The notes under the pieces: model-generated | Databases searched by the model: none | The model's input: only the letters and a program-made list of their open reading frames with translations | What the model was told of the DNA's origin: nothing | Program-made: the position numbers and the translations under genes | DNA from: Deltaproteobacteria bacterium | Lineage (GTDB): Bacteria; Desulfobacterota; Syntrophia; Syntrophales; Smithellaceae | Assembly (NCBI GenBank): GCA_022710585.1 | Contig: JAKLGV010000002.1 | Coordinates: 182,659 to 246,658, forward strand | Direction of reading: 5' to 3' | Length of the DNA stretch: 64,000 bases | Shown: positions 1-64,000 of the stretch, piece after piece | Position numbering within the stretch: position 1 is the first letter of the stretch | Layout of the letters: every line of letters starts with the position of its first letter

Positions 1-1257
1 ACCGTTCCAGTCGGTCAGAATCTTGTCATCCCTGTGTGGCCGTATCCGCTTTGCACGGCGGGCAAAAAGCTTTTCCCGGATGTGCTCCATAGCGTCGTCC
101 ACCGGTCTGATAGGATTGCCGGCTTCTGTCACGGGTTGGAGATGGGCGATGAAGTGGCCGGCGGGAATTTCGTTCATCCCGGCTGAGTCAAAATCCTCCC
201 CGTGCTGGTAGAGCGAAAGAAACAGATTGGCTTCTTGGGGCGTCAGAACCTCGCGGATTTCCTTTTCCGTCCAGAGATAAAACTTCCCTTCCACACCCTC
301 GCTGTCCGCGTCTTCGGCGCAGTAAAAAGCGCCCTGCTCATCCGTCAAATCGCGTAGAACATACGTAAAGATTTCGCGGGCGGTTTGCTCGTATGCCGGG
401 TTGGCCGTTGCCTGATAAAGTTCAATGTAGGCCATCGCCATCAGCGCCTGATCATAAAGCATCTTTTCAAAATGCGGGACGATCCAGCGGGCGTCGGTTG
501 AATAGCGGTGAAATCCGAATCCGATATGATCATAAATTCCGCCGTGCCGCATGTTTTGCAGCGTCTGTTCAACCATCCGCAGGGCTTTTGCTTCTCCGGT
601 CCGCTTCCAGTAGCGGAGCAGAAAAAAGAAATTGTGCGGAGAGGGGAATTTTGGGGCCTGACCAAAGCCTCCGACTATCGGATCAAAGCTCATGGACAGC
701 GACCGGTAGGCGCGATGCAACGTTTCTTCCGACAGATCGTTGGCCTTGCCAGAAAGCGACTGACGTAAAGCTTTCGTCATCTCTGACGCGGCGGAAAGAA
801 CGTCTGCGCGCCTCTGCTGCCAGACGGATTGAATCCGGGGAATGATATCCATCATTCCCGGCCGGCCATATTTATTTTCTCTGGGAATGTAGGTCGCGGC
901 AAAGAAGGGTTTTTTATCCGGCGTCATGATGATCGTTAATGGCCAGCCGCCGCTTTGCGTCATCAGTTGGCAGACTTTCATGTAAACGGCGTCGATGTCG
1001 GGGCGCTCTTCCCGGTCAACCTTGATATTCACAAAGGCATCGTTGAGCAGCGCGGCAACTTCCTCGTTCTCGAAGGATTCCCGCTCCATTACATGGCACC
1101 AGTGACAGGTGGAATATCCGATGGAAAGAAAAACAGGCTTGTCTTCCTTCTTTGCTTTGGCAAACGCCTCGTCGCTCCAGGGAAACCAGTCCACCGGATT
1201 GCGGGCATGCTGAAGGAGATAAGGACTTTTTTCATGAATCAGACGATTCGTTTTCAT
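1..1257 (-). CDS. Thioredoxin-domain protein, DUF255/YyaL (COG1331) family; C-terminus cut by window edge
   Basis: Not in the ORF track because it runs off the edge. The reverse-strand reading frame is open from the ATG at 1257 to position 1 (419 codons). My translation starts [62 protein letters not shown], the typical DUF255 N-terminus with a CHWC redox motif. Confidence 0.8.
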
Positions 1258-1285
1258 TACGTCAATATAGTTACACCTGTATTTT

Positions 1286-1543
1286 TTACAAGGCTTTGGC
1301 AAAAACTTTTTCGATGGCTTCCTTTGTCGGAACACCTTCCATCATTTTTACATCGTCCACGTAGAAGGTCGGAACGTAATAGTAATCGTGTTGATCGGCA
1401 ATTTCCGGATTTTTTCTCTCGTCAATGATCATGAATGGAATTTTGGCATATTCCGGATGTTCGGCAAAAATCTCGATGATCATTTCCCTGGCTCTTCGGC
1501 AGTGAGGACAACCTTCAAAAACGAACATTGTAATCTGTTTCAT
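1286..1543 (-). CDS. Small thioredoxin/glutaredoxin-like protein (CPHC active site)
   Basis: ORF 1286..1630. The internal start [18 protein letters not shown] at 1543 is preceded by GGAG. It lies directly upstream of the DUF255 gene on the same strand. Confidence 0.7.
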
Positions 1544-1697
1544 AATCTCCACTTCCCCTTTTTTTATGACAAAGACTTTCATTCCGAATCCCCGATTTAT
1601 CGGGTTTAGGAATCTCAAATTCTGAATCAAGACTTATCATGCCTGCAAACAGGGATTCGAAGTCACATAAAAAGAATTACGCCCAGCTTCTCTTTGT

Positions 1698-2522
1698 CTA
1701 CGCTTTCTGAACCTTGAAGACAATGCCCTGCTTATGGGTTCGCTCTTCCCATTCGGCAAAGCCTGCTCTTGAGGAAAGATTCCGCAACTCCTGTTGATCG
1801 AACCAGTGAATCCAATGCGCACTGGATACCATGGTTTGCAGTATTTGAGTCGCGTAATCACCTCCCCGGCAATAGGTAGCGCCCACGAAACACCCTCCTT
1901 TTTTTAAAGAGCGATAAATGGAATGAAACACGTTTTGAACATCCGGCAGCAGATGAAGCGCGCCCGCGCAGTGGATGCGATCAAAGCTTTCCGGGGCGAA
2001 CGGCCAGTTTGCCGCGTCGGCGCGGATCAGAGTGACGTTGTGAATCCCGCGGGCTTGCATGTTCCGGCCGGCATGTTCCAGCATTGGCATGGAAAGATCA
2101 GCGCCAATTATGTCAACCGGCTCTGCCGGGTCGGAGAAAAGCTCCGTGAAGTTTCCCGTGCCGCATGCCAGATCAAGAATATCCATGCCTGACGATACGT
2201 TCATCAACTGCTTCGACGTTTTCATCTCCCAGCCTAAATCGCTGATAATGGAGGTTAATATCGGACGCCAGATATTGTCGTAGACGGCAACCAGCGGCGC
2301 GAACTCCATCGCCCACTGGGTGGAGAAAATCACAGGCTCCGGGCTGTCGGGCGCCAGATTGATGATGCTATGAATGGCAGGAAAATGTGATCGGCAATTC
2401 CGGCAGAATAAAGCGGGGGATCCGCCGTTTTTTTTCGCCGTCACCGCACGCAGGGAATTCATCGGGCTGCCGGACGCGGAGCAAACAGGGCAGGTGAGTT
2501 TATTAAGAACGGAAGGCTTCAT
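1698..2522 (-). CDS. Class I SAM-dependent methyltransferase with N-terminal Cys4 zinc-ribbon
   Basis: Has the LDLACGTGNF SAM-binding motif. The N-terminus carries CPVC...CRNC. Confidence 0.75.
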   Translation of the reverse strand: MKPSVLNKLTCPVCSASGSPMNSLRAVTAKKNGGSPALFCRNCRSHFPAIHSIINLAPDSPEPVIFSTQWAMEFAPLVAVYDNIWRPILTSIISDLGWEMKTSKQLMNVSSGMDILDLACGTGNFTELFSDPAEPVDIIGADLSMPMLEHAGRNMQARGIHNVTLIRADAANWPFAPESFDRIHCAGALHLLPDVQNVFHSIYRSLKKGGCFVGATYCRGGDYATQILQTMVSSAHWIHWFDQQELRNLSSRAGFAEWEERTHKQGIVFKVQKA

Positions 2523-2728
2523 AGGGTTGACCCGCCGATTATGGTTCTGTACGATCCGTACGGTTGAAAATAGAATGATGATCTTAGAGCTGAAGTATAA
2601 GGTGAGCAGTCATGCATGTCAAGGCAATCTTGTCTGAAGAACACGGAGGGTGTTGCTTTTTTATTGCGTTTGCATTACACGTTCAAAAAAATTGCTGGAA
2701 AAACGGCTTCAATAAAGGAGAAACCGAG

Positions 2729-3874
2729 ATGAATTTTGAACTGACCGAAGAGATGAAAATGTTGAAGGAGATGGCTTACCGGTTTGCCGTATCAGAAATA
2801 AAGCCGGTTTCGCAGGAATGCGACGAGCATGAAAAATACCTGCCGGAAATCAGACAGAAAGCCGCACAAAACGGTCTGGTCGGTGCGTGGATTCCAGAAG
2901 AATACGGCGGTCCGGGCGCCGGAATCCTGGGCAATGCCATCATCACCGAAGAAATATCCAAGATCGATATGGGCATCAGTCTCAATATTGTCGCTTCCGG
3001 TTTCGGCTGCGAATCCATTTTAAACTTCGGGACCTATGAGCAGAAAAAGACCTATCTGCCGCCGATTTGCGCGGGCGAAAAAGTATGCGCCGGAGCCTAC
3101 ACCGAACCGAATGCGGGGACGGATGTCGCCGGCTACAAAACCCGTGCGGTCAAAGACGGCAGAGACTACATCATCAACGGAAACAAGATGTTCATTACCA
3201 ACGGCACGGTCTGCGATTTCATGGTCGCGCAGTGCATCACTCATCCCGAAGAAAAGAAGCACAATAGCTTCAGCCTGATCATTGTTCCGGCGGATGCCAA
3301 GGGAATTACGCGCAACAAGATTCACGGGAAGATGGGCATCCGCGCCAGCGACACTGCGGAAATCGCTTTTGAGGATGTGCGCGTTCCGCAAACCAATCTG
3401 GTCGGGAAGGAAGGACAGGGATTTCGCCAGCTCATGCACTTTTTCGACATCACCCGCGTGATGGTTTCCGGCCAGGCGCTGGGAATTTCGGAAGCCTGTC
3501 TGGATGCCAGCATCAAATATGTGAAAGAAAGAACAGCTTTTGGCGCTCCGCTGGGTGCCTATCAGATGACCCAGATGAAGCTCACGGAGATGGCCATTCG
3601 CATTGAGGCACTGCGCGGTCTGGTTTACAAAGCCGCCTGGCTGATTGATCAGGACAGGCCCGATTATACACTGGCTGCGATGGCTAAATTCTACGGCGGG
3701 CAGACGGCGGTATTTTGCGCCAATTATGCCGTGGAACTGCACGGCGGCTATGGTTATATCGAGGAATATCCCGTGCAGAAATGGTATCGGGACGCGAAGA
3801 TTCTGGAGCTTTATGAAGGCACCAAGGAAGCGGAAATCATGACCATTGGCCGCGCGCTTCAGGCCAGGTCATAA
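2729..3874 (+). CDS. Acyl-CoA dehydrogenase
   Basis: Start MNFELTEEMKMLKEMA follows AAAGGAG. ACAD motifs are present: AYTEPNAGTD, FITNG, and a C-terminal ELYEGTKE catalytic-base region. The track ORF begins earlier, at 2612. Confidence 0.85.
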   Translation: MNFELTEEMKMLKEMAYRFAVSEIKPVSQECDEHEKYLPEIRQKAAQNGLVGAWIPEEYGGPGAGILGNAIITEEISKIDMGISLNIVASGFGCESILNFGTYEQKKTYLPPICAGEKVCAGAYTEPNAGTDVAGYKTRAVKDGRDYIINGNKMFITNGTVCDFMVAQCITHPEEKKHNSFSLIIVPADAKGITRNKIHGKMGIRASDTAEIAFEDVRVPQTNLVGKEGQGFRQLMHFFDITRVMVSGQALGISEACLDASIKYVKERTAFGAPLGAYQMTQMKLTEMAIRIEALRGLVYKAAWLIDQDRPDYTLAAMAKFYGGQTAVFCANYAVELHGGYGYIEEYPVQKWYRDAKILELYEGTKEAEIMTIGRALQARS

Positions 3875-4004
3875 GAAGGATATCCGGTGGCAAACCAGCC
3901 TGAATTTAGGTACACAATGACTCCTCGCTGATAGATATGCCGGGCAAATTAATCCTTGAAAATGGCGGTTGGAATTGTTACAAGCGCTGCAAAAGAGGTA
4001 GGGC

Positions 4005-4421
4005 TTGCGAATCCTGGGTCTTGATTACGGCGAAAAGAGAATAGGTGTGGCGGTGTGCGATGAATTGGGCATGACCGCTCAGGGGCTGCCCACCATTATC
4101 AGAAAAGATAAAAAACACGACGGGGGGATTTTAGGCACACTGGTTGATGATTACAGAGTTGAAAAGATTGTGATCGGCTACCCGGTGAGGCTGGACGGCT
4201 CCGAGGGCATCCAGTGCGAGAAGGTCAATCGTTTTGCTTTATGGATGGAGAAAACATTCGCTCTTCCCGTGATTAAATGGCCGGAAACGCTTTCCACAAA
4301 GGAAGCTGAAGACATCATGATGCACTCCGGAGTCCGCTGGAAAAAAAGAAAACAAAAGGTGGATCAACTGGCCGCCTGTCTGATTCTTCAGGGCTATCTG
4401 GATTCCCTTGCCCGATCGTGA
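4005..4421 (+). CDS. ruvX: Holliday junction resolvase-like RuvX/YqgF
   Basis: MRILGLDYGEKRIGVAVCD is the typical YqgF N-terminus. The start codon is TTG. Confidence 0.85.
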   Translation: MRILGLDYGEKRIGVAVCDELGMTAQGLPTIIRKDKKHDGGILGTLVDDYRVEKIVIGYPVRLDGSEGIQCEKVNRFALWMEKTFALPVIKWPETLSTKEAEDIMMHSGVRWKKRKQKVDQLAACLILQGYLDSLARS

Positions 4422-5676
4422 ATCCACGCCCGCATCAATGCCGACCATGAAAGAAAATCAAAGAAATAACCATCCCCGCAAAGTCCCCGCGAAAAATAAA
4501 TTTCCGGGAGACCGTTTGGGGCATCCGCACTGGTGGACCAGCAAGTTCCCCGTCTTCTTTCGTTTCGTGAAAAAATATTTATCTTTTAATAGAATCATCC
4601 GCCGCGGTCTTCTCATAATATCCGCCGGTCTTCTCATCCTCTGTCTTCTTTTTTTGAATTACTCATTCAGTCCGATTGACAGAAATAATCTAACCGTCAT
4701 TGTGAATATACCGACCGGCTCCAGCTTTCTGGAAAGTGTGGAAAATCTAAGCAGAGCGGGGCTGATTAAGAATCGCTTTTTCTTTTTGAGCTTGGCAACC
4801 CTTAAAAAAGCCGGACGCCACATCCGCGCCGGTGAATATGAAATCAATACGATGATCACGCCGTGGACCATGATTAATAAAATCGTTCGCGGCGAAATCA
4901 AGCAATATAGGGTATCGATTCCTGAAGATCTCTCCATACGGGATGTTGCCGAAATTCTGGATAAGGATAAATTAATCAATAAAGACATTTTTTTTCAGCT
5001 GGCCAGAGACAGGGAATTTCTGGCCTCTTTGAATATTCAGGCGGATTCCATCGAAGGGTATCTTTTCCCGGAAACCTACTTTTTTAACCGTTCAATGAAT
5101 ACCCAGCTGATTATGAAGAAAATGGTGGATACGTTCTGGCAGAATGTAACGCCCGCGATGATTAAAAAAGCAAACGACAGCGGCTTGAGTATTCATGAAC
5201 TGGTGACTTTTGCGTCCCTCATCGGCAAAGAATCAGCGCATAATGCTGAAAAACCAATGATCGCCGCCGTGTTTAAAAACAGAATGAAGAAAGGGATGCG
5301 CTTGCAGAGCGACCCGACCGCTGTTTATGATTTTTATAAATTTAAAGGGAAAGTTTTACGCAGTCATCTGAGAAGAAATTCACCCTATAATACTTATTTA
5401 ATCAAAGGCTTGCCGCCGGGGCCGATTGCCAATCCCGGCCTGGATTCGCTGAAAGCAACCGTCAATCCGGCTCCTGTTGATTATCTTTATTTTGTGTCCA
5501 AGCAAAACGGAACGCATTATTTTTCGAGTACCTTGTCCGAACACAATCTGGCTGTTCAGCGATATATTTATGAGAAAAATGAACAAATACAGGAACTTGG
5601 GAGCAACGTTCCGCAGCCGGTTGAAGAGGGCTCGTCGCAGCGTATTGAAGATGGAGCATTAGATCAGGAAAACTAA
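4408..5676 (+). CDS. mltG: Endolytic murein transglycosylase MltG (YceG family)
   Basis: Has an N-terminal TM segment. YceG motifs are present: IEGYLFPETYFF, ASLIGKES, QSDPT, YNTYLIKGLPPGPIANPG. The exact start (4408 or 4447) is uncertain. Confidence 0.85.
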   Translation: MPDRESTPASMPTMKENQRNNHPRKVPAKNKFPGDRLGHPHWWTSKFPVFFRFVKKYLSFNRIIRRGLLIISAGLLILCLLFLNYSFSPIDRNNLTVIVNIPTGSSFLESVENLSRAGLIKNRFFFLSLATLKKAGRHIRAGEYEINTMITPWTMINKIVRGEIKQYRVSIPEDLSIRDVAEILDKDKLINKDIFFQLARDREFLASLNIQADSIEGYLFPETYFFNRSMNTQLIMKKMVDTFWQNVTPAMIKKANDSGLSIHELVTFASLIGKESAHNAEKPMIAAVFKNRMKKGMRLQSDPTAVYDFYKFKGKVLRSHLRRNSPYNTYLIKGLPPGPIANPGLDSLKATVNPAPVDYLYFVSKQNGTHYFSSTLSEHNLAVQRYIYEKNEQIQELGSNVPQPVEEGSSQRIEDGALDQEN

Positions 5677-5809
5677 AACGAGTAAGTTCCCGCGCCGGAG
5701 CCTTCCCATTTTTTTTCATTTTTTCATCCCGAATGACGGGTCACACCATTTACCCTTTTTTCCCTGTAATTTTAAGTCGTTTTAATTGAAAAAAAGTTGC
5801 ATTTTTTTC

Positions 5810-5838
5810 TTGACAAAGGCCATCTCCGCCTCTATAGT
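5810..5838 (+). promoter_or_regulatory. Sigma-70-like promoter of the dcw cluster (TTGACA-17 nt-TATAGT)
   Basis: TTGACA lies at 5810-5815 and TATAGT at 5833-5838, with an exact 17-nt spacer. It sits 41 nt upstream of the mraZ ATG. Confidence 0.6.
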
Positions 5839-5844
5839 TGCCAC

Positions 5845-5870
5845 GTGGAGTGAAGTGGCTTGTTGTGGAG
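5845..5870 (+). promoter_or_regulatory. Putative MraZ operator: three GTGG direct repeats at 10-nt spacing
   Basis: GTGG starts at 5845, 5855 and 5865 (GTGGAGTGAA GTGGCTTGTT GTGGAG). The array lies between the -10 box and the mraZ RBS. Confidence 0.5.
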
Positions 5871-5878
5871 GTAAGTTG

Positions 5879-6319
5879 ATGTCTGTTTTCAGGGGTCAAT
5901 ATCATCATACTATCGATGAAAAAGGAAGGATAATTTTCCCTTCCCGATTTCGTGAAATATTTTCTGAAGAATATGAAAACAAGTTGGTGATTACAACCTG
6001 GGATCAATATTTAATGGTATTTCCGTACGATGAGTGGCTGATCATTGAAGAAAAAGTAGCTCATCAGTCCAAGTTGCGCAGGGAAGTTCGGGAGTTTCAG
6101 CGTTTTTTTATGTCCGGGGCAATCGATTGCAACATTGACGGACAGGGACGTGTGCTGATACCGCCTGCTTTTCGTGAATATGCTCAGTTGGAAAAAGATA
6201 TTGTTCTGGTGGGCATGCAGAAGAATATCGAAATCTGGTCGAAGGCTCGTCACGAAGAATGGAGGAAACACGTCGAAATCGACAAGTGCGCTGACATTAT
6301 CGCTGACCTGGGAATTTGA
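5879..6319 (+). CDS. mraZ: Transcriptional regulator MraZ
   Basis: MSVFRGQYHHTIDEKGRIIFPSRFRE, with a second SpoVT/AbrB-like repeat DGQGRVLIPPAFRE. GGAGG lies 7 nt upstream. The track ORF starts earlier, at 5786. Confidence 0.9.
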   Translation: MSVFRGQYHHTIDEKGRIIFPSRFREIFSEEYENKLVITTWDQYLMVFPYDEWLIIEEKVAHQSKLRREVREFQRFFMSGAIDCNIDGQGRVLIPPAFREYAQLEKDIVLVGMQKNIEIWSKARHEEWRKHVEIDKCADIIADLGI

Positions 6320-7260
6320 AAGCCATGATTGCCGAGTTCTATCACGAGCCGGTAATGCTGAAAGAAGTTATTGATTCACTTTTGGTCAGCAAAACGGGCG
6401 TATATGTAGACGGCACCATCGGCGGCGCCGGCCACGCGTATGCCATACTGAAAGCAACCGAAGCTTTGCTGGTGGGCATTGATCGTGATGAAGACGCTCT
6501 GTGTTTCGCGGAAAAAAGGCTGGCTGAATTCGGATCGCGTAAAATTCTAGTAAAAGAAAATTTTGCTAATTTAGACAATATACTGAAAAGTTTAAATATC
6601 AAACAAGTTGACGGTGTGCTGCTGGATATGGGCGTTTCATCCCGTCAACTGGATGCCTCGGAAAGAGGGTTTAGTTTCAGTCAGCAGGCGCCGCTTGATA
6701 TGCGCATGGATCGCAGCATGAAGTCAAGTGCTTATGATATTGTCAACACGTTTGCGCAAAGCGAACTGGAAAAGATGATCAGACTTTACGGGGAAGAGAA
6801 AATGGCGGCAAGAATAGCGAGGGCAATCTCAAAAAGAAGACAGGAAGCGCCCATTCGGACAACAACCGAGCTCGCCTCGATTGTTGCCTCCTGCATGCCC
6901 GCGAAATTAAAATGGCAGAAAATTCATCCGGCCACGAGAACATTTCAGGCCATCAGAATCGCCGTCAACCATGAGCTCGAGAATATCAAACCCGCGATTC
7001 ATGCCGCCGCCGATGTTTTAAAGCCGGGCGGCCGCCTTTGTGTGATCTCTTTCCATTCGCTGGAGGACCGCATTGTCAAAAACGAAATCCGTTCACTGGA
7101 GGGCGGTTGTGTCTGTCCTCCGGATATTCCGGTGTGCGTCTGTAAAAGAGAAGCAAAACTGAAAAATATCACGAAAAAGGCAATCATGCCGACAGCAGAA
7201 GAAATCGAATCCAACCCGCGGGCGCGCAGCGCGAAATTGCGGGTTGCCGGGAGACTTTAA
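6316..7260 (+). CDS. rsmH: 16S rRNA (cytosine1402-N4)-methyltransferase RsmH
   Basis: HEPVML, YVDGTIGGAGHA, LLDMGVSS and SFHSLEDRIVK motifs are present. The start is TTG at 6316 or ATG at 6325. Confidence 0.9.
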   Translation: MKAMIAEFYHEPVMLKEVIDSLLVSKTGVYVDGTIGGAGHAYAILKATEALLVGIDRDEDALCFAEKRLAEFGSRKILVKENFANLDNILKSLNIKQVDGVLLDMGVSSRQLDASERGFSFSQQAPLDMRMDRSMKSSAYDIVNTFAQSELEKMIRLYGEEKMAARIARAISKRRQEAPIRTTTELASIVASCMPAKLKWQKIHPATRTFQAIRIAVNHELENIKPAIHAAADVLKPGGRLCVISFHSLEDRIVKNEIRSLEGGCVCPPDIPVCVCKREAKLKNITKKAIMPTAEEIESNPRARSAKLRVAGRL

Positions 7261-7608
7261 ATGGCACAGTCCGCGCAGTCTGTGGAAACACGAGTGATGC
7301 CGCATCTCAAAGAGACGGAAGAAGTCTCTCTGGGAATCAAGTTTCCCACGTTCATCGTTTTTGCCCTTGTCCTGATGTTTGTGGCGCTGATCTATGTCGG
7401 CTCGCACATCCGCATGACCGAGATGGAATATCAGATCGCGGCCGAACTCAGCACGCAGCAGCAAAAGCTGGAAGAACAGAAAAAATTGAAGCTGGAATAC
7501 GCGATGCTGAAATCGCCGCAAAGAATTGAAAGTATCGCGAGCAGCAGACTGCAGATGGCCTATCCCGATAACGGACAGGTCATCGTCTTGAAGCATTCGG
7601 GAGAATAA
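7261..7608 (+). CDS. ftsL: Cell division protein FtsL-like (small bitopic membrane protein)
   Basis: 115 aa with a single TM segment (FIVFALVLMFVALIYVG) followed by a coiled-coil-like segment. It occupies the conserved position between rsmH and ftsI. Confidence 0.6.
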   Translation: MAQSAQSVETRVMPHLKETEEVSLGIKFPTFIVFALVLMFVALIYVGSHIRMTEMEYQIAAELSTQQQKLEEQKKLKLEYAMLKSPQRIESIASSRLQMAYPDNGQVIVLKHSGE

Positions 7609-7609
7609 A

Positions 7610-9586
7610 ATGGGAGCCGCCTCGAAAGAAAGACTGAAATTCAGAATCATCATGATTTTCATGTTTTTCTTCATTTTGTTTGTCGCGTTGATTTCCCGCG
7701 CTTTTCAGCTGCAGGTGTTATCCGGCCAGAAGCTGAAAAAACTGGCGAACAGACAGCATACCGCGGTGCTGCAGTTGCAGGCCGAAAGGGGAGTCATTTA
7801 CGACCGCAACGGCGAGAAGCTGGCCATATCCATCATGGCGGATTCCGTCTGTGCGGATCCTTCCAAAATCATTGATCCGGCCATGACGTCTTCGCAGATC
7901 GCGAAAATTCTCGGTGTGGATCGGGAGGATGTTTTCAAAAAATTGTCCGCGCCGAAGAGCTTTTGCTGGCTGGCCAGAAGAATTTCGCCGGAACAGTCCG
8001 CGGCGGTAGCTAATGCGGATATAGAAGGAATTTTTCTGGTCAAAGAGCCGAAGCGCTTTTATCCCAACGGGGAACTGGCCGCGCATTTGCTGGGATTTGT
8101 CGGTCTGGACGCCCACGGCCTGGAGGGATTGGAGAAAAAGTTTGATGACTCTTTGAAAGGCAAGCCGGAAAAACTGGCCTGGGCCAGGGACGCGAAGGGG
8201 AAAAAACTATTTCTCAGGGTGGAACACACGGACACGCCCAAAGATGATACGGAAAACCTGGTTTTAACCATTGACAACAGAATTCAATACCTCGTGGAAA
8301 CCAGCCTCAAAGAAGCCGTGCTGGACAAAGGCGCTAAAGGGGGGCTGGCCATCGTCATGGATCCCAAGACGGGAGAAATTCTGGCGCTGGCCAACCAGTT
8401 GGGATTCAATCCCAATAATGTTGCGGATCTGAAACCGGAAAGATGGCGCAATCACGCCATTGCCGATTATTATGATCCGGGATCGACCTTTAAGCCTTTT
8501 TTAGTAGCCGGCGCGCTGGAAGAGAAGATTATCAGGGAATCCGACAGATTCTTCTGTGAAAACGGAAACTATAAAGTGGCGAATCGTGTGATTCATGAAG
8601 CGCAGCGGAAGCGTCATGGAATATTGACCGTGAGAGAGATATTGAAATACTCCAGTAATATCGGCTCGGCAAAGATTGCCCAGAAGATGGGGAAAGAAAA
8701 ATTTCACCAGTACATTCAGAATTTCGGCTTCGGATCGAAGACCGGCATTGAACTACCCGGCGAATCATCCGGACTGGTGAGACCGGTCAAGAATTGGGTG
8801 CCCGTGGATACCGCGATGATCGCCTTCGGTCAGGGCATTTCCGTGACGGCCATTCAGCTCATTTCGGCCTTCTCCGCCATCGCCAATGACGGCGTTCTGA
8901 TGAAACCGTACCTGGTCCGTGGTGTCGCCGATCAGAATAATAATCTGGTCAAACTCTACACGCCAACCGTTGTGCGTAAAGTGATTTCTCCCGGGACGGC
9001 GAAGCGCCTGACCCACATGCTGACGGATGTGGTCGGCGCTGAAGACGGCACCGGCAAAAACGCGAAAATGGAACATGTCGCCGTTGCCGGCAAAACAGGG
9101 ACGTCGCAGAAATTTGACGCGGCCCGCGGCGTTTTTTCTTCAGAAAAAGTGCGGACATCGTTTATCGGATTTTTCCCGGCGGACAATCCGCAGGTTGCCA
9201 TTCTGGTCATTCTCGATGAGCCGCAGAAAGACCGATGGGGAGGCGTGGCATCCGCGCCGGTCTTTAAAAAGATCGGCGAGCAGATTCTTAATTGCTTCAA
9301 AACCAATATCCGGGAAACGCCTGTTTTTGAAAAAGACAAAGTGGAAAAGGTGCAGCTGGTTTCCGCTCAGGAAACCCTCGTGCCCCAGAGCGCTGTTGAA
9401 AGCGATCTACCGATCATGCCTGATTTTACGGGATTGACCATCCGGGAAGCGATGAAAAAAGCAAAAGCCGAATCCATCGATCTGAAAATATCAGGCCATG
9501 GGTGGGCGGTCCGCCAGTCCCCCGCGGCATTCTCGCCCCTGGGCGGCGATCGTTTATGCAGTGTCGTATTTGAATTAAATAATTGA
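7610..9586 (+). CDS. ftsI: Peptidoglycan D,D-transpeptidase FtsI (PBP3) with C-terminal PASTA-like domain
   Basis: Has an N-terminal TM segment. Transpeptidase motifs STFK, SSN and KTGT are present. It sits in the dcw position. Confidence 0.9.
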   Translation: MGAASKERLKFRIIMIFMFFFILFVALISRAFQLQVLSGQKLKKLANRQHTAVLQLQAERGVIYDRNGEKLAISIMADSVCADPSKIIDPAMTSSQIAKILGVDREDVFKKLSAPKSFCWLARRISPEQSAAVANADIEGIFLVKEPKRFYPNGELAAHLLGFVGLDAHGLEGLEKKFDDSLKGKPEKLAWARDAKGKKLFLRVEHTDTPKDDTENLVLTIDNRIQYLVETSLKEAVLDKGAKGGLAIVMDPKTGEILALANQLGFNPNNVADLKPERWRNHAIADYYDPGSTFKPFLVAGALEEKIIRESDRFFCENGNYKVANRVIHEAQRKRHGILTVREILKYSSNIGSAKIAQKMGKEKFHQYIQNFGFGSKTGIELPGESSGLVRPVKNWVPVDTAMIAFGQGISVTAIQLISAFSAIANDGVLMKPYLVRGVADQNNNLVKLYTPTVVRKVISPGTAKRLTHMLTDVVGAEDGTGKNAKMEHVAVAGKTGTSQKFDAARGVFSSEKVRTSFIGFFPADNPQVAILVILDEPQKDRWGGVASAPVFKKIGEQILNCFKTNIRETPVFEKDKVEKVQLVSAQETLVPQSAVESDLPIMPDFTGLTIREAMKKAKAESIDLKISGHGWAVRQSPAAFSPLGGDRLCSVVFELNN

Positions 9587-9593
9587 GGTTAAC

Positions 9594-11117
9594 GTGCAGC
9601 TGAACCGGTTAATTGAAGGACTGAACATCATCAAACTTCAGGGAAAGACTTCGGAAGACGTTTCCGGAGTGTTTTTTTCGGCGGAGCAATGCATTGAAAA
9701 TTCTCTTTTTGTTGCGATTAAGGGTTTACAGAAGGATGGCCATGACTTTATTGATGAAGCGATTGCGCGGGGGGCGAAGTTCATTGTTTGTGAGCAGGAT
9801 CGACCGTTCCCGCCGGCGGTAACAGTGATCCAGGTGTCCGACAGCCGCCGGGCGCTGGGCATGATCGCCAGGAATTATTTCGGCGATCCGTCGGCCGGCC
9901 TGAAACTCATCGCGGTGATGGGAACCAACGGAAAAACCACCATCACGTATCTGCTGGAGTCCATCCTGCAGGAAGCCGGTTTTCAATGCGGTGTTCTGGG
10001 CACCATCAATTATCGCTACAACCATAAAACGTATGCGGCGCCGAACACGACGCCGGAATCGTACGAAATGCAGAGAATCATGCGCGATATGGCGGATGAC
10101 GGCATCACCCATATTGTCTCCGAGGTCTCGTCGCACGCGGTGGATTTGAAAAGGGTCGATGACTGCGATTTTGATCTGGGTATTTTTACCAATCTCACCC
10201 GCGATCATCTGGATTATCATCTGACCATGGAAAATTACTTTCAGGCCAAGAAAAGATTCTTCGCGGAAATTCTGCCGCAAAGCCGAAAGGTTCACGCTCA
10301 GAAGATGGTCATCAACGCCGATGATCCGTGGGGGCAGAGGATTTTAAATGAGGTTTCGCTTCCGGCGTTTACGTACGGAATGGAAAAAAACTGCGCCGTC
10401 AGACCTGTCCGTTATGCGCTGTCGCTGCAAGGCATTGAAGCGGAAATGAATCTGGCAGGCGACACGGTTTTCATCAAATCACCCCTCATCGGCAAATTTA
10501 ATCTCTACAATATGATGGCCGCCGTGGGAGCGGCTTTTATTTTACAAATTCCCGTCCGTTTTATTCAGCGGGGCATCGAAAAATTAGCCAATGTTCCGGG
10601 GCGGCTGGAGGCGGTGGCCTCAGCGGCTCCGTTCAATGTTTTTGTGGATTACGCGCACACCGATGACGCTCTCAGGCGGGTTTTGCAGACGCTCAGTGAA
10701 CTCAGACAGAAAAGAATCATCACTGTTTTCGGCTGCGGCGGCAATCGGGACAGGGGCAAGAGACCGTTGATGGGCGAAGCGGCCGTCGCTAACAGCGATC
10801 TGACGATCATCACGTCCGACAATCCGCGGATGGAAGAGCCTCTGGACATTATCGCTGAAATAGAGGCTGGCATCGATGGGGGCAACGTCAGGAAATTGGA
10901 AGCGGACCGGTTGACATTGGACGACGGACAGCATTCCTATGCGGTGATTCCCGACCGACGAGGAGCGATTGAAGCGGCGATTGGTGCGGCCCAAAAAGGA
11001 GATATCGTGCTTATCGCGGGGAAAGGCCATGAAGATTACCAGATTCTGGGAACCGAAAAGATATCGTTTGATGATCGTGTGGTGGCCCGGAAGATTTTAG
11101 AGTCAAGGAGCGGATGA
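9594..11117 (+). CDS. murE: UDP-N-acetylmuramoyl-L-alanyl-D-glutamate--2,6-diaminopimelate ligase MurE
   Basis: MGTNGKTT P-loop, the DNPR motif (TSDNPRMEEP), and dcw order support the call. The start codon is GTG. Confidence 0.9.
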   Translation: MQLNRLIEGLNIIKLQGKTSEDVSGVFFSAEQCIENSLFVAIKGLQKDGHDFIDEAIARGAKFIVCEQDRPFPPAVTVIQVSDSRRALGMIARNYFGDPSAGLKLIAVMGTNGKTTITYLLESILQEAGFQCGVLGTINYRYNHKTYAAPNTTPESYEMQRIMRDMADDGITHIVSEVSSHAVDLKRVDDCDFDLGIFTNLTRDHLDYHLTMENYFQAKKRFFAEILPQSRKVHAQKMVINADDPWGQRILNEVSLPAFTYGMEKNCAVRPVRYALSLQGIEAEMNLAGDTVFIKSPLIGKFNLYNMMAAVGAAFILQIPVRFIQRGIEKLANVPGRLEAVASAAPFNVFVDYAHTDDALRRVLQTLSELRQKRIITVFGCGGNRDRGKRPLMGEAAVANSDLTIITSDNPRMEEPLDIIAEIEAGIDGGNVRKLEADRLTLDDGQHSYAVIPDRRGAIEAAIGAAQKGDIVLIAGKGHEDYQILGTEKISFDDRVVARKILESRSG

Positions 11118-11127
11118 AAATTCAGCC

Positions 11128-12591
11128 ATGATCCAGGAATCGCCTTCTTTTTCATTAACGGAAGTATTGCAGGCAACGGCCGGAACTTTAATGTCCGGCG
11201 CGCCGGAGACCGTCTTTCATGGCGTTTCCACTGATTCCCGCGCAATTAAAGAAGGGAATCTTTTTGTCGCTCTCAAAGGTGAGAAGTTTGACGGCCATGA
11301 CTTTGCCGAAGCGGCTATCCGGAAGGGTGTGTCGGGAATTCTGATTCAGGATGAGGGGACAATCCCGCGGGGGAGAGCGGATCAAAAAACAGCAGTTGTG
11401 AAAGTCGCGGACACGCTCGTTGCGCTGGGAGACCTCGCTCATCACTGGAGAAAGAAGTTTTCCATTCCGGTCATCGGCTTAACCGGTTCTTCGGGCAAGA
11501 CAACAACGAAAGAAATGATTACGGCCATCACCGGCCGGGTCAAAAAGACGCTGAAAACAGAGGGCAATCTGAACAATCTGATCGGATTGCCGCAGACGAT
11601 CTTTCGCCTCACCGATGAACATGAACTGGCCATTCTGGAAATGGGCACCAACAGCAGAGGAGAAATCAAGCGACTGACGCAGATAGCCGCCCCGGACATC
11701 GGACTGATCACGAATATCGGTCCCGCGCATCTGGCGGGATTCGGCTCCCTGTCAGTTGTCGGGGAAGAGAAGCGTGATTTATTCATCCATATGCCGGATT
11801 CGGGCACCGCTGTGATTAATCTTGATGATGATTTAATTGCCCCGGCCGCGGAGCGTTGGCGGGGAAGAAAGATCACCTTCAGCATGAGCCCCAACGCCGA
11901 TGTGACGGTCAACGACATCGAGAAGATGGGCGCCCGGGGCATGCGCTTTAACCTGGTGATTGGCGGCATCACGCAGAAAACGGAAATCAAAATCGTCGGT
12001 CTGCATCATGTGCAAAACGCGATGGCGGCGGCCGCCGCGGCTGTTGCCGCCGGTATGGATCTTCGGACCATCTCGGAAGGGTTATCCGATTTCCGGCCGT
12101 TCAGCGGCCGCATGGAAATCATCAAGCTGCGCAACGGGGCTTTTTTAATTGACGATTCCTATAATGCCAATCCCGCTTCCGTGCGGGAAGCATTGATGAC
12201 ATTGAAAGATCTGAAGACCGGCCATAACGGATTTGTTTTTTTAGGTGATATGCTGGAATTGGGAGCGCAGTCGGAAGAGATGCACAGAAAAATCGGAATG
12301 CTGATGGCCACGATCGGAGTCAACGCTCTCTTTCTTCAGGGAGATTTTGCGAAGACGACGGCTGCCGGTGCCGAAGAGGGCGGGTTGTCCCCGGATCATA
12401 TTTTCTTTCTGTCCGGTCGGGAGAACGGATTGGATTGTCTGAAGGATCGTCTGAAAAAGGGAGACTGGATTCTGGTCAAGGGGTCGCGGGGAATGAAGAT
12501 GGAGCGGATCATCACTCAGATAGGCGATCAGTTCGGCTCATACCAATTAAGCGCAGACAGCAAAGCGGCGGATGCAAAGGGAGTAAAATAA
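11128..12591 (+). CDS. murF: UDP-N-acetylmuramoyl-tripeptide--D-alanyl-D-alanine ligase MurF
   Basis: [15 protein letters not shown]-loop, [10 protein letters not shown] motif, and dcw order. Confidence 0.9.
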
Positions 12592-12592
12592 A

Positions 12593-13672
12593 TTGATTTA
12601 CCATTTGTTATATCCTTTACACACCACGATTTCGTTCTTTAACGTTTTTCGCTACATCACGTTTCGGAGCATTTTCGCTTCCATTACCGCGCTTCTGATC
12701 TGTCTGGTTCTGGGCAAGTGGATGATTCAGAAACTGCAAACGATGCAGATTGGCCAGCAGGTGCGGGACGACGGGCCGCAAAGCCATCTGGTGAAGAAGG
12801 GAACGCCGACTATGGGCGGCATTTTGATTATTTTTGCGGTGGTCATTTCCACGTTCCTCTGGACGAATCTTTCCATTAATTACGTCTGGCTGGTCCTGCT
12901 GGTGACGGTCGGCTACGGATTGATCGGCTTTGTTGATGATTACAGCAAACTGGCCGGCAAGAGCTCCAAAGGAATCCCCGGCAAGACAAGACTGATCGCG
13001 GAAATCATTATCGCTTTGTTTGTCAGCACCGTTCTTTATTTCAAGCCGGGATTTAATCTGCACGTGACGATTCCTTTTTTCAAAACGATTTTGCCGGATT
13101 TGGGCTGGGGCTATATTTTCCTTTCCACCTTTATCATTGTGGGGGCCGCCAATGCCGTCAATTTAACGGACGGTCTGGACGGATTGGCGATCGGGCCGGC
13201 CGTCATCTGCTTTGCCACGTATCTCCTTTTTGCCTATTTTGCCGGCAACATCAAAGTCGCGTCGTATCTGCGCGTGACCTATATACCGGGCGCCGGCGAA
13301 CTGGCGGTATTTTGCGGAGCCCTGGTAGGCGCCGGTCTGGGCTTTCTCTGGTTTAACGCTTATCCGGCGGAAGTCTTCATGGGAGATGTCGGGTCGCTTT
13401 CGCTGGGAGGCGCGCTGGGAACAGTGGCCATCATCACCAAACAGGAAATCCTGCTGGCAATCGTGGGCGGTATATTTGTGGTGGAAACCTTCTCAGTCAT
13501 TTTTCAGGTGGGATATTTCAAGATGACCGGGGGGAAGAGGATTTTCCGCATGGCGCCCCTGCATCATCATTTTGAATTAAAGGGATGGGCAGAACCCAAA
13601 GTGATTGTCCGGTTCTGGATCATTTCTATTTTGCTGGCGTTAATGGCCATCAGTACGTTGAAGTTAAGGTAA
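12593..13672 (+). CDS. mraY: Phospho-N-acetylmuramoyl-pentapeptide transferase MraY
   Basis: [33 protein letters not shown] and PLHHHFE motifs are present. The start codon is TTG. Confidence 0.95.
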
Positions 13673-13676
13673 GTCC

Positions 13677-15023
13677 ATGGATTGGAAGAGTAAAAAAATA
13701 GTCGTGATCGGCATGGGAAAAACAGGCATCGCCGCGGCCGGGTTTCTGGGAAGACAGGGCGCGAAGGTGATCGCGGTGGATGAGAAATCGCCGGATCAAT
13801 GGGGCGATGAATTCAGCCGGATCGCCCGTGAGCCGTGGCTGACCATCGGCGACTATCACCATATCGATATTTTGAATGGTGCATCAATGGTGGTTCCCTC
13901 TCCCGGCATTCCTCCGAACAATCAACTGCTGGTCGAAGCTCTGAAAAGAAACATATCTGTCATCAGCGAAATTGAACTGGCCTACCGGCTGATCAGAGTT
14001 CCGATCCTTGCCGTGACCGGCACCAATGGCAAGACGACCACGACAACGCTTTTAGGCAAGATTCTGCGGGATTCGGGAAAGAAAGTTTTTGTCGGCGGCA
14101 ACATCGGCAATCCCCTGATTGAATACGCGGAAACAGATCAGCAGGATGACTTCATTGTGGCCGAAATCAGCAGTTTTCAACTGCAGTGGATAGAAAAATT
14201 CAAACCGTTTATCGCTGTGCTTTTGAATATTACCTGCGACCATATTAATTATCACGGTTCTTTTGATGAATACCGCCGCGTGAAGGCCAGCATTTTTGCC
14301 CGTCAGACGAAGAAGGATTTTGCCGTTCTCAACGCTGAAGATCAGGAACAGGCCGGTATCGCCGAGTCGATCAGCGCCCGGACCTATTCCTTCAGCTCCA
14401 AAAATATTTTACCGGAAGGCATCTTTGTCCGCGGGGCAGAAATTGTTTTGAAGATGGGGCAGGCCGCTGAGGAAACTTATCCCCTGGACATGATCCATCT
14501 TCCCGGCGCTCATAATGTGGAAAATGTGATGGCGGCCGTGATGGCGGCGCGTCTCTGCGGATGCTCCCGCGAGGATATCATCGCGTCGGTCAACGCATTC
14601 CGGGGATTGCCGCACCGCATTGAATTCGCGGGCGAAAAGAAATCCGTCAAATTTTACGATGATTCCAAGGGAACGAATGTCGGTTCCGTGCTGCGGGCGC
14701 TGGAGACGTTCGACCGGCCGGTGATTCTGCTTTTAGGCGGCCGGGATAAAGACGGTGATTTTGAAACCCTGCGGCCGCTGCTGAAAACAAAAACTAAAAA
14801 TGTCATTTTATTCGGCGAAGCGCGCGAACGCATCGCTTCACTGATCGGCGAAGACCGGGCGCTTGTAAAAACAGAAAAATTAAGGGAAGCGATCGAGAGC
14901 GCTTATCGGATTGCGGAGCCGGACGATATTATTTTGCTGTCCCCGGGCTGCGCCAGTTTTGATGAATTTGCCAATTATAAGGAACGGGGGAATCATTTCA
15001 AAGAAGTGGTGAGGAATCTGTAA
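13677..15023 (+). CDS. murD: UDP-N-acetylmuramoylalanine--D-glutamate ligase MurD
   Basis: GMGKTG Rossmann start, TGTNGKTTTT P-loop, and dcw order. Confidence 0.9.
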   Translation: MDWKSKKIVVIGMGKTGIAAAGFLGRQGAKVIAVDEKSPDQWGDEFSRIAREPWLTIGDYHHIDILNGASMVVPSPGIPPNNQLLVEALKRNISVISEIELAYRLIRVPILAVTGTNGKTTTTTLLGKILRDSGKKVFVGGNIGNPLIEYAETDQQDDFIVAEISSFQLQWIEKFKPFIAVLLNITCDHINYHGSFDEYRRVKASIFARQTKKDFAVLNAEDQEQAGIAESISARTYSFSSKNILPEGIFVRGAEIVLKMGQAAEETYPLDMIHLPGAHNVENVMAAVMAARLCGCSREDIIASVNAFRGLPHRIEFAGEKKSVKFYDDSKGTNVGSVLRALETFDRPVILLLGGRDKDGDFETLRPLLKTKTKNVILFGEARERIASLIGEDRALVKTEKLREAIESAYRIAEPDDIILLSPGCASFDEFANYKERGNHFKEVVRNL

Positions 15024-16133
15024 ATGGAAGCGGCGTATAAAAAAGAGGACCGAATCCCGGACGTTATTCTTCTTCTGGTCACATTGCTGCTGGTGGTGGT
15101 CGGCACGGCGATGATCTATTCGTCCAGCTCCATTATCGCGCTGGAAAAATTCAAAGACAGCCAGTATTTTTTAAAGAAACAACTGGCCTTTGTTTTTATC
15201 GGCATGATCTCCATGATTGTGATGACCAAACTTCCCTACAGTTATCTGAGGAAGCTGGCCTACCCGGGGATTGTGCTGTCGCTGGTTCTCCTGACCGCTC
15301 TGTTTATCCCGTCCGTTGGCATGAGGCGCGGCGGTGCGACCCGCTGGTTGAACCTGGGCGGATTTTCATTCCAGGTGACCGAGCTGGTCAAGATCGCCAT
15401 CGTGATTTTTCTGGCGCATTTGCTGACGCGTAAAGCGTATCAGATCACAAACTTTGCCCGGGGGGTGCTGGTGCCTCTGGGCGCGACGTCCGTCGTGATC
15501 GTGCTGATCCTGCTGGAGCCGGATTTCGGAACGTCGGCGATCATCGCGAGCATCTTACTGATGATGCTGTGCATTGCGGGGGCGCAGATGAAGCATCTTC
15601 TGTGTCTGGTCGGGGCTTTCATTCCCATTGGCGTGGCGCTGATTTTATACAAGGGTTACCGACTGACGCGCTTAACCGCTTTCCTGGATCCCTGGAAAGA
15701 CGCGGATAATACCGGATTTCAGATTATCCAGTCGCTGATTTCTTTCGGTTCCGGCGGCGCTTTCGGCGTGGGGATCGGTGACGGCATGCAGAAATTATTT
15801 TATCTGCCCGAGCCGCATACGGATTTCATTCTCTCCATCATTGCGGAAGAAAGCGGCTTCATCGGCGTGGCGATTGTCATCGCCATGTTCGCACTCTTCG
15901 CGTTTCGCGGTTTTGTGATCGCTTTGAAAGCTCCTGATCTTTTCGGGAGTTTGCTGGCCGCCGGTCTGACGATGGTGATTTCTCTAGAGGCGTTCATCAA
16001 TATCGCCGGCGTGATGGGTCTTATCCCTTTAAAGGGATTGGTGCTACCTTTCCTGAGTTACGGCGGGACGGCTTTTATTATGAGTATGACGGCGGTGGGT
16101 ATTCTGCTGAATATTTCCACACAGACGTCATAG
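15024..16133 (+). CDS. ftsW: SEDS-family peptidoglycan polymerase / cell division protein FtsW
   Basis: Polytopic membrane protein. The LPEPHTDFI motif is present. It lies between murD and murG. Confidence 0.9.
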   Translation: MEAAYKKEDRIPDVILLLVTLLLVVVGTAMIYSSSSIIALEKFKDSQYFLKKQLAFVFIGMISMIVMTKLPYSYLRKLAYPGIVLSLVLLTALFIPSVGMRRGGATRWLNLGGFSFQVTELVKIAIVIFLAHLLTRKAYQITNFARGVLVPLGATSVVIVLILLEPDFGTSAIIASILLMMLCIAGAQMKHLLCLVGAFIPIGVALILYKGYRLTRLTAFLDPWKDADNTGFQIIQSLISFGSGGAFGVGIGDGMQKLFYLPEPHTDFILSIIAEESGFIGVAIVIAMFALFAFRGFVIALKAPDLFGSLLAAGLTMVISLEAFINIAGVMGLIPLKGLVLPFLSYGGTAFIMSMTAVGILLNISTQTS

Positions 16134-16170
16134 CGCAACGTGGAACAAATTTGATTTGAGGCGGAGTAAA

Positions 16171-17265
16171 ATGCGGATTGTCATTGCGGGAGGAGGAACG
16201 GGCGGACATTTATTTCCCGGCATTGCGATCGCTGAAGAATTTCTGAGGAGGGATGATCAGGCGCAGATTATTTTTATCGGAACCAGGAGAGGGATTGAAA
16301 GCAGACTGCTGGGTCAACTGGGTTATGAACTTAGAGAAATTGATATTGAAGGCGTCAAGGGACGCGGAGTGAAGGCGTTGATGAAAGGTGTTTATCAGAT
16401 TCCCAAAAGCATGGGCCAATCCAGACGGATTTTAAAACAGTTCTGTCCGGATATGGTGGTGGGGGTTGGCGGCTACGCCTCGGGCCCCGCGCTCCTGACG
16501 GCGCACTGGATGGGTTTGCCGACGGCGATCGCGGAGCAGAATGCCGTGCCCGGCGTCACCAACAAGATCCTGGGGAGGTTCGCCGATAAAATATTCGTGA
16601 CCTATGAGCAGAGCCGATCATTCTTTCCGCAGTCCAAGGTCATTATCAGCGGCAATCCGGTCCGGGCTTCCTTTTCTTCCGGGAAGCGGAAAGAGAAAGT
16701 GGCAAAGACGCATCGGCAACTGCTAGTTTTTGGCGGCTCGCAGGGAGCGGAAGCGATAAACCGGAGTGTGATCGAAATTCTGCCGCAACTCAGCCGGATG
16801 AAAGATGATATACACGTTCTTCATCAGACCGGCCAGCGGCAGTTGGAGGATGTTAAAAAGGCGTATGAACAATCTGGAATTCAGGCGGAGGTCAAGGCTT
16901 TTATTGTGGAGATGGCCCAGGCTTATGCCGATGCCGACCTGATCATCTGCCGCGCCGGTGCCACGTCACTGGCGGAGATCACCGCGGCGGGCAAAGCGGC
17001 AATTTTAATTCCTTATCCGTGGGCCGCGAATGATCATCAATTGAAAAACGCTCAGGCGCTCGAGGCGGAAGGCGCCGCGGCGGTTATTCCCGAACGTGAG
17101 CTCAGTGGCAGCAAGCTGTTCGGCGTGGTGGAGGATTTGCTCCGCGATGAGAAAAAACTGAAACGGATGGAAGAAAATTCATTGAAAATCAGCAAAATTG
17201 ACGCGGCGGCAACCATTGTTGACGCCTGTATGCATTTGATGACTGAGAAAAACAGCAACCTTTAG
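16171..17265 (+). CDS. murG: Undecaprenyldiphospho-muramoylpentapeptide beta-N-acetylglucosaminyltransferase MurG
   Basis: MRIVIAGGGTGGHLFP follows GAGGCGGAG. The track ORF starts at 16156. Confidence 0.9.
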   Translation: MRIVIAGGGTGGHLFPGIAIAEEFLRRDDQAQIIFIGTRRGIESRLLGQLGYELREIDIEGVKGRGVKALMKGVYQIPKSMGQSRRILKQFCPDMVVGVGGYASGPALLTAHWMGLPTAIAEQNAVPGVTNKILGRFADKIFVTYEQSRSFFPQSKVIISGNPVRASFSSGKRKEKVAKTHRQLLVFGGSQGAEAINRSVIEILPQLSRMKDDIHVLHQTGQRQLEDVKKAYEQSGIQAEVKAFIVEMAQAYADADLIICRAGATSLAEITAAGKAAILIPYPWAANDHQLKNAQALEAEGAAAVIPERELSGSKLFGVVEDLLRDEKKLKRMEENSLKISKIDAAATIVDACMHLMTEKNSNL

Positions 17266-17284
17266 CGATAAGAGCATAGAAACC

Positions 17285-18703
17285 ATGATGAAAAAAGATA
17301 AAGAAAAAAGCCTGATGCAGCGCAAAGTCAAGCGCATTCATTTTGTCGGCATCGGGGGGATCGGGATGAGCGGCATTGCCGAGGTTCTGGTCAATCTGGG
17401 CTACAATGTGAGCGGCTCCGACGTTCAGCCGTCGGAGACGACAGCGAGACTTCAGAAAATCGGCGCGAAGATTGTAATCGGGCACGCGGCGGAGAACATC
17501 GGCAATGCCGATGTGGTGGTCACCTCCACGGCGGTCCGGGAAAATAATCCGGAAGTGGCGGAAGCGCACCGGCGGAGTATTCCGGTCATCCCGCGAGCGG
17601 AAATGCTGGCGGAGCTGCTCAAAATGAAATTTTCCGTGGCCGTTTCCGGCAGCCACGGGAAAACCACGACCACGTCCATGGTTTCCACCATTCTGGCGCA
17701 GGGCGAACTGGATCCGACGATGGTCATCGGGGGAAAGCTGGCCAGCATCGGCAGCAATGCGCGTCTGGGCGACGGTGAAATCATTGTCGCGGAAGCCGAT
17801 GAAAGCGATGGATCATTTCTGAAATTGTCGCCGACCATCGCGGTGATTACCAATATCGACCGCGAACATCTGGATTATTATCCGGGGATCAATGAAATCA
17901 AAGACGCGTTTCTTAAATTTGCCAACATCGTTCCCTTTTACGGCTGCACGGTGGTCTGTGTCGATAACGCGCACGTGCGGGAAATCATTCCTTCGATCAA
18001 ACGCCGGATGATCACTTACGGCATTGAAACGCCCGCGGACTACAGCGCCGTGGACATTAAATTCTCGAAACGAAAGACATGCTACACGCTGATTTATAAA
18101 GGAGAGAAACTGGGCAAAATTGAATTGATTGTGCCCGGTCTGTTCAATGTTTACAATTCCATGGCGGCGATCGCGGTGGCCCGGGAGCTGAATCTCGACA
18201 TGCCCACCATCCGGGAAGGTTTGAAGAGCTTTTCCGGCGTGCAGCGCCGCATGGAAATCAAGGGGCGGGTGGGCGATATCACCGTGGTGGATGATTACGG
18301 ACACCATCCGACGGAGATCAAGGAGACGCTGGCCGCCATGCGTCAGATCTGGCAGGACAGACTGATTGTCGTCTTTCAGCCGCACCGCTTTACCCGGACG
18401 AAGGCGCTGTTTGAAGAGTTCACCCGGGCCTTCAAAGATGTGGATATCTTAATCTTAAATGACATTTATCCGGCCAGCGAGGAGCCGATCGAGGGGATTA
18501 CGTCCGCGGCGCTGGGCGAAGCGATCAGCAAGGTGGGGCCAAAGCAGGTGGAGTATATTTCCGGCGCGGAAGCAACTGTCGAATATCTGCTCCGGACGGT
18601 TCGGGCAAAGGATACCGTCGCCACCATTGGCGCGGGGAGCATTTACAAGATTGGTGAGGCGTTCATCCAAGAATTAGTGGCAAGGGAAACCAAGAAGCAA
18701 TGA
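17285..18703 (+). CDS. murC: UDP-N-acetylmuramate--L-alanine ligase MurC
   Basis: IHFVGIGGIGMSGIA and GSHGKTTTTSM motifs, plus dcw order. Confidence 0.9.
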   Translation: MMKKDKEKSLMQRKVKRIHFVGIGGIGMSGIAEVLVNLGYNVSGSDVQPSETTARLQKIGAKIVIGHAAENIGNADVVVTSTAVRENNPEVAEAHRRSIPVIPRAEMLAELLKMKFSVAVSGSHGKTTTTSMVSTILAQGELDPTMVIGGKLASIGSNARLGDGEIIVAEADESDGSFLKLSPTIAVITNIDREHLDYYPGINEIKDAFLKFANIVPFYGCTVVCVDNAHVREIIPSIKRRMITYGIETPADYSAVDIKFSKRKTCYTLIYKGEKLGKIELIVPGLFNVYNSMAAIAVARELNLDMPTIREGLKSFSGVQRRMEIKGRVGDITVVDDYGHHPTEIKETLAAMRQIWQDRLIVVFQPHRFTRTKALFEEFTRAFKDVDILILNDIYPASEEPIEGITSAALGEAISKVGPKQVEYISGAEATVEYLLRTVRAKDTVATIGAGSIYKIGEAFIQELVARETKKQ

Positions 18704-19638
18704 CCGATGGTAACGCGATTAAAGAGGCGCTCGGCTCAATGGATGCCGGGAGGGTTTTCTACGATGAAAAGATGTCCGGCCATACCTCGCTGAAGGTTGG
18801 CGGCAGCGCTGACGCGCTCATCGTGATTGAAAATGAGCATCAGCTGGTCGCGGTGGTCCGAAAGCTCAGGGAAAAGAATATCAAATTTTTCACGGTGGGG
18901 AATTTGACCAATATCATCGTGCGGGATGGAGGATACAGGGGGGCTGTTTTACTGATGACGGGGATGAAAGATATCCAGTGCCGGCCTTTGGCCGGAGACA
19001 ACGTCCTGATGGCCGCGATGGCGGGAGCATCGCTTGCCAAAGTTGTCTCTCAGTCTGTCGCGGAGGAGCTGACGGGCGTGGAATTTTGCGCCGGCATTCC
19101 AGGCAGCGTTGGCGGCGCCGTCTGGATGAACGCCGGGGCTTACGGAAAAGAAATGAAGGATGTGATTCAGGAGGTTGATATTCTGGATACCTCATCCATG
19201 AAAAGAGTCATGAGTCGGGACGAAATCGCTTTCAGCTACCGCCATACGGATTTTCCTGACCGGACGATTATCCTGGGCGCCCGGTTTAAGCTGGTAAAGG
19301 GTGAACGTGCGAAGATTAAGGAAAGAATAAATGACATCATGAAATCGAGGCAGGAAAAACACCCGCTGGAATATCCCAGTGCCGGATCTGTTTTCAAGAA
19401 CTTGCCGGGGATGCCGGCCGGAAAAATCATTGAGGACATGGGCCTCAAGGGCACGGTGATCGGCGGCGCGGAAATATCGCCCCGGCATGCCAATTTTATT
19501 ATTAACCGGGGCGGGGCCACTGCCGCGGATATTCTGGGCCTGATTGAGCTGATTCAATTCCGGGCCCGGAAAGAAAAGGGCGTGGCGCTGGAGACGGAAG
19601 TAGTCATTATCGGAGAAAATGAATGTTCGGAAAAATAA
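18700..19638 (+). CDS. murB: UDP-N-acetylenolpyruvoylglucosamine reductase MurB
   Basis: FAD-binding PCMH-type N-terminus (TSLKVGGSAD) and a GSVFKN motif. It overlaps the murC stop by 4 nt. Confidence 0.9.
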   Translation: MTDGNAIKEALGSMDAGRVFYDEKMSGHTSLKVGGSADALIVIENEHQLVAVVRKLREKNIKFFTVGNLTNIIVRDGGYRGAVLLMTGMKDIQCRPLAGDNVLMAAMAGASLAKVVSQSVAEELTGVEFCAGIPGSVGGAVWMNAGAYGKEMKDVIQEVDILDTSSMKRVMSRDEIAFSYRHTDFPDRTIILGARFKLVKGERAKIKERINDIMKSRQEKHPLEYPSAGSVFKNLPGMPAGKIIEDMGLKGTVIGGAEISPRHANFIINRGGATAADILGLIELIQFRARKEKGVALETEVVIIGENECSEK

Positions 19639-20477
19639 TGCGCAAAAAATCGGAAATTGAAAAAAAGCAAAACAGGATGCGCCGGCGCTTAGGCAATGTT
19701 TCCGGTGAGTTGCTGACCGCGCTGATTATGTTGTCGGCGGCCGCCTGCCTGACCGTGGTCTTTATTTATGCATACAGCGTGATGTTCAGCAGTCCTTATT
19801 TTCAGATTCAGGAAATATCCGTGCGCGGCTTAAAGGAGCTGACCGAAAAAGATATCCTCGCCTCGGCGAACATCCAGCTCAAGCAGAGCATTTTTTCCGT
19901 CAATACGGAGGCCGTTGTGCACCGGATTCGCGCCAATCAGTGGGTGGAAAATGTTTATGTCGGCAGAGAATATCCTGGCCGGCTGGTTCTGGAAGTGCAA
20001 GAAAGAACCCCGCTGGCCCTGGTGAAGCAGTCTGAAAATTTTTATCTGATGGACGCGAAGGGTTTTGTGTTTAAGAGGCTGGCGAAAAACGACGCAGTTG
20101 ATCTTCCGGTCATCACCGGTGTTCAGCAAGCGGGCAACCTGGCGACGCCGTTTATGCTGAGCACACTGACCTTTTTGCAGACGGTGTCCCGCTCTGAAGA
20201 ATATGCCTATCTGGGCACGATTGCGGAAATTAATATTGATCAGATTTTCGGACTGTCGCTTATTTTTGACAAGGGGCTTTACCTGAAGCTCGGCACGGAC
20301 GGTTTTGATAACAAACTGAAAAAGCTCAAAAACGTGCTGGCCGATCTGGAAAACAGGGGGATGAAAACCGGTTATTTATGTATTGATTTATCCGATGAGT
20401 CCAAGGTGACGATCAAGCGCAAAAACATTCCGGAGCGAATGGCGCAGGACGATAAGAGCAAACAATATCAGATATAA
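19623..20477 (+). CDS. ftsQ: Cell division protein FtsQ (POTRA domain)
   Basis: Single TM segment followed by a POTRA-like segment (IQEISVRGLKELTEKDI). It sits in the dcw position. An alternative ATG at 19638 overlaps the murB stop (TAATG). Confidence 0.8.
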   Translation: MFGKIMRKKSEIEKKQNRMRRRLGNVSGELLTALIMLSAAACLTVVFIYAYSVMFSSPYFQIQEISVRGLKELTEKDILASANIQLKQSIFSVNTEAVVHRIRANQWVENVYVGREYPGRLVLEVQERTPLALVKQSENFYLMDAKGFVFKRLAKNDAVDLPVITGVQQAGNLATPFMLSTLTFLQTVSRSEEYAYLGTIAEINIDQIFGLSLIFDKGLYLKLGTDGFDNKLKKLKNVLADLENRGMKTGYLCIDLSDESKVTIKRKNIPERMAQDDKSKQYQI

Positions 20478-20516
20478 AAAATGATTCATGAGCAAAACTA
20501 AAAAGAGGGGAAAGCA

Positions 20517-21737
20517 GTGATGGGCAAGAGAAGCAATGTAATCGTCGGTCTTGATATCGGGACAACCAAAACCACCGCCATTGTCGGCGATGTGACCGAA
20601 ACCGGCATCGACATCATCGGCATCGGAACATCGCAGAACCGGGAAATGCGCAAGGGGACGGTCGTCAATATCGACAGTATGGTGGAATCGATTAAAGCGG
20701 CAGTGGAGGAGGCCGAGCACATGTCCGGCTGCCGGATCAATTCGGTGTTTGTCGGCATCTCCGGCAGCCACATCAAGGGGCAGAATTCTCTCAGCATCGT
20801 ATCCATCAAGGGCAGAGAAGTGGATGAAAAAGACGTGCAGAGAGTGATCGAAGCCTCTGAGGCCATCGCCATTCCCGTGGGTCGAAAAATCCTGCACGTT
20901 CTGCCTCAGAGTTATGTAATTGACGGCCAGGAAGGCATCAAGGATCCCATCGGCATGTCCGGCGTGCGGCTGGAGGCCAAGGTCCATATTGTAACCGCTT
21001 CGATTTCCGCGATCCAGGACATTGAAAAATCGGTCAACCGCGTGGGTCTGGATATTGACGGCATCGTGCTGGAGCAGCTGGCGGAAGGCGAAGCGGTGCT
21101 CAGCAAGGATGAAAAAGAGCTGGGAGTCGTGCTGGTGGATATCGGCGGGGCGAACACATCCGTCACCATCTTTTCCGAATCGAGCATCAAACACACGGCG
21201 ATCCTGCCCGTCGGCGGTAATTATCTGACGTCGGATATCTCCACCGGTTTGCGCACCCCGCTGGCCGAAGCGGAAAAAATTAAAATCAAATACGGCTGCG
21301 CCATGACGTCCATGATTCCGAAAGATGAAACCATCCGGGTGCCCAGTCTGGGCGGCCGGGAAGACCGGGAAGTTTCGCGCCAGATCCTGGGGCGGATTGT
21401 CGAACCCCGGATGGAGGAAATCTTAAACCTCGCCTATAACGAAGTGGTCAAGTTCGGTTTTGAGGATCTACTGGCGGCGGGCGTCGTGTTAACCGGCGGC
21501 ACATCGCTGCTGGAAGGGATCTGCGAACTGGCGGAGAAAATTTTTGACATGCAGGCGCGCAAAGGAATCCCGATTGGGGTCGGCGGACTGAATGATATTG
21601 CGAATTCGCCGGCGCATGCCATCGGCGTAGGGTTGATCATTTATGGTCATCACCAGAATGTTTTAAGCGGCGTTTCAACAGGGATGTTTGGAAATATCAA
21701 AAGAACCGTTAAGAAAATGTTTTCAGAATTTTTTTGA
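20517..21737 (+). CDS. ftsA: Cell division protein FtsA
   Basis: The actin-like ATPase motifs VGLDIGTTK and LVDIGGANT are present. Confidence 0.9.
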   Translation: MMGKRSNVIVGLDIGTTKTTAIVGDVTETGIDIIGIGTSQNREMRKGTVVNIDSMVESIKAAVEEAEHMSGCRINSVFVGISGSHIKGQNSLSIVSIKGREVDEKDVQRVIEASEAIAIPVGRKILHVLPQSYVIDGQEGIKDPIGMSGVRLEAKVHIVTASISAIQDIEKSVNRVGLDIDGIVLEQLAEGEAVLSKDEKELGVVLVDIGGANTSVTIFSESSIKHTAILPVGGNYLTSDISTGLRTPLAEAEKIKIKYGCAMTSMIPKDETIRVPSLGGREDREVSRQILGRIVEPRMEEILNLAYNEVVKFGFEDLLAAGVVLTGGTSLLEGICELAEKIFDMQARKGIPIGVGGLNDIANSPAHAIGVGLIIYGHHQNVLSGVSTGMFGNIKRTVKKMFSEFF

Positions 21738-21753
21738 AAGGAAGGGAGAGAAC

Positions 21754-22914
21754 ATGTTTGAACTCACTGAAGTATGCAACGAAAATCTGGCAAAAATCAA
21801 AGTGATCGGGGTGGGCGGCGGAGGCGGAAACGCCGTCAATACGATGATTTCCTACTGCCTGCAGGGCGTGGATTTCATCAATGCGAACACGGATGCGCAG
21901 GCACTGGGCGTATCCAGCGCGCCGGTCAAAATTCAGATCGGCACGCAAATCACGAAAGGTCTGGGGGCCGGCTCCGATCCGGAAATCGGCCGACAGTCCG
22001 CCCTGGAAACCCGCGATGAAATCAAGCCTTATCTGGAAGGTGCGGATATGATTTTCATTACCGCGGGCATGGGTGGCGGCACGGGAACAGGCGCGGCGCC
22101 GGTCATCGCGGAGATCGCCCGGGAGTGCAGCATTCTGACCATCGCCGTGGTGACCAAGCCTTTTCAGTTTGAAGGCAAGAAGCGCAACCAGCAGGCCGAA
22201 GAAGGCATTGCCCAGCTCCGGGATGCCGTCGATACACTGATTGTGGTTCCCAACCAGAGACTGCTGAGCCTGGGCGGACGCAATCTGTCGCTGCTGGAGG
22301 CCTTCAAGAAAGCGGATGATATCCTTTATCAGGCGGTCAAGGGCATCTCCGATCTGATTCTGGTTCCGGGCCTGATCAATCTGGATTTTGCCGATGTCCG
22401 AAGCGTCATGAGTAACATGGGCATGGCCATCATGGGAACCGGCGTGGGCAGTGGTGAAAACAGAGCGGTGGAAGCGGCGCAGCGGGCCATTTCGTCCCCG
22501 CTGCTCGAAGACAACACCATCCAGGGCGCGCACGGCATTCTGCTCAACATCACCGGCAGCCCGGACATGAGCCTTTATGAAGTCAACGAAGCTTCATCCC
22601 TGATTCAGGAAGAGGCCGATGAAGATGCCAATATTATTTTCGGCACCGTGATTGATCCGAATATGGAAGATGAAGTTCGCATTACCGTCATTGCCACCGG
22701 ATTTGACGATTTTTCCAGAAAGAGATGCGAAGCAACCGGCAATGTCACACGTTTCCCCCGCGGACTGAATCCCCGAGAGGACCTCGCCATGCCGGCTTAT
22801 ATCCGCAGAGACAGGAAGCTGAATAACGGCGACGTAGCGGTGGTGGGTCTGGGGGACGAAAACGAACATATGGATATACAGATTCCGACCTTTTTAAGGC
22901 GTCAGGCGGACTGA
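21754..22914 (+). CDS. ftsZ: Cell division GTPase FtsZ
   Basis: [15 protein letters not shown] and the tubulin signature GGGTGTG are present. The C-terminal peptide is [10 protein letters not shown]. The ATG is preceded by GAAGGGAGAG. The track ORF starts at 21688. Confidence 0.95.
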
Positions 22915-23003
22915 GCGGCGGTCAGAAGTCCATCATCCTTCATTGACGGCGCCACGGTTCAAAAATGAACGGGGCGCTTGCGCATACAGGCCATGAAAAA
23001 GCC

Positions 23004-24701
23004 ATGGATTGGAAACTGAAGAAAACATATACTTGTGTTTTGGAGCATGAAACAGGTTATATCAAAAGAATTTGGGGGGAATATAACACAGTCTGCCTTG
23101 CCTATCCCCATCACTACCGGACCGGCATGGCCAATCTGGGTTTCCATACCATTTATAAAATCATCAATGCTCAACCTTCCTTTCTTTGTGAGAGGGTATT
23201 CCTGACCGTTCCCGGAAGCGAGGCCAGATTCGCTTCCGGGACGGCGGGAATCTTCAGCCTTGAAAATCAAAAGCCAGTTGCCGAATTTGACATCCTGGCT
23301 TTTTCCGTTTCTTTTGAAAATGATTATCCCCACATTTTAAAAATGATGGAGCTGGCCGGCATCCCGCTGCTGGCCCGGGACCGTTCCGAAAAACATCCGC
23401 TGGTGATCGGCGGCGGCATTGCCTTGACCCTCAATCCGGAGCCGCTGGCCGATTTCTTTGACCTTTTTATCCTGGGCGAAGCCGAAGAGGTGCTGCCGAA
23501 GTTTTGCGGCGCTTTTGAAAACGCGCGTCGCCTGGGTCAGCCGCGCAGAGAATTTCTCAAAGAAACGCAAAAGAAAATCAATAATGTTTATGTGCCGGGT
23601 CTTTATGAAATCCAGTATTCGACGGAAAGTAAAATTCAATCTGTAAAACCGCTGGAGGCGGAACTGCCCGAAAAAATTAAAATCCAACGGGTTCGGGATC
23701 TGGATGCTTTCAGCACCGAGGAGGTCGTGAGCGCGCCTCAGACCGAAATGGGAGATATGTTTCTGGTGGAAGTGAACAGGGGGTGCGCCAGAGCCTGCCG
23801 CTTCTGTGCGGCCAGTTTCGTTTATCATCCGGTCCGCTTCCGCAGCGGTTCGGAAATTTTAAAGTCTGTTGACCGCGGCCTGCAAAGAAAGAAAAAAGTC
23901 GGATTGATCGGCACAGCCGTATCCGACCATCCCGCATTGATCGATATCTGCGGGTATATTACCGCACAGAAAGCTCAGGCCGGCCTCGGTTCCCTGCGCG
24001 TCGATCAGATTCAGGAAAGAATTGTGGACCTGATGAAAGAAGGCGGTATTGAAACCGTTGCGTTGGCGCCGGAGGCGGGCAGCCAGAGAATGCGCGATGT
24101 GCTGAATAAAGGCATCTCGGAGGCCGATATCCTGAATGCCGCGTCATTACTGGCGGAAAAGGACATCCCCAACTTAAGGCTTTACTTTATGATCGGACTG
24201 CCACGGGAAGAAGAACAGGATATTGACGCCATTATTGCACTGACCAAAAAGATTCAGCATCACGTCCGCAGCAACTATGAAGGCAAAAAGAAGCTTCGCA
24301 GAATTATTCTGAGCATCAACCAGTTTATTCCGAAGCCGTCAACGCCTTTTCAGTGGTGTCCTCTGGAAGATGTCGGCCTTGCCGGCAGGAAAATCAGGAA
24401 AATTGAAAACGCCTTCCGGAAAGACAAGCAGATCAAAGTTATTCATGACGTACCCAAGTGGAACTATATTCAGGCGCTGCTCTCTCTGGGGGACCGGCGC
24501 GTGGGAGAAATTCTGCTGGCCGTCAATCGTCTGGACGGCAACTGGGCGCGGGCGCTGAAAGAAGTTCATATCAATCCGGATTTTTATGTTTACCGCCGGA
24601 AACCCTTTGATGAAGTTCTCCCCTGGGATATCCTTCATCTGGGAATTGCCAAAAAAGCACTCATGGCGGAATGTCAAAAAGCGCTTGAAGAAGAGGAATA
24701 A
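23004..24701 (+). CDS. B12-binding-domain radical SAM protein (TIGR03960-like)
   Basis: Has the CX3CX2C cluster motif in VNRGCARACRFCAASF. The N-terminal domain looks B12-binding-like. The family name is my recollection from overall similarity. Confidence 0.7.
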   Translation: MDWKLKKTYTCVLEHETGYIKRIWGEYNTVCLAYPHHYRTGMANLGFHTIYKIINAQPSFLCERVFLTVPGSEARFASGTAGIFSLENQKPVAEFDILAFSVSFENDYPHILKMMELAGIPLLARDRSEKHPLVIGGGIALTLNPEPLADFFDLFILGEAEEVLPKFCGAFENARRLGQPRREFLKETQKKINNVYVPGLYEIQYSTESKIQSVKPLEAELPEKIKIQRVRDLDAFSTEEVVSAPQTEMGDMFLVEVNRGCARACRFCAASFVYHPVRFRSGSEILKSVDRGLQRKKKVGLIGTAVSDHPALIDICGYITAQKAQAGLGSLRVDQIQERIVDLMKEGGIETVALAPEAGSQRMRDVLNKGISEADILNAASLLAEKDIPNLRLYFMIGLPREEEQDIDAIIALTKKIQHHVRSNYEGKKKLRRIILSINQFIPKPSTPFQWCPLEDVGLAGRKIRKIENAFRKDKQIKVIHDVPKWNYIQALLSLGDRRVGEILLAVNRLDGNWARALKEVHINPDFYVYRRKPFDEVLPWDILHLGIAKKALMAECQKALEEEE

Positions 24702-24750
24702 ATCGGCGGCCGCCAAAATGAATGCCTCATCCTGTCCGTCCAGATTTGCA

Positions 24751-24780
24751 TGGACAATATTGAAGAATCAATATTATAAT
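24751..24780 (+). promoter_or_regulatory. Putative promoter (TGGACA-18 nt-TATAAT) with embedded perfect 8-bp inverted repeat
   Basis: TGGACA lies at 24751-24756 and TATAAT at 24775-24780. The inverted repeat AATATTGA-agaa-TCAATATT occupies 24756-24775. The site is 30 nt upstream of the DUF169 ATG. Confidence 0.35.
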
Positions 24781-24810
24781 GTAAAGAAATAAGGAGCATT
24801 AAACCGGGAA

Positions 24811-25632
24811 ATGGAAAGCGCGATAGCCAAAGCGATTCAATTAAAATACCAGCCGGTGGCGCTTTTGTGGTCTGATGAAAAACTGGCAGACGCCATGCAA
24901 TTTTCGGAAGGCAAGTGGGGGTGCGTGATGTGGCTGATCGTCCATGCCGCCAAAGGCAAGATTGCGGTCGCGGATCACAGCACTTTCGGCTGTTTCGGCG
25001 GCGGTGTGGGATTGGGTTTCGGCAATCAGTACAAAAAATTTCCCGGCGGCGAAGAGGGATTCTGCCACTTTCTTTCCACCGGCAATGCCGGCCGCTCCGG
25101 TGGTATGGAAATCGCTGAAAAGATAAAGCCCTTTATGACCCGGGAAAGCCACGATCACTTCCTGCATGGCGAGCGGTATATTAAAACCCCCGACCTCGTG
25201 GAAAAATTTGTTGCAAACCTGCCGATGATGGAGATCCCCACAAAATATGTTGTTTTTAAACCGCTTTCCGATATCGATCCGGCCAAAGAAAAGCCGCAGA
25301 CGGTCATTTTTTTCGTTAATCCTGATCAGCTTTCTGCTCTGACCGTTCTGGCCAATTACGGACGCGGCGGCAATGAAAATGTCATTATTCCCTATGCCGC
25401 GGGCTGCCAGACGATCGGCATCTACTCTTACCGCGAAGCGAAGTCAGAAAAGCCGCGCGCGGTGGTCGGTCTTACCGATCTTTCCGCCCGGGTCTATGTG
25501 CGCAAGCAGTTGGGCGATTCCCATCTGATGACTTTTTCCGCGCCTTTCGCGCTCTTTGAAGAAATGGAGCAGAATGTTCCCGGTTCTTTTCTGGAGCGCC
25601 CTACCTGGCAGAGCCTGCTGTCAGATCATTAA
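24811..25632 (+). CDS. DUF169 domain protein (COG2043-like)
   Basis: 273 aa. The N-terminus LKYQPVALLWSDEK...KWGCVMW and the overall layout resemble DUF169 proteins as I recall them. This is not verified. Confidence 0.5.
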   Translation: MESAIAKAIQLKYQPVALLWSDEKLADAMQFSEGKWGCVMWLIVHAAKGKIAVADHSTFGCFGGGVGLGFGNQYKKFPGGEEGFCHFLSTGNAGRSGGMEIAEKIKPFMTRESHDHFLHGERYIKTPDLVEKFVANLPMMEIPTKYVVFKPLSDIDPAKEKPQTVIFFVNPDQLSALTVLANYGRGGNENVIIPYAAGCQTIGIYSYREAKSEKPRAVVGLTDLSARVYVRKQLGDSHLMTFSAPFALFEEMEQNVPGSFLERPTWQSLLSDH

Positions 25633-25651
25633 TCGTTTTTTTACATCCGAG

Positions 25652-26944
25652 ATGAAATCAAAGCCCGTCAGCCCCGCCCGTTATCTGGAAAGTTTGAATA
25701 TCAATAAAATGCGTTTCGGCCTGGAAGCGGTTACTGAACTTTTATCAAGACTGGGCAACCCTCAGAAATCTTACAAGACCATCATCATTGGCGGCACCAA
25801 CGGCAAGGGATCCACCGCGGCCATGACGGCCTCCATCCTGCGTAGCGCCGGTTACAGAGTCGGCTTATACACGTCGCCGCATCTCGTCGATGTCCGGGAG
25901 AGGATCGTTGTTGGCGGAAGAAAAATTTCCAGGAAAGACTTTGGCCGGATGGTTGAGGTGGTAAAATATAAAATTCAGAAGCCGGTCACTTACTTTGAAT
26001 TCTTAACCGCTCTGGCTTTTGTTTATTTTCAGGAGAAGAAAGTTGATATTGCGGTGCTGGAAGTCGGTCTGGGCGGCAGGCTGGACGCGACCAATGTTTG
26101 TGCGCCCCTCGTTTCGGTGATCACCAATATTGATTTTGATCATACGGCTTATCTGGGGAGCACCCTGGAAGCCATCGCGCGGGAGAAGGCGGGCATCATC
26201 AAGCCAAAAGGCATTTGTGTGACGGCTGCCAGACAAAAGAAGGTTCTGGCCATATTTCAGAATGTCTGCCGGCGCCGTCAGGCCGGGCTCCATACACTGG
26301 GACGCGATATAAAAATAAAAAAGCAAAGCGCCGACTTGTTTACGTACGACGGATCCCATCGTCATTTAGAAAATTTAAGCATACCGCTGCGGGGAGAGCA
26401 TCAGCAGGCCAATGCCGCGCTGGCGCTGGCAGCCGCGGAAATTTGCGAGGAAAAAGGTCTGACCGTTTCGGACGCGGCGATCCGCACGGGACTGGAAAAG
26501 ACGCGCTGGGCGGCCCGACTGGAGGTTCTGCTGGAAAAACCTCTTTTCATTCTCGACGGCGCTCACAATCCCGGCGGCGTCGAAGCGCTTTGCCGTTCCC
26601 TGCAAAAAGATTTTTCCTATCGCCATTTGATTTTAATTTTCGGCGCTCTGGCGGATAAGGATTTTCGATGGATGCTGAAAAAAATAGCTGCTTATGCCGA
26701 CACCATCCTATTGACGCCCTTAAAAACAGAACGGGCGGCGTCCATCATCGACATGAGCGAAGCACTGAGAAAAACAGGAAGCACACCGCTCATTACTGAA
26801 AATGTCACCCAGGCCATCGAAAAGGCCCTGGCTCTGGCCGGCAAGAACGATTTGATCTGCGCGGCAGGTTCTTTCTATCTGGCCGGAGAGACAAAACAGG
26901 CATTTCCTAAAATAGCCGTCTGTGATAATAAAAAATCAAAATAA
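25652..26944 (+). CDS. folC: Bifunctional folylpolyglutamate synthase / dihydrofolate synthase FolC
   Basis: IIGGTNGKGST P-loop and a Mur-ligase fold. ATG 25652 lies just after the DUF169 stop. The track ORF starts at 25556. Confidence 0.85.
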   Translation: MKSKPVSPARYLESLNINKMRFGLEAVTELLSRLGNPQKSYKTIIIGGTNGKGSTAAMTASILRSAGYRVGLYTSPHLVDVRERIVVGGRKISRKDFGRMVEVVKYKIQKPVTYFEFLTALAFVYFQEKKVDIAVLEVGLGGRLDATNVCAPLVSVITNIDFDHTAYLGSTLEAIAREKAGIIKPKGICVTAARQKKVLAIFQNVCRRRQAGLHTLGRDIKIKKQSADLFTYDGSHRHLENLSIPLRGEHQQANAALALAAAEICEEKGLTVSDAAIRTGLEKTRWAARLEVLLEKPLFILDGAHNPGGVEALCRSLQKDFSYRHLILIFGALADKDFRWMLKKIAAYADTILLTPLKTERAASIIDMSEALRKTGSTPLITENVTQAIEKALALAGKNDLICAAGSFYLAGETKQAFPKIAVCDNKKSK

Positions 26945-26973
26945 AATTCAGGCATCAAAGGCAGAAAAATAGC

Positions 26974-29244
26974 GTGAACGGGCGTAATCATTTCATAGAA
27001 GAAAATGAAAAAAGATATTTCCTTTTCTCCCGGACATTAAAGGCTTGTTTATCAATATTTTTTCTTTCTCTGATGATGATCATTTCCTGTCCACCGGCTT
27101 CTTCTGCCGAAGTTCCGACGCAGGAAAGTTCCGTGCAGATTGAAGCCGACCGTATGGATTATGACAGCGTCCGCGAAGTCTATCATGCCCAGGGCAGGGT
27201 TAAAATCATATACAGCGGTGCGGCCCTTTCTGCGGATGAAGTGGAGCTGGATAATAAAAGCAATGTCGCCACCGCACAGGGCAACGCTTCCCTGAAAATG
27301 GAAGAAGACACCCTGCGCGGGGAAAAAATTATTTACAACATGGAAGACAAAACCGGCGCTGCTTATCAGGCCGATGCTTTCTATTCGCGAAATAATTTTT
27401 ACGTCCGGGGCGATAAAATTGAGAAAACCGGTGAAAGCACCTATTTTATTCAACAGCCTTGCGCCACAACCTGCGACGGCGACAATCCGGACTGGCAGAT
27501 TGCCGGCAGTGAAATGAAGGTGACCATGGAAGGCTACGGCCTGATGAAAGACGCCCGTTTCCTCACCAGAGGATTCCCGCTGCTTTACTCTCCGTATCTC
27601 CCATTTCCCGCAAAGACAAAACGTCAGACGGGATTGCTGCTTCCACACGTCGCCTATTCCCGGGACAAGGATGGCATGGATATCGAACTTCCTTTTTTCT
27701 GGGCGATTTCGCCGCAGATGGACGCCACTTTTTATCAACGCTACATCGAGAAAAGAGGCTTTAAAGAAGGAGCGGAATTCCGGTATTACCTGGGAGAAAA
27801 ATCTGTCGGCACATTTTACGGCGATTACATCGAAGATACCCGGAACGTAACAGAAACGGACGATGCGGCAACAAGCCGGAACTGGCAGGGGGCGCACCGG
27901 CGCTGGTCTTATTATTTCAATCACCAGACTGATTTTGATTCACAGTTTTATGTCAGAACAGACCTGAAGAAAGTATCCGATAAATGGTATTTTAAAGATT
28001 TCTCCGCTCACAATTTCTATCTGGAGAATTATGCCGACTCGGCCGAAGACAATTTCAAGAATGTCTCTTTCAAAGGAAACAAGTCTCTGCGTTATCTGGA
28101 ATCGAGCGCGCGTGTTTATAAAGGCTGGTCGAATATCAATCTGACGGGGGTCGTGAACTATACCGAAGACTTTGCGGCTGACCGGAATGACCGCACACTG
28201 CAAAAATATCCGGAGATGGGTTTAACGGGCGTGAAACAGCCGCTGTTGCGGACGCCTTTATTTTATGAATTTGCGGGAATTTATGATTATCTGTCCAGAG
28301 AGGAAGGGGATGCGGGACATTTTGTTGACTTCACGCCAACCCTGTCTCTGCCCATTGATCTATACGGGTATCTGAAATTAACGCCGCAGTTTGCTTTTAA
28401 AGAAACATTCTGGAGCCGCGATGACGACCGGAACGACTCGCAGGATAAATCCAATGACCGGGCTGTTTATAACGCGTCGGTATCTTTGAGCAGCCAACTC
28501 TCCCGCATCTTTGATGTCACAGGGGATAACTGGAAGAAGATCAGACACGAGGTGAAGCCGGAGATTATTTATTCCTATATTCCCAATGTCTCCACGGATC
28601 AGGTGCCTGATTATTATCTGCCTGCCGCATCGCCTTTTGTATCTCCGATCATTCCTCTGTCGGGCAACGCATTAGATGAACAAAGCGCCATTGGCTGGTC
28701 GCTGACCAACACCTTGACCGCGCGGGTCAAGGATGCGGACGGCGCGCACAGCTATCTGGAATTTATGCGGCTGAAATTATTTCAGGCTTACGATATCCAC
28801 GAGGCCGGCAGAGAGGCTAAGGGGGATGAAGAGGAAAGAAAACCTTTTTCTGATCTGGGCATCGAATTTGATTTATCCCCGCATAAATACATTTTTCTGA
28901 AATCGCGCAACCGGTATAATTTCTACGACAACTGGAAACAGAATAATATTGATCTGCATCTAAAAGATTCACGGGGAGATGCTTTCGTCGTTGCTTATCG
29001 ATATACCGTTGACTCCCTCGAAGAAATTCATTTTGGTCTGAAAGCCGTGTTGAACAAATATTTCGACGGCACATTTGTTTCCAAATATGATCTCGCCAAT
29101 TCCCGGCGGATAGAAAACACGCTGGGATTGGTCTACCACAAGCAATGCTGGAGCATGGGTGTCGATGTGACCGAGACCGATGATGATGTCCGCTTTTCGT
29201 TTAGAATATCTCTGGCCGGTCTGGGAAAAGCGAGTGGTCAATAG
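26974..29244 (+). CDS. lptD: LPS-assembly outer membrane protein LptD (OstA family)
   Basis: Has a signal peptide, an OstA-like N-terminal domain (IEADRMDYD...GNASLKMEEDTLRGEKIIYN), and a large aromatic-rich beta-barrel region. The start codon is GTG. Confidence 0.8.
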   Translation: MNGRNHFIEENEKRYFLFSRTLKACLSIFFLSLMMIISCPPASSAEVPTQESSVQIEADRMDYDSVREVYHAQGRVKIIYSGAALSADEVELDNKSNVATAQGNASLKMEEDTLRGEKIIYNMEDKTGAAYQADAFYSRNNFYVRGDKIEKTGESTYFIQQPCATTCDGDNPDWQIAGSEMKVTMEGYGLMKDARFLTRGFPLLYSPYLPFPAKTKRQTGLLLPHVAYSRDKDGMDIELPFFWAISPQMDATFYQRYIEKRGFKEGAEFRYYLGEKSVGTFYGDYIEDTRNVTETDDAATSRNWQGAHRRWSYYFNHQTDFDSQFYVRTDLKKVSDKWYFKDFSAHNFYLENYADSAEDNFKNVSFKGNKSLRYLESSARVYKGWSNINLTGVVNYTEDFAADRNDRTLQKYPEMGLTGVKQPLLRTPLFYEFAGIYDYLSREEGDAGHFVDFTPTLSLPIDLYGYLKLTPQFAFKETFWSRDDDRNDSQDKSNDRAVYNASVSLSSQLSRIFDVTGDNWKKIRHEVKPEIIYSYIPNVSTDQVPDYYLPAASPFVSPIIPLSGNALDEQSAIGWSLTNTLTARVKDADGAHSYLEFMRLKLFQAYDIHEAGREAKGDEEERKPFSDLGIEFDLSPHKYIFLKSRNRYNFYDNWKQNNIDLHLKDSRGDAFVVAYRYTVDSLEEIHFGLKAVLNKYFDGTFVSKYDLANSRRIENTLGLVYHKQCWSMGVDVTETDDDVRFSFRISLAGLGKASGQ

Positions 29245-29329
29245 ACTGTCTCCCCCGGTGCAGTCAACAGCATAGCTTGAGCATATGACGACAGGCTGAG
29301 CATTTCAACGATAGCGATTCTACATTATT

Positions 29330-30835
29330 ATGGATACTCTAATTCTAACCGCCACCAGTTTTATCATTGCCGTGTCGCTGATGATCACCGGCAAAAAGGA
29401 CAAGCTCCAGGCGTCTTTTGCCGGATTATGCGCGGCTGTCTTCGTTTCCCAGGTGACCATGGCGCTGGAAAATTATTTTTCTTGCAGCTTTCTGCTGATC
29501 ATCAGATATTGCGGTCTGCTGGCGGTGGCGCCGCTGGCACTTCTATTTTTCCGCCATCTGACCCGAGAGAAAACATTAATTTCCCGGCGAGTGTTCTTCG
29601 CTTTTGCTTTCATCAGCATGGGCGGCGTATTTTTTGTTTTTACACCGCTGGCGCAAACGTCCTGGTTTTATCTGCTCATCGTATATTACACAATTTTTGC
29701 TCTGGTCCTGTGCTATGCCGCGCTGACACGGCATGTGATGCAATTGCCTGTCGGAACGGAAAAAAGGCGCCTCGGCTATCTGCTTGTAGCCTGTCCCACA
29801 GCCCTGATTTTAAGCCATATGGATTTATTGAATGGCCTGGGCTTAAACCTGCCGGTGATCAGCGGGATGGTCATCTCGCTGCTGTTGTACTTTATTTTGC
29901 TGATTATCGCCTACCCGCAGCTTCAGCAGTTGCATGATTTTTTTGCCCGCTCTCTGGTTATCTTGATCGGCACTGTCACCGGTGCCGTTATTCTCTATTT
30001 TGCGGTCGGGATTTTCAACGGCCAACCACCATTTTCCGGATTGATGGTCGCCTCTTTTCTGATCGTCATTTCCCTGTCGCCGATGCGGATGATGTTGCGG
30101 AAAATCTTCGGTTATTTTTATCCCAACAGCCGGGATGTTTTTACGTCCCTTTATGAGTTTGACGAAAAGCTGGAAAAGGAAAAATCCCTGATGCTGGAGG
30201 AGATGGCGCCTGTGCTGGCCCATGAAATCCGCAATCCACTGGGGTCCATCAAAGGGGCGGCGCAATATCTGAAAGACGAAGCGGCCACGGATGAACAGCG
30301 GGAACTCCTGAATGTGATTGTGGAGGGAACGGACCGACTCAACAATGTGGTCAGCAGATTTCTCGAGTATACGCGCCCCTATCAGTTGAACCTGAAGAGC
30401 CACAACATCAATGTCATTATCCAAAAAGCCATCGCGATTATGGCCGCAGACAAATCGGCGGAAAAAATCAACATCCTACGGGAGCTGGATGAAAATCTTC
30501 CCGCGGTGGACGTGGATGAACAGCTGTTGATGCAGGTGATTTTGAATATTGCTCTCAACGCTATAGAATCCATGCCGCAGGGGGGAACTTTAACTTTTTG
30601 CACATCCGGTCGGGATGTTCAAGATGACAGGATGGTCAGTCTTTCCCTAAAAGATACGGGCAATGGGATCAGTTCAGAGAATATCAAAAATATTTTTAAG
30701 CCGTTTTTTACTACCAAAGAAAGAGGCGTGGGGCTTGGCCTGGCCATCTGTCAGAAAATTATCCGCGAGCACGGCGGCAGCATCAGCGCGCAATCAAATC
30801 CTGCCGGGGGAACGGAATTCCTAATCAAAATCTAA
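29330..30835 (+). CDS. Membrane sensor histidine kinase (HisKA + HATPase_c)
   Basis: The N-terminal half has multiple TM helices. The H-box LAHEIRNPLGSIKG and the N, G1 and G2 boxes (NAIESM, DTGNGI, GVGLGLAICQKI) are present. Confidence 0.85.
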   Translation: MDTLILTATSFIIAVSLMITGKKDKLQASFAGLCAAVFVSQVTMALENYFSCSFLLIIRYCGLLAVAPLALLFFRHLTREKTLISRRVFFAFAFISMGGVFFVFTPLAQTSWFYLLIVYYTIFALVLCYAALTRHVMQLPVGTEKRRLGYLLVACPTALILSHMDLLNGLGLNLPVISGMVISLLLYFILLIIAYPQLQQLHDFFARSLVILIGTVTGAVILYFAVGIFNGQPPFSGLMVASFLIVISLSPMRMMLRKIFGYFYPNSRDVFTSLYEFDEKLEKEKSLMLEEMAPVLAHEIRNPLGSIKGAAQYLKDEAATDEQRELLNVIVEGTDRLNNVVSRFLEYTRPYQLNLKSHNINVIIQKAIAIMAADKSAEKINILRELDENLPAVDVDEQLLMQVILNIALNAIESMPQGGTLTFCTSGRDVQDDRMVSLSLKDTGNGISSENIKNIFKPFFTTKERGVGLGLAICQKIIREHGGSISAQSNPAGGTEFLIKI

Positions 30836-30905
30836 ACGACCCGATAAAGGCCGACGCGGGGCATTGCCGCTTGATTTAAAATAGAAAGCGTAATAATCAT
30901 AGGAC

Positions 30906-32285
30906 ATGAAAAAGATTTTAATTGTTGATGACGAACTGAATATGAGGCTGGTTTTAGCCGCCATGCTCAAGAAGGAAGGCTTCGACGTCTCTTCCGCCGC
31001 CAACGGCCGGGAGGCGCTGCAGATTCTAAAATCAGCGCCGCCGGCGGTTGTCATCACCGATCTGAAAATGCCGGATATCGATGGCATGGCGCTGCTCTCT
31101 CATATGGCCGAACAGCATCCGGCCATTCCCGTGATTATGATTACGGCTCACGGCACGATCGCCACGGCTGTGGAAGCCCTGAAAAAAGGCGCATTTGATT
31201 ATATTACCAAACCTTTTGATCTGGATGATTTGAAAAACATTGTCGCCAAAGCCGTCAAAACCAGCGCGTTGAAGGAAAGCGAACTGTCCATCGCACCATC
31301 GGAGGTGGAGCGCATCGGCATGATCGGCACCAGCCCCAAAACCATGAAAGTTTTTGATGACATTAAACGGGTGGCGCCAACAACCACTACCGTCATGATT
31401 ACCGGTGAAACAGGTACGGGCAAAGAACTGGTGGCCGACGCGATTCACCGCAATTCTCCACGCAAAAATAATCCCCTGATTAAAATCAACTGCGCCGCCA
31501 TTGCCGAAACATTGATGGAGAGCGAGCTCTTCGGCTATGAAAAAGGCGCGTTCACCGGCGCAACGGTGACCAAACCGGGCAAATTTGAACTCGCGCACAA
31601 AGGGACGCTGTTTCTGGATGAGGTGTCTGAAATACCGTGGGAGATGCAAGTCAAACTGCTGCGCGTTTTGCAGGAGCGCGAATTCGAACGGGTCGGCGGA
31701 TTGCGGACCATCAAAGTGGATGTCCGTATTATCGCGGCTACCAATCGTAACCTCGTCCGCGAAGTGCAGGCGGGAAACTTTCGCGAAGATCTATATTATC
31801 GGTTGAATGTATTTCCAGTCGACATTCCGCCGCTCAGGGAAAGAAAGGAAGACATCCCGTCCCTGGTGGATTATTTTCTGGACAAGTTCAATAAAAAGCT
31901 GGAGCTGTCCGTCGGCATGGACAGCGGGATTATGGAAACGCTTGTGCGCTATGAATGGCCGGGCAATATCCGAGAACTGGAAAATCTGATGGAGAGGATG
32001 ATTCTGCTGGCGAAAAATAATCGGATTACCGGGCAGGAAATTCCTCCTGGATTTAAAGAAGCGGCCGATAAGGCTGAAGCCGTTGTGGAGGATGGAACTG
32101 CAAAACCTTTTAAAGATCATATGCGCGATCAGGTGGAAAACGCGGAAAGGCCAATGATTATCCGGTGTCTTGAAGAAACCGGCGGCAACGTGACGCAGGC
32201 CGCCAAGAAAATGGGGCTCAGCCGAAAGGGATTGCAGTTGAAAATGATAAAATATAATCTGCGCAGAGAATCGACAAAAGAATAA
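30906..32285 (+). CDS. Sigma-54-dependent response regulator (NtrC/AtoC family)
   Basis: REC domain (ILIVDDE...DLKMPDIDG), AAA+ sigma-54 activator motifs GETGTGKE and GAFTGA, and a C-terminal Fis-type HTH. Confidence 0.9.
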
Positions 32286-32317
32286 TTCAACGATTCATAT
32301 TCAAGGAGAAGGACTAC

Positions 32318-32563
32318 ATGAATTTTAAGATAGGATTGGTTGCTGTTTTTGCCGTTATCGCCCTTATTTTTCTGGCGCAAAATATTGACGTTGTGACAAT
32401 GAAATTTCTGCTCTGGGAGCTTTCCATGTCGCGGGCTGTGCTGCTATTCTTTTCTCTGTTCACCGGTTTTATGATCGGCTGGTTTTTGAACAGTTATCTG
32501 TCCTATCGGAAAGACAAACAAGAAATTAAAAAGTTAAATGAAAAATTTAATATTAAACGGTGA
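32318..32563 (+). CDS. LapA-domain (DUF1049) small inner-membrane protein
   Basis: 81 aa with two TM helices and a basic C-terminal tail. It resembles the LapA/YciS N-terminal domain. Confidence 0.6.
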   Translation: MNFKIGLVAVFAVIALIFLAQNIDVVTMKFLLWELSMSRAVLLFFSLFTGFMIGWFLNSYLSYRKDKQEIKKLNEKFNIKR

Positions 32564-32647
32564 TCCATACGAAGGTAATATTAACCATTTATGGGATTGC
32601 CATAAAACGAATCTTAAATTATTCTTTGAACGTCTTTCCTTATGTCA

Positions 32648-32679
32648 TCATTCCTCACATGGGCCTAGCGGGAATCCAG
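32648..32679. repeat. Degenerate copy of the GC-rich palindromic element also seen in mod (TCATTCC...GCGGGAATCCAG)
   Basis: TCATTCC lies at 32648-32654 and GCGGGAATCCAG at 32668-32679, in the gap between convergent genes. The same two strings, in the same order, occur at 50953-50978. Confidence 0.3.
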
Positions 32680-32733
32680 TTTATCAATTAAGTGTTGTGT
32701 CCGCATGCATTCCCGTGCGAAGACATTGCCTCC

Positions 32734-33942
32734 TCAGCGTGGAATGCAGTCTCCGCTACTGGTGTACGCCTTGCACTTACTCCATTCGGAAGGCGGCAGG
32801 CAGTATTTGACCTGCATCTGGATATCCTTGTCACCCCCCAGCAGATAACCATTCTTCTCGAGCTGAACCCGGGTGTATCCAAACGCCTCGCACCACGGAA
32901 AATCCCCTTCGTGCTTGCACCAGTGCTCCCGCGCCCTGATGGTAATATCCTTGGAATAGGTGACGGTCTTTTTATGAAGTTCGATGGTTCTGTCCATCGT
33001 GTAGGGGCACCGGACCGTCATGACGATCTCCTCCGATGAACAAAACAGAACAACGCTCGTCCGGCGGGCCCGGAACTCGGAAATCCGGTCAAGGGCCTCC
33101 GCCCGGGTGGCGCACTGCATCGCCGCCGAGTTCAATGCAGTCTCGGTGACGGCCAGCGCCTCGTGCAGTTTTCCCCGACAGTTATCGGCGCGAACCGCTT
33201 CCAGTGTCTTGATGGCGGATTGCCCCGATTCCAAGGCAAGAACGCACGGCCGAGCGGTTTTACAAAGATCGCCAACCGTGTTCTGTGCGCCGGACAGGCG
33301 GGTTTTCACTGTAGCGTACTGTGTTGAGAGATTTCCAGAGGCAATCCCGGCGCAGTTGCGCCCCCAGTCCTTATCGATAAGCACGAGATTATGCACGGCC
33401 ATGTCATATTCCGCCTCGCGAAACAAACACCTGGTGTCAGCCACCGACTGCAGGAGGTTGGCATTGGCTTGCTGTGCCTCCACCAGCTTGCGACAGACGC
33501 ATCGATCGGCAAAACCCCTCATCGCATTATCTACGGCCTTGTATCCGTCCACGGCGACAGCGTCCTGCGGCATCCCGCGGCAAGGTTCATTCCGGGATTT
33601 CAGCAGCCGGGCATACTTTTCTTCGCCAAACCGGTTGCACGAGGCCTGATTCAGGGCATGCGCCAGCTGGCGGTATTCGGCGAGACGGTCGTCGCAGGCC
33701 TGAAGCCGGTCAAGCTGTGCAGACCCTTTAATGTTCAGTCGCGGCGTCTCGGCCGGCGGGTTTCTGGAATCACGGAGCTCCGCTAGTGTCCCGCCACCGG
33801 AGCTCCGGACGGGCGTCACGGTGCGCATCGCATTGGCTCTGGGCAGATCGTTGGCCTGAGCCGTGCAAAGGTTAAAAAGCAACCCCAGAAAAACCAACAC
33901 GACAACCTGTCCACATCGAGACCTGTATAATTTCTGACACAT
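32734..33942 (-). CDS. Secreted Cys-rich protein of unknown function
   Basis: ATG 33942 is preceded by GGAGG. The signal peptide is MCQKLYRSRCGQVVVLVFLGLLFNLCTAQA. Many Cys residues bound helical segments. The gene is visibly GC-rich. The track ORF extends to 34026. Confidence 0.6.
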   Translation of the reverse strand: MCQKLYRSRCGQVVVLVFLGLLFNLCTAQANDLPRANAMRTVTPVRSSGGGTLAELRDSRNPPAETPRLNIKGSAQLDRLQACDDRLAEYRQLAHALNQASCNRFGEEKYARLLKSRNEPCRGMPQDAVAVDGYKAVDNAMRGFADRCVCRKLVEAQQANANLLQSVADTRCLFREAEYDMAVHNLVLIDKDWGRNCAGIASGNLSTQYATVKTRLSGAQNTVGDLCKTARPCVLALESGQSAIKTLEAVRADNCRGKLHEALAVTETALNSAAMQCATRAEALDRISEFRARRTSVVLFCSSEEIVMTVRCPYTMDRTIELHKKTVTYSKDITIRAREHWCKHEGDFPWCEAFGYTRVQLEKNGYLLGGDKDIQMQVKYCLPPSEWSKCKAYTSSGDCIPR

Positions 33943-34074
33943 AAAACCTCCACGGAGCATTAGACTGATTGATAAGAAATTTCTTTTTGCGGGTGTGAGT
34001 ATAAGAGGCGCGTTCCTGTGTGTCAAGGAGATTACAGGGGCTCAAGATATAGGGTAAGCGATGTCAGCACCCTA

Positions 34075-35070
34075 TTATTTGTCTTCCTTCTTTAACGCTT
34101 TTCCGGCGGGGGCATTTCTTAATCCGTCATAAATATAGAGAACCGCCTGAACATAAACGTCGCTGTGGTTATAGGCAAAGACAGCCTGATACCTGCTTTC
34201 GTAATGATTAATATGCTCGCCGGACAGTTGATGATGATACAGATAATTTTCCACGCTGAAGATCGTATCGTCGACGGAAAACGGGTCCATATCTTTGTTG
34301 ATGCCGTTGGCGTCGATGAAAAAATCCAGCAGGGATGAGGGAATGAACTGCCCCCAGCCGATTGCTCCGGCGTAGGAACCGGTAAAATCATGCGGCGCGC
34401 GGCCGGTCATGTCTGCAAATTTGTAAAGCGCGGTGATTTCCCGGACGGCAAAGTCTTTCCGTTCGGTGAAAACATATTGCGACACCAGCGCGTTGAACGC
34501 AGAGAAACTGCCGCGCTGACCGCTGTCGACGAAATTGGTCTCCATGCCGATGATCGCGGCAATCAATTCCTTGTGAATGCCGTGTTTCGCTTCGGCTTGC
34601 TGGAGAATGTCCGGATAGGTTTTGATGAAGGACTTCCCTCTTTCTATTTTCGCATCGACGCCGTGGTGATTAAAATACCACGAAGCGTCGAGTTTTTTAT
34701 CGTGATCAATTTGTTTTTCGGCCGCTTTTTGAAAATATTGGCCCATACTTGGATGAAGCTGAAAATTTTTATGCCGGATTTGCGCGTCGAACCATTCTCC
34801 GGGCACTTCATTCGCCAGGAGCGCCTGCTTCAGCTCTTCAATCTTTACGGAGGTGTCGGAAGCGGCGTCGGGCGCTTTCGTGACAATCGGGACGGTCGCC
34901 TCGCAGCAAGCTTGCGCGGGTTCACTTTTTTGAAGCTTTTGCTGATCTGCCGCGCACGCAGTCAGCAATAAAAAAACGGAAAAAGCCAGCAGCAAATATC
35001 GCAACTTTCTGCTGTCGCATTTCTTTGTGGTTATCTTATCTTTTCCCTGCTGCGTCATTAAACTATCCAA
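34075..35070 (-). CDS. Lytic murein transglycosylase lipoprotein (MltB/SLT_2-like)
   Basis: Lipobox LLLTAC. IGMETNF and GAIGWGQFIPSS resemble the MltB catalytic-region motifs. Confidence 0.75.
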   Translation of the reverse strand: MDSLMTQQGKDKITTKKCDSRKLRYLLLAFSVFLLLTACAADQQKLQKSEPAQACCEATVPIVTKAPDAASDTSVKIEELKQALLANEVPGEWFDAQIRHKNFQLHPSMGQYFQKAAEKQIDHDKKLDASWYFNHHGVDAKIERGKSFIKTYPDILQQAEAKHGIHKELIAAIIGMETNFVDSGQRGSFSAFNALVSQYVFTERKDFAVREITALYKFADMTGRAPHDFTGSYAGAIGWGQFIPSSLLDFFIDANGINKDMDPFSVDDTIFSVENYLYHHQLSGEHINHYESRYQAVFAYNHSDVYVQAVLYIYDGLRNAPAGKALKKEDK

Positions 35071-35263
35071 TGGAATACGAGATGCGTCTTTATGATCATT
35101 TTAAGCGATATTGTCAAATCTTTTCGCGTTGATTTGACCATCGTTATCAGAGATGGAATATCTTGTAAACCCACGGAGGTTCATGTATAAAATCATAAGT
35201 ATTCTTTGTCGGGCATTAACGTCAAAGTAGATATCATAAGCCATCATGACAAAAGGGGGGATT

Positions 35264-36394
35264 ATGCTGACCAGGCAGGACATCATTGAGGAAGCGAAGC
35301 GTCTTAAGTTTGCCGATATCGGCTTTACAACGGCCGAGCCTTTTGAATCGCAGAGGGATTACCTGCTGAAGAGTCAGGAAACTTACGGATGGGCGGAAAC
35401 CGTCGGTCTGGGACTGGTTGCCGGGACGGATCCAAAAAATATTCTGGCCGGAGCGAAATCGATTATTGTTGTTCTGGAATCGTATTTTGAGGAGTCTTTT
35501 CCGCCGCAGCTGGAGCGTCACTTCGGCCGCTGTTATCTCGATGATGACCGCGTGACAAAGGACGGCATGGCATTGAAAATCAAAGCGCTCCGGAATTTCC
35601 TGCGGGACAATGGAATTGATTCCAAAGTCCCGTTTAACCTGCCGCACCGTTTATCTGCCGCCCGCGCGGGGTTGGGCACTTTCGGTAAGAACTGTCTTTT
35701 TTACGCGCGCCGCGCCGCCGGCGAGAGTTCTTTTGTCTTTCCCATCGCCCTGGTTGTGGACTGTGAATTTCCCGCGGATGAACCGACTGTGTCCATCGGC
35801 TGTCCTGACTGGTGCCGCAACGCCTGCGTGGCGGCATGTCCCACCCGCGCCCTCAAAGGAGACTGCAAGATCGATCCCCGACGCTGCATTTCCTTTTTAA
35901 CTTATTACGGGGAAGGACTCACCCCGATGGAACTTCGTGAACCGATGGGGCTGTGCGTTTACGGATGTGACCGCTGCCAGAATGTTTGTCCCCGTAATAT
36001 AAACTGGATCCAGAGGGAAAGAAGTCAGAATCAGCGGGTACTCAAAAAAGCGGCCGGTCTGGAGCTCACCCGGCTTCTGCATATGGATAAACCTTACTTC
36101 CTGCAAAAAGTTTGGCCGCATATGTTTTATATGTCCGCTGACGATCTCTGGCGCTGGAAGATGAACGCTGCCCGCGCCATGGGCAACAGCCGTCATCCGG
36201 ATTACGTCGGCGAACTGATTCGGGCCTTCACGGAAAATTCCGATGAACGCGTTCGTTGTATGATCGCCTGGGCACTGGGGCGCATCGGCAATCAGGAGGC
36301 GATCTCCGGGTTGAAAAGGTTTGATGCGATGACGGACGGAATAGTCAGGGACGAGATAAAACAGGCTCTGGCATCAGCCGGGGCAAAACGCTAA
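35264..36394 (+). CDS. Epoxyqueuosine reductase QueG-like protein (two 4Fe-4S motifs + C-terminal HEAT-like repeats)
   Basis: ATG follows GGGGGG. Cys clusters are CPDWCRNACVAACP and CVYGCDRCQNVCP. The C-terminus has the HEAT-type segments NAARAMGN...VRCMIAWALGRIG. The first cluster spacing differs from the canonical CxxCxxCxxxCP, so the assignment is tentative. Confidence 0.6.
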   Translation: MLTRQDIIEEAKRLKFADIGFTTAEPFESQRDYLLKSQETYGWAETVGLGLVAGTDPKNILAGAKSIIVVLESYFEESFPPQLERHFGRCYLDDDRVTKDGMALKIKALRNFLRDNGIDSKVPFNLPHRLSAARAGLGTFGKNCLFYARRAAGESSFVFPIALVVDCEFPADEPTVSIGCPDWCRNACVAACPTRALKGDCKIDPRRCISFLTYYGEGLTPMELREPMGLCVYGCDRCQNVCPRNINWIQRERSQNQRVLKKAAGLELTRLLHMDKPYFLQKVWPHMFYMSADDLWRWKMNAARAMGNSRHPDYVGELIRAFTENSDERVRCMIAWALGRIGNQEAISGLKRFDAMTDGIVRDEIKQALASAGAKR

Positions 36395-36401
36395 ACAACG
36401 T

Positions 36402-36878
36402 TTATTCTTCGGCGGAGATATTAATCACTTCAAAGTTACGTGTGCCACCTGGCGTCTTCACGCTGATTTCACTGCCGATCTGTTTGCCGATCAGAGCTTT
36501 GCCGATGGGCGAAGTGACGGATATTTTATTCTGATTGATGTCCGATTCATAGGGACCGAGGAGTTGAAATTTTATTTTCTCGCCGCTGTCGATATCTTCG
36601 AGGCTGACATAGCAGCCGAAGACCGCTTTCTCGGTGTTCAGTCCTTTCAGATTAATGATGTTGGACACCGCCAGTTGGTGCTCCAGCTCCTGCATTTTCC
36701 CGTAGAGAAAAGACTGTCTTTCTTTCGCGGCGGAGTATTCGGCATTTTCTGAAATATCACCGTGGGCCCTCGCGACTTCGATATCGCGAACGTTTTCGGG
36801 AATCGACACGTTTTTGATGGTGTCCAGATCTTTTTTGATTTTTTCAAAACCAGCTTTGGTAATCGGCACTTTTTCCAT
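36402..36878 (-). CDS. greA: Transcription elongation factor GreA
   Basis: MEKVPITKAGFEKIKKDL...GDISENAEYSAAKERQ is the classic GreA N-terminal coiled coil. GGAG lies upstream of ATG 36878. Confidence 0.9.
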   Translation of the reverse strand: MEKVPITKAGFEKIKKDLDTIKNVSIPENVRDIEVARAHGDISENAEYSAAKERQSFLYGKMQELEHQLAVSNIINLKGLNTEKAVFGCYVSLEDIDSGEKIKFQLLGPYESDINQNKISVTSPIGKALIGKQIGSEISVKTPGGTRNFEVINISAEE

Positions 36879-37061
36879 GACCACTCCGGATTCTTTTTCT
36901 ACTCCTGACGTGATTTGCGCAAACAACGGGCAGGATCCATACGGGGATTTTGTTTATTAGAGAATAATAGGCCTGTCAAGAAACATTTCACGGAAACATT
37001 TCATAGCCCGAATGATTCAATTGTGCTATTTAAGACACAACAAGGAAAGGTCTTAAAAGCT

Positions 37062-38054
37062 ATGCTGGATAAATACAGTCGAGAAATAAATTACCTGCGC
37101 GTTTCCATTACCGACCGCTGCAATCTGCACTGCGTGTATTGCCGTCCCAAGGAAGGCATTTCTCTGCAGGGCCATGAAGATATTTTACGCTACGAGGAAA
37201 TCCTCCGCGTCGTGTCTCTGGCGGTGAGAATGGGATTAATCAAGGTGCGGGTGACGGGAGGAGAGCCGCTGGTGCGCCGGAGATGCGTCGAGTTTCTTGC
37301 TGCTCTGAAAAAAATAGATGGTCTGAAGGACATCAGCCTGACGACCAACGGAATTCTTCTGGAAGAATTCGCCGGGCAGATGTTTGACGCCGGCGTCCGC
37401 CGCATCAATGTCAGTCTGGATTCTCTAGATAAGGATAAATATTTCAGAATTACCAACGGTGGAAATCTTGATGCCGTTTTGCGCGGAATCATTCATGCTC
37501 AAGAAGTCGGTTTTTCGCCGATCAAAATCAACACGGTTCTTATCAAGGGATTCAATGATAACGAAGCGCTGGAGTTTGCGCGTCTGGCAGCCGAAATGCC
37601 TTTTCAGGTTCGATTCATCGAGTTGATGCCGATGGGTAAAACAAATCTCCGTGATGGCGAGGAATATATGCCGGCGACAGAGTTGATTGAAAAAATAAGC
37701 CAGACTTTCGCGCTGGAGCCGTTAAAAGGCAAGAAAAATAAATCGGACGGTCCGGCCCGGATTTATAAGATAAAAAACGGGCAAGGTGAAATCGGTTTTA
37801 TCAATCCGGTCAGTGATCATTTCTGTTCCACCTGCAACCGCCTGCGGCTGACGTCCGACGGAAAACTCAGAGCCTGTCTGCTCAATGAAGCGGAAGTGGA
37901 TTTAAAAGCAGCGTTGCGGGAAAATTGCAGCGACGCGGAGCTGGAGAAACTCATCTGGGATGCCGTCTTATTAAAACCCAGGAAGCACGATGTTGTTTGC
38001 ACGGACAACACCATGAAAAAATGCACGCGGATCATGTCGGAGATCGGCGGTTGA
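37062..38054 (+). CDS. moaA: GTP 3',8-cyclase MoaA (radical SAM)
   Basis: YLRVSITDRCNLHCVYCRP cluster motif, with a C-terminal CSTCNRLRLTSDGKLRAC second-cluster region. AAGGAAAGG lies upstream. The track ORF starts at 36915. Confidence 0.9.
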   Translation: MLDKYSREINYLRVSITDRCNLHCVYCRPKEGISLQGHEDILRYEEILRVVSLAVRMGLIKVRVTGGEPLVRRRCVEFLAALKKIDGLKDISLTTNGILLEEFAGQMFDAGVRRINVSLDSLDKDKYFRITNGGNLDAVLRGIIHAQEVGFSPIKINTVLIKGFNDNEALEFARLAAEMPFQVRFIELMPMGKTNLRDGEEYMPATELIEKISQTFALEPLKGKKNKSDGPARIYKIKNGQGEIGFINPVSDHFCSTCNRLRLTSDGKLRACLLNEAEVDLKAALRENCSDAELEKLIWDAVLLKPRKHDVVCTDNTMKKCTRIMSEIGG

Positions 38055-38203
38055 AAAATGCGCAAAACAATACCTTTTTACGAAAAATAATGTATAATTC
38101 AGCCTCGAGGTTCAAAAGAAAACAGCGGGATGACGCTATCCAGGCGGACACCCCGTAAATTTATGATCAAGTCGTTATGAAACTTTGAGCAGGAGCTGAT
38201 CAA

Positions 38204-38992
38204 ATGTCTTCCGATCATCCATCAGCACGGGCATCCCGGGCAGCCGGACTGTCCGGGATACCCCGCCGGGACTTCATCTTTGCGCGTCAGAAAGAGCTGG
38301 TTCTGGATCTGGTGACGCCGCTCCCTGGAGAAAGGCTGCTGGATATCAGTTGCGGCGCCGGCAATAACCTGCAAATCTTCAACGAGAAATGGTGTTCATT
38401 AACCGGCGTTGACGCCTCCAGAGAAAATCTGGAAATTGCCCGGCAGCGCTACGGGGATCATGCCGAATTTGTTTTGTCTCAACCGGACGACATTCCTTTC
38501 TCCGACAACGAATTTGATATTGTGACCCTCATCAATTGCCTGGAAGTAGCCGAAAATCCTCGCAAGGTTATTGAAGAGGCCGTCCGGGTTTGCCGCGGCC
38601 GGATTTTCATCGGATTTTTAAACAACTATTCTTTTTTTGGAACGCGTCAGGGTTTGAAAGAAAATTTCGGTTTTCGTTTGACCGGCGCCATGCGTTTTTT
38701 CAGCTATCCAGAAATCAAGAGGATGGTTGAAGATATCGTAGGCGAGACAACCATCAAATGGGGTAGCGTTATTTATTTTCCCTCGATCGTTTACGATTTT
38801 TTTGAAGAACTGGAAGAAATGTTTCCGTTAATGAGAAATCCTTTCGGCGCCTTTGTCGGTATGACCTTTCCGGTCAAATATACCATCCGCACGGTCCAGA
38901 GTCCGATTGTCAATACGTTTCAGCTAAATAACGGAGCCCCCAAGCCGACTCCGGAAGTCGTGCGTGATATGCTCAAGCAGGTACGGCCATGA
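38204..38992 (+). CDS. Class I SAM-dependent methyltransferase (Methyltransf_11-like)
   Basis: LLDISCGAGNNL motif. The stop overlaps the next gene's start (ATGA at 38989). Confidence 0.75.
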   Translation: MSSDHPSARASRAAGLSGIPRRDFIFARQKELVLDLVTPLPGERLLDISCGAGNNLQIFNEKWCSLTGVDASRENLEIARQRYGDHAEFVLSQPDDIPFSDNEFDIVTLINCLEVAENPRKVIEEAVRVCRGRIFIGFLNNYSFFGTRQGLKENFGFRLTGAMRFFSYPEIKRMVEDIVGETTIKWGSVIYFPSIVYDFFEELEEMFPLMRNPFGAFVGMTFPVKYTIRTVQSPIVNTFQLNNGAPKPTPEVVRDMLKQVRP

Positions 38993-40002
38993 TTCGGGAA
39001 GCGATTCTTTACGAAAAACTTGACGAGGCAAAGGTGCGATGCAATCTCTGCGCCCACCGGTGCAAGATCAATCCGGACAGACAGGGCGTCTGCGGCGTCC
39101 GGGAAAACAGGAATGGAATTTTTTATTCCCTTGTCTACGGGACGCTGATTGCTGAAAATCTTGACCCTATCGAGAAAAAACCTTTTTTCCATGTTTATCC
39201 CGCTTCCCAATCCTATTCTATTGCCACGGTCGGATGCAACTTCAAATGTGAGTTCTGCCAGAACCACGACATTTCTCAGATGCCCGCGGCCACTCGCATG
39301 ATTGCCGGTGAAGATTTTCTGCCGGAAGAAATCGTCGCCAGAGCGAAGAAAAGCAGAGCGCGGACGATCGCCTATACCTACACCGAACCGACCGTTTATT
39401 TTGAACTGGCTCTTGAGACGGCAAAGATCGCGGCAGAGAACGGCCTGGCCAATGTTTTCGTCACCAATGGCTTTATGACGGCGGAGACGATTGAAACCAT
39501 CGCGCCGTATCTGGCTGCCGCCAATGTGGATTTAAAGTCTTTCCGCGATGCGTTTTATAAGAAATACTGCGGCGCGCGGCTGGATCCGGTTCTCGAGAGT
39601 TTGAAGAAAATGAAGGATCTGGGCATCTGGGTGGAGATCACCACGCTGCTCATTCCCGGATTGAATGACAGCGACGAAGAATTAAGAGACGTTGCCCGCT
39701 TCATTGCCGGACTGGGCAGAGCAACGCCCTGGCATATCAGCCGCTTTCATCCGCAATACAAAATGCGAAACCTGCCCGTAACGCCTCTTGATTCCCTGCA
39801 CCGGGCCGTCCGGATCGGCAGGGAAACCGGCTTAAAATATGTCTACAGCGGCAACGTGCCCGGCGATGACGGCGAGAATACGAGATGTTTTCACTGCGGC
39901 AAACTGTTGATCGAGCGCTATGGCTTTCAGGTGGTCAACCTTAACCTCAAAGATAAAAGCTGTCCTCACTGCGGCACAGGACTGGAAGGCGTTTTCTCGT
40001 GA
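38989..40002 (+). CDS. AmmeMemoRadiSam system radical SAM enzyme
   Basis: N-terminal CNLCAHRC...GVCGVR Cys motif, then the GCNFKCEFCQN radical SAM motif. The overall pattern matches that family (PFL-activase-like). Confidence 0.8.
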   Translation: MIREAILYEKLDEAKVRCNLCAHRCKINPDRQGVCGVRENRNGIFYSLVYGTLIAENLDPIEKKPFFHVYPASQSYSIATVGCNFKCEFCQNHDISQMPAATRMIAGEDFLPEEIVARAKKSRARTIAYTYTEPTVYFELALETAKIAAENGLANVFVTNGFMTAETIETIAPYLAAANVDLKSFRDAFYKKYCGARLDPVLESLKKMKDLGIWVEITTLLIPGLNDSDEELRDVARFIAGLGRATPWHISRFHPQYKMRNLPVTPLDSLHRAVRIGRETGLKYVYSGNVPGDDGENTRCFHCGKLLIERYGFQVVNLNLKDKSCPHCGTGLEGVFS

Positions 40003-40064
40003 ATAAAGGTGATGGTGCTATTAAATGAATTAATGTCCGCTAACCCTTTCTGCATTTGAATTTG

Positions 40065-40098
40065 CCGGCGATTGACATATTCATCAATCGCCGGTTTT
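40065..40098. terminator. Bidirectional rho-independent terminator
   Basis: Perfect 11-bp stem CCGGCGATTGA / TCAATCGCCGG (40065-40075 and 40084-40094) with an 8-nt loop, followed by TTTTAATTTT. It lies between convergent genes. Confidence 0.7.
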
Positions 40099-40115
40099 AA
40101 TTTTACGTGGATAAA

Positions 40116-40700
40116 TCAGGGGCAAATCTGCTTGCCTTGAGCGTCTTTATAGACTCTGCACACGCCCAATTCACAGGCTTTTTTGGCGTCGGGACAGCCG
40201 AGGTCTTTATTGCCCTGATTTAAATACGTCAGCCCCCTGTTGGCGAAGGCAGCGGCAAAATTTATCTTCAGATTGATTGCCTTATTGAAGTCCTCAATCG
40301 CCTGCTGATGCTTGCCCAGACTGTAATAGGCGGCTCCTCTGTTGTTGTACGCATCGGCATAATCTTTTTTTAAGCCGATCGCTTTGTTATAGTCCTCGAT
40401 AGCCAGTTCATGCTGTTTCAAACCATGATAGGCGGAGCCTCTGTTATTATAGGCCAGGGCGCTTTTGGGCTGCTCTTTGATTATTCTGGTTAAGCTTTCG
40501 ATTTCTTTCATCGGGTTGATACTTTTTTTCTCTTTCGGGGCTGCCTGATCCGGATGAACGGGCTTAGCCGGAGTTATATTTTTCTCTCCCTCAACAGAAA
40601 TTTTCCCTTGATCGATATTAGCGGCGGTTGTTTTTTCCTTTTCCGAACAGGAACACACCAGGACTAAGGCCATAAAAACGAGAATAATCGATTTGCGCAT
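40116..40700 (-). CDS. TPR-repeat lipoprotein
   Basis: MRKSIILVFMALVLVCSC lipobox. Three or more TPR units are present (AYNNRGSAYHGL, AYNNRGAAYYSLG, AFANRGLTYLNQG). GAGGTG lies upstream of ATG 40700. Confidence 0.75.
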   Translation of the reverse strand: MRKSIILVFMALVLVCSCSEKEKTTAANIDQGKISVEGEKNITPAKPVHPDQAAPKEKKSINPMKEIESLTRIIKEQPKSALAYNNRGSAYHGLKQHELAIEDYNKAIGLKKDYADAYNNRGAAYYSLGKHQQAIEDFNKAINLKINFAAAFANRGLTYLNQGNKDLGCPDAKKACELGVCRVYKDAQGKQICP

Positions 40701-40818
40701 AATACACCTCATTAAAAATGATTAAGAAACTTTCGGGACTCCCTTATCATAACATTTTATGAAATTGAAACATTTCTTGCAGACGCATTGAACAGGCCCG
40801 ACGATACCGATAATTTGA

Positions 40819-41940
40819 CTACCTTGCCCCGTGGAGCAGTTCGTCTCCCAGTTTCGCCTGTTTATCCCGCAGCGTTTTTTCCTGAAGAGCACCCAGGACG
40901 TTGATGTCTGTTTGAAGAACGTTATAGCGCTCTCTGGTCTTAATTTCCCATTTCGAGATGGCGGCAGTTATTTTTGCCTGAAAACCGGCGGCCAGCTCCT
41001 TGAAGGTTACAATCAACGGTAAGGCCGCGTTATCATTGTCGTCCATTTTTTTGGCTGCCTCGCGGACGATGGCGCGCATCGTTTCCAGAAGGGAATCCAG
41101 CGCGCCCACCTCGCTTTGCAGCACCCTGTCTTTGTGAATATTGCGCCGGTCGCTTTCCACGATCAAATCCATCAGCTCCGCGCCCATGCCGCCGGCTACC
41201 GCGCCCATCAGAACGATATTTTCCGCATCGCTGAAGGGCAGGACGATGTTCGGGTAAGCCGTATCCTTTTCGCCCAGCATGGCTGAAGCCGGCACGCGGC
41301 AATCATTTAACTTAATTCCGCCATGCAGAGCCGGTTTGAGAAAATCGAACTTCAACCGCAGTTTGATCACCACCCCGTCATCTTTGTCTGACACGAGAAA
41401 CGCGCTGAATTTCTTTTGCTGTTCTGCTTCACCGGTTATCGCGATGACGATGAACAGGCCGGCAATCGGCGCGTTGGTCAGATAGGTTTTCTCTCCATTG
41501 AGAATGTAGTGATTTCCTTCGGAAACGGCCGTGGACGTCAGTAACTTGGGGCGCGCGCCATGCTTGGGTTCGGAAACGGCAAAGGATGCAATCAGTTTTC
41601 CTTCCGCCATCAGCGGAAGATACTGGCGACGCTGTTTGTCATTGCCGTAAACGGAAATGACACGATTGGCGATAATCTGCTGATAAAGCCAGGCCAGTGC
41701 GATCCCCATGTTGTAGCCGCTGCGTACGAAAACTTCTCCCGCTCCGGCCAATTGGGTCAGACCGCCGCCGCTGCCTCCATATTGCGGTGCGATTCCGATT
41801 TTAAAAAATCCCGCCTCTCCCATTTTCTGCCAAATATCATGGGGAAATTCCTGTATGGTTTGTAAATCGGTACGGGAAGTGACATGCTCAATGGCAAAAC
41901 GGGAAATCCAACTGTACGATTGTTCCGGTGTTGTAGTCAT
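40819..41940 (-). CDS. Acyl-CoA dehydrogenase family protein (divergent C-terminus)
   Basis: FAVSEPKHG and TYLTNAP match the ACAD N-terminal and middle domains. I see no YEGT-type catalytic-base motif near the C-terminus. The start codon abuts the upstream VWA gene's stop with a 0-nt gap. Confidence 0.7.
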   Translation of the reverse strand: MTTTPEQSYSWISRFAIEHVTSRTDLQTIQEFPHDIWQKMGEAGFFKIGIAPQYGGSGGGLTQLAGAGEVFVRSGYNMGIALAWLYQQIIANRVISVYGNDKQRRQYLPLMAEGKLIASFAVSEPKHGARPKLLTSTAVSEGNHYILNGEKTYLTNAPIAGLFIVIAITGEAEQQKKFSAFLVSDKDDGVVIKLRLKFDFLKPALHGGIKLNDCRVPASAMLGEKDTAYPNIVLPFSDAENIVLMGAVAGGMGAELMDLIVESDRRNIHKDRVLQSEVGALDSLLETMRAIVREAAKKMDDNDNAALPLIVTFKELAAGFQAKITAAISKWEIKTRERYNVLQTDINVLGALQEKTLRDKQAKLGDELLHGAR

Positions 41941-43320
41941 TTATAAAACCAGCTCCTCGATGAATGTAAATAATTGGTTGACGTTGCGACACTGGCGTAC
42001 CTCGTGGCAGTGCGGCATGAAAGATCTGATTTCGCTGTCGCCCGAACCCCAGAGATTTTCCTGCTCGGGATTCAGCCAGATAACGCGGCGGCAGCGTTCG
42101 CGCATCTGCCCGAGAATGGCGTCTTCGGGATTCATATAATTGGTGCGTCCGTCGCCGACGATAATCAGCGTCGTTTTTTTGGTTAAAAGTTCCAGGTAAT
42201 CTTTTTTAAAATTACGAAGGGTTTCGCCATAATCGGTGGAAGCGTTAAAGTTGATATCCGGACTTGCCAGAACCAGACGAATCGCCTCGTTGATTTCATT
42301 TTCTTCAAAGACAGGCGTCACTTCCTGAAGATGATCAATAAAGACAAAACTGTTTACCTTGTCGAAACAATCCTGCAGAGAGTACAGCAGATTCAGCATG
42401 AACCGCGCCGCCGCCCAGACGGAACCGGACACATCGCACAGAGTGACAATGCGGCTTTTCCGCTTTGCGCGATGCCGATATTTTATTTCCACAGGCACGC
42501 CGTTGTATTTCGCCGACGCGCGCAGCGTTTTTTTAACGTCAATGCTTCCCCGATTGCGGACGGCATAGCGGCGGCTGACGATATTTTTCAGCTTGCGCAC
42601 CAGTTTATCAATGGCGTCGCGCATTTCCTCGATTTCTTCGCGGGTAAAAGAAGAGAATGATTTTTCGCCCAGCCCTCTCATTCGTTGCTCTTCCGTTTTT
42701 GTTTTTCTGGTGCCGGTTTCCAACTGATTGGGTTCATAGACGAGCATGGTTCGGGCTGTATTGACGCGTTCTTCGAAATGATCGGCAAGCTCCCGTGCGG
42801 CCACTGAATCGGTTTTGGCGTAATGTTCTTCCACCAGCGCCTGTGCGGCAGATGCGGCTCTGTTGATTTGCAGCATGATATTGAGCCGGTCGCTCAGCGG
42901 TCCCAAATTAAAGCGCAGCATGGCCTGCTCTTCCTCTGTTTGAATCCGCCGCATTTCCCTGAGCAGCTCCATCGGATTTCCCTGCAAAAAATCTACGACC
43001 GCGTCAAATATCGAATTGTCGTGAGGGATCCGTTTCAGCGTTTCTACAGCCTGTTTGATCTGATCGGAATAAGAAGCCGCCTGTCGGATATCGGCTGTCT
43101 CTACGCGCATCTCGTGAAAGAAAAGATGATAGAGACGGTCAAAATGCTGAACGTCGCGCATGCTTTTGGCAAAATTGGAACGGAGCAGCGAGCGGAATTG
43201 CTGCTCATCGGTCGGATCAATCAGTTTCATCTGGTTGAGGCTGTCGAGCACTTCCGAAGTGGATACCCGCATTCCCGCCGCCCGACAGCAGGAAACAAAT
43301 TGTTGAATCAGCTTAACCAT
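41941..43320 (-). CDS. VWA domain protein, CoxE-like
   Basis: The N-terminus FVSCCRAAGMRVSTSEVLDSL resembles CoxE. The C-terminal VWA domain carries a MIDAS-like CDVSGS motif. Confidence 0.75.
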   Translation of the reverse strand: MVKLIQQFVSCCRAAGMRVSTSEVLDSLNQMKLIDPTDEQQFRSLLRSNFAKSMRDVQHFDRLYHLFFHEMRVETADIRQAASYSDQIKQAVETLKRIPHDNSIFDAVVDFLQGNPMELLREMRRIQTEEEQAMLRFNLGPLSDRLNIMLQINRAASAAQALVEEHYAKTDSVAARELADHFEERVNTARTMLVYEPNQLETGTRKTKTEEQRMRGLGEKSFSSFTREEIEEMRDAIDKLVRKLKNIVSRRYAVRNRGSIDVKKTLRASAKYNGVPVEIKYRHRAKRKSRIVTLCDVSGSVWAAARFMLNLLYSLQDCFDKVNSFVFIDHLQEVTPVFEENEINEAIRLVLASPDINFNASTDYGETLRNFKKDYLELLTKKTTLIIVGDGRTNYMNPEDAILGQMRERCRRVIWLNPEQENLWGSGDSEIRSFMPHCHEVRQCRNVNQLFTFIEELVL

Positions 43321-43329
43321 ACATTATTG

Positions 43330-44238
43330 TTACTGCAAAACCCGATTGATATTCTTGCGGACTTTTTCCATGTCCGCCTGATACTTGCAAATAATGTTGA
43401 GTGTTTCCGAAACAACTTCAGGTGTCAGTTCGTTGATTTGCAGAGCAATCAGCGACTGCGCCCAGTCAATCGTTTCCGAAATACTCGGATTTTTTTTCAA
43501 ATCCAGCTTGCGAATTTTGCGGATTGCGTCCACCAGAGCGTCGCAGAGTTTTTCTTCGATACCCGGAATCTTCAACCGCACAATGGAAATTTCCGTATCC
43601 CGCGCCGGATAATCAATGTAGAGATGAACGCAGCGGCGTTTCAGCGCGTCGCTCATATCGCGGTAGTTGTTGGATGTCAGCAGCACAAAGGGAATCTGAA
43701 TAGCCTTGCGGGTGCCCAGTTCCGGAATGGAAACCTGAAAATCACTTAAGATTTCCAGAAGAAATGCCTCAAATTCCGGATCGGCCTTGTCCACTTCATC
43801 CACGAGAAGCACGACAGGTTTTTCAGAACTGATCGCCTGCAGCAGCGGCCGATGCTGAATGAAACGGTCGGAGAAAAAGGCGTCTTCCTGCGCGGCGATC
43901 TGATCGACCGCCTGCGTCAGCGTTGCGGCAGAAGAAATGATGTCGTTGAGCCTGTCCTTGACCATCTGAGTGTAAAGAAGCTGCTTGGCGTATTCCCATT
44001 CATAAAGCGCCTTGGCTTCGTCCAAGCCTTCATAGCATTGTAAACGGATCAGTTCTCTGTCCAGAGAGCGGGCAATGGCCTTGGCCAGTTCCGTTTTGCC
44101 GACACCGGCCGGTCCCTCAACCAGAACCGGTTTCTGTGTCGCCGCCGCCAGAAACACAACCGTGGCAATTTCCCGCGAGGGGATATATCCGGCATCCGTC
44201 AGCTTGGCTTGAACATCATCGACATTTTTATATTCCAT
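43330..44238 (-). CDS. MoxR-family AAA+ ATPase (CoxD-like)
   Basis: Walker A VLVEGPAGVGKT and Walker B VVLLVDEVDKA are present. Alternative upstream start at 44298. Confidence 0.85.
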   Translation of the reverse strand: MEYKNVDDVQAKLTDAGYIPSREIATVVFLAAATQKPVLVEGPAGVGKTELAKAIARSLDRELIRLQCYEGLDEAKALYEWEYAKQLLYTQMVKDRLNDIISSAATLTQAVDQIAAQEDAFFSDRFIQHRPLLQAISSEKPVVLLVDEVDKADPEFEAFLLEILSDFQVSIPELGTRKAIQIPFVLLTSNNYRDMSDALKRRCVHLYIDYPARDTEISIVRLKIPGIEEKLCDALVDAIRKIRKLDLKKNPSISETIDWAQSLIALQINELTPEVVSETLNIICKYQADMEKVRKNINRVLQ

Positions 44239-44405
44239 AAGTAAATAAGTTCCTTTTCTTGTTGCGCGAAGCATAGGTGATTTAGAAGGGTATGTCAATC
44301 AGGAACAGGATAGTAAATATTGTGAAATATTATTTTACGCGTAAGATGAAATGCTTTAATTTCAGCAGGAACCATGAACGATAAGATAAAGAATGGATAA
44401 TTCCA

Positions 44406-44434
44406 TTGACATAACGTAAGGATATCCGTATAGT
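44406..44434 (+). promoter_or_regulatory. Putative sigma-70-like promoter of the defence island (TTGACA-17 nt-TATAGT)
   Basis: TTGACA lies at 44406-44411 and TATAGT at 44429-44434. It sits in a 230-nt AT-rich gap, about 94 nt upstream of the res ATG. Confidence 0.45.
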
Positions 44435-44527
44435 TCTTGCCGTTTAAAAAGCGCACAATTTAAATCTGTATCTTCTTAATACATTCTTGATAATAAATTG
44501 CAACTCGTGGGGAGAAGGCAGCTCAAC

Positions 44528-47500
44528 ATGGAAAACCGCTTTTTTGAAAAACCGATTCTGAATTCACCATATAAATATCCTTCGAGGCACTGGGAACTTG
44601 ATGAACAAGGCCAACCGACGCAGCAGATTATAGAAAAGCGCCGTCGTGCTGAATATATCACGCCAATTCCCAAACCTAAAAAACGGAAATCAACAGTCGC
44701 ACAACAGGATATTATTTTTGATGAAGGCAAGGGACTTTCAACGGCAAAACAGCAGTATGATCCTACGCCGGTCATTAATAATTTACGCTACTACGTAGAT
44801 AAATGGCGCAGTATCCCTAATCCCAGCGATTGGAAAGTGACGCCGGAAACAGCGCGACTGTTGCAACACTGGCGACACCATCAGTTTAACGCTTATCGTC
44901 CATTCTTTTGCCAGGTCGAGGCAATCGAAACAGTTATCTGGTTAACCGAAGTTGCACCCAATGAAAAGGCCGGCAAAGAATTTCTCGAACACTTAGCAAA
45001 CGCAAACAATTACGCCAATCCTGATTTGTCACGTCTGGCGCTTAAACTGGCTACTGGCGCCGGTAAGACCACGGTGATGGCTATGTTAATCGCGTGGCAG
45101 ACCATTAATGCCGTGCGTCATCCCAATAGCAAGAAATTTACCCGTGGATTTCTGGTAGTCACTCCGGGCATCACTATTAAAGACCGGTTACGAGTGCTCC
45201 AGCCTAATGATCCGGATAGCTATTACAAAAATCGGGAACTGGTGCCCAATGATATGATGCGCGAACTTGAACGCGCCAAAATTGTCATCACCAATTACCA
45301 TGCTTTTAAACAGCGTGATCTGTTGGAATTATCCAAGGGTGGTCGCGCGCTACTTCAGGGAAGAGGCGGAGAGGAACTGAAGACACTTGAGACAGAAGGC
45401 CAGATGCTTCAGCGCGTCATGCCGGAACTGATGGGTATGAAAAATGTCATGATTATGAATGACGAGGCACACCACTGCTACCGCGAAAAACCTGACCACG
45501 GTGAAGATGAAGAATTAAAAGGTGACGATAAAAAAGAAGCGGAAAGCAACAATGAAGCCGCGCGACTCTGGATTAACGGCATCGAGACCGTAACCCGGAA
45601 AATCGGCGTGAATCAGGTGATGGATTTATCGGCAACTCCGTTTTTTCTGCGCGGTTCCGGTTATGCCGAAGGCACATTATTTCCCTGGACGATGTGCGAC
45701 TTTTCACTGATGGATGCCATCGAATGCGGCATCGTCAAGCTTCCCCGTGTTCCCGTGGCCGATAATATTCCTGGCGCTGAAGTTCCCATGTTTCGCAATC
45801 TCTGGGAGCACATCCGCAAAGACATGCCCAGAAAGGGACGTGGCAAGGCAACCGGACTTGATCCGCTGAAATTGCCCACACGTTTACAGACAGCATTGGA
45901 AGCGCTTTATGGCCACTACGAAAAAACGTTCAATCTTTGGAAAGAAAACCGCATGCAGTTGCCGCCATGTTTTATTGTGGTTTGCAACAATACATCAACA
46001 TCAAAACTGGTCTATGACTACATTGCCGGTTTTGAATATCCCGAGAAAGAAGATGGCGTCACGCCGCCGCCATTTCAGGGTAAATTCAAACTATTTTCCA
46101 ACTATGATGAATATGGCAATCCATTGGCCAGACCAAGAACGCTTTTGATTGACAGCGAGCAACTGGAATCAGGCGATGCCCTGGATGACAATTTCCGCTC
46201 CATGGCGGCCACAGAGATTGAACGTTTCCGCCGGGAAATCATTGAACGCACCGGCGACCGCAGCCAGGCTGACAAACTGACCGATCAGGATTTACTGCGC
46301 GAAGTCATGAACACCGTCGGCAAAAAAGATCGTCTTGGCGAATCGATTCGCTGTGTCGTGTCGGTATCCATGCTGACGGAAGGATGGGATGCCAACACGG
46401 TCACCCACGTCCTGGGTGTGCGCGCCTTTGGTACACAGCTTTTATGCGAACAGGTCATTGGCCGCTCTTTGCGTCGTCAATCCTATGAACTAAATGATGA
46501 CGGTCTGTTTAATGTTGAATATGCCGATGTGTTGGGCATTCCCTTTGACTTTACCGCCAAGCCAGTGGTGGCGCCGCCGCAGCCGCCACGTGAAACCGTT
46601 CGCGTCAAAGCGGTCCGCCCGGAACGCGATCATCTGGAAATCCGATTTCCCCGTGTCGCCGGTTATCGTGTTGAGCTTCCTGAAGAAAAATTGACAGCAT
46701 CGTTTACCAAAGACTCCGAACTGGATTTGACGCCTGATCTAGTTGGCCCGACCAACACACGCAATCAAGGCATAATCGGCGAAGGTGTGGATTTAAATCT
46801 CATTCATACCGGAGACCTGCGTCACTCGACGCTTGTCTTTCATCTGACCAAGCGGCTGATTTACACCAAATATCGTGATCCCGGCGAGGAACCGAGACTG
46901 CATTTGTTCGGACAACTAAAACGCATTACGAAAGACTGGCTGGATCAATGCCTGATTTGCAAAGGAGGCACATATCCGGCGCAGCTTATGTATCAGGAAC
47001 TTGCCGATATGGCCTGCGAAAGGATCACCGCTGCCATTATGAGTTCACTTGAAGGTACTCATCCCATTGTGGCCGTTCTTGATTCCTACAATCCAACGGG
47101 TTCCACCATACACGTAAATTTCAATACATCCAGAACCGACCGATGGGAAACAGACGCCCGGCGCTGTCACATCAACTGGGTGATTCTGGATAGCGACTGG
47201 GAAGCGGAATTCTGCCGTGTGGCGGAAGCGCATCCGAAAGTTAAATCTTACGTTAAAAATCATAACCTTGGTTTGGAAGTGCCTTATCGCTACGGCTCAG
47301 AAACACGCATTTATCTTCCCGACTTTATCGTCCAGATTGATGATGGCCACGGTGAGAAAGACTTGCTCAATCTCATTGTGGAAATCAAAGGTTATCGCCG
47401 GGAGGATGCCAAAGACAAGAAATCAACCATGGAGACCTATTGGATACCCGGTGTGAACAATAATGGCCAGTTTGGCCGCTGGGCCTTTGCCGAATTTACA

Positions 47501-47593
47501 GAAGTCTATCAAATCGAGTCCGATTTCAAGGCAAAAGTCGAAAAAGCGTTTGATAATATGATTGGTAAATTCATTTCTAACTCTAAGGGTTAA
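44528..47593 (+). CDS. res: Type III-like restriction enzyme Res subunit (SF2 DEAH helicase + C-terminal PD-(D/E)xK nuclease)
   Basis: MENRFFEKPILNSPYKYPSRHWELDEQGQPT N-terminus. Motif I is KLATGAGKTTVMA, motif II is MNDEAHHCY, and motif VI is TEGWDANTVTHVLGVRAF..QVIGRSLRR. The nuclease-like segment is YLPDF...VEIKG. GGAGAAGG lies upstream. Confidence 0.85.
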   Translation: MENRFFEKPILNSPYKYPSRHWELDEQGQPTQQIIEKRRRAEYITPIPKPKKRKSTVAQQDIIFDEGKGLSTAKQQYDPTPVINNLRYYVDKWRSIPNPSDWKVTPETARLLQHWRHHQFNAYRPFFCQVEAIETVIWLTEVAPNEKAGKEFLEHLANANNYANPDLSRLALKLATGAGKTTVMAMLIAWQTINAVRHPNSKKFTRGFLVVTPGITIKDRLRVLQPNDPDSYYKNRELVPNDMMRELERAKIVITNYHAFKQRDLLELSKGGRALLQGRGGEELKTLETEGQMLQRVMPELMGMKNVMIMNDEAHHCYREKPDHGEDEELKGDDKKEAESNNEAARLWINGIETVTRKIGVNQVMDLSATPFFLRGSGYAEGTLFPWTMCDFSLMDAIECGIVKLPRVPVADNIPGAEVPMFRNLWEHIRKDMPRKGRGKATGLDPLKLPTRLQTALEALYGHYEKTFNLWKENRMQLPPCFIVVCNNTSTSKLVYDYIAGFEYPEKEDGVTPPPFQGKFKLFSNYDEYGNPLARPRTLLIDSEQLESGDALDDNFRSMAATEIERFRREIIERTGDRSQADKLTDQDLLREVMNTVGKKDRLGESIRCVVSVSMLTEGWDANTVTHVLGVRAFGTQLLCEQVIGRSLRRQSYELNDDGLFNVEYADVLGIPFDFTAKPVVAPPQPPRETVRVKAVRPERDHLEIRFPRVAGYRVELPEEKLTASFTKDSELDLTPDLVGPTNTRNQGIIGEGVDLNLIHTGDLRHSTLVFHLTKRLIYTKYRDPGEEPRLHLFGQLKRITKDWLDQCLICKGGTYPAQLMYQELADMACERITAAIMSSLEGTHPIVAVLDSYNPTGSTIHVNFNTSRTDRWETDARRCHINWVILDSDWEAEFCRVAEAHPKVKSYVKNHNLGLEVPYRYGSETRIYLPDFIVQIDDGHGEKDLLNLIVEIKGYRREDAKDKKSTMETYWIPGVNNNGQFGRWAFAEFTEVYQIESDFKAKVEKAFDNMIGKFISNSKG

Positions 47594-47594
47594 T

Positions 47595-49130
47595 ATGACT
47601 TCTACAAGAATAAAAATATTTATCAGCAGCGTTCAAAAAGAATTTACGCAGGAACGCAAATCTCTTCGTGACTTCCTTCGAGGTGATGCGCTCTTACGTC
47701 GGTTCTTCGATGTTTTTCTTTTTGAGGAGGTGCCGGCCAAAGATCAACGGGCAGATGAATTATATCTTGATGAAGTTGAAAAATCCTCCATCTATATCGG
47801 AATACTTGGCAATGAATATGGTATGCCAGTTAAAGGCGGGTTGTCAGCAACCCATATGGAATTTTTACATGCAACGGAACGCCGAAAACATCGACTTGTT
47901 TTTGTCAAAGGTGCGGACGATTCCGCCCGCGAGCCGGCAATGAAAAATCTAGTCAAAGAAGCATCATCCCAGCTAATACGCCGCCGCTTTTCAACAACGG
48001 CTGAATTGATTGCCGGTGTTTATGGTAGCTTAGTAGATTATCTGGATGACAATGGTCTATTGCGTTCGGGACCATTTGACGCTTCCATTTGCGAAGATGC
48101 CGATTTGAAGGATATATCTGCCTCTAAAGTAAAGTGGTTTCTCGAAATGGCGCGCGAATCGCGGGATTTTCCACTGAATGCCGGAACCGCTGTCAAGACG
48201 GTACTCTCACATTTACGCCTTGTCAAAAATAACAGACCTACCAATGCGGCGATCCTTCTTTTCGGTAATGAACCTCAGCGTTTTATTTACTCTTCTGAAG
48301 TGAAGTGCGCACATTTTCACGGCACGCAGGTTCAAAAACCCATTCCTTTTTATCAGGTATATAAAGGCAATCTTTTTGATTTGGTTGATCAGGCGGTCAA
48401 TTTCGTCTTGTCCAAAATTGATCTTGCCGTAGGAACCCGCGCCGAAAGTATTCAGGCACCGGTTGCTTATGAAATCCCGAAGGAAGTAATTAGTGAATCT
48501 ATTGTCAACGCTATAGCACATCGCGATTATACCAGTGCTGCCAGTGTTCAGGTCATGCTCTTTTCCGACCGTCTGGAAGTCTGGAATCCGGGCGAGCTAC
48601 CTTCATCACTTTCTCTAAAGTCTTTATTAAAACCGCACGGTTCATATCCTAGAAATCCTCTGATTGCAGAACCTCTTTATCTGACAAAGTATATTGAGCG
48701 CATGGGCACCGGTATAAGAGACATGGTAGACCGATGTCGTGATGCAGGATTGACTGAGCCATCATTTAAACTCACCGATGGCTTTGTGGCAACAATTTAC
48801 CGCAAACCGGGTGTAGCTTTAGAAACTGTCAGCAAGGCATCGGGAATAATTACTCAAGCAGAATCGGCGGACCAGGTTGGGACTAAGTCGGGACTAAGTC
48901 GGGACCAGGTGGAAATACTCCGTAAGTGCCTGAAAGATCAAGCCGTTGCCGACCTAATGGCGATTATTGGAAGAACAAATAGGACCAAGTTCAGGGACCA
49001 GGTACTCAATCCTCTGATTGAAAAGGATCTCATTACTATGACCATTCCCGATAAACCGACAAGCAGCAAACAGAAATACCGGTTGACCGGCAAAGGTCGC
49101 AATTTCATCGAAAAACTGGCAAAGAAATAA
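47595..49130 (+). CDS. DUF4062 N-terminal domain fused to a COG2865-type HATPase_c_4 module and C-terminal wHTH-like region
   Basis: The ATG is 1 nt after the res stop. IKIFISSVQKEF..ER...SSIYIGILGNEYG matches the DUF4062 pattern. PTNAAILLFG...SIVNAIAHRDY...DRLEVWNPG...RNPLIA...IERMGTGIRD matches the module often annotated as RecG-like or as a Schlafen-related transcriptional regulator. Confidence 0.7.
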   Translation: MTSTRIKIFISSVQKEFTQERKSLRDFLRGDALLRRFFDVFLFEEVPAKDQRADELYLDEVEKSSIYIGILGNEYGMPVKGGLSATHMEFLHATERRKHRLVFVKGADDSAREPAMKNLVKEASSQLIRRRFSTTAELIAGVYGSLVDYLDDNGLLRSGPFDASICEDADLKDISASKVKWFLEMARESRDFPLNAGTAVKTVLSHLRLVKNNRPTNAAILLFGNEPQRFIYSSEVKCAHFHGTQVQKPIPFYQVYKGNLFDLVDQAVNFVLSKIDLAVGTRAESIQAPVAYEIPKEVISESIVNAIAHRDYTSAASVQVMLFSDRLEVWNPGELPSSLSLKSLLKPHGSYPRNPLIAEPLYLTKYIERMGTGIRDMVDRCRDAGLTEPSFKLTDGFVATIYRKPGVALETVSKASGIITQAESADQVGTKSGLSRDQVEILRKCLKDQAVADLMAIIGRTNRTKFRDQVLNPLIEKDLITMTIPDKPTSSKQKYRLTGKGRNFIEKLAKK

Positions 49131-49157
49131 GAAGAGCAAAAACTGAAAGGTAATCAG

Positions 49158-52142
49158 ATGGCTGTAAAGAAAACAAATGGAAAGAAAATAGAAACGCTTA
49201 TTCATGATGAGGCGAGGCGTAAAAATATTCCGACTGCCGAGTTTCAGTCTGTCATCCAGAAAGAAGCGCAGGACCCGCTGAAAATAAAATATCCGCGTAA
49301 CGTTGATGGATTGAACGAAGAAAAAGAAAACCGCAACCGCGACCTTGATCCGCAACTGGTCTGGCGTGGCAAGGATGAGCAGGACTGGTCGGATTTGGTC
49401 GTTCATGCGCCGCCGCTTTACATTCAGGAAAAAGTTCATCCCAAAGTTTTGATTGATGACTTGCTGAAACGCACCGAATCCGACAAGCAGGCCGCCGAAA
49501 CGCAAACCGACCTCTTTGCCGATTTCAACGGCATGCCGGAAGATGCGACCAAGACAGATTTCTATCAGCACGACCAGAACTGGTCCAACCGCATGATTCT
49601 GGGCGACAGCCTTCAGGTGATGGCGAGTTTAGCCGAGCGTGAAGGTCTGCGCGGCAAGGTGCAATGCATTTATTTTGATCCACCTTACGGCATCAAGTTC
49701 AACTCCAACTTTCAATGGTCAACCACCAGCCGCGACGTTAAAGACGGCAAGGCCGATCACATCACCCGCGAGCCCGAGCAGGTCAAAGCCTTCCGCGACA
49801 CCTGGCGCGACGGGATTCACTCCTACCTGACGTATCTACGCGACCGACTGACGGTGGCGAGGGATTTATTGACTGAAAGTGGCTCGATCTTTGTCCAAAT
49901 CGGCGATGAAAATGTCCACCGCGTTCGGGCAGTGATGGATGAAGTGTTCGGGGAGGAGAACTGCGTAAGTCTGATTCATTTTGTAAAGACGACCGGGAAA
50001 GGTGGCGAGACGGTCGACACAATTACTGACGAAATACTTTGGTATTGCCGGAACAGAGAGCAGCTCAAGGTACGCTCTTTGTGGGCGGAAAGACCTCGCG
50101 CCACTCAGATTAAAATGTTCACGATGGCACAGCGGCCTGATCTATCTGTCTACACCATACCAAGGAAGCAACTTGAATCTGGTGATTTACCAGAAGCTGA
50201 TCGTTGCTTTAAGCCGCAAGGCATGTTTAATGACAGTGGCGGACAAACTACCCGTTACGAGTATTCGTTTGAGTGTAAATCACTCGTGCCTCCTGGCTCC
50301 TACTATTGGCGAACGAATATTGATGGTATGCAGCGGGTTGAAAAATCCGGACGGCTTATCCTGATAGGTAACACACTATCACGCAAGCAATTCGAGGATG
50401 ATTTTCCAGTTACTAGAGTAACTGCGTTATGGCTGGACACGATGCCTTCGGGGTTTGCCTCTGAATCGAGCATCTATGTTGTGCAAACCTCTACCAAAGT
50501 CATTCAACGCTGCCTCCTCATGACCACCGACCCCGGAGACCTCGTACTCGACCCGACATGCGGTTCGGGTACGACAGCTTATGTATCTGAGCAGTGGGGA
50601 CGTCGCTGGATTACAATTGATACCTCACGTGTCGCGCTGGCTCTTGCCCGTGCCCGCATTATGGGCGCGCGTTATCCTTATTATCTGCTGGCTGACAGTC
50701 GCGACGGTCAACTAAAGGAGGCAGAAGTCAGCCGTAAAGAACCCTCCAGCGCACCGACGCATGGCGACATCCGCCAGGGTTTTGTTTATGAGCGCGTTCC
50801 GCACATTACACTCAAATCCATCGCCAACAATACCGAAATCGACGTGATCTGGGAAAAATGGCAGGAAAAGCTCGAACCAATCCGTAAAAAGTTAAATGAA
50901 GCCCTTGGTAAAAAATGGGAAGAATGGGAAATCCCGCGCGACTTCTCCACCGTCATTCCCGCGAAGGCGGGAATCCAGGAAAAAATGAAAGAAGTTGAAA
51001 AGCTTCATACCCAATGGTGGCAACATCGTATCAAGCGCCAAAAAGAAATCGATGCCTCTATAGCCGCCAAGGCTGAATACGAATATCTCTACGACAAACC
51101 TTATGAGGACAAAAAGAAAGTCCGCGTTGCGGGACCTTTCACGGTGGAAAGCCTCTTGCCGCATCGCGTGTTGGGTGTGGATGAAAACGATGAACTGATT
51201 GACGGCGTAAAAGATGCCAGTGATAAATACGGAACTGTACGCGACTTCACACAGATTATTCTGGAAAATCTTAAAGTGGCCGGTGTTCAGCAGGCACACA
51301 AAGAAGATAAAATCGTCTTCACGTCGTTGACACCTTGGCCGGGTTACTACATCTGCGCCGAAGGCAAATACATCGAAGGCGCTTCCATTAAACCCGCGCC
51401 CCTGGTGGGCGAAAGCAAGGGCATACAAAAAAATCCCGCACTGGGAGAAAAGGGCGCACCAAATAATCCCTCTCCCTTGACGGGAGAGGGTAAGGGTGAG
51501 GGTGAAAATGTGATTGCAGGTATAGAAAAACGCGCCGCCATCTTCATTGGCCCGGAATTCAGTACAGTTTCCCGTCCCGATCTGGTTGCCGCCGCCCGCG
51601 AAGCAGGCGACGCCGACTTTGATGTGCTCATCACCTGTGCTTTCAATTATGATGCCCATTCTTCTGAATTCAACAAACTGGGACGCATTCCTGTTCTCAA
51701 AGCTCGCATGAATGCCGATTTACATATGGCCGACGATTTGAAAAACACCGGCAAAGGCAATCTTTTTGTCATCTTTGGAGAGCCCGACATTGACGTCCTG
51801 GATACCAAAGACGGAAAAGTTCAAGTTAAAATCAAAGGAGTGGATGTCTTTCATCCCAGCACCGGCGAAGTCCTTAGCGATGGCGCCGAAGGCATTGCCT
51901 GCTGGTTTATCGATACGGATTACAACGAAGAAAGCTTCTTCGTCCGTCATGCCTATTTCCTGGGAGCAAACGACCCATACAAAGCATTGAAGACGACACT
52001 CAAAGCGGAAATCAACCAGGAAGCATGGGCAACGCTGAACAGCGACATTTCCCGCCCCTTCGACAAACCCAACTCCGGTCGCATCGCCGTAAAAGTAATC
52101 AACCATTTAGGTGATGAGGTGATGAAGGTGTTTAAGGTGTGA
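49158..52142 (+). CDS. mod: Type III-like DNA methyltransferase Mod (N6_N4_Mtase, beta-class motif order)
   Basis: Catalytic motif IYFDPPYG precedes SAM motif LDPTCGSGTTAYV. DPQLVWRGK lies in the N-terminal region. 994 aa. Confidence 0.85.
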   Translation: MAVKKTNGKKIETLIHDEARRKNIPTAEFQSVIQKEAQDPLKIKYPRNVDGLNEEKENRNRDLDPQLVWRGKDEQDWSDLVVHAPPLYIQEKVHPKVLIDDLLKRTESDKQAAETQTDLFADFNGMPEDATKTDFYQHDQNWSNRMILGDSLQVMASLAEREGLRGKVQCIYFDPPYGIKFNSNFQWSTTSRDVKDGKADHITREPEQVKAFRDTWRDGIHSYLTYLRDRLTVARDLLTESGSIFVQIGDENVHRVRAVMDEVFGEENCVSLIHFVKTTGKGGETVDTITDEILWYCRNREQLKVRSLWAERPRATQIKMFTMAQRPDLSVYTIPRKQLESGDLPEADRCFKPQGMFNDSGGQTTRYEYSFECKSLVPPGSYYWRTNIDGMQRVEKSGRLILIGNTLSRKQFEDDFPVTRVTALWLDTMPSGFASESSIYVVQTSTKVIQRCLLMTTDPGDLVLDPTCGSGTTAYVSEQWGRRWITIDTSRVALALARARIMGARYPYYLLADSRDGQLKEAEVSRKEPSSAPTHGDIRQGFVYERVPHITLKSIANNTEIDVIWEKWQEKLEPIRKKLNEALGKKWEEWEIPRDFSTVIPAKAGIQEKMKEVEKLHTQWWQHRIKRQKEIDASIAAKAEYEYLYDKPYEDKKKVRVAGPFTVESLLPHRVLGVDENDELIDGVKDASDKYGTVRDFTQIILENLKVAGVQQAHKEDKIVFTSLTPWPGYYICAEGKYIEGASIKPAPLVGESKGIQKNPALGEKGAPNNPSPLTGEGKGEGENVIAGIEKRAAIFIGPEFSTVSRPDLVAAAREAGDADFDVLITCAFNYDAHSSEFNKLGRIPVLKARMNADLHMADDLKNTGKGNLFVIFGEPDIDVLDTKDGKVQVKIKGVDVFHPSTGEVLSDGAEGIACWFIDTDYNEESFFVRHAYFLGANDPYKALKTTLKAEINQEAWATLNSDISRPFDKPNSGRIAVKVINHLGDEVMKVFKV
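50955..50974. repeat. Perfect hairpin element ATTCCCGC-GAAG-GCGGGAAT inside mod
   Basis: 8-bp stem with a 4-nt loop. In frame it encodes VIPAKAGIQ. The opposite strand encodes LDSRLRGNDG. Confidence 0.5.
51468..51502. repeat. Hairpin CCCTCTCCC-TTGAC-GGGAGAGGG followed by G-tracts (G3N3G3N3G3N3G3) inside mod
   Basis: 9-bp stem at 51468-51476 and 51482-51490. GGGAGAGGGTAAGGGTGAGGG at 51482-51502 fits a G-quadruplex motif. In frame it encodes PSPLTGEGKGEGE. Confidence 0.5.
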
Positions 52143-52173
52143 TAAGTATTAATTACCAATTTAAGGTCAATAT

Positions 52174-54786
52174 ATGAGCTTGATTGATGACATTCTTAAG
52201 TGGTCAGAAAATGAACTTCCTTTATGGCAAAGAGACGCGACGAGGCGTCTCTTTCAGCAAAGTGTCGGATTAACAGATAATGATTACACAGAATTGTATA
52301 GTTTGCTAAAAGCTGCATATGGCTTGCAAAATCCAGCTAATTTAAAACCTATACCATTAAATAGCTCACATCTTCCGATAGCTCCACCTTCTAACGAAAG
52401 AGTTATTTTAAAATCAATGCGAGACTTAAAATATGTTAATCGTATAGCACCTGCTCAAGTATTAGACTTTGCGCCTATTGGAATAACTTTGATTTACGGT
52501 GACAATGGGACAGGTAAATCTGGTTATTCGCGGGTGATGAAACGGGCATGTCGTTCACGCGATCATTCAGAAAGAGTTCTTACCGACGTGACTGATGCCA
52601 AAGCAAGAACACGAATTCCGGAAGCCATTTTTGATATAGAAATAAACAGCGCAGCTAAATCGGTGACATGGATTGATGGTTCGACTACGCCCGATGAGCT
52701 ATCAACCATCTCTGTTTTTGATTGTCATTGTGCGCGTGTCTATCTAACAGAAGAACAGGATGTTGCTTTCTTACCCTATGGATTAGATATAGTTGAAAGT
52801 CTTGCAAATAAAGTAATTCCGGAATTGAGTCTTCGTCTTGAAAATGAAATATCTTGTATCGACGTTGATAGGCAGCCGTTTAATCATTTGCTTGGCGAAA
52901 CGGAAGTCGGTCGTTTAGTCGCTGGGCTGAACGCAAATACTGACATCGAAAGTATTAAGAAATTAGGGAATTTGTCTGACGAGGAGAAAAAACGGATTGA
53001 AGACCTCAACACCGCTTTGTCAGAAGTAGATCCAGCTACAAAAGCTAAAGTATTGAGACTGTCAGCAGAAAGATTGAAAGAACTTGCTAAAAGAATTGAT
53101 AATTGCCTTGCAAGAGTCAGTGATGACAACATACAAAAAATTATTAATTTAGATGCAGATGCAATTGCTGCTTGTAATGAAGAGAAGAAAGCAGCCGAAG
53201 TATTACGCACTGGTGGAAATCTATTGCCTGGCACAGGCGAACACTTATGGAAAACTCTTTTTGAAGCAGCAAAAAAGTATTCTCAAGTTGCATATCCTAC
53301 ACAATCTTTTCCATATCTGGGAACTGACGCTGTCTGTCTTCTTTGTCAACAACCATTGATAGATGTCGGTGATAGAATTAAAAGATTTGATACTTATGTT
53401 TTAAATGATGTTGCTCAGATTGCTAAAACAAAAAAACAATTAGTTGAAGCAACAAGTAATGAGCTTAAACAATCTAATTTAAGTTTTGGGTTAGATAAAT
53501 CTTTAACAGATGAGCTGCGGCTTATTGATGAAGTTGCAGTGAACAAAATTAACACATTTCAGGAGAATATTGCGACACGAAAAGAATGGATAATTTCTAA
53601 TATTGAGTCACATGAATGGGATTCAATACCATTATTGAGTGAAAACCCGCGAAAACATCTAAGAAACATGGCGGCTCAGCAACTTAAGTCTGCAAGGATA
53701 TTTCTTCGAGCAGCTAATTCACTTAAAAAGCAAGAGTTGATAAAAGAACGTAATGAATTGATTGCCCGTCAAACTTTAGGACAAAGTAAGGCGTCTCTTA
53801 TTGCAACGATACAGCGAATGAAACTACGAAAAACGCTGGAATCTTGTAAAAACGATCTTAAAACGAGATCTATTTCTGATAAATCTAAGGTTTTTGCCAG
53901 GGAAACTATAACCCCTCTTCTGAAGAATGCATTGGAAGAGGAGTTTCGGGCTTTGGGTATTGGCCATATAAAAATTAAAGTTGAGGATCGTCCAGAAAAA
54001 GGGAAAATATGGTATCGACTCTTACTTGATCTACCATCAGCTCATAAGCTTGATAACATTCTTAGTGAAGGTGAACAACGCGCAATTGCATTAGGTTCGT
54101 TTTTGGCAGAATTAAAACTTTCTAATCATTCGGGTGGCATAATCTTTGATGATCCTGTCTCATCTTTGGATCATAAACATCGTGGCCGATTTGCAAAGCG
54201 CATAGCAAGTGAAGCGCAGAAACGACAAGTCATAATATTTACACATGATGTAGTTTTCTTATCTCAAATAAGGAGTGAATGTGCAAAGTTAAATATAAAT
54301 CCGCTGACTTATTTTCTTGAAGAAAATGTCGGTTTTTTTGGAAATGTAGCAAAGGGACTTCCATGGATGCATAAAAGCTTTGGCGAACGTATTGACCAAC
54401 TTGAAAAAGCTCATAAAGCATTAGAAAAATTGCCTTGGCCAGCAAGCCCATCTGAAGAATTGGCGGGTAAGATTATTAGACAATATAGTTTTCTCAGAGC
54501 TACGATAGAACGAATAGTGCAAGATTTGATCCTAAACGGAACAGTGCAGAGATTTCGTGATTACATTGAGGTAAAAAAACTTGACCAAGTAGTTGGCCTT
54601 GAACGGGCAGTGGTGGATGAAGTATTTCGACTTTATAAACGATGTAACGATATTATCGAGGCTCATGATCCGGCATCAGTAAAAAATGATCCACCGCCTA
54701 CGCCTGATGAACTGAAAAACGATATTAAAGATCTGAAATATTTAATTGAGAAGGTTCAAGAAAAACATAAGAGTAATAAATCGTAA
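52174..54786 (+). CDS. AAA_13-type ABC/SMC-like ATPase with coiled-coil insert and CxxC hook (RloC/PrrC-like architecture)
   Basis: Walker A is YGDNGTGKSG (about 52498-52524). A long K/E/L-rich helical insert contains CLLC (C388/C391, nt 53335-53346). ABC signature LSEGEQRA, Walker B IIFDDPVSSLD and H-loop FTHD are present. A C-terminal domain of about 190 aa is unassigned. Confidence 0.75.
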   Translation: MSLIDDILKWSENELPLWQRDATRRLFQQSVGLTDNDYTELYSLLKAAYGLQNPANLKPIPLNSSHLPIAPPSNERVILKSMRDLKYVNRIAPAQVLDFAPIGITLIYGDNGTGKSGYSRVMKRACRSRDHSERVLTDVTDAKARTRIPEAIFDIEINSAAKSVTWIDGSTTPDELSTISVFDCHCARVYLTEEQDVAFLPYGLDIVESLANKVIPELSLRLENEISCIDVDRQPFNHLLGETEVGRLVAGLNANTDIESIKKLGNLSDEEKKRIEDLNTALSEVDPATKAKVLRLSAERLKELAKRIDNCLARVSDDNIQKIINLDADAIAACNEEKKAAEVLRTGGNLLPGTGEHLWKTLFEAAKKYSQVAYPTQSFPYLGTDAVCLLCQQPLIDVGDRIKRFDTYVLNDVAQIAKTKKQLVEATSNELKQSNLSFGLDKSLTDELRLIDEVAVNKINTFQENIATRKEWIISNIESHEWDSIPLLSENPRKHLRNMAAQQLKSARIFLRAANSLKKQELIKERNELIARQTLGQSKASLIATIQRMKLRKTLESCKNDLKTRSISDKSKVFARETITPLLKNALEEEFRALGIGHIKIKVEDRPEKGKIWYRLLLDLPSAHKLDNILSEGEQRAIALGSFLAELKLSNHSGGIIFDDPVSSLDHKHRGRFAKRIASEAQKRQVIIFTHDVVFLSQIRSECAKLNINPLTYFLEENVGFFGNVAKGLPWMHKSFGERIDQLEKAHKALEKLPWPASPSEELAGKIIRQYSFLRATIERIVQDLILNGTVQRFRDYIEVKKLDQVVGLERAVVDEVFRLYKRCNDIIEAHDPASVKNDPPPTPDELKNDIKDLKYLIEKVQEKHKSNKS

Positions 54787-54794
54787 TAAGCACC

Positions 54795-55118
54795 ATGAAT
54801 CATAACCGTATAAAAATTGAGTTTTTCCTAAATGAAATAAAAGGTGAAGGTAAATCAAGCCCCGCCGGTATGTATTGGAACGACTTTTTCCTGTTTCTTA
54901 AAAAACACAAAAGCCATAACGAACCTGATCCACCGGTTCCTTTAATACTGGCTGCATCGGGAGAATCAGACGCTTCAAAACATTTTAGGTTATCGGAACA
55001 GTTATATTGGGCTGCAGATCATAATTGTCTTGATGAAGCGATTAAGTTTCTGAAAAATATAAGTTCTGAAAAGTGGAATAAAGGTGCACTGGAAGACTGG
55101 AATAAATCCAACTACTAG
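54795..55118 (+). CDS. Hypothetical 107-aa protein
   Basis: The ORF sits 8 nt after the ATPase stop and 10 nt before the helicase start. It has no recognisable motif and no clear SD. Its AT-rich composition matches the upstream gene. Confidence 0.45.
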   Translation: MNHNRIKIEFFLNEIKGEGKSSPAGMYWNDFFLFLKKHKSHNEPDPPVPLILAASGESDASKHFRLSEQLYWAADHNCLDEAIKFLKNISSEKWNKGALEDWNKSNY

Positions 55119-55128
55119 AGATTATATA

Positions 55129-57210
55129 ATGAACTTCCGCATTGCCGACACATTTACTGACAGTTTATCCAAACTGACCAATGAAGAACAGAAAGCAGTG
55201 AAAACAACCGCTTTTGATCTTCAGATGAATCCGGCCAATCCGGGAATGCAGTTTCATAAGCTGGAAAAGGCAAGGGATAAACGTTTCTGGTCTGTGCGTG
55301 TCAGCAGTGATTTGCGCCTGATTGTTCATAGAACAGAGGACAGTCTTCTTTTGTGTTATGTCGACCATCACGACAATGCCTATCAGTGGGCTGAAAGCCG
55401 CAAACTGGAAACCCACCCACAGACCGGCGCTGCGCAATTGGTTGAGATTCGGGAAACCGTCAAGGAAATTATCATTCCACAATATAAAGAAGCTGAAAAA
55501 CCGGCCGCACAAGCAAAACCTCTTCTGTTTAAAGATTGTACTGATGATGAACTGCTGAAGTACGGCGTGCCGACTGAATGGCTTGATGATGTCCGCAAAG
55601 TCAGTGAGGATACCATACTGGAACTAGCCGACCATCTGCCGGGTGAAGCGGCGGAAGCGCTTTTGTGTTTAGCTACGGGAACACAGCCGCAAATCATTCC
55701 GCCTGCCGCTGTCGGTTCTGATCCATTCAAACATCCGGATGCCGAACGTCGTTTCCGCACCATGCAGAATATTGAAGAACTGGAACGCGCTTTGGAATTC
55801 CCATGGGAAAAATGGATGATTTTTCTCCATCCTGCGCAAAGGCAAATGGTGGAAAAAGATTATGGTGGTCCGACAAGAGTTTCCGGTTCGGCAGGGACAG
55901 GCAAAACCATTGTTGCCCTGCATCGGGCTGTCTTTTTGTCGCGCTCCAATCCCGATGCCCGCTTGCTTCTGACTACTTTTTCCGATACTTTGGCCAATGC
56001 TTTACGTATCAGAATGAGACGTTTGATTAGCAATACGCCACGAGTAGGCGAACGTCTGGAGTGCATTGCCTTGAATGAAATCGGTTTAAGGCTTTATGAA
56101 GCGAAGAACGGTCGCACACGTATTGTATCCGATGCGGAAATTGCCAAGATCATGAAAGAGGCCTCCACGGAAGTTCCTGACCATAAATTTCCGTTATCTT
56201 TTTTGATTACCGAATGGAAAGATGTTGTGGATGCCTGGCAACTCAATACTTGGGAAGAATATCGCGATGCCAAACGATTGGGGCGAAAATCGAGGTTGCC
56301 GGAAAAACAGCGCGTTGTTCTATGGTCCATATTTGAAAAAGTTCGCGTAAAACTGCAATCGAAAAAACTTTTAACCTATGCGGAAATATTCACAAGGCTG
56401 GCAGCGCACTTTGCAAAAAGTAAGAAACTGCCTTTTGATTATGTTGTAGTGGATGAAGCTCAGGATGTCAGCATCGCTCAATTGAAGTTTCTGGCCGCCT
56501 TGGGCTCCGGTCGCAAGAATGGACTTTTCTTTGCCGGGGATTTGGGGCAAAGAATTTTCCAGCAGCCTTTTTCATGGAAATCGCTGGGCGTTGATATTCG
56601 AGGGCGTTCCCGCACATTGCGAATCAATTACCGGACTTCGCATCAAATTCGCATTCAGGCCGATCGTCTTTTAGGGAAGGAGATTACGGATGTTGACGGC
56701 AATGTTGAAGAACGTCGCGGTATTGTTTCTGTTTTCAACGGGCCAAAACCGGCTATATTAATTTGTGACTCACAAAAAAAAGAAATTGATGCGGTTGCCA
56801 AGTGGATTAAGGAAAGAATCGGTGACGGCATGCTGCCGCATGAGATTGGAATCTTTGTACGAAGCGAGGCTCAATTGCCACGCGCACAATCGGCCGTTGA
56901 AAAATCAAAAAATTCCTATTGTATTCTTGACGACAAGGTGGAAACAGCCAGTGGTAATGTTTCAATCAGCACAATGCACTTGGCCAAGGGACTGGAATTT
57001 TGCGCAGTTTGCGTGATGGCTTGCGATGATAATGTTGTCCCTCTTCAGGAAAGGATTGAGATGGCGGGTGATGATGCCGAATTGGAAGAGGTTTACAACA
57101 CAGAGCGGCATTTGCTTTATGTCGCCTGCACCCGCGCACGGGAACATCTGCTGATTACCAGCGGCGATTCGCCATCCGAATTTCTGGATGATCTGCAGGC
57201 CAATCTTTAA
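55129..57210 (+). CDS. SF1 UvrD-like helicase with RelE/HigB/ParE-like N-terminal domain
   Basis: The N-terminus is MNFRIADTFTDSL...FHKLEKARDKRFWSVRVSSDLRLIVHRTEDSLLLCYVDHHDNAY. Helicase motifs are I GSAGTGKT, II VVVDEAQD, YRTSHQI, MHLAKGLEF and LLYVACTRAREHLLIT. The track ORF starts at 55084. Confidence 0.75.
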   Translation: MNFRIADTFTDSLSKLTNEEQKAVKTTAFDLQMNPANPGMQFHKLEKARDKRFWSVRVSSDLRLIVHRTEDSLLLCYVDHHDNAYQWAESRKLETHPQTGAAQLVEIRETVKEIIIPQYKEAEKPAAQAKPLLFKDCTDDELLKYGVPTEWLDDVRKVSEDTILELADHLPGEAAEALLCLATGTQPQIIPPAAVGSDPFKHPDAERRFRTMQNIEELERALEFPWEKWMIFLHPAQRQMVEKDYGGPTRVSGSAGTGKTIVALHRAVFLSRSNPDARLLLTTFSDTLANALRIRMRRLISNTPRVGERLECIALNEIGLRLYEAKNGRTRIVSDAEIAKIMKEASTEVPDHKFPLSFLITEWKDVVDAWQLNTWEEYRDAKRLGRKSRLPEKQRVVLWSIFEKVRVKLQSKKLLTYAEIFTRLAAHFAKSKKLPFDYVVVDEAQDVSIAQLKFLAALGSGRKNGLFFAGDLGQRIFQQPFSWKSLGVDIRGRSRTLRINYRTSHQIRIQADRLLGKEITDVDGNVEERRGIVSVFNGPKPAILICDSQKKEIDAVAKWIKERIGDGMLPHEIGIFVRSEAQLPRAQSAVEKSKNSYCILDDKVETASGNVSISTMHLAKGLEFCAVCVMACDDNVVPLQERIEMAGDDAELEEVYNTERHLLYVACTRAREHLLITSGDSPSEFLDDLQANL

Positions 57211-57239
57211 ATTGAGAAGGATATATTAAGAACATTTTT

Positions 57240-58619
57240 ATGACAGACAGCCCATTCAAATCAGCTTTAAAAGATTATTTCTTTTTCTGGCGGCCTTCGC
57301 TTTCACGAAGGCTGACGCTGGCCTTCACCATTTTCGGCCTGGCTATCGGCTATGCCGTTTATATTTATCTGGCTGTTTCTTCGACGAGTGCCTTTATTCA
57401 TCTGGCGACCGATTCCGTTCAGCAGTACCTTACTTCAGCATCCCGGGAATCCATCAGCAGAAATCAGGGCGAGCTGCTGAAAATAGTCAACGAGCGCATG
57501 ACGCATATCGCCAACGCGACCAGGGCGTTTCAGGGCATTTTCCCTCCGATGAGATATTCTCTTTATTTTAATGACGGCAAGACGTGGCAACACACCTATA
57601 TGAATAAAAAGGGTGAAATTCATTCGGCGCCAATAACCAGCGCGGCGCTTGCCGCGGCACTGGAGGAGACCAAAACAAAAAAAATTATTCAATCGGCCTC
57701 TTTATTTTACGGCATGAACAGTACCGTCAATGTGAAAATCAATATCACTCCCGTGGGCAGTGATTATACGCAAATTTTTACGTTTGATGTCCAACGTCAG
57801 GGATTTCTCAGTGCTTTCTGGATGAACATAGCGAAGGCGCTTCTTTTCTTTCTGCTCCTTTTGCTGGTCTCGCGTTTGCTGGGACAGATCTTCAGCGCCC
57901 GACTGGCCCGTCCCGTTGAGCAGCTTTCCCGGGAAGCGGAAATCATTGCGTCGGGAGATTACGAACGCCGCTTCACAACCGGCCGGAAGGATGAGGTCGG
58001 CCGGCTGGCGGAAGCGCTCAATATCATGGCTTCCCGGATTCTGGATTCGACCAAGGAAAGAGAAAATATTTTTATCGGCATCCTGATTGCTTTGACGCGG
58101 GCCATTGACGCGAAATCGCCGTGGACAGCCGGGCACAGTGAGAGGGTTACCAAATTTGCGGAAGCCATCGGACGGGGGCTTAACTTTAATGAGGATGAAA
58201 TGCGCGCTTTGACGATTTCCGCCATTCTGCACGACATCGGCAAGATTGCCGTGCCGGAACAGATTCTCGATAAACCGGGTAAACTGACCGATGAGGAATT
58301 CGATGTCATCAAAAAACATCCGCAGACCGGTGCGGACATCATTGCTTCCATTCCTTCCTATGAATTGATTCTGACAGGCATTGTACATCATCACGAACGC
58401 TGGGACGGAAAAGGATATCCCGGGGGATTGAGTGAGAAAGACATCCCGTTGATTGCGAGAATCATCTGTATTGCCGATGTGTACGACGCGCTGACGGAAG
58501 ACCGGCCGTACCGCAAGGCGTGGAGCAAAGAACAGGTGCGGCAATTTTTTGAGGAGAACAGAGAGAAAATGTTCGATTCCGACCTGGTGGATATTTTTCT
58601 GAAACTACCTGAGATTTGA
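57240..58619 (+). CDS. Membrane HAMP + HD-GYP domain protein (likely c-di-GMP phosphodiesterase)
   Basis: Two TM segments flank a sensor-like region, followed by a HAMP-like linker. HD (AILHDIGK) and HHERWDGKGYPGG motifs are present. Confidence 0.85.
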   Translation: MTDSPFKSALKDYFFFWRPSLSRRLTLAFTIFGLAIGYAVYIYLAVSSTSAFIHLATDSVQQYLTSASRESISRNQGELLKIVNERMTHIANATRAFQGIFPPMRYSLYFNDGKTWQHTYMNKKGEIHSAPITSAALAAALEETKTKKIIQSASLFYGMNSTVNVKINITPVGSDYTQIFTFDVQRQGFLSAFWMNIAKALLFFLLLLLVSRLLGQIFSARLARPVEQLSREAEIIASGDYERRFTTGRKDEVGRLAEALNIMASRILDSTKERENIFIGILIALTRAIDAKSPWTAGHSERVTKFAEAIGRGLNFNEDEMRALTISAILHDIGKIAVPEQILDKPGKLTDEEFDVIKKHPQTGADIIASIPSYELILTGIVHHHERWDGKGYPGGLSEKDIPLIARIICIADVYDALTEDRPYRKAWSKEQVRQFFEENREKMFDSDLVDIFLKLPEI

Positions 58620-58985
58620 ACTTTTGAGCCAGGCCCTCGCGGTGTCGATATCGAAAAAGTATTTCAATGACAGACCGGCGTTGATGGCTGTGGTCTCCAG
58701 AAAGTTAAGATAATCCTGATTTTCCGGGAGATCAACAAGGGCGCATTTCACTTTTGGCTTTTCGAAAGGTCTCCTGACAAAGGAATAGGTGTCCATGATG
58801 CCCAACCGTCCCTTCAGCGTGCGGATGTCCACCAGGACATGTCTTAATCCTTTTTCGATGATGATCGCAGCTCCTTCGGCCGCCAGTTGATCAATGCCGC
58901 TCTTTGTTATTTCGCCTGTCATTGTTACTTCCAGGATGGTGTCACATACTGATGATGTAATTTGATAGCCTGATTTATTTTCCAT
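58605..58985 (-). CDS. Hypothetical protein (possibly STAS-like fold)
   Basis: 126-aa ORF with no diagnostic motif. Its 3' end overlaps the HD-GYP gene's 3' end by 15 nt. Confidence 0.45.
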   Translation of the reverse strand: MENKSGYQITSSVCDTILEVTMTGEITKSGIDQLAAEGAAIIIEKGLRHVLVDIRTLKGRLGIMDTYSFVRRPFEKPKVKCALVDLPENQDYLNFLETTAINAGLSLKYFFDIDTARAWLKSSNLR

Positions 58986-59016
58986 TATTTTTCTTTCATA
59001 ACGTTAAGCTCTTATG

Positions 59017-59048
59017 AAAAGGCAGAGACTTGATGGCCTCTGCCTTTT
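59017..59048. terminator. Rho-independent terminator hairpin
   Basis: AAAA-GGCAGAG-(10 nt)-CTCTGCC-TTTT. The stems lie at 59021-59027 and 59038-59044. It is downstream of the minus-strand gene 59111..59587. Confidence 0.6.
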
Positions 59049-59110
59049 GTTTGCGAATATTATCTCAGATTATAGCATTCTGCCTAGAGTGTAAGATAAA
59101 AGGGTGAAAA

Positions 59111-59587
59111 CTATTTTTTGCCTTTTTTCTGCTGTTTGTCCTCGGAGGAATAAAAGTTCCCCATACTTTTGACGTTTTCATCAACCTGATTTTTTAAATC
59201 ATTAAAGCTTTTCTGATACATCGCAGTCCAGTCATCCATCGTTTTCTTCAGATCAAGCGGCATCCAGGCCTTTTGAGCGGAAAAAAGATCAAACATCTTC
59301 CGGGTCTGTTCCTGGAACATCGCAACGGTATCGTTGTCGAACAGGTCTTCCAGCTTGTCATATCCCTCATCGACCGCTTTTTTGAATTCGTCACGGTTTT
59401 TTTTGTACATGCTGTTTAGCTGTTCCATGACCTTTTTGCCTTCATCGGTAATGCCTGGCGTGAGGTCAACAAAAGTCGTCATGATTTTTTCCGCCTGGTT
59501 CTGCAGGTTGACCATCGTTGAGAAACAACTCCCGAACGATTTTTTGTGCCAATCCATCATCTGTTTTACGATTTCCTTGTTGTCCAT
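59111..59587 (-). CDS. Hypothetical helical protein, phasin-like
   Basis: 158 aa, K/E/D/M-rich helical sequence with a lysine-rich tail. AAAGGAG RBS. The phasin-like label is a weak impression only. Confidence 0.5.
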   Translation of the reverse strand: MDNKEIVKQMMDWHKKSFGSCFSTMVNLQNQAEKIMTTFVDLTPGITDEGKKVMEQLNSMYKKNRDEFKKAVDEGYDKLEDLFDNDTVAMFQEQTRKMFDLFSAQKAWMPLDLKKTMDDWTAMYQKSFNDLKNQVDENVKSMGNFYSSEDKQQKKGKK

Positions 59588-59742
59588 GATGAGCTCCTTT
59601 TCATTTTACTGGTATTTTACCGGGTTGAAATACTAAATTCTTTTTTTCACAGGGTTTTCTTAAAAGGAAATGCATAATAATCAAATTTTTTTATAAAACA
59701 ATACGGAATAATATAGAGGAAAATACGGGGGGAAAACCGGTA

Positions 59743-60660
59743 TTATGAAAATTTCAGCAAAAATGATCTTAGATTGGTTTTATGGCTCTGGATACCTAAT
59801 TTTTTGCGGAGATTATCCCGATGGTAATCAACTGTCTTGGTCGAAATTTTGAGAATGTCGGCGATTTCTTTGGTGGTATATCCGTTCTTCACCAGATCCG
59901 CCACGCGGAGTTCCTGCGGTGTCAGGTCGAAAGAAGATTGGGATAAGGAACGCAGGAAGGGAGCAATGATCTGACTGAGTTGATCTTCGATCATCTTCAA
60001 ATAAATCTTCTGCTGCTTGCTCAAAGCGCCTTTTTTCAGTTTTTCCAGATAGGGGAAAATGGAAGTTTTGACATTGGTCAGTACGTTTTCTTCAATTTGG
60101 CAACGGTCATCTTCCCGCTGCTTGAGGAGAACTTTTAACGCGGCATTCATTTCTTCGAGATTGCGGGATTTTATCGAGAGTTCCTCTTCTCTTTGTCTCA
60201 GCGCTTCTTCCGCCTTCTTGAGTTCGGTGATATCTCTGGCAATGGCCTGAATGGCCACAGGTTTGCCCTTGGACATCACGACAGATCCCCGGGTTTCCAC
60301 GTAAACATCGGTGCCATCTTTGTGTTTCAATCTGTATTCGGTCAATTCTTTTTGGTTACCGGCCAAGACCCTTTCCATGGCCTGAAAAGCGGTGGGGATT
60401 TGATCTTCGCTGAGAAACGAAGCAAAATTAAGAGAAGTGATTTCTTCCCGGGTATAGCCGAGTCTTTGCAGCGCCGCATTGTTGGCGTCAAGAAAACGGC
60501 CCTCAAAGTCGTGAAGGTAGATAATATCGAGCGACCGGTTGAAAAGGGACTGATAACGATCTTCGCTTTCCTTGAACTTTTCCCGGGCCCTCTTCAACAG
60601 CGTGCCGGAAACGGGCGATGGATGTTTAGGATTCATCTTCTCTTTTTTCTTCATGGGCAA
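59743..60660 (-). CDS. PAS domain + LuxR-type HTH transcriptional regulator
   Basis: PAS region (FNRSLDIIYLHDFEGRFLDANNAALQRLGYTREE), a coiled-coil linker, and a C-terminal LuxR HTH (LTPQELRVADLVKNGYTTKEIADILKISTKTVDYHRDNLRKKLG). Confidence 0.8.
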   Translation of the reverse strand: MPMKKKEKMNPKHPSPVSGTLLKRAREKFKESEDRYQSLFNRSLDIIYLHDFEGRFLDANNAALQRLGYTREEITSLNFASFLSEDQIPTAFQAMERVLAGNQKELTEYRLKHKDGTDVYVETRGSVVMSKGKPVAIQAIARDITELKKAEEALRQREEELSIKSRNLEEMNAALKVLLKQREDDRCQIEENVLTNVKTSIFPYLEKLKKGALSKQQKIYLKMIEDQLSQIIAPFLRSLSQSSFDLTPQELRVADLVKNGYTTKEIADILKISTKTVDYHRDNLRKKLGIQSHKTNLRSFLLKFS

Positions 60661-60685
60661 CTCATTGAGCTAAAGAGAAAAGGAA

Positions 60686-61381
60686 TTATTTTTCTATTTC
60701 AAACTTTGACTTATCCGCGCCGCAGACGGGGCAGGTCCAGGAATCCGGCACATCTTCAAACGGGGTTCCGGCCGCAATGCCATTATCCGGATCGCCTTTG
60801 GCCGGCTCATACACATAGCCGCAGACACTGCAAACGTAACTGGCGGCGGTCTGAGGCTTCACGGCGGCAGCGGGTTCTTCTTTGGAATAGGTCGGAGCGG
60901 TTTTGGGCGATTTGCCTCCCTTGACTTTCTGGTAATAAGCGTAGGTCATGGGCACGGCATCGCTGACCACGTCGCATTCAACGATACGGCCGACAAAGAT
61001 GGTATGCGTGCCGCAATCCATTTCACTGTCCACCTCGACTTCCAGGTAGGAAACCGTGTGGTCCAAAACGACGGGCACCTGGGTGACCGCGGTCTTTGTT
61101 TTAACGTTTTGAAGTTTGTTGACGTCGCGACCGCTCTTGAAGCCGAAAAGACCGATGAAGGTCATGGGCGCTTCTTCGGAAAGAATCGACACGACAAACT
61201 TGCGGCTGAGTTTTATCAATTCATGCGTGTAGTTCTCTTTGTTGATGCTGATCGCCACCGTGGCTGGATTGGACGTGACCTGAAACATGGAATTGGCAAT
61301 CTGACCGTTGAATTTCCCGTCCTGACCGGACGTGACGACGTAGAGGCCGTAGCTGATTTTGTGCAGAGCTGATCTGTTCAT
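60686..61381 (-). CDS. Flavin reductase domain-rubredoxin fusion (high-molecular-weight rubredoxin type)
   Basis: The N-terminus is flavin-reductase-like (GLYVVTS...NGQIANS). The C-terminal rubredoxin carries [10 protein letters not shown]...[14 protein letters not shown]. Confidence 0.85.
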
Positions 61382-61656
61382 TATCGTTCTCCTTTATTCT
61401 TCTCGGGCGCCTGTATAACCTAATTTCCGTTCCAGCGCAAACAGAAATGAACCGCAGGGCAGAACGGGACGGGGCAGCCAGACCTACAATAATTTGAAAG
61501 ACTTATCATTCCTTTTTTCTTTTGACAAAACAGGCCGTTTCCGATAATTGACCCCCATCAGAGTTAAAATCCCGATGGCTGAATTTGCGGATGTTTTTTG
61601 AAGAGTATGCCGGGGCTCTGACGCCATTTTGGATTCGCTAAAAGGAAAAATGAATT

Positions 61657-62247
61657 ATGACATATGAGGAATTTTTAAAAAGAGACCACTTTGATTTTGA
61701 AGAAATTCTCGCTTTTTCCTGGGGAACGCTTGTATCCGATCCGCCGGAGCATTTTGAGGCGAAATTTCCGGCGCCGCCTTTTCTGATGGTGGATCGCATC
61801 TTATGCATTGAAAGCGACGGCAAAAAAGGCACGATTATCGCCGAGCAGGATATACGGCTGGACGCCTGGTATTTCCAGTGCCATTTTCCAGGCGATCCGG
61901 TTCAGCCCGGCTGTCTCGGCGTGGACGGTATCTGGCAATTGCTGGGCTTCTTCTGTGTCTGGAGCGGTGCGCTGGGGACGGGCAGGGCGCTGGGATGCGG
62001 CGAGGTTGCTTTCAATGGTCAGATTCGCCCGTTTAACAAATGTGTCCGCTTCGAGGTTGACGTGCGGCGCTATTCCCTTTTGAAAGAATCAGGCGCGAGC
62101 ATCGTGATCGGAGACGGACGGATTTACGTGGACAATGAACTGATTGCCACTGTCGGGCAGGCGCGCACGGGTGTTTTTAAAAATATTGCCTACAAAGATT
62201 ATCCGCTTCGTTCCAAATATTCCATTGGCGGAATCATGGAAAGGTAA
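61657..62247 (+). CDS. fabA: 3-hydroxyacyl-ACP dehydratase/isomerase FabA-like
   Basis: It aligns by eye with E. coli FabA across the active-site region: PFLMVDRI...WYFQCHFPGDPVQPGCLGVDGIWQLLGFF...GRALGCGEV. Confidence 0.8.
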   Translation: MTYEEFLKRDHFDFEEILAFSWGTLVSDPPEHFEAKFPAPPFLMVDRILCIESDGKKGTIIAEQDIRLDAWYFQCHFPGDPVQPGCLGVDGIWQLLGFFCVWSGALGTGRALGCGEVAFNGQIRPFNKCVRFEVDVRRYSLLKESGASIVIGDGRIYVDNELIATVGQARTGVFKNIAYKDYPLRSKYSIGGIMER

Positions 62248-62263
62248 ATCATCAGGAAACACT

Positions 62264-62647
62264 TTGAATATCGTCAAAAGAACAGCGGCTTATTTTGCCC
62301 GGAAAGAATTTTGCCGGAATGCCATCAGCGAATGCGCTGATTTGAGTCTGCTCAAAGAGAAGCACACGCCTAAAGTGACGTTCGGCATCGTCCTCATCGT
62401 TTTAAGTTACTTGATGGTCATTCCGTCATTTTTTGTGGTCGGGGTCATTGCCGCCAAGTTGCGAAATCCTTTGGTTGGTGTTATAGGCATTCCACTGGCC
62501 TATGCTTTGACATGGGTGGTCACGATGCTGGGCATTTATCTGACCGGTCCCGAATACGCGAAAGCTCTCGGAAAATGGCTGGTGAGAATCATACTGGAAA
62601 AAATTCTCGGGGATGAGGCAAAGAAAATCGCTTCGAATCCGGATTGA
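62264..62647 (+). CDS. Small membrane protein (start uncertain)
   Basis: Two or three hydrophobic helices. A TTG at 62264 follows AGGA and lies just past the fabA stop. The track ORF starts at 62144, inside fabA. Confidence 0.4.
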   Translation: MNIVKRTAAYFARKEFCRNAISECADLSLLKEKHTPKVTFGIVLIVLSYLMVIPSFFVVGVIAAKLRNPLVGVIGIPLAYALTWVVTMLGIYLTGPEYAKALGKWLVRIILEKILGDEAKKIASNPD

Positions 62648-62670
62648 ACTATCGAAAACAGGAGAGATGA

Positions 62671-62940
62671 ATGAGTCCGATTGAAGAAATAATCAGTGAG
62701 CTTAAGGTTAAAATTATTGATACACTGGGGCTGATCGATGTTACGCCGGAAGACATCAAGGACGATGAACGGCTGGTCGGCGGCGATCTGGGCATTGATT
62801 CCATTGATGTGCTGGAGCTGGTGATGATGATTGAAAAAGATTACGGCGTCAAAATTGACAACAAGGAACTGGGTGTCAAAGTGTTCGCTTCCGTGCGTGC
62901 CCTGGCCACTCACATCGCCAATAACCGTAAAAAAGGTTGA
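62671..62940 (+). CDS. Acyl carrier protein
   Basis: 89 aa with the phosphopantetheine attachment motif DLGIDSIDVLELV. GGAGAG RBS. Confidence 0.8.
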   Translation: MSPIEEIISELKVKIIDTLGLIDVTPEDIKDDERLVGGDLGIDSIDVLELVMMIEKDYGVKIDNKELGVKVFASVRALATHIANNRKKG

Positions 62941-63106
62941 TTTTCATTTCTAAACCAATCGTGCGCCGTTAGCCCGGAGTTTCTCTAATATGTCATTTCG
63001 GAAGCGAGAAATCTTGATCATTGTAAAAAAGATAAGATATCTCCCGTTGGCCGATATGACAGCTTTTTACTGATACCCCATATTAGCGCTTAAACTTTTT
63101 ATTCCT

Positions 63107-64000
63107 ATGATCAAAGTACTGCTCATTTCGGCCAATACCCTGAGAATTCCCTATCCCGTATATCCGCTTGGGCTGGATTATGTGGCAGGCTGCCTGGATT
63201 CCCGCTATCAGACAAAAATCATCGATCTCAATGATTATTCCCATCCGGAAACTCTGGACGCCTTGATCAGGGATTTTGCACCCGATTTTGTCGGGATATC
63301 CATCCGGAATATCGACAACACGGATGTAATCAACTGCCGGAGCTTCCTTCCCGAGTATCAGGCTCTAGTCAGTCAGATCAGAAAAAATTCTCAAGCCCGA
63401 ATCATTTTAGGCGGCAGCGGCTTTACGATTTTTCCCGCTGAATTCATGATGGCGCTGGATGCCGATTACGGCATCGTCGGTGAGGGTGAAAGAATGTCGC
63501 AGCTTCTGGACGCGTTGGAGAAAAATGCGGATGTCAACAAAGTCCCGGGTGTTCTGACGAAAGACAAAACAGAGATTGTTTATGAGCCTTATGGGGGCAT
63601 GATCCGCAGACATTTCGATCCGGAAAACCGGCATACCCGCTTTTATCTTGCATACGGCGGTATGCTGAATCTGCAAACCAAGAGGGGCTGCCCCTATCAA
63701 TGCAGCTACTGCACGTATCCGCACATCGAAGGCGGCAAGATGCGCTTTTATGAGCCGCGCGAAATCGCCCGCAGCGCCCGCGACTTGCAGGATGCCGGCG
63801 CGAAATATATTTTTATCACCGATTCCGCTTTTAACGCGAGCTACGATCACAGTTTGGATGTGGCTCAAGCGTTTATAGAAGAACGTCTTTCCATCCCGTG
63901 GGGAGGTTTTTTCGCTCCCACTGTTCCTCCCGCAGATTATTTCAAGCGTCTGGCGGAGGCCGGACTGACGCATGTGGAATTCGGCACGGAATCATTATCA
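63107..64000 (+). CDS. B12-binding-domain radical SAM protein, lipid-biosynthesis type; 3' end beyond window
   Basis: Not in the ORF track because it has no stop in the window. My translation from ATG 63107 is open for 298 codons: MIKVLLISANTLRIPYPVYPLGLDYVAG...KRGCPYQCSYCTY (CX3CX2C). Confidence 0.75.
   Translation, partial: MIKVLLISANTLRIPYPVYPLGLDYVAGCLDSRYQTKIIDLNDYSHPETLDALIRDFAPDFVGISIRNIDNTDVINCRSFLPEYQALVSQIRKNSQARIILGGSGFTIFPAEFMMALDADYGIVGEGERMSQLLDALEKNADVNKVPGVLTKDKTEIVYEPYGGMIRRHFDPENRHTRFYLAYGGMLNLQTKRGCPYQCSYCTYPHIEGGKMRFYEPREIARSARDLQDAGAKYIFITDSAFNASYDHSLDVAQAFIEERLSIPWGGFFAPTVPPADYFKRLAEAGLTHVEFGTESLS

Follow-up and report, generated by a model that had tools for sequence, protein, structure and literature searches.

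Is a packed run of six genes built around a Type III-like res/mod pair a restriction-modification (RM) system with assorted additions, or a unit with an architecture of its own? The question is raised by a locus within a 64,000-nucleotide stretch of a Smithellaceae genome (the window), in which six + strand ORFs with likely ATG starts span 44528-57210 (Table 1). We consider it probable that the six genes constitute one horizontally mobile cassette, likely expressed as a single transcript, in which a conserved core is combined with two slots for cargo. As judged from sequence comparison, the core is Res, Mod and g6, accompanied in this lineage by g5 directly before g6; P2 in slot A and g4 in slot B are cargo, and related loci are either empty at these positions or harbor quite different defense modules.

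Table 1. Features of the locus, numbered from the first nucleotide of the window
Feature	Coordinates	Strand	Description
Sigma-70-like promoter TTGACA-17-TATAGT	44406..44434	+	Predicted; ~94 nt 5' of Res start codon
Res, core gene 1	44528..47593	+	SF2 helicase + C-terminal PD-(D/E)xK nuclease, BPTD_3080 family
P2, slot A cargo	47595..49130	+	DUF4062 (TIR-like, predicted NADase) + poorly resolved middle + HATPase_c_4 + winged helix
Mod, core gene 2	49158..52142	+	Beta-class N6/N4 DNA methyltransferase, hypervariable central region
Insertion in Mod	51381..51506	+	In-frame, 42 aa, with perfect palindrome (51468-51490); absent in most homologous Mods
g4, slot B cargo	52174..54786	+	AAA_13 / ABC-type ATPase, PADLOC candidate PDC-S06
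g5	54795..55118	+	Conserved 107-aa protein, no known domain, optional companion 5' of helicase
g6, core gene 3	55129..57210	+	RelE/YoeB-fold N-terminal domain + UvrD-type SF1 helicase, ArmD-like

Layout and gene products

The original prediction described tightly packed + strand ORFs behind a TTGACA-17-TATAGT sequence, flanked by an opposite-strand MoxR operon and an HD-GYP gene, with non-RM genes interleaved in a Type III-like res/mod pair, and in these respects it is upheld. Gaps between consecutive genes, from Res to g6, are 1, 27, 31, 8 and 10 nt, and no convincing + strand terminator was found between the six genes. The promoter-like site is the top match (11/12) within 44000-59000; such sites overall show no excess (16 seen vs 21.5 expected from shuffles). 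The left neighbor is an opposite-strand AAA_5/AAA_3 ATPase with a VWA_CoxE protein, and a HAMP + HD_5/HD gene starts 29 nt past g6 on the right.

Res scores 1392 bits against NCBIfam NF046055 (cutoff 800), contains the Pfam domains ResIII and RE_endonuc, and carries the motifs TGAGKT, DEAHH, QVIGRSLRR and PD...EIK. It matched no solved structure in a sequence search, including the EcoP15I entry whose Mod subunit matched the window Mod, and it reached at most 19 bits on the PADLOC REase_III models; Type III-like behavior of Res is therefore argued from motifs only. Mod (Pfam N6_N4_Mtase) scores 1410 bits against PADLOC MTase_III model PDLC03632, and among solved structures the Type III Mods of EcoP15I and H. 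pylori come closest to it. Its motifs run DPPYG, then DPTCGSGTT; across related loci DPPYG and an FxGxG-type motif never vary, and conservation is just 26-35% over residues about 300-450. The palindrome in the Mod insertion occurs once in the window and in no shuffle. The predicted helicase motifs of Res and the DPPY-TCGSGTT order of Mod were read directly, and 27 related loci show little or no variation in them; motifs I, II, VI and PD/ExK of Res are kept in 27/27, as are the catalytic motifs of Mod and g6.

Pfam likewise agrees with the domain calls first made for the remaining large products, and its own assignments are DUF4062, HATPase_c_4 and a Fic-like_C winged helix in P2, AAA_13 in g4, and UvrD-helicase and UvrD_C with a weak HigB-like N-terminus in g6. 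Modeling and fold search recovered the toxin fold proposed for g6: its N-terminal model resembles YoeB and RelE at a Foldseek probability of 1.00 and TM up to 0.77, which assigns the modeled N-terminus to the RelE/YoeB fold. Over residues 5-686, g6 is 31% identical to the fourth gene of an E. coli ARMADA-II-type locus.

A conserved Res-Mod-g6 core

With g6 as anchor, a scan of species-representative genomes yielded at least 533 related stretches, of which 80, spanning more than 15 phyla, were kept; because of this anchoring, the scan shows that g6 implies Res and Mod, and not the converse. In 65 measurable loci, 63 of which come from the genome scan, Mod and g6 share a strand with Mod placed 5', and all loci with at least 3.5 kb upstream have Mod except L092 and L093, which have a Res match only. 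In the 42 loci where the retrieved sequence extends far enough to tell, Res is 5' of Mod. The same order is repeated in 20 IMG/VR contigs and, with both slots empty, on a conjugative Pseudomonas plasmid. Among plasmid records with a Res at least 52% identical, 11 of 13 carry g6 and the remaining two are interrupted by a Tn3 transposase; more distant BPTD_3080 loci, such as that of Picosynechococcus PCC 7002 pAQ5, lack g6. Pairwise identities of Res, Mod and g6 correlate in Mantel-type comparisons that include a few close pairs (r = 0.30-0.56, attained in 0-5 of 2000 permutations).

The 107-aa g5, originally called an orphan and an interleaved add-on, is neither. Homologues of g5 populate at least 107 protein clusters, and in 5/5 loci fetched for three of them the gene overlaps the stop of Mod, with 2-20 nt separating it from g6. 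Among the 80 genome loci a profile finds g5 in 2: in L063 it is directly 5' of g6, the arrangement of the window, but L095 has it between Res and Mod, in slot A. We describe it as an optional companion.

Two slots with exchangeable cargo

Slot A lies between Res and Mod, and slot B between Mod and g6 (here, Mod to g5/g6). Each is empty in some loci: slot A in 21/42 and slot B (77 nt or less) in 10/65. The 155 cargo ORFs fall into 92 clusters; they are co-oriented with the core save for short, probably spurious ORFs, and include IetA/IetS, HamA/HamB, SIR2+HerA, GmrSD-like, Dsr1, SIR2-pAgo, DRT, AbiP2, Ppl, QatA, LmuB, Fic, YhcG and Bro-N. Hachiman, IetAS, SIR2-HerA, Dsr1, pAgo, DRT, Qat and Lamassu genes thus occupy the slots elsewhere, and complete systems of several genes, up to 9.9 kb long, are found in slot B (Hachiman, Qat, SIR2-HerA, pAgo). 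Slot A elsewhere features Fic, YhcG/DUF1016, Bro-N and HATPase_c_4 proteins, families of which some are commonly inserted into Type I loci. Three unrelated cargos accompany the three closest helicases (93-94% identical), and loci with common cargo are no closer to each other than background.

The window also has near-identical counterparts. Positions 44540-57197 (12,658 bp) are 98.1% identical to L002-L004, which lie in a different genomic context, after purC and Mrr; L007, which contains 6.6 kb of the block, is 94% identical across that part. P2 is 100% identical. In the second-context copies L002 and L007, TTGACA-17-TATACT occurs at a similar distance, and other flanking sequence is unrelated to that of the window. 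Recurrence of the block in another context, packed behind one strong promoter-like site, bears out the earlier suggestion of a defense island acting as one unit.

P2-like genes occupy slot A in 6 of 44 loci compared. A profile match to the KpSwz DUF4062 structure 10wc places the invariant E89 of P2 opposite the E97A position, and in L035 a deaminase replaces DUF4062 on the same chassis. The family is mostly found inside Type I RM loci, its other RM settings being a Type I-like HsdM/Eco57I locus and BPTD_3080; upstream neighbors of 51 members include N6_Mtase (12), Methylase_S (8) and ResIII (7). The P2 model is unreliable over about 227-434 (pLDDT <50), so that a sensor function for P2 is a guess.

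In slot B, g4 matches PDLC04891 (PDC-S06) over its full length at 622.6 bits. PDC-S06 is a computational candidate, experimental validation of which was not found in the literature checked. The base composition of g4 is foreign (GC 0.376, GC3 0.258 vs 0.47-0.50 in core genes).

Proposed function, alternatives and known systems

We propose that Mod would methylate host sites and that Res, together with Mod, would use ATP to find and cut unmethylated incoming DNA, with the g6 motor perhaps acting on DNA engaged or cut by Res. P2 may be a sensor-effector in which HATPase_c_4 and the winged helix would perceive a nucleic-acid or infection cue; DUF4062 would then hydrolyze NAD+ and abort infection by analogy to the DUF4062 proteins Swarozyc and Evangelion, NADase and abortive-infection activity having been reported for such proteins (10.64898/2026.05.01.722283; 10.64898/2026.06.25.731849). 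The PDC-S06 protein g4 is most likely an autonomous single-gene candidate system, for which the operon would serve as vehicle and transcription source. Restriction, methylation, NADase activity and co-transcription at this locus are all predictions from sequence.

The locus was originally read as a two-gene Type III-like RM pair with four independent additions, in which g6 and g5 would have the same standing as P2 and g4. All four genes are indeed same-strand and lie inside or after the pair, and genes embedded in RM operons are well known from PrrC in EcoprrI and from the rlo genes. However, in many phyla, and on viral contigs and plasmids as well, essentially all informative loci with g6 also have Mod and Res. 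This co-occurrence contradicts the reading for g6, a conserved third core gene whose place in related loci is invariably 3' of Mod; g4, in contrast, is a singleton within the compared cargo, and P2-like genes fill slot A in just six loci. L095 excepted, g5 keeps to the interval separating Mod from g6 in its retrieved loci. Four equivalent additions are improbable, and among the four non-RM genes only P2 and g4 behave as cargo. The location of g5 immediately 5' of g6, the usual antitoxin position, could alternatively indicate an addiction pair in which g5 neutralizes the g6 RelE domain and stabilizes the cassette with no part in restriction, and the RelE/YoeB-fold positions R63, H80, H81 and Y85 are kept in 27/27 loci. 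Yet 78 of 80 g6 loci lack g5, so that its presence is not normally required to tolerate the RelE domain; moreover, this domain is joined in one polypeptide to a helicase that keeps its Walker motifs across the 27 related loci, and ArmD Walker A is needed for ARMADA defense that is reported as non-abortive (PMC12458937). We regard such a pair as an equally poor prospect.

A layered arrangement, in which P2 and perhaps g4 are latent suicide effectors restrained by Res-Mod and fired by a phage anti-restriction protein, is possible though doubtful. It would suit a P2 family embedded in RM operons of different types with an exchangeable toxic head (NADase or deaminase), a g4 of the same ABC-ATPase class as PrrC and RloC with weak PADLOC PrrC and LmuB matches, and the backup effectors proposed inside BREX loci (PMC12839542). 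Nevertheless, for roughly one third of P2-family genes, or more, no immediate neighbor is an RM gene, the PrrC match covers ~50 residues of the g4 ATPase with no recognizable anticodon-nuclease domain in the protein, and much slot cargo consists of named systems described as stand-alone (Hachiman, IetAS, SIR2-HerA, Dsr1). It is very hard to sustain that the triad is not immune at all, but a DNA-repair or epigenetic-regulation module among defense genes: UvrD-type helicases and methyltransferases also work in repair and regulation, and PGAP labels g6 relatives "3'-5' exonuclease", but the middle of Mod is hypervariable, the nuclease motif is conserved, the slots are full of known defense genes, and the triad has a patchy distribution over phyla (62-79% identity) and also occurs on plasmids and predicted viral contigs.

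We therefore favor a mobile cassette built from a conserved core plus a pair of cargo slots. The original prediction could not place the gene combination among described arrangements; its parts each have a name (BPTD_3080 family, DUF4062 NADases, PDC-S06, ArmD-like helicases), and what stands is the core-plus-slots architecture, of which no description was found in the literature searched. Among the nearest known arrangements is ARMADA type II, with the gene set ArmA-ArmB-ArmC-ArmD (PMC12458937, 10.1101/2025.09.22.677730). Both combine an SF2 helicase and a DNA methyltransferase in strict same-strand order ending in an ArmD-like helicase. The cassette, however, lacks a BrxHII/Swi2-Snf2 ArmA, PglX-like ArmB and YprA/DUF1998 ArmC; the partners of its helicase are instead a BPTD_3080 helicase-nuclease and a beta-class N6_N4 methyltransferase. 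ArmD has a part in ARMADA II defense in both studies: its deletion or Walker A mutation abolishes defense in one (PMC12458937), and the requirement for it is weaker in the second (10.1101/2025.09.22.677730). Cargo slots do not appear in the sections of these papers that were consulted.

P2 shares with Swarozyc and Evangelion an N-terminal DUF4062 TIR-like domain that keeps the catalytic Glu position, in a single polypeptide with a variable auxiliary region. That region is HATPase_c_4 plus winged helix in P2 and a helical stalk in KpSwz, and the P2 gene, with its predicted NADase, is embedded in RM operons; neither HATPase nor a restriction-linked context is mentioned in 10.64898/2026.05.01.722283 or 10.64898/2026.06.25.731849. 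Similarly, g4 covers the PDC-S06 model in full, but among the loci compared the window's cassette and its near-identical copies are the only ones with PDC-S06 in this operon.

Canonical Type III RM systems (EcoP15I, EcoP1I) resemble the cassette in their beta-class Mod, to which the nearest solved relatives belong, and in a Res with SF2 motifs and a C-terminal PD-(D/E)xK nuclease. They differ in that the cassette Res has no detectable sequence likeness to canonical Res, the order is res then mod, both proteins are ~1000 aa, and a third conserved gene, the helicase, is present. Finally, PrrC, rlo genes and BREX backup effectors (PMC12839542) likewise place accessory and abortive-infection genes inside a modification-based defense operon, and P2-family genes are themselves mostly such inserts in Type I loci; the cassette is distinguished by two defined slots in a three-gene scaffold and by cargo that turns over between nearly identical scaffolds.

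Layout and mobility of the six-gene block

Six + strand genes, here called Res, P2, Mod, g4, g5 and g6, follow one another with intergenic gaps of 1, 27, 31, 8 and 10 nt behind a promoter-like site; as a class, promoter-like sites are not commoner across 44000-59000 than in shuffled sequence. No convincing + strand terminator was found between the six genes. The left flank carries an opposite-strand AAA_5/AAA_3 ATPase and a VWA_CoxE protein, and the right flank a HAMP plus HD_5 (HD-GYP) gene; the ORFs, their gaps, the promoter-like site and both neighbors are as the original prediction described them. The 29 nt from the g6 stop to the HD-GYP start hold no terminator-like structure, and transcription of the cassette may run on into this host signaling gene.

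Coordinates of the locus and of features discussed in the text
Feature	Window position	Strand	Remark
Promoter-like TTGACA-17-TATAGT	44406-44434	+	top promoter-like match within 44000-59000
Res	44528-47593	+	likely ATG start
P2	47595-49130	+	likely ATG start
Mod	49158-52142	+	likely ATG start
g4	52174-54786	+	likely ATG start
g5	54795-55118	+	likely ATG start
g6	55129-57210	+	likely ATG start
DNA common to both genomic contexts	44540-57197		
In-frame insertion in Mod	51381-51506		42 aa
Palindrome inside the insertion	51468-51490		perfect
g6 stop to HD-GYP start	57210-57240		

When P2 was looked up by exact match, the contigs retrieved were the window's own and others that carry the same six genes in different contexts, either behind purC and an Mrr gene or behind HsdM and RhuM. 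The DNA common to both contexts is 98.1% identical (BLASTN); it begins 12 nt into Res and ends 13 nt short of the g6 stop, beyond which the flanks are unrelated, and the foreign copies have their own TTGACA-17-TATACT at a similar upstream distance. As judged from these alignments, the six-gene block moves as one unit. Because the same block recurs at this identity amid unrelated flanks, the six genes are not conserved core synteny, the outcome that the original prediction had named as speaking against an island. An exact look-up of the HD-GYP protein returned island-bearing contigs only, and no empty insertion site was found. In the second host (comparison loci L002:3633-4391 and L007:3788-6717), the cassette is found on the downstream side of purC. 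What precedes it differs between contigs, some of which have an Mrr-type nuclease there and another HsdM and RhuM; this purC-side location is itself a variable defense hotspot.

Res, Mod and g6 as a conserved triad

Res is a BPTD_3080 family restriction endonuclease (NCBIfam NF046055; 1392.3 bits against a curated cutoff of 800), with residues 6-1003 aligned to profile positions 1-969 of 970 and ResIII and RE_endonuc domains in Pfam. Its SF2 motifs I, II (DEAH) and VI and its C-terminal PD...EIK are invariant across 27 loci. In Mod, an N6_N4_Mtase protein by Pfam, DPPYG stands ahead of DPTCGSGTT, that is, motif IV before motif I in the beta-class order, and the closest solved relatives in a PDB search are the EcoP15I and H. 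pylori Mods. Conservation is lowest at about residues 300-450, between the two catalytic halves, where a recognition domain would lie. The Mod of the window also carries an in-frame insertion that is absent from most homologs; a perfect palindrome within it (CCCTCTCCC-TTGAC-GGGAGAGGG) resembles a REP/MITE-type element that has been read through to give '...SPLTGEGKGEGE...'. A shorter version of the insertion occurs in comparison locus L014, and a different insert occupies the same point in L012.

A PADLOC scan of the six proteins, suggested with the original prediction, recovered Mod as MTase_III (1410 bits) and g4 as PDC-S06 (622.6 bits) but left Res at no more than 19 bits on the REase_III (Type III Res) models; g5 has no match in any domain library. 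Given this Res score, we infer that PADLOC would not call the triad of Res, Mod and g6 as a unit. Nor did Res match any solved structure by sequence at E <= 0.01, in a PDB library that includes the EcoP15I entry whose Mod was found.

In P2-bearing loci that have diverged further, the frame Res, P2, Mod, X, g6 persists but X changes: L012 has a 119-131-aa gene and an FRG-domain gene there, L014 an AAA ATPase and an S8 protease. The main scan of species-representative genomes was therefore anchored on g6 (alignment A1). It found g6 relatives in at least 533 stretches; the 80 retained span over 15 phyla at 64-72% identity. Close relatives are labeled Smithella or Deltaproteobacteria, the organism of the window itself 'Alphaproteobacteria bacterium', and the hosts of the compared loci are mostly metagenome-assembled genomes. 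Synteny was assessed by tBLASTn of the six window proteins in 65 measurable loci, 63 of them from the g6 scan. Wherever at least 3.5 kb of upstream sequence is available, Mod precedes g6 on the same strand, except in two loci (L092 and L093) in which tBLASTn found Res only, without Mod. Res in turn precedes Mod in all loci whose fetched range extends that far (42 measurable loci), and g6 is the last core gene in all loci compared. The order recurs in 20 IMG/VR contigs and on a Pseudomonas avellanae conjugative plasmid, at 18967-27027 of NZ_CP091148, where the three genes are tightly packed with no gene between them and are named by PGAP 'BPTD_3080 family restriction endonuclease', 'site-specific DNA-methyltransferase' and '3'-5' exonuclease'. 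Among 13 plasmid records with Res at least 52% identical, g6 is present in 11, and a Tn3 transposase interrupts the remaining two. The catalytic motifs of all three proteins are kept in 27/27 complete loci, and their pairwise identities correlate (r = 0.30-0.56).

The original prediction had counted the helicase among the interleaved add-ons; its position 3' of Mod on the same strand across phyla, plasmids and viral contigs contradicts this, and on such comparisons g6 is a core gene. The same prediction's toxin-fold helicase after mod was borne out. By Pfam, g6 is a helicase of UvrD type whose N-terminus gives a HigB-like match below threshold, and a model of residues 1-232, built from an alignment free of plasmid sequences, reaches pLDDT 70-84 over residues 1-95 and resembles YoeB, RelE and YafQ structures (Foldseek probability 1.00, TM up to 0.77). 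In a profile comparison FWSVRV..RLIV...SLLL..HH aligns with the YoeB motif, and R63, H80, H81 and Y85 are invariant in 27/27 loci.

We considered whether the triad spans the whole BPTD_3080 family and rejected this. Distant loci of the family lack g6, such as that of Picosynechococcus pAQ5 (Res 45% identity), whose third gene encodes an ABC/deaminase protein and no g6 relative; the triad is thus a clade within the family. On pAQ5 (PCC 7002; L179:12112-12856), a UPF0175/DUF3368 pair, probably a toxin-antitoxin pair, separates Res from Mod, and Mod is followed by an ABC-ATPase/deaminase fusion; the habit of carrying genes at these two positions reaches beyond the g6-bearing clade.

Cargo between the core genes

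Of 42 loci, 21 have a Res-Mod gap (slot A; P2 in the window) of 17-127 nt, and the others one of 348-2391 nt. The Mod-g6 gap (slot B; g4 in the window, ahead of g5) does not exceed 77 nt in 10 of the 65 loci and reaches 9.9 kb among the remaining ones. Mechanical calling gave 155 slot ORFs in 92 clusters, co-oriented with the core save for short, probably spurious ORFs, and these were annotated by per-protein PADLOC scans. Slot B holds IetA+IetS, HamA+HamB and SIR2+HerA; a GmrSD-like HEC-06/Orf5 protein and an ABC-3C component; Dsr1, SIR2-pAgo, UG5-nitrilase DRT and AbiP2; and Ppl, QatA, LmuB and NsnA/B-like proteins. Slot A holds Fic, YhcG/DUF1016, Bro-N and P2-like proteins. Among the helicases, the three closest to one another (L026, L029 and L042; 93-94% identical) accompany three unrelated cargos, and loci with common cargo are no closer than background; by these sequence measures, cargo turnover is fast. 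One three-gene set, with products of about 254, 181 and 137 aa, recurs as the slot B content of 6-9 loci of different species (L022:4174-5844, L036:761-2438, L044:270-1952, L067:2993-4663 and L089:8282-9976; also L040 and L078). It has no Pfam match and a weak PDC-M32A match only, and is a candidate for an undescribed defense module.

P2 combines DUF4062 (PF13271, E = 5.6e-20), HATPase_c_4 and a Fic-like_C winged helix by Pfam, and this three-domain architecture occurs in more than 100 clusters at 57-81% identity in many phyla. Only about 8 of 80 P2-anchored metagenomic loci are BPTD_3080 loci. Same-strand neighbors upstream of the family (n = 51) include N6_Mtase/HsdM 12 times, Methylase_S 8, ResIII 7 and EcoEI_R_C 6, and those downstream (n = 41) Methylase_S 6 times, N6_N4_Mtase 5 and HsdR-type 2-3; with restriction-modification (RM) genes thus among its immediate neighbors, P2 is a general RM-embedded gene. 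The P2 profile matches the solved structure 10wc of KpSwz, a Swarozyc DUF4062 protein (E = 1e-5), and E89, invariant in 15 homologs, probably marks the catalytic Glu position, opposite the Ala of the KpSwz E97A construct. The structural model of P2 is good at its DUF4062 and winged-helix ends only and unreliable in the middle. In slot A of L035 (2531-4012), a dCMP/cytidine deaminase replaces DUF4062 on the P2 chassis of HATPase_c_4 plus helix-turn-helix, a swap that fits a sensor with an exchangeable toxic head.

The g4 protein, an AAA_13 protein by Pfam, matches PDC-S06 over its full length (PDLC04891; residues 1-865 against profile positions 1-857 of 858) and is a singleton among the cargo compared. 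GC content is 0.37 in g4 and g5 (window 52174-55118; GC3 0.26 and 0.33, respectively) against 0.47-0.50 in Res, Mod and g6 and 0.49 in the whole window; the g4-g5 segment differs in origin from the surrounding scaffold. Although called an orphan in the original prediction, g5 has homologs in at least 107 clusters. In 5/5 loci fetched for three of these it overlaps the end of Mod at the stop and is followed by the helicase after 2-20 nt. A profile search found it in only 2 of 80 genome loci, once just upstream of g6 (L063) and once in slot A (L095). Its presence is thus optional, and its usual place is next to g6. In the window g4 stands between Mod and g5; a pairing of the two was rejected, since g4 is absent from all five other loci fetched for g5.

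If the architecture holds, the locus offers two precisely bounded slots with contents strongly enriched for defense systems, which makes unannotated slot genes strong candidates for new ones. A more far-reaching reading, which we consider rather doubtful, is that the triad is a dedicated immune-gene carrier: a widespread mobile two-slot scaffold in which whole defense systems are swapped by recombination, P2 and g5 are wired in as restriction-failure sensors, and the operon acts as one multi-layer immune unit. The borders of its slots are the conserved Mod C-terminus and the g6 N-terminal region, the source of family-specific search motifs; were it true, the slots would be a ready-made trap for defense systems not yet known, such as the recurrent three-gene set.

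Proposed action and relation to known systems

We propose that Mod methylates host sites, that Res with Mod would cut unmethylated DNA in an ATP-dependent manner, and that the g6 motor would work on DNA engaged or cut by Res. P2 would deplete NAD+ once triggered, and g4 would be an autonomous candidate system riding in the operon. The parts are already named individually (BPTD_3080 family, Type III-like Mod, DUF4062 NADases, PDC-S06 and ArmD-like helicase). The literature searched returned only ARMADA and BREX papers, with no description of a Res-Mod-ArmD-like triad or of two rapidly exchanging slots and no match to 'BPTD_3080', in keeping with the original view that the combination is not a described arrangement. 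The window is one instance, and its cargo pair of P2 plus PDC-S06 is an uncommon combination. If the architecture holds, this is a common system, present in those 533 or more stretches, on plasmids and in predicted viral contigs.

Canonical Type III RM is a two-gene operon in the order mod-res; its cleavage is ATP-dependent and requires unmethylated sites in inverse orientation, and hemimethylation protects. The locus resembles it in a beta-class N6/N4 Mod with a central variable region and in a Res with SF2 motifs and a C-terminal PD-(D/E)xK nuclease. It differs in that Res falls outside the known Type III Res families by sequence, res precedes mod, and g6 is a third conserved gene.

Effectors embedded in Type I RM loci are known. 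They are likewise known in BREX loci (PMC12839542). Like Swarozyc and Evangelion, P2 has a DUF4062 TIR-like domain and a putative catalytic Glu position. DUF4062 proteins are TIR-like NADases that act by abortive infection, and neither paper describing them mentions HATPase_c_4 or an RM context (10.64898/2026.05.01.722283; 10.64898/2026.06.25.731849). The consistent RM embedding of P2 makes its latent coupling to the RM complex, as for PrrC, possible; for g4 such coupling is unsupported. PrrC and RloC join an ABC-type ATPase N-domain to a C-terminal anticodon-nuclease domain. In g4 the PADLOC PrrC match covers residues 656-705 only (26.9 bits), and its C-terminal 176 aa have no Pfam match and thus no recognized anticodon-nuclease domain, so that a PrrC-like anticodon nuclease was rejected. 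If the architecture holds, the DUF4062 NADase family, as predicted here, is placed inside RM operons of several types, and P2 gives a testable route to how abortive effectors couple to restriction.

Finally, the RelE fold of g6 recalls type II RelE/ParE toxin-antitoxin pairs, in which a small toxin stands free behind its cognate antitoxin, but here it is fused to a 600-aa helicase, and 78 of 80 loci lack the upstream g5. A counterpart of g6 is an E. coli helicase, 31% identical to g6 over residues 5-686, encoded by the fourth gene of a locus after a helicase, a class I methyltransferase (1637 aa) and a DEAD+MZB helicase. This four-gene locus is found in 533 of 5426 complete genomes; it lies next to uxuA in L180:1889-18115 (NZ_CP062895) and L177, and occurs also on IncY plasmids. 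Its order of helicase, methyltransferase, YprA-like helicase and UvrD-like helicase is that of ARMADA type II as published. The g6 protein is ArmD-like in its RelE/YoeB fold, UvrD domains and place as last core gene, whereas the six proteins lack the domains of YprA-like ArmC (DUF1998/MZB), BrxHII-like ArmA and PglX-like ArmB. According to one report, ArmD deletion or Walker A mutation abolishes defense, which is described as non-abortive (PMC12458937); a second study found a weaker need for ArmD (10.1101/2025.09.22.677730). If the architecture holds, the RelE-UvrD helicase of ArmD type belongs as a partner to at least two methylation-based helicase systems that are unrelated to each other, ARMADA II and a Type III-like one, which points to a general function for this helicase.
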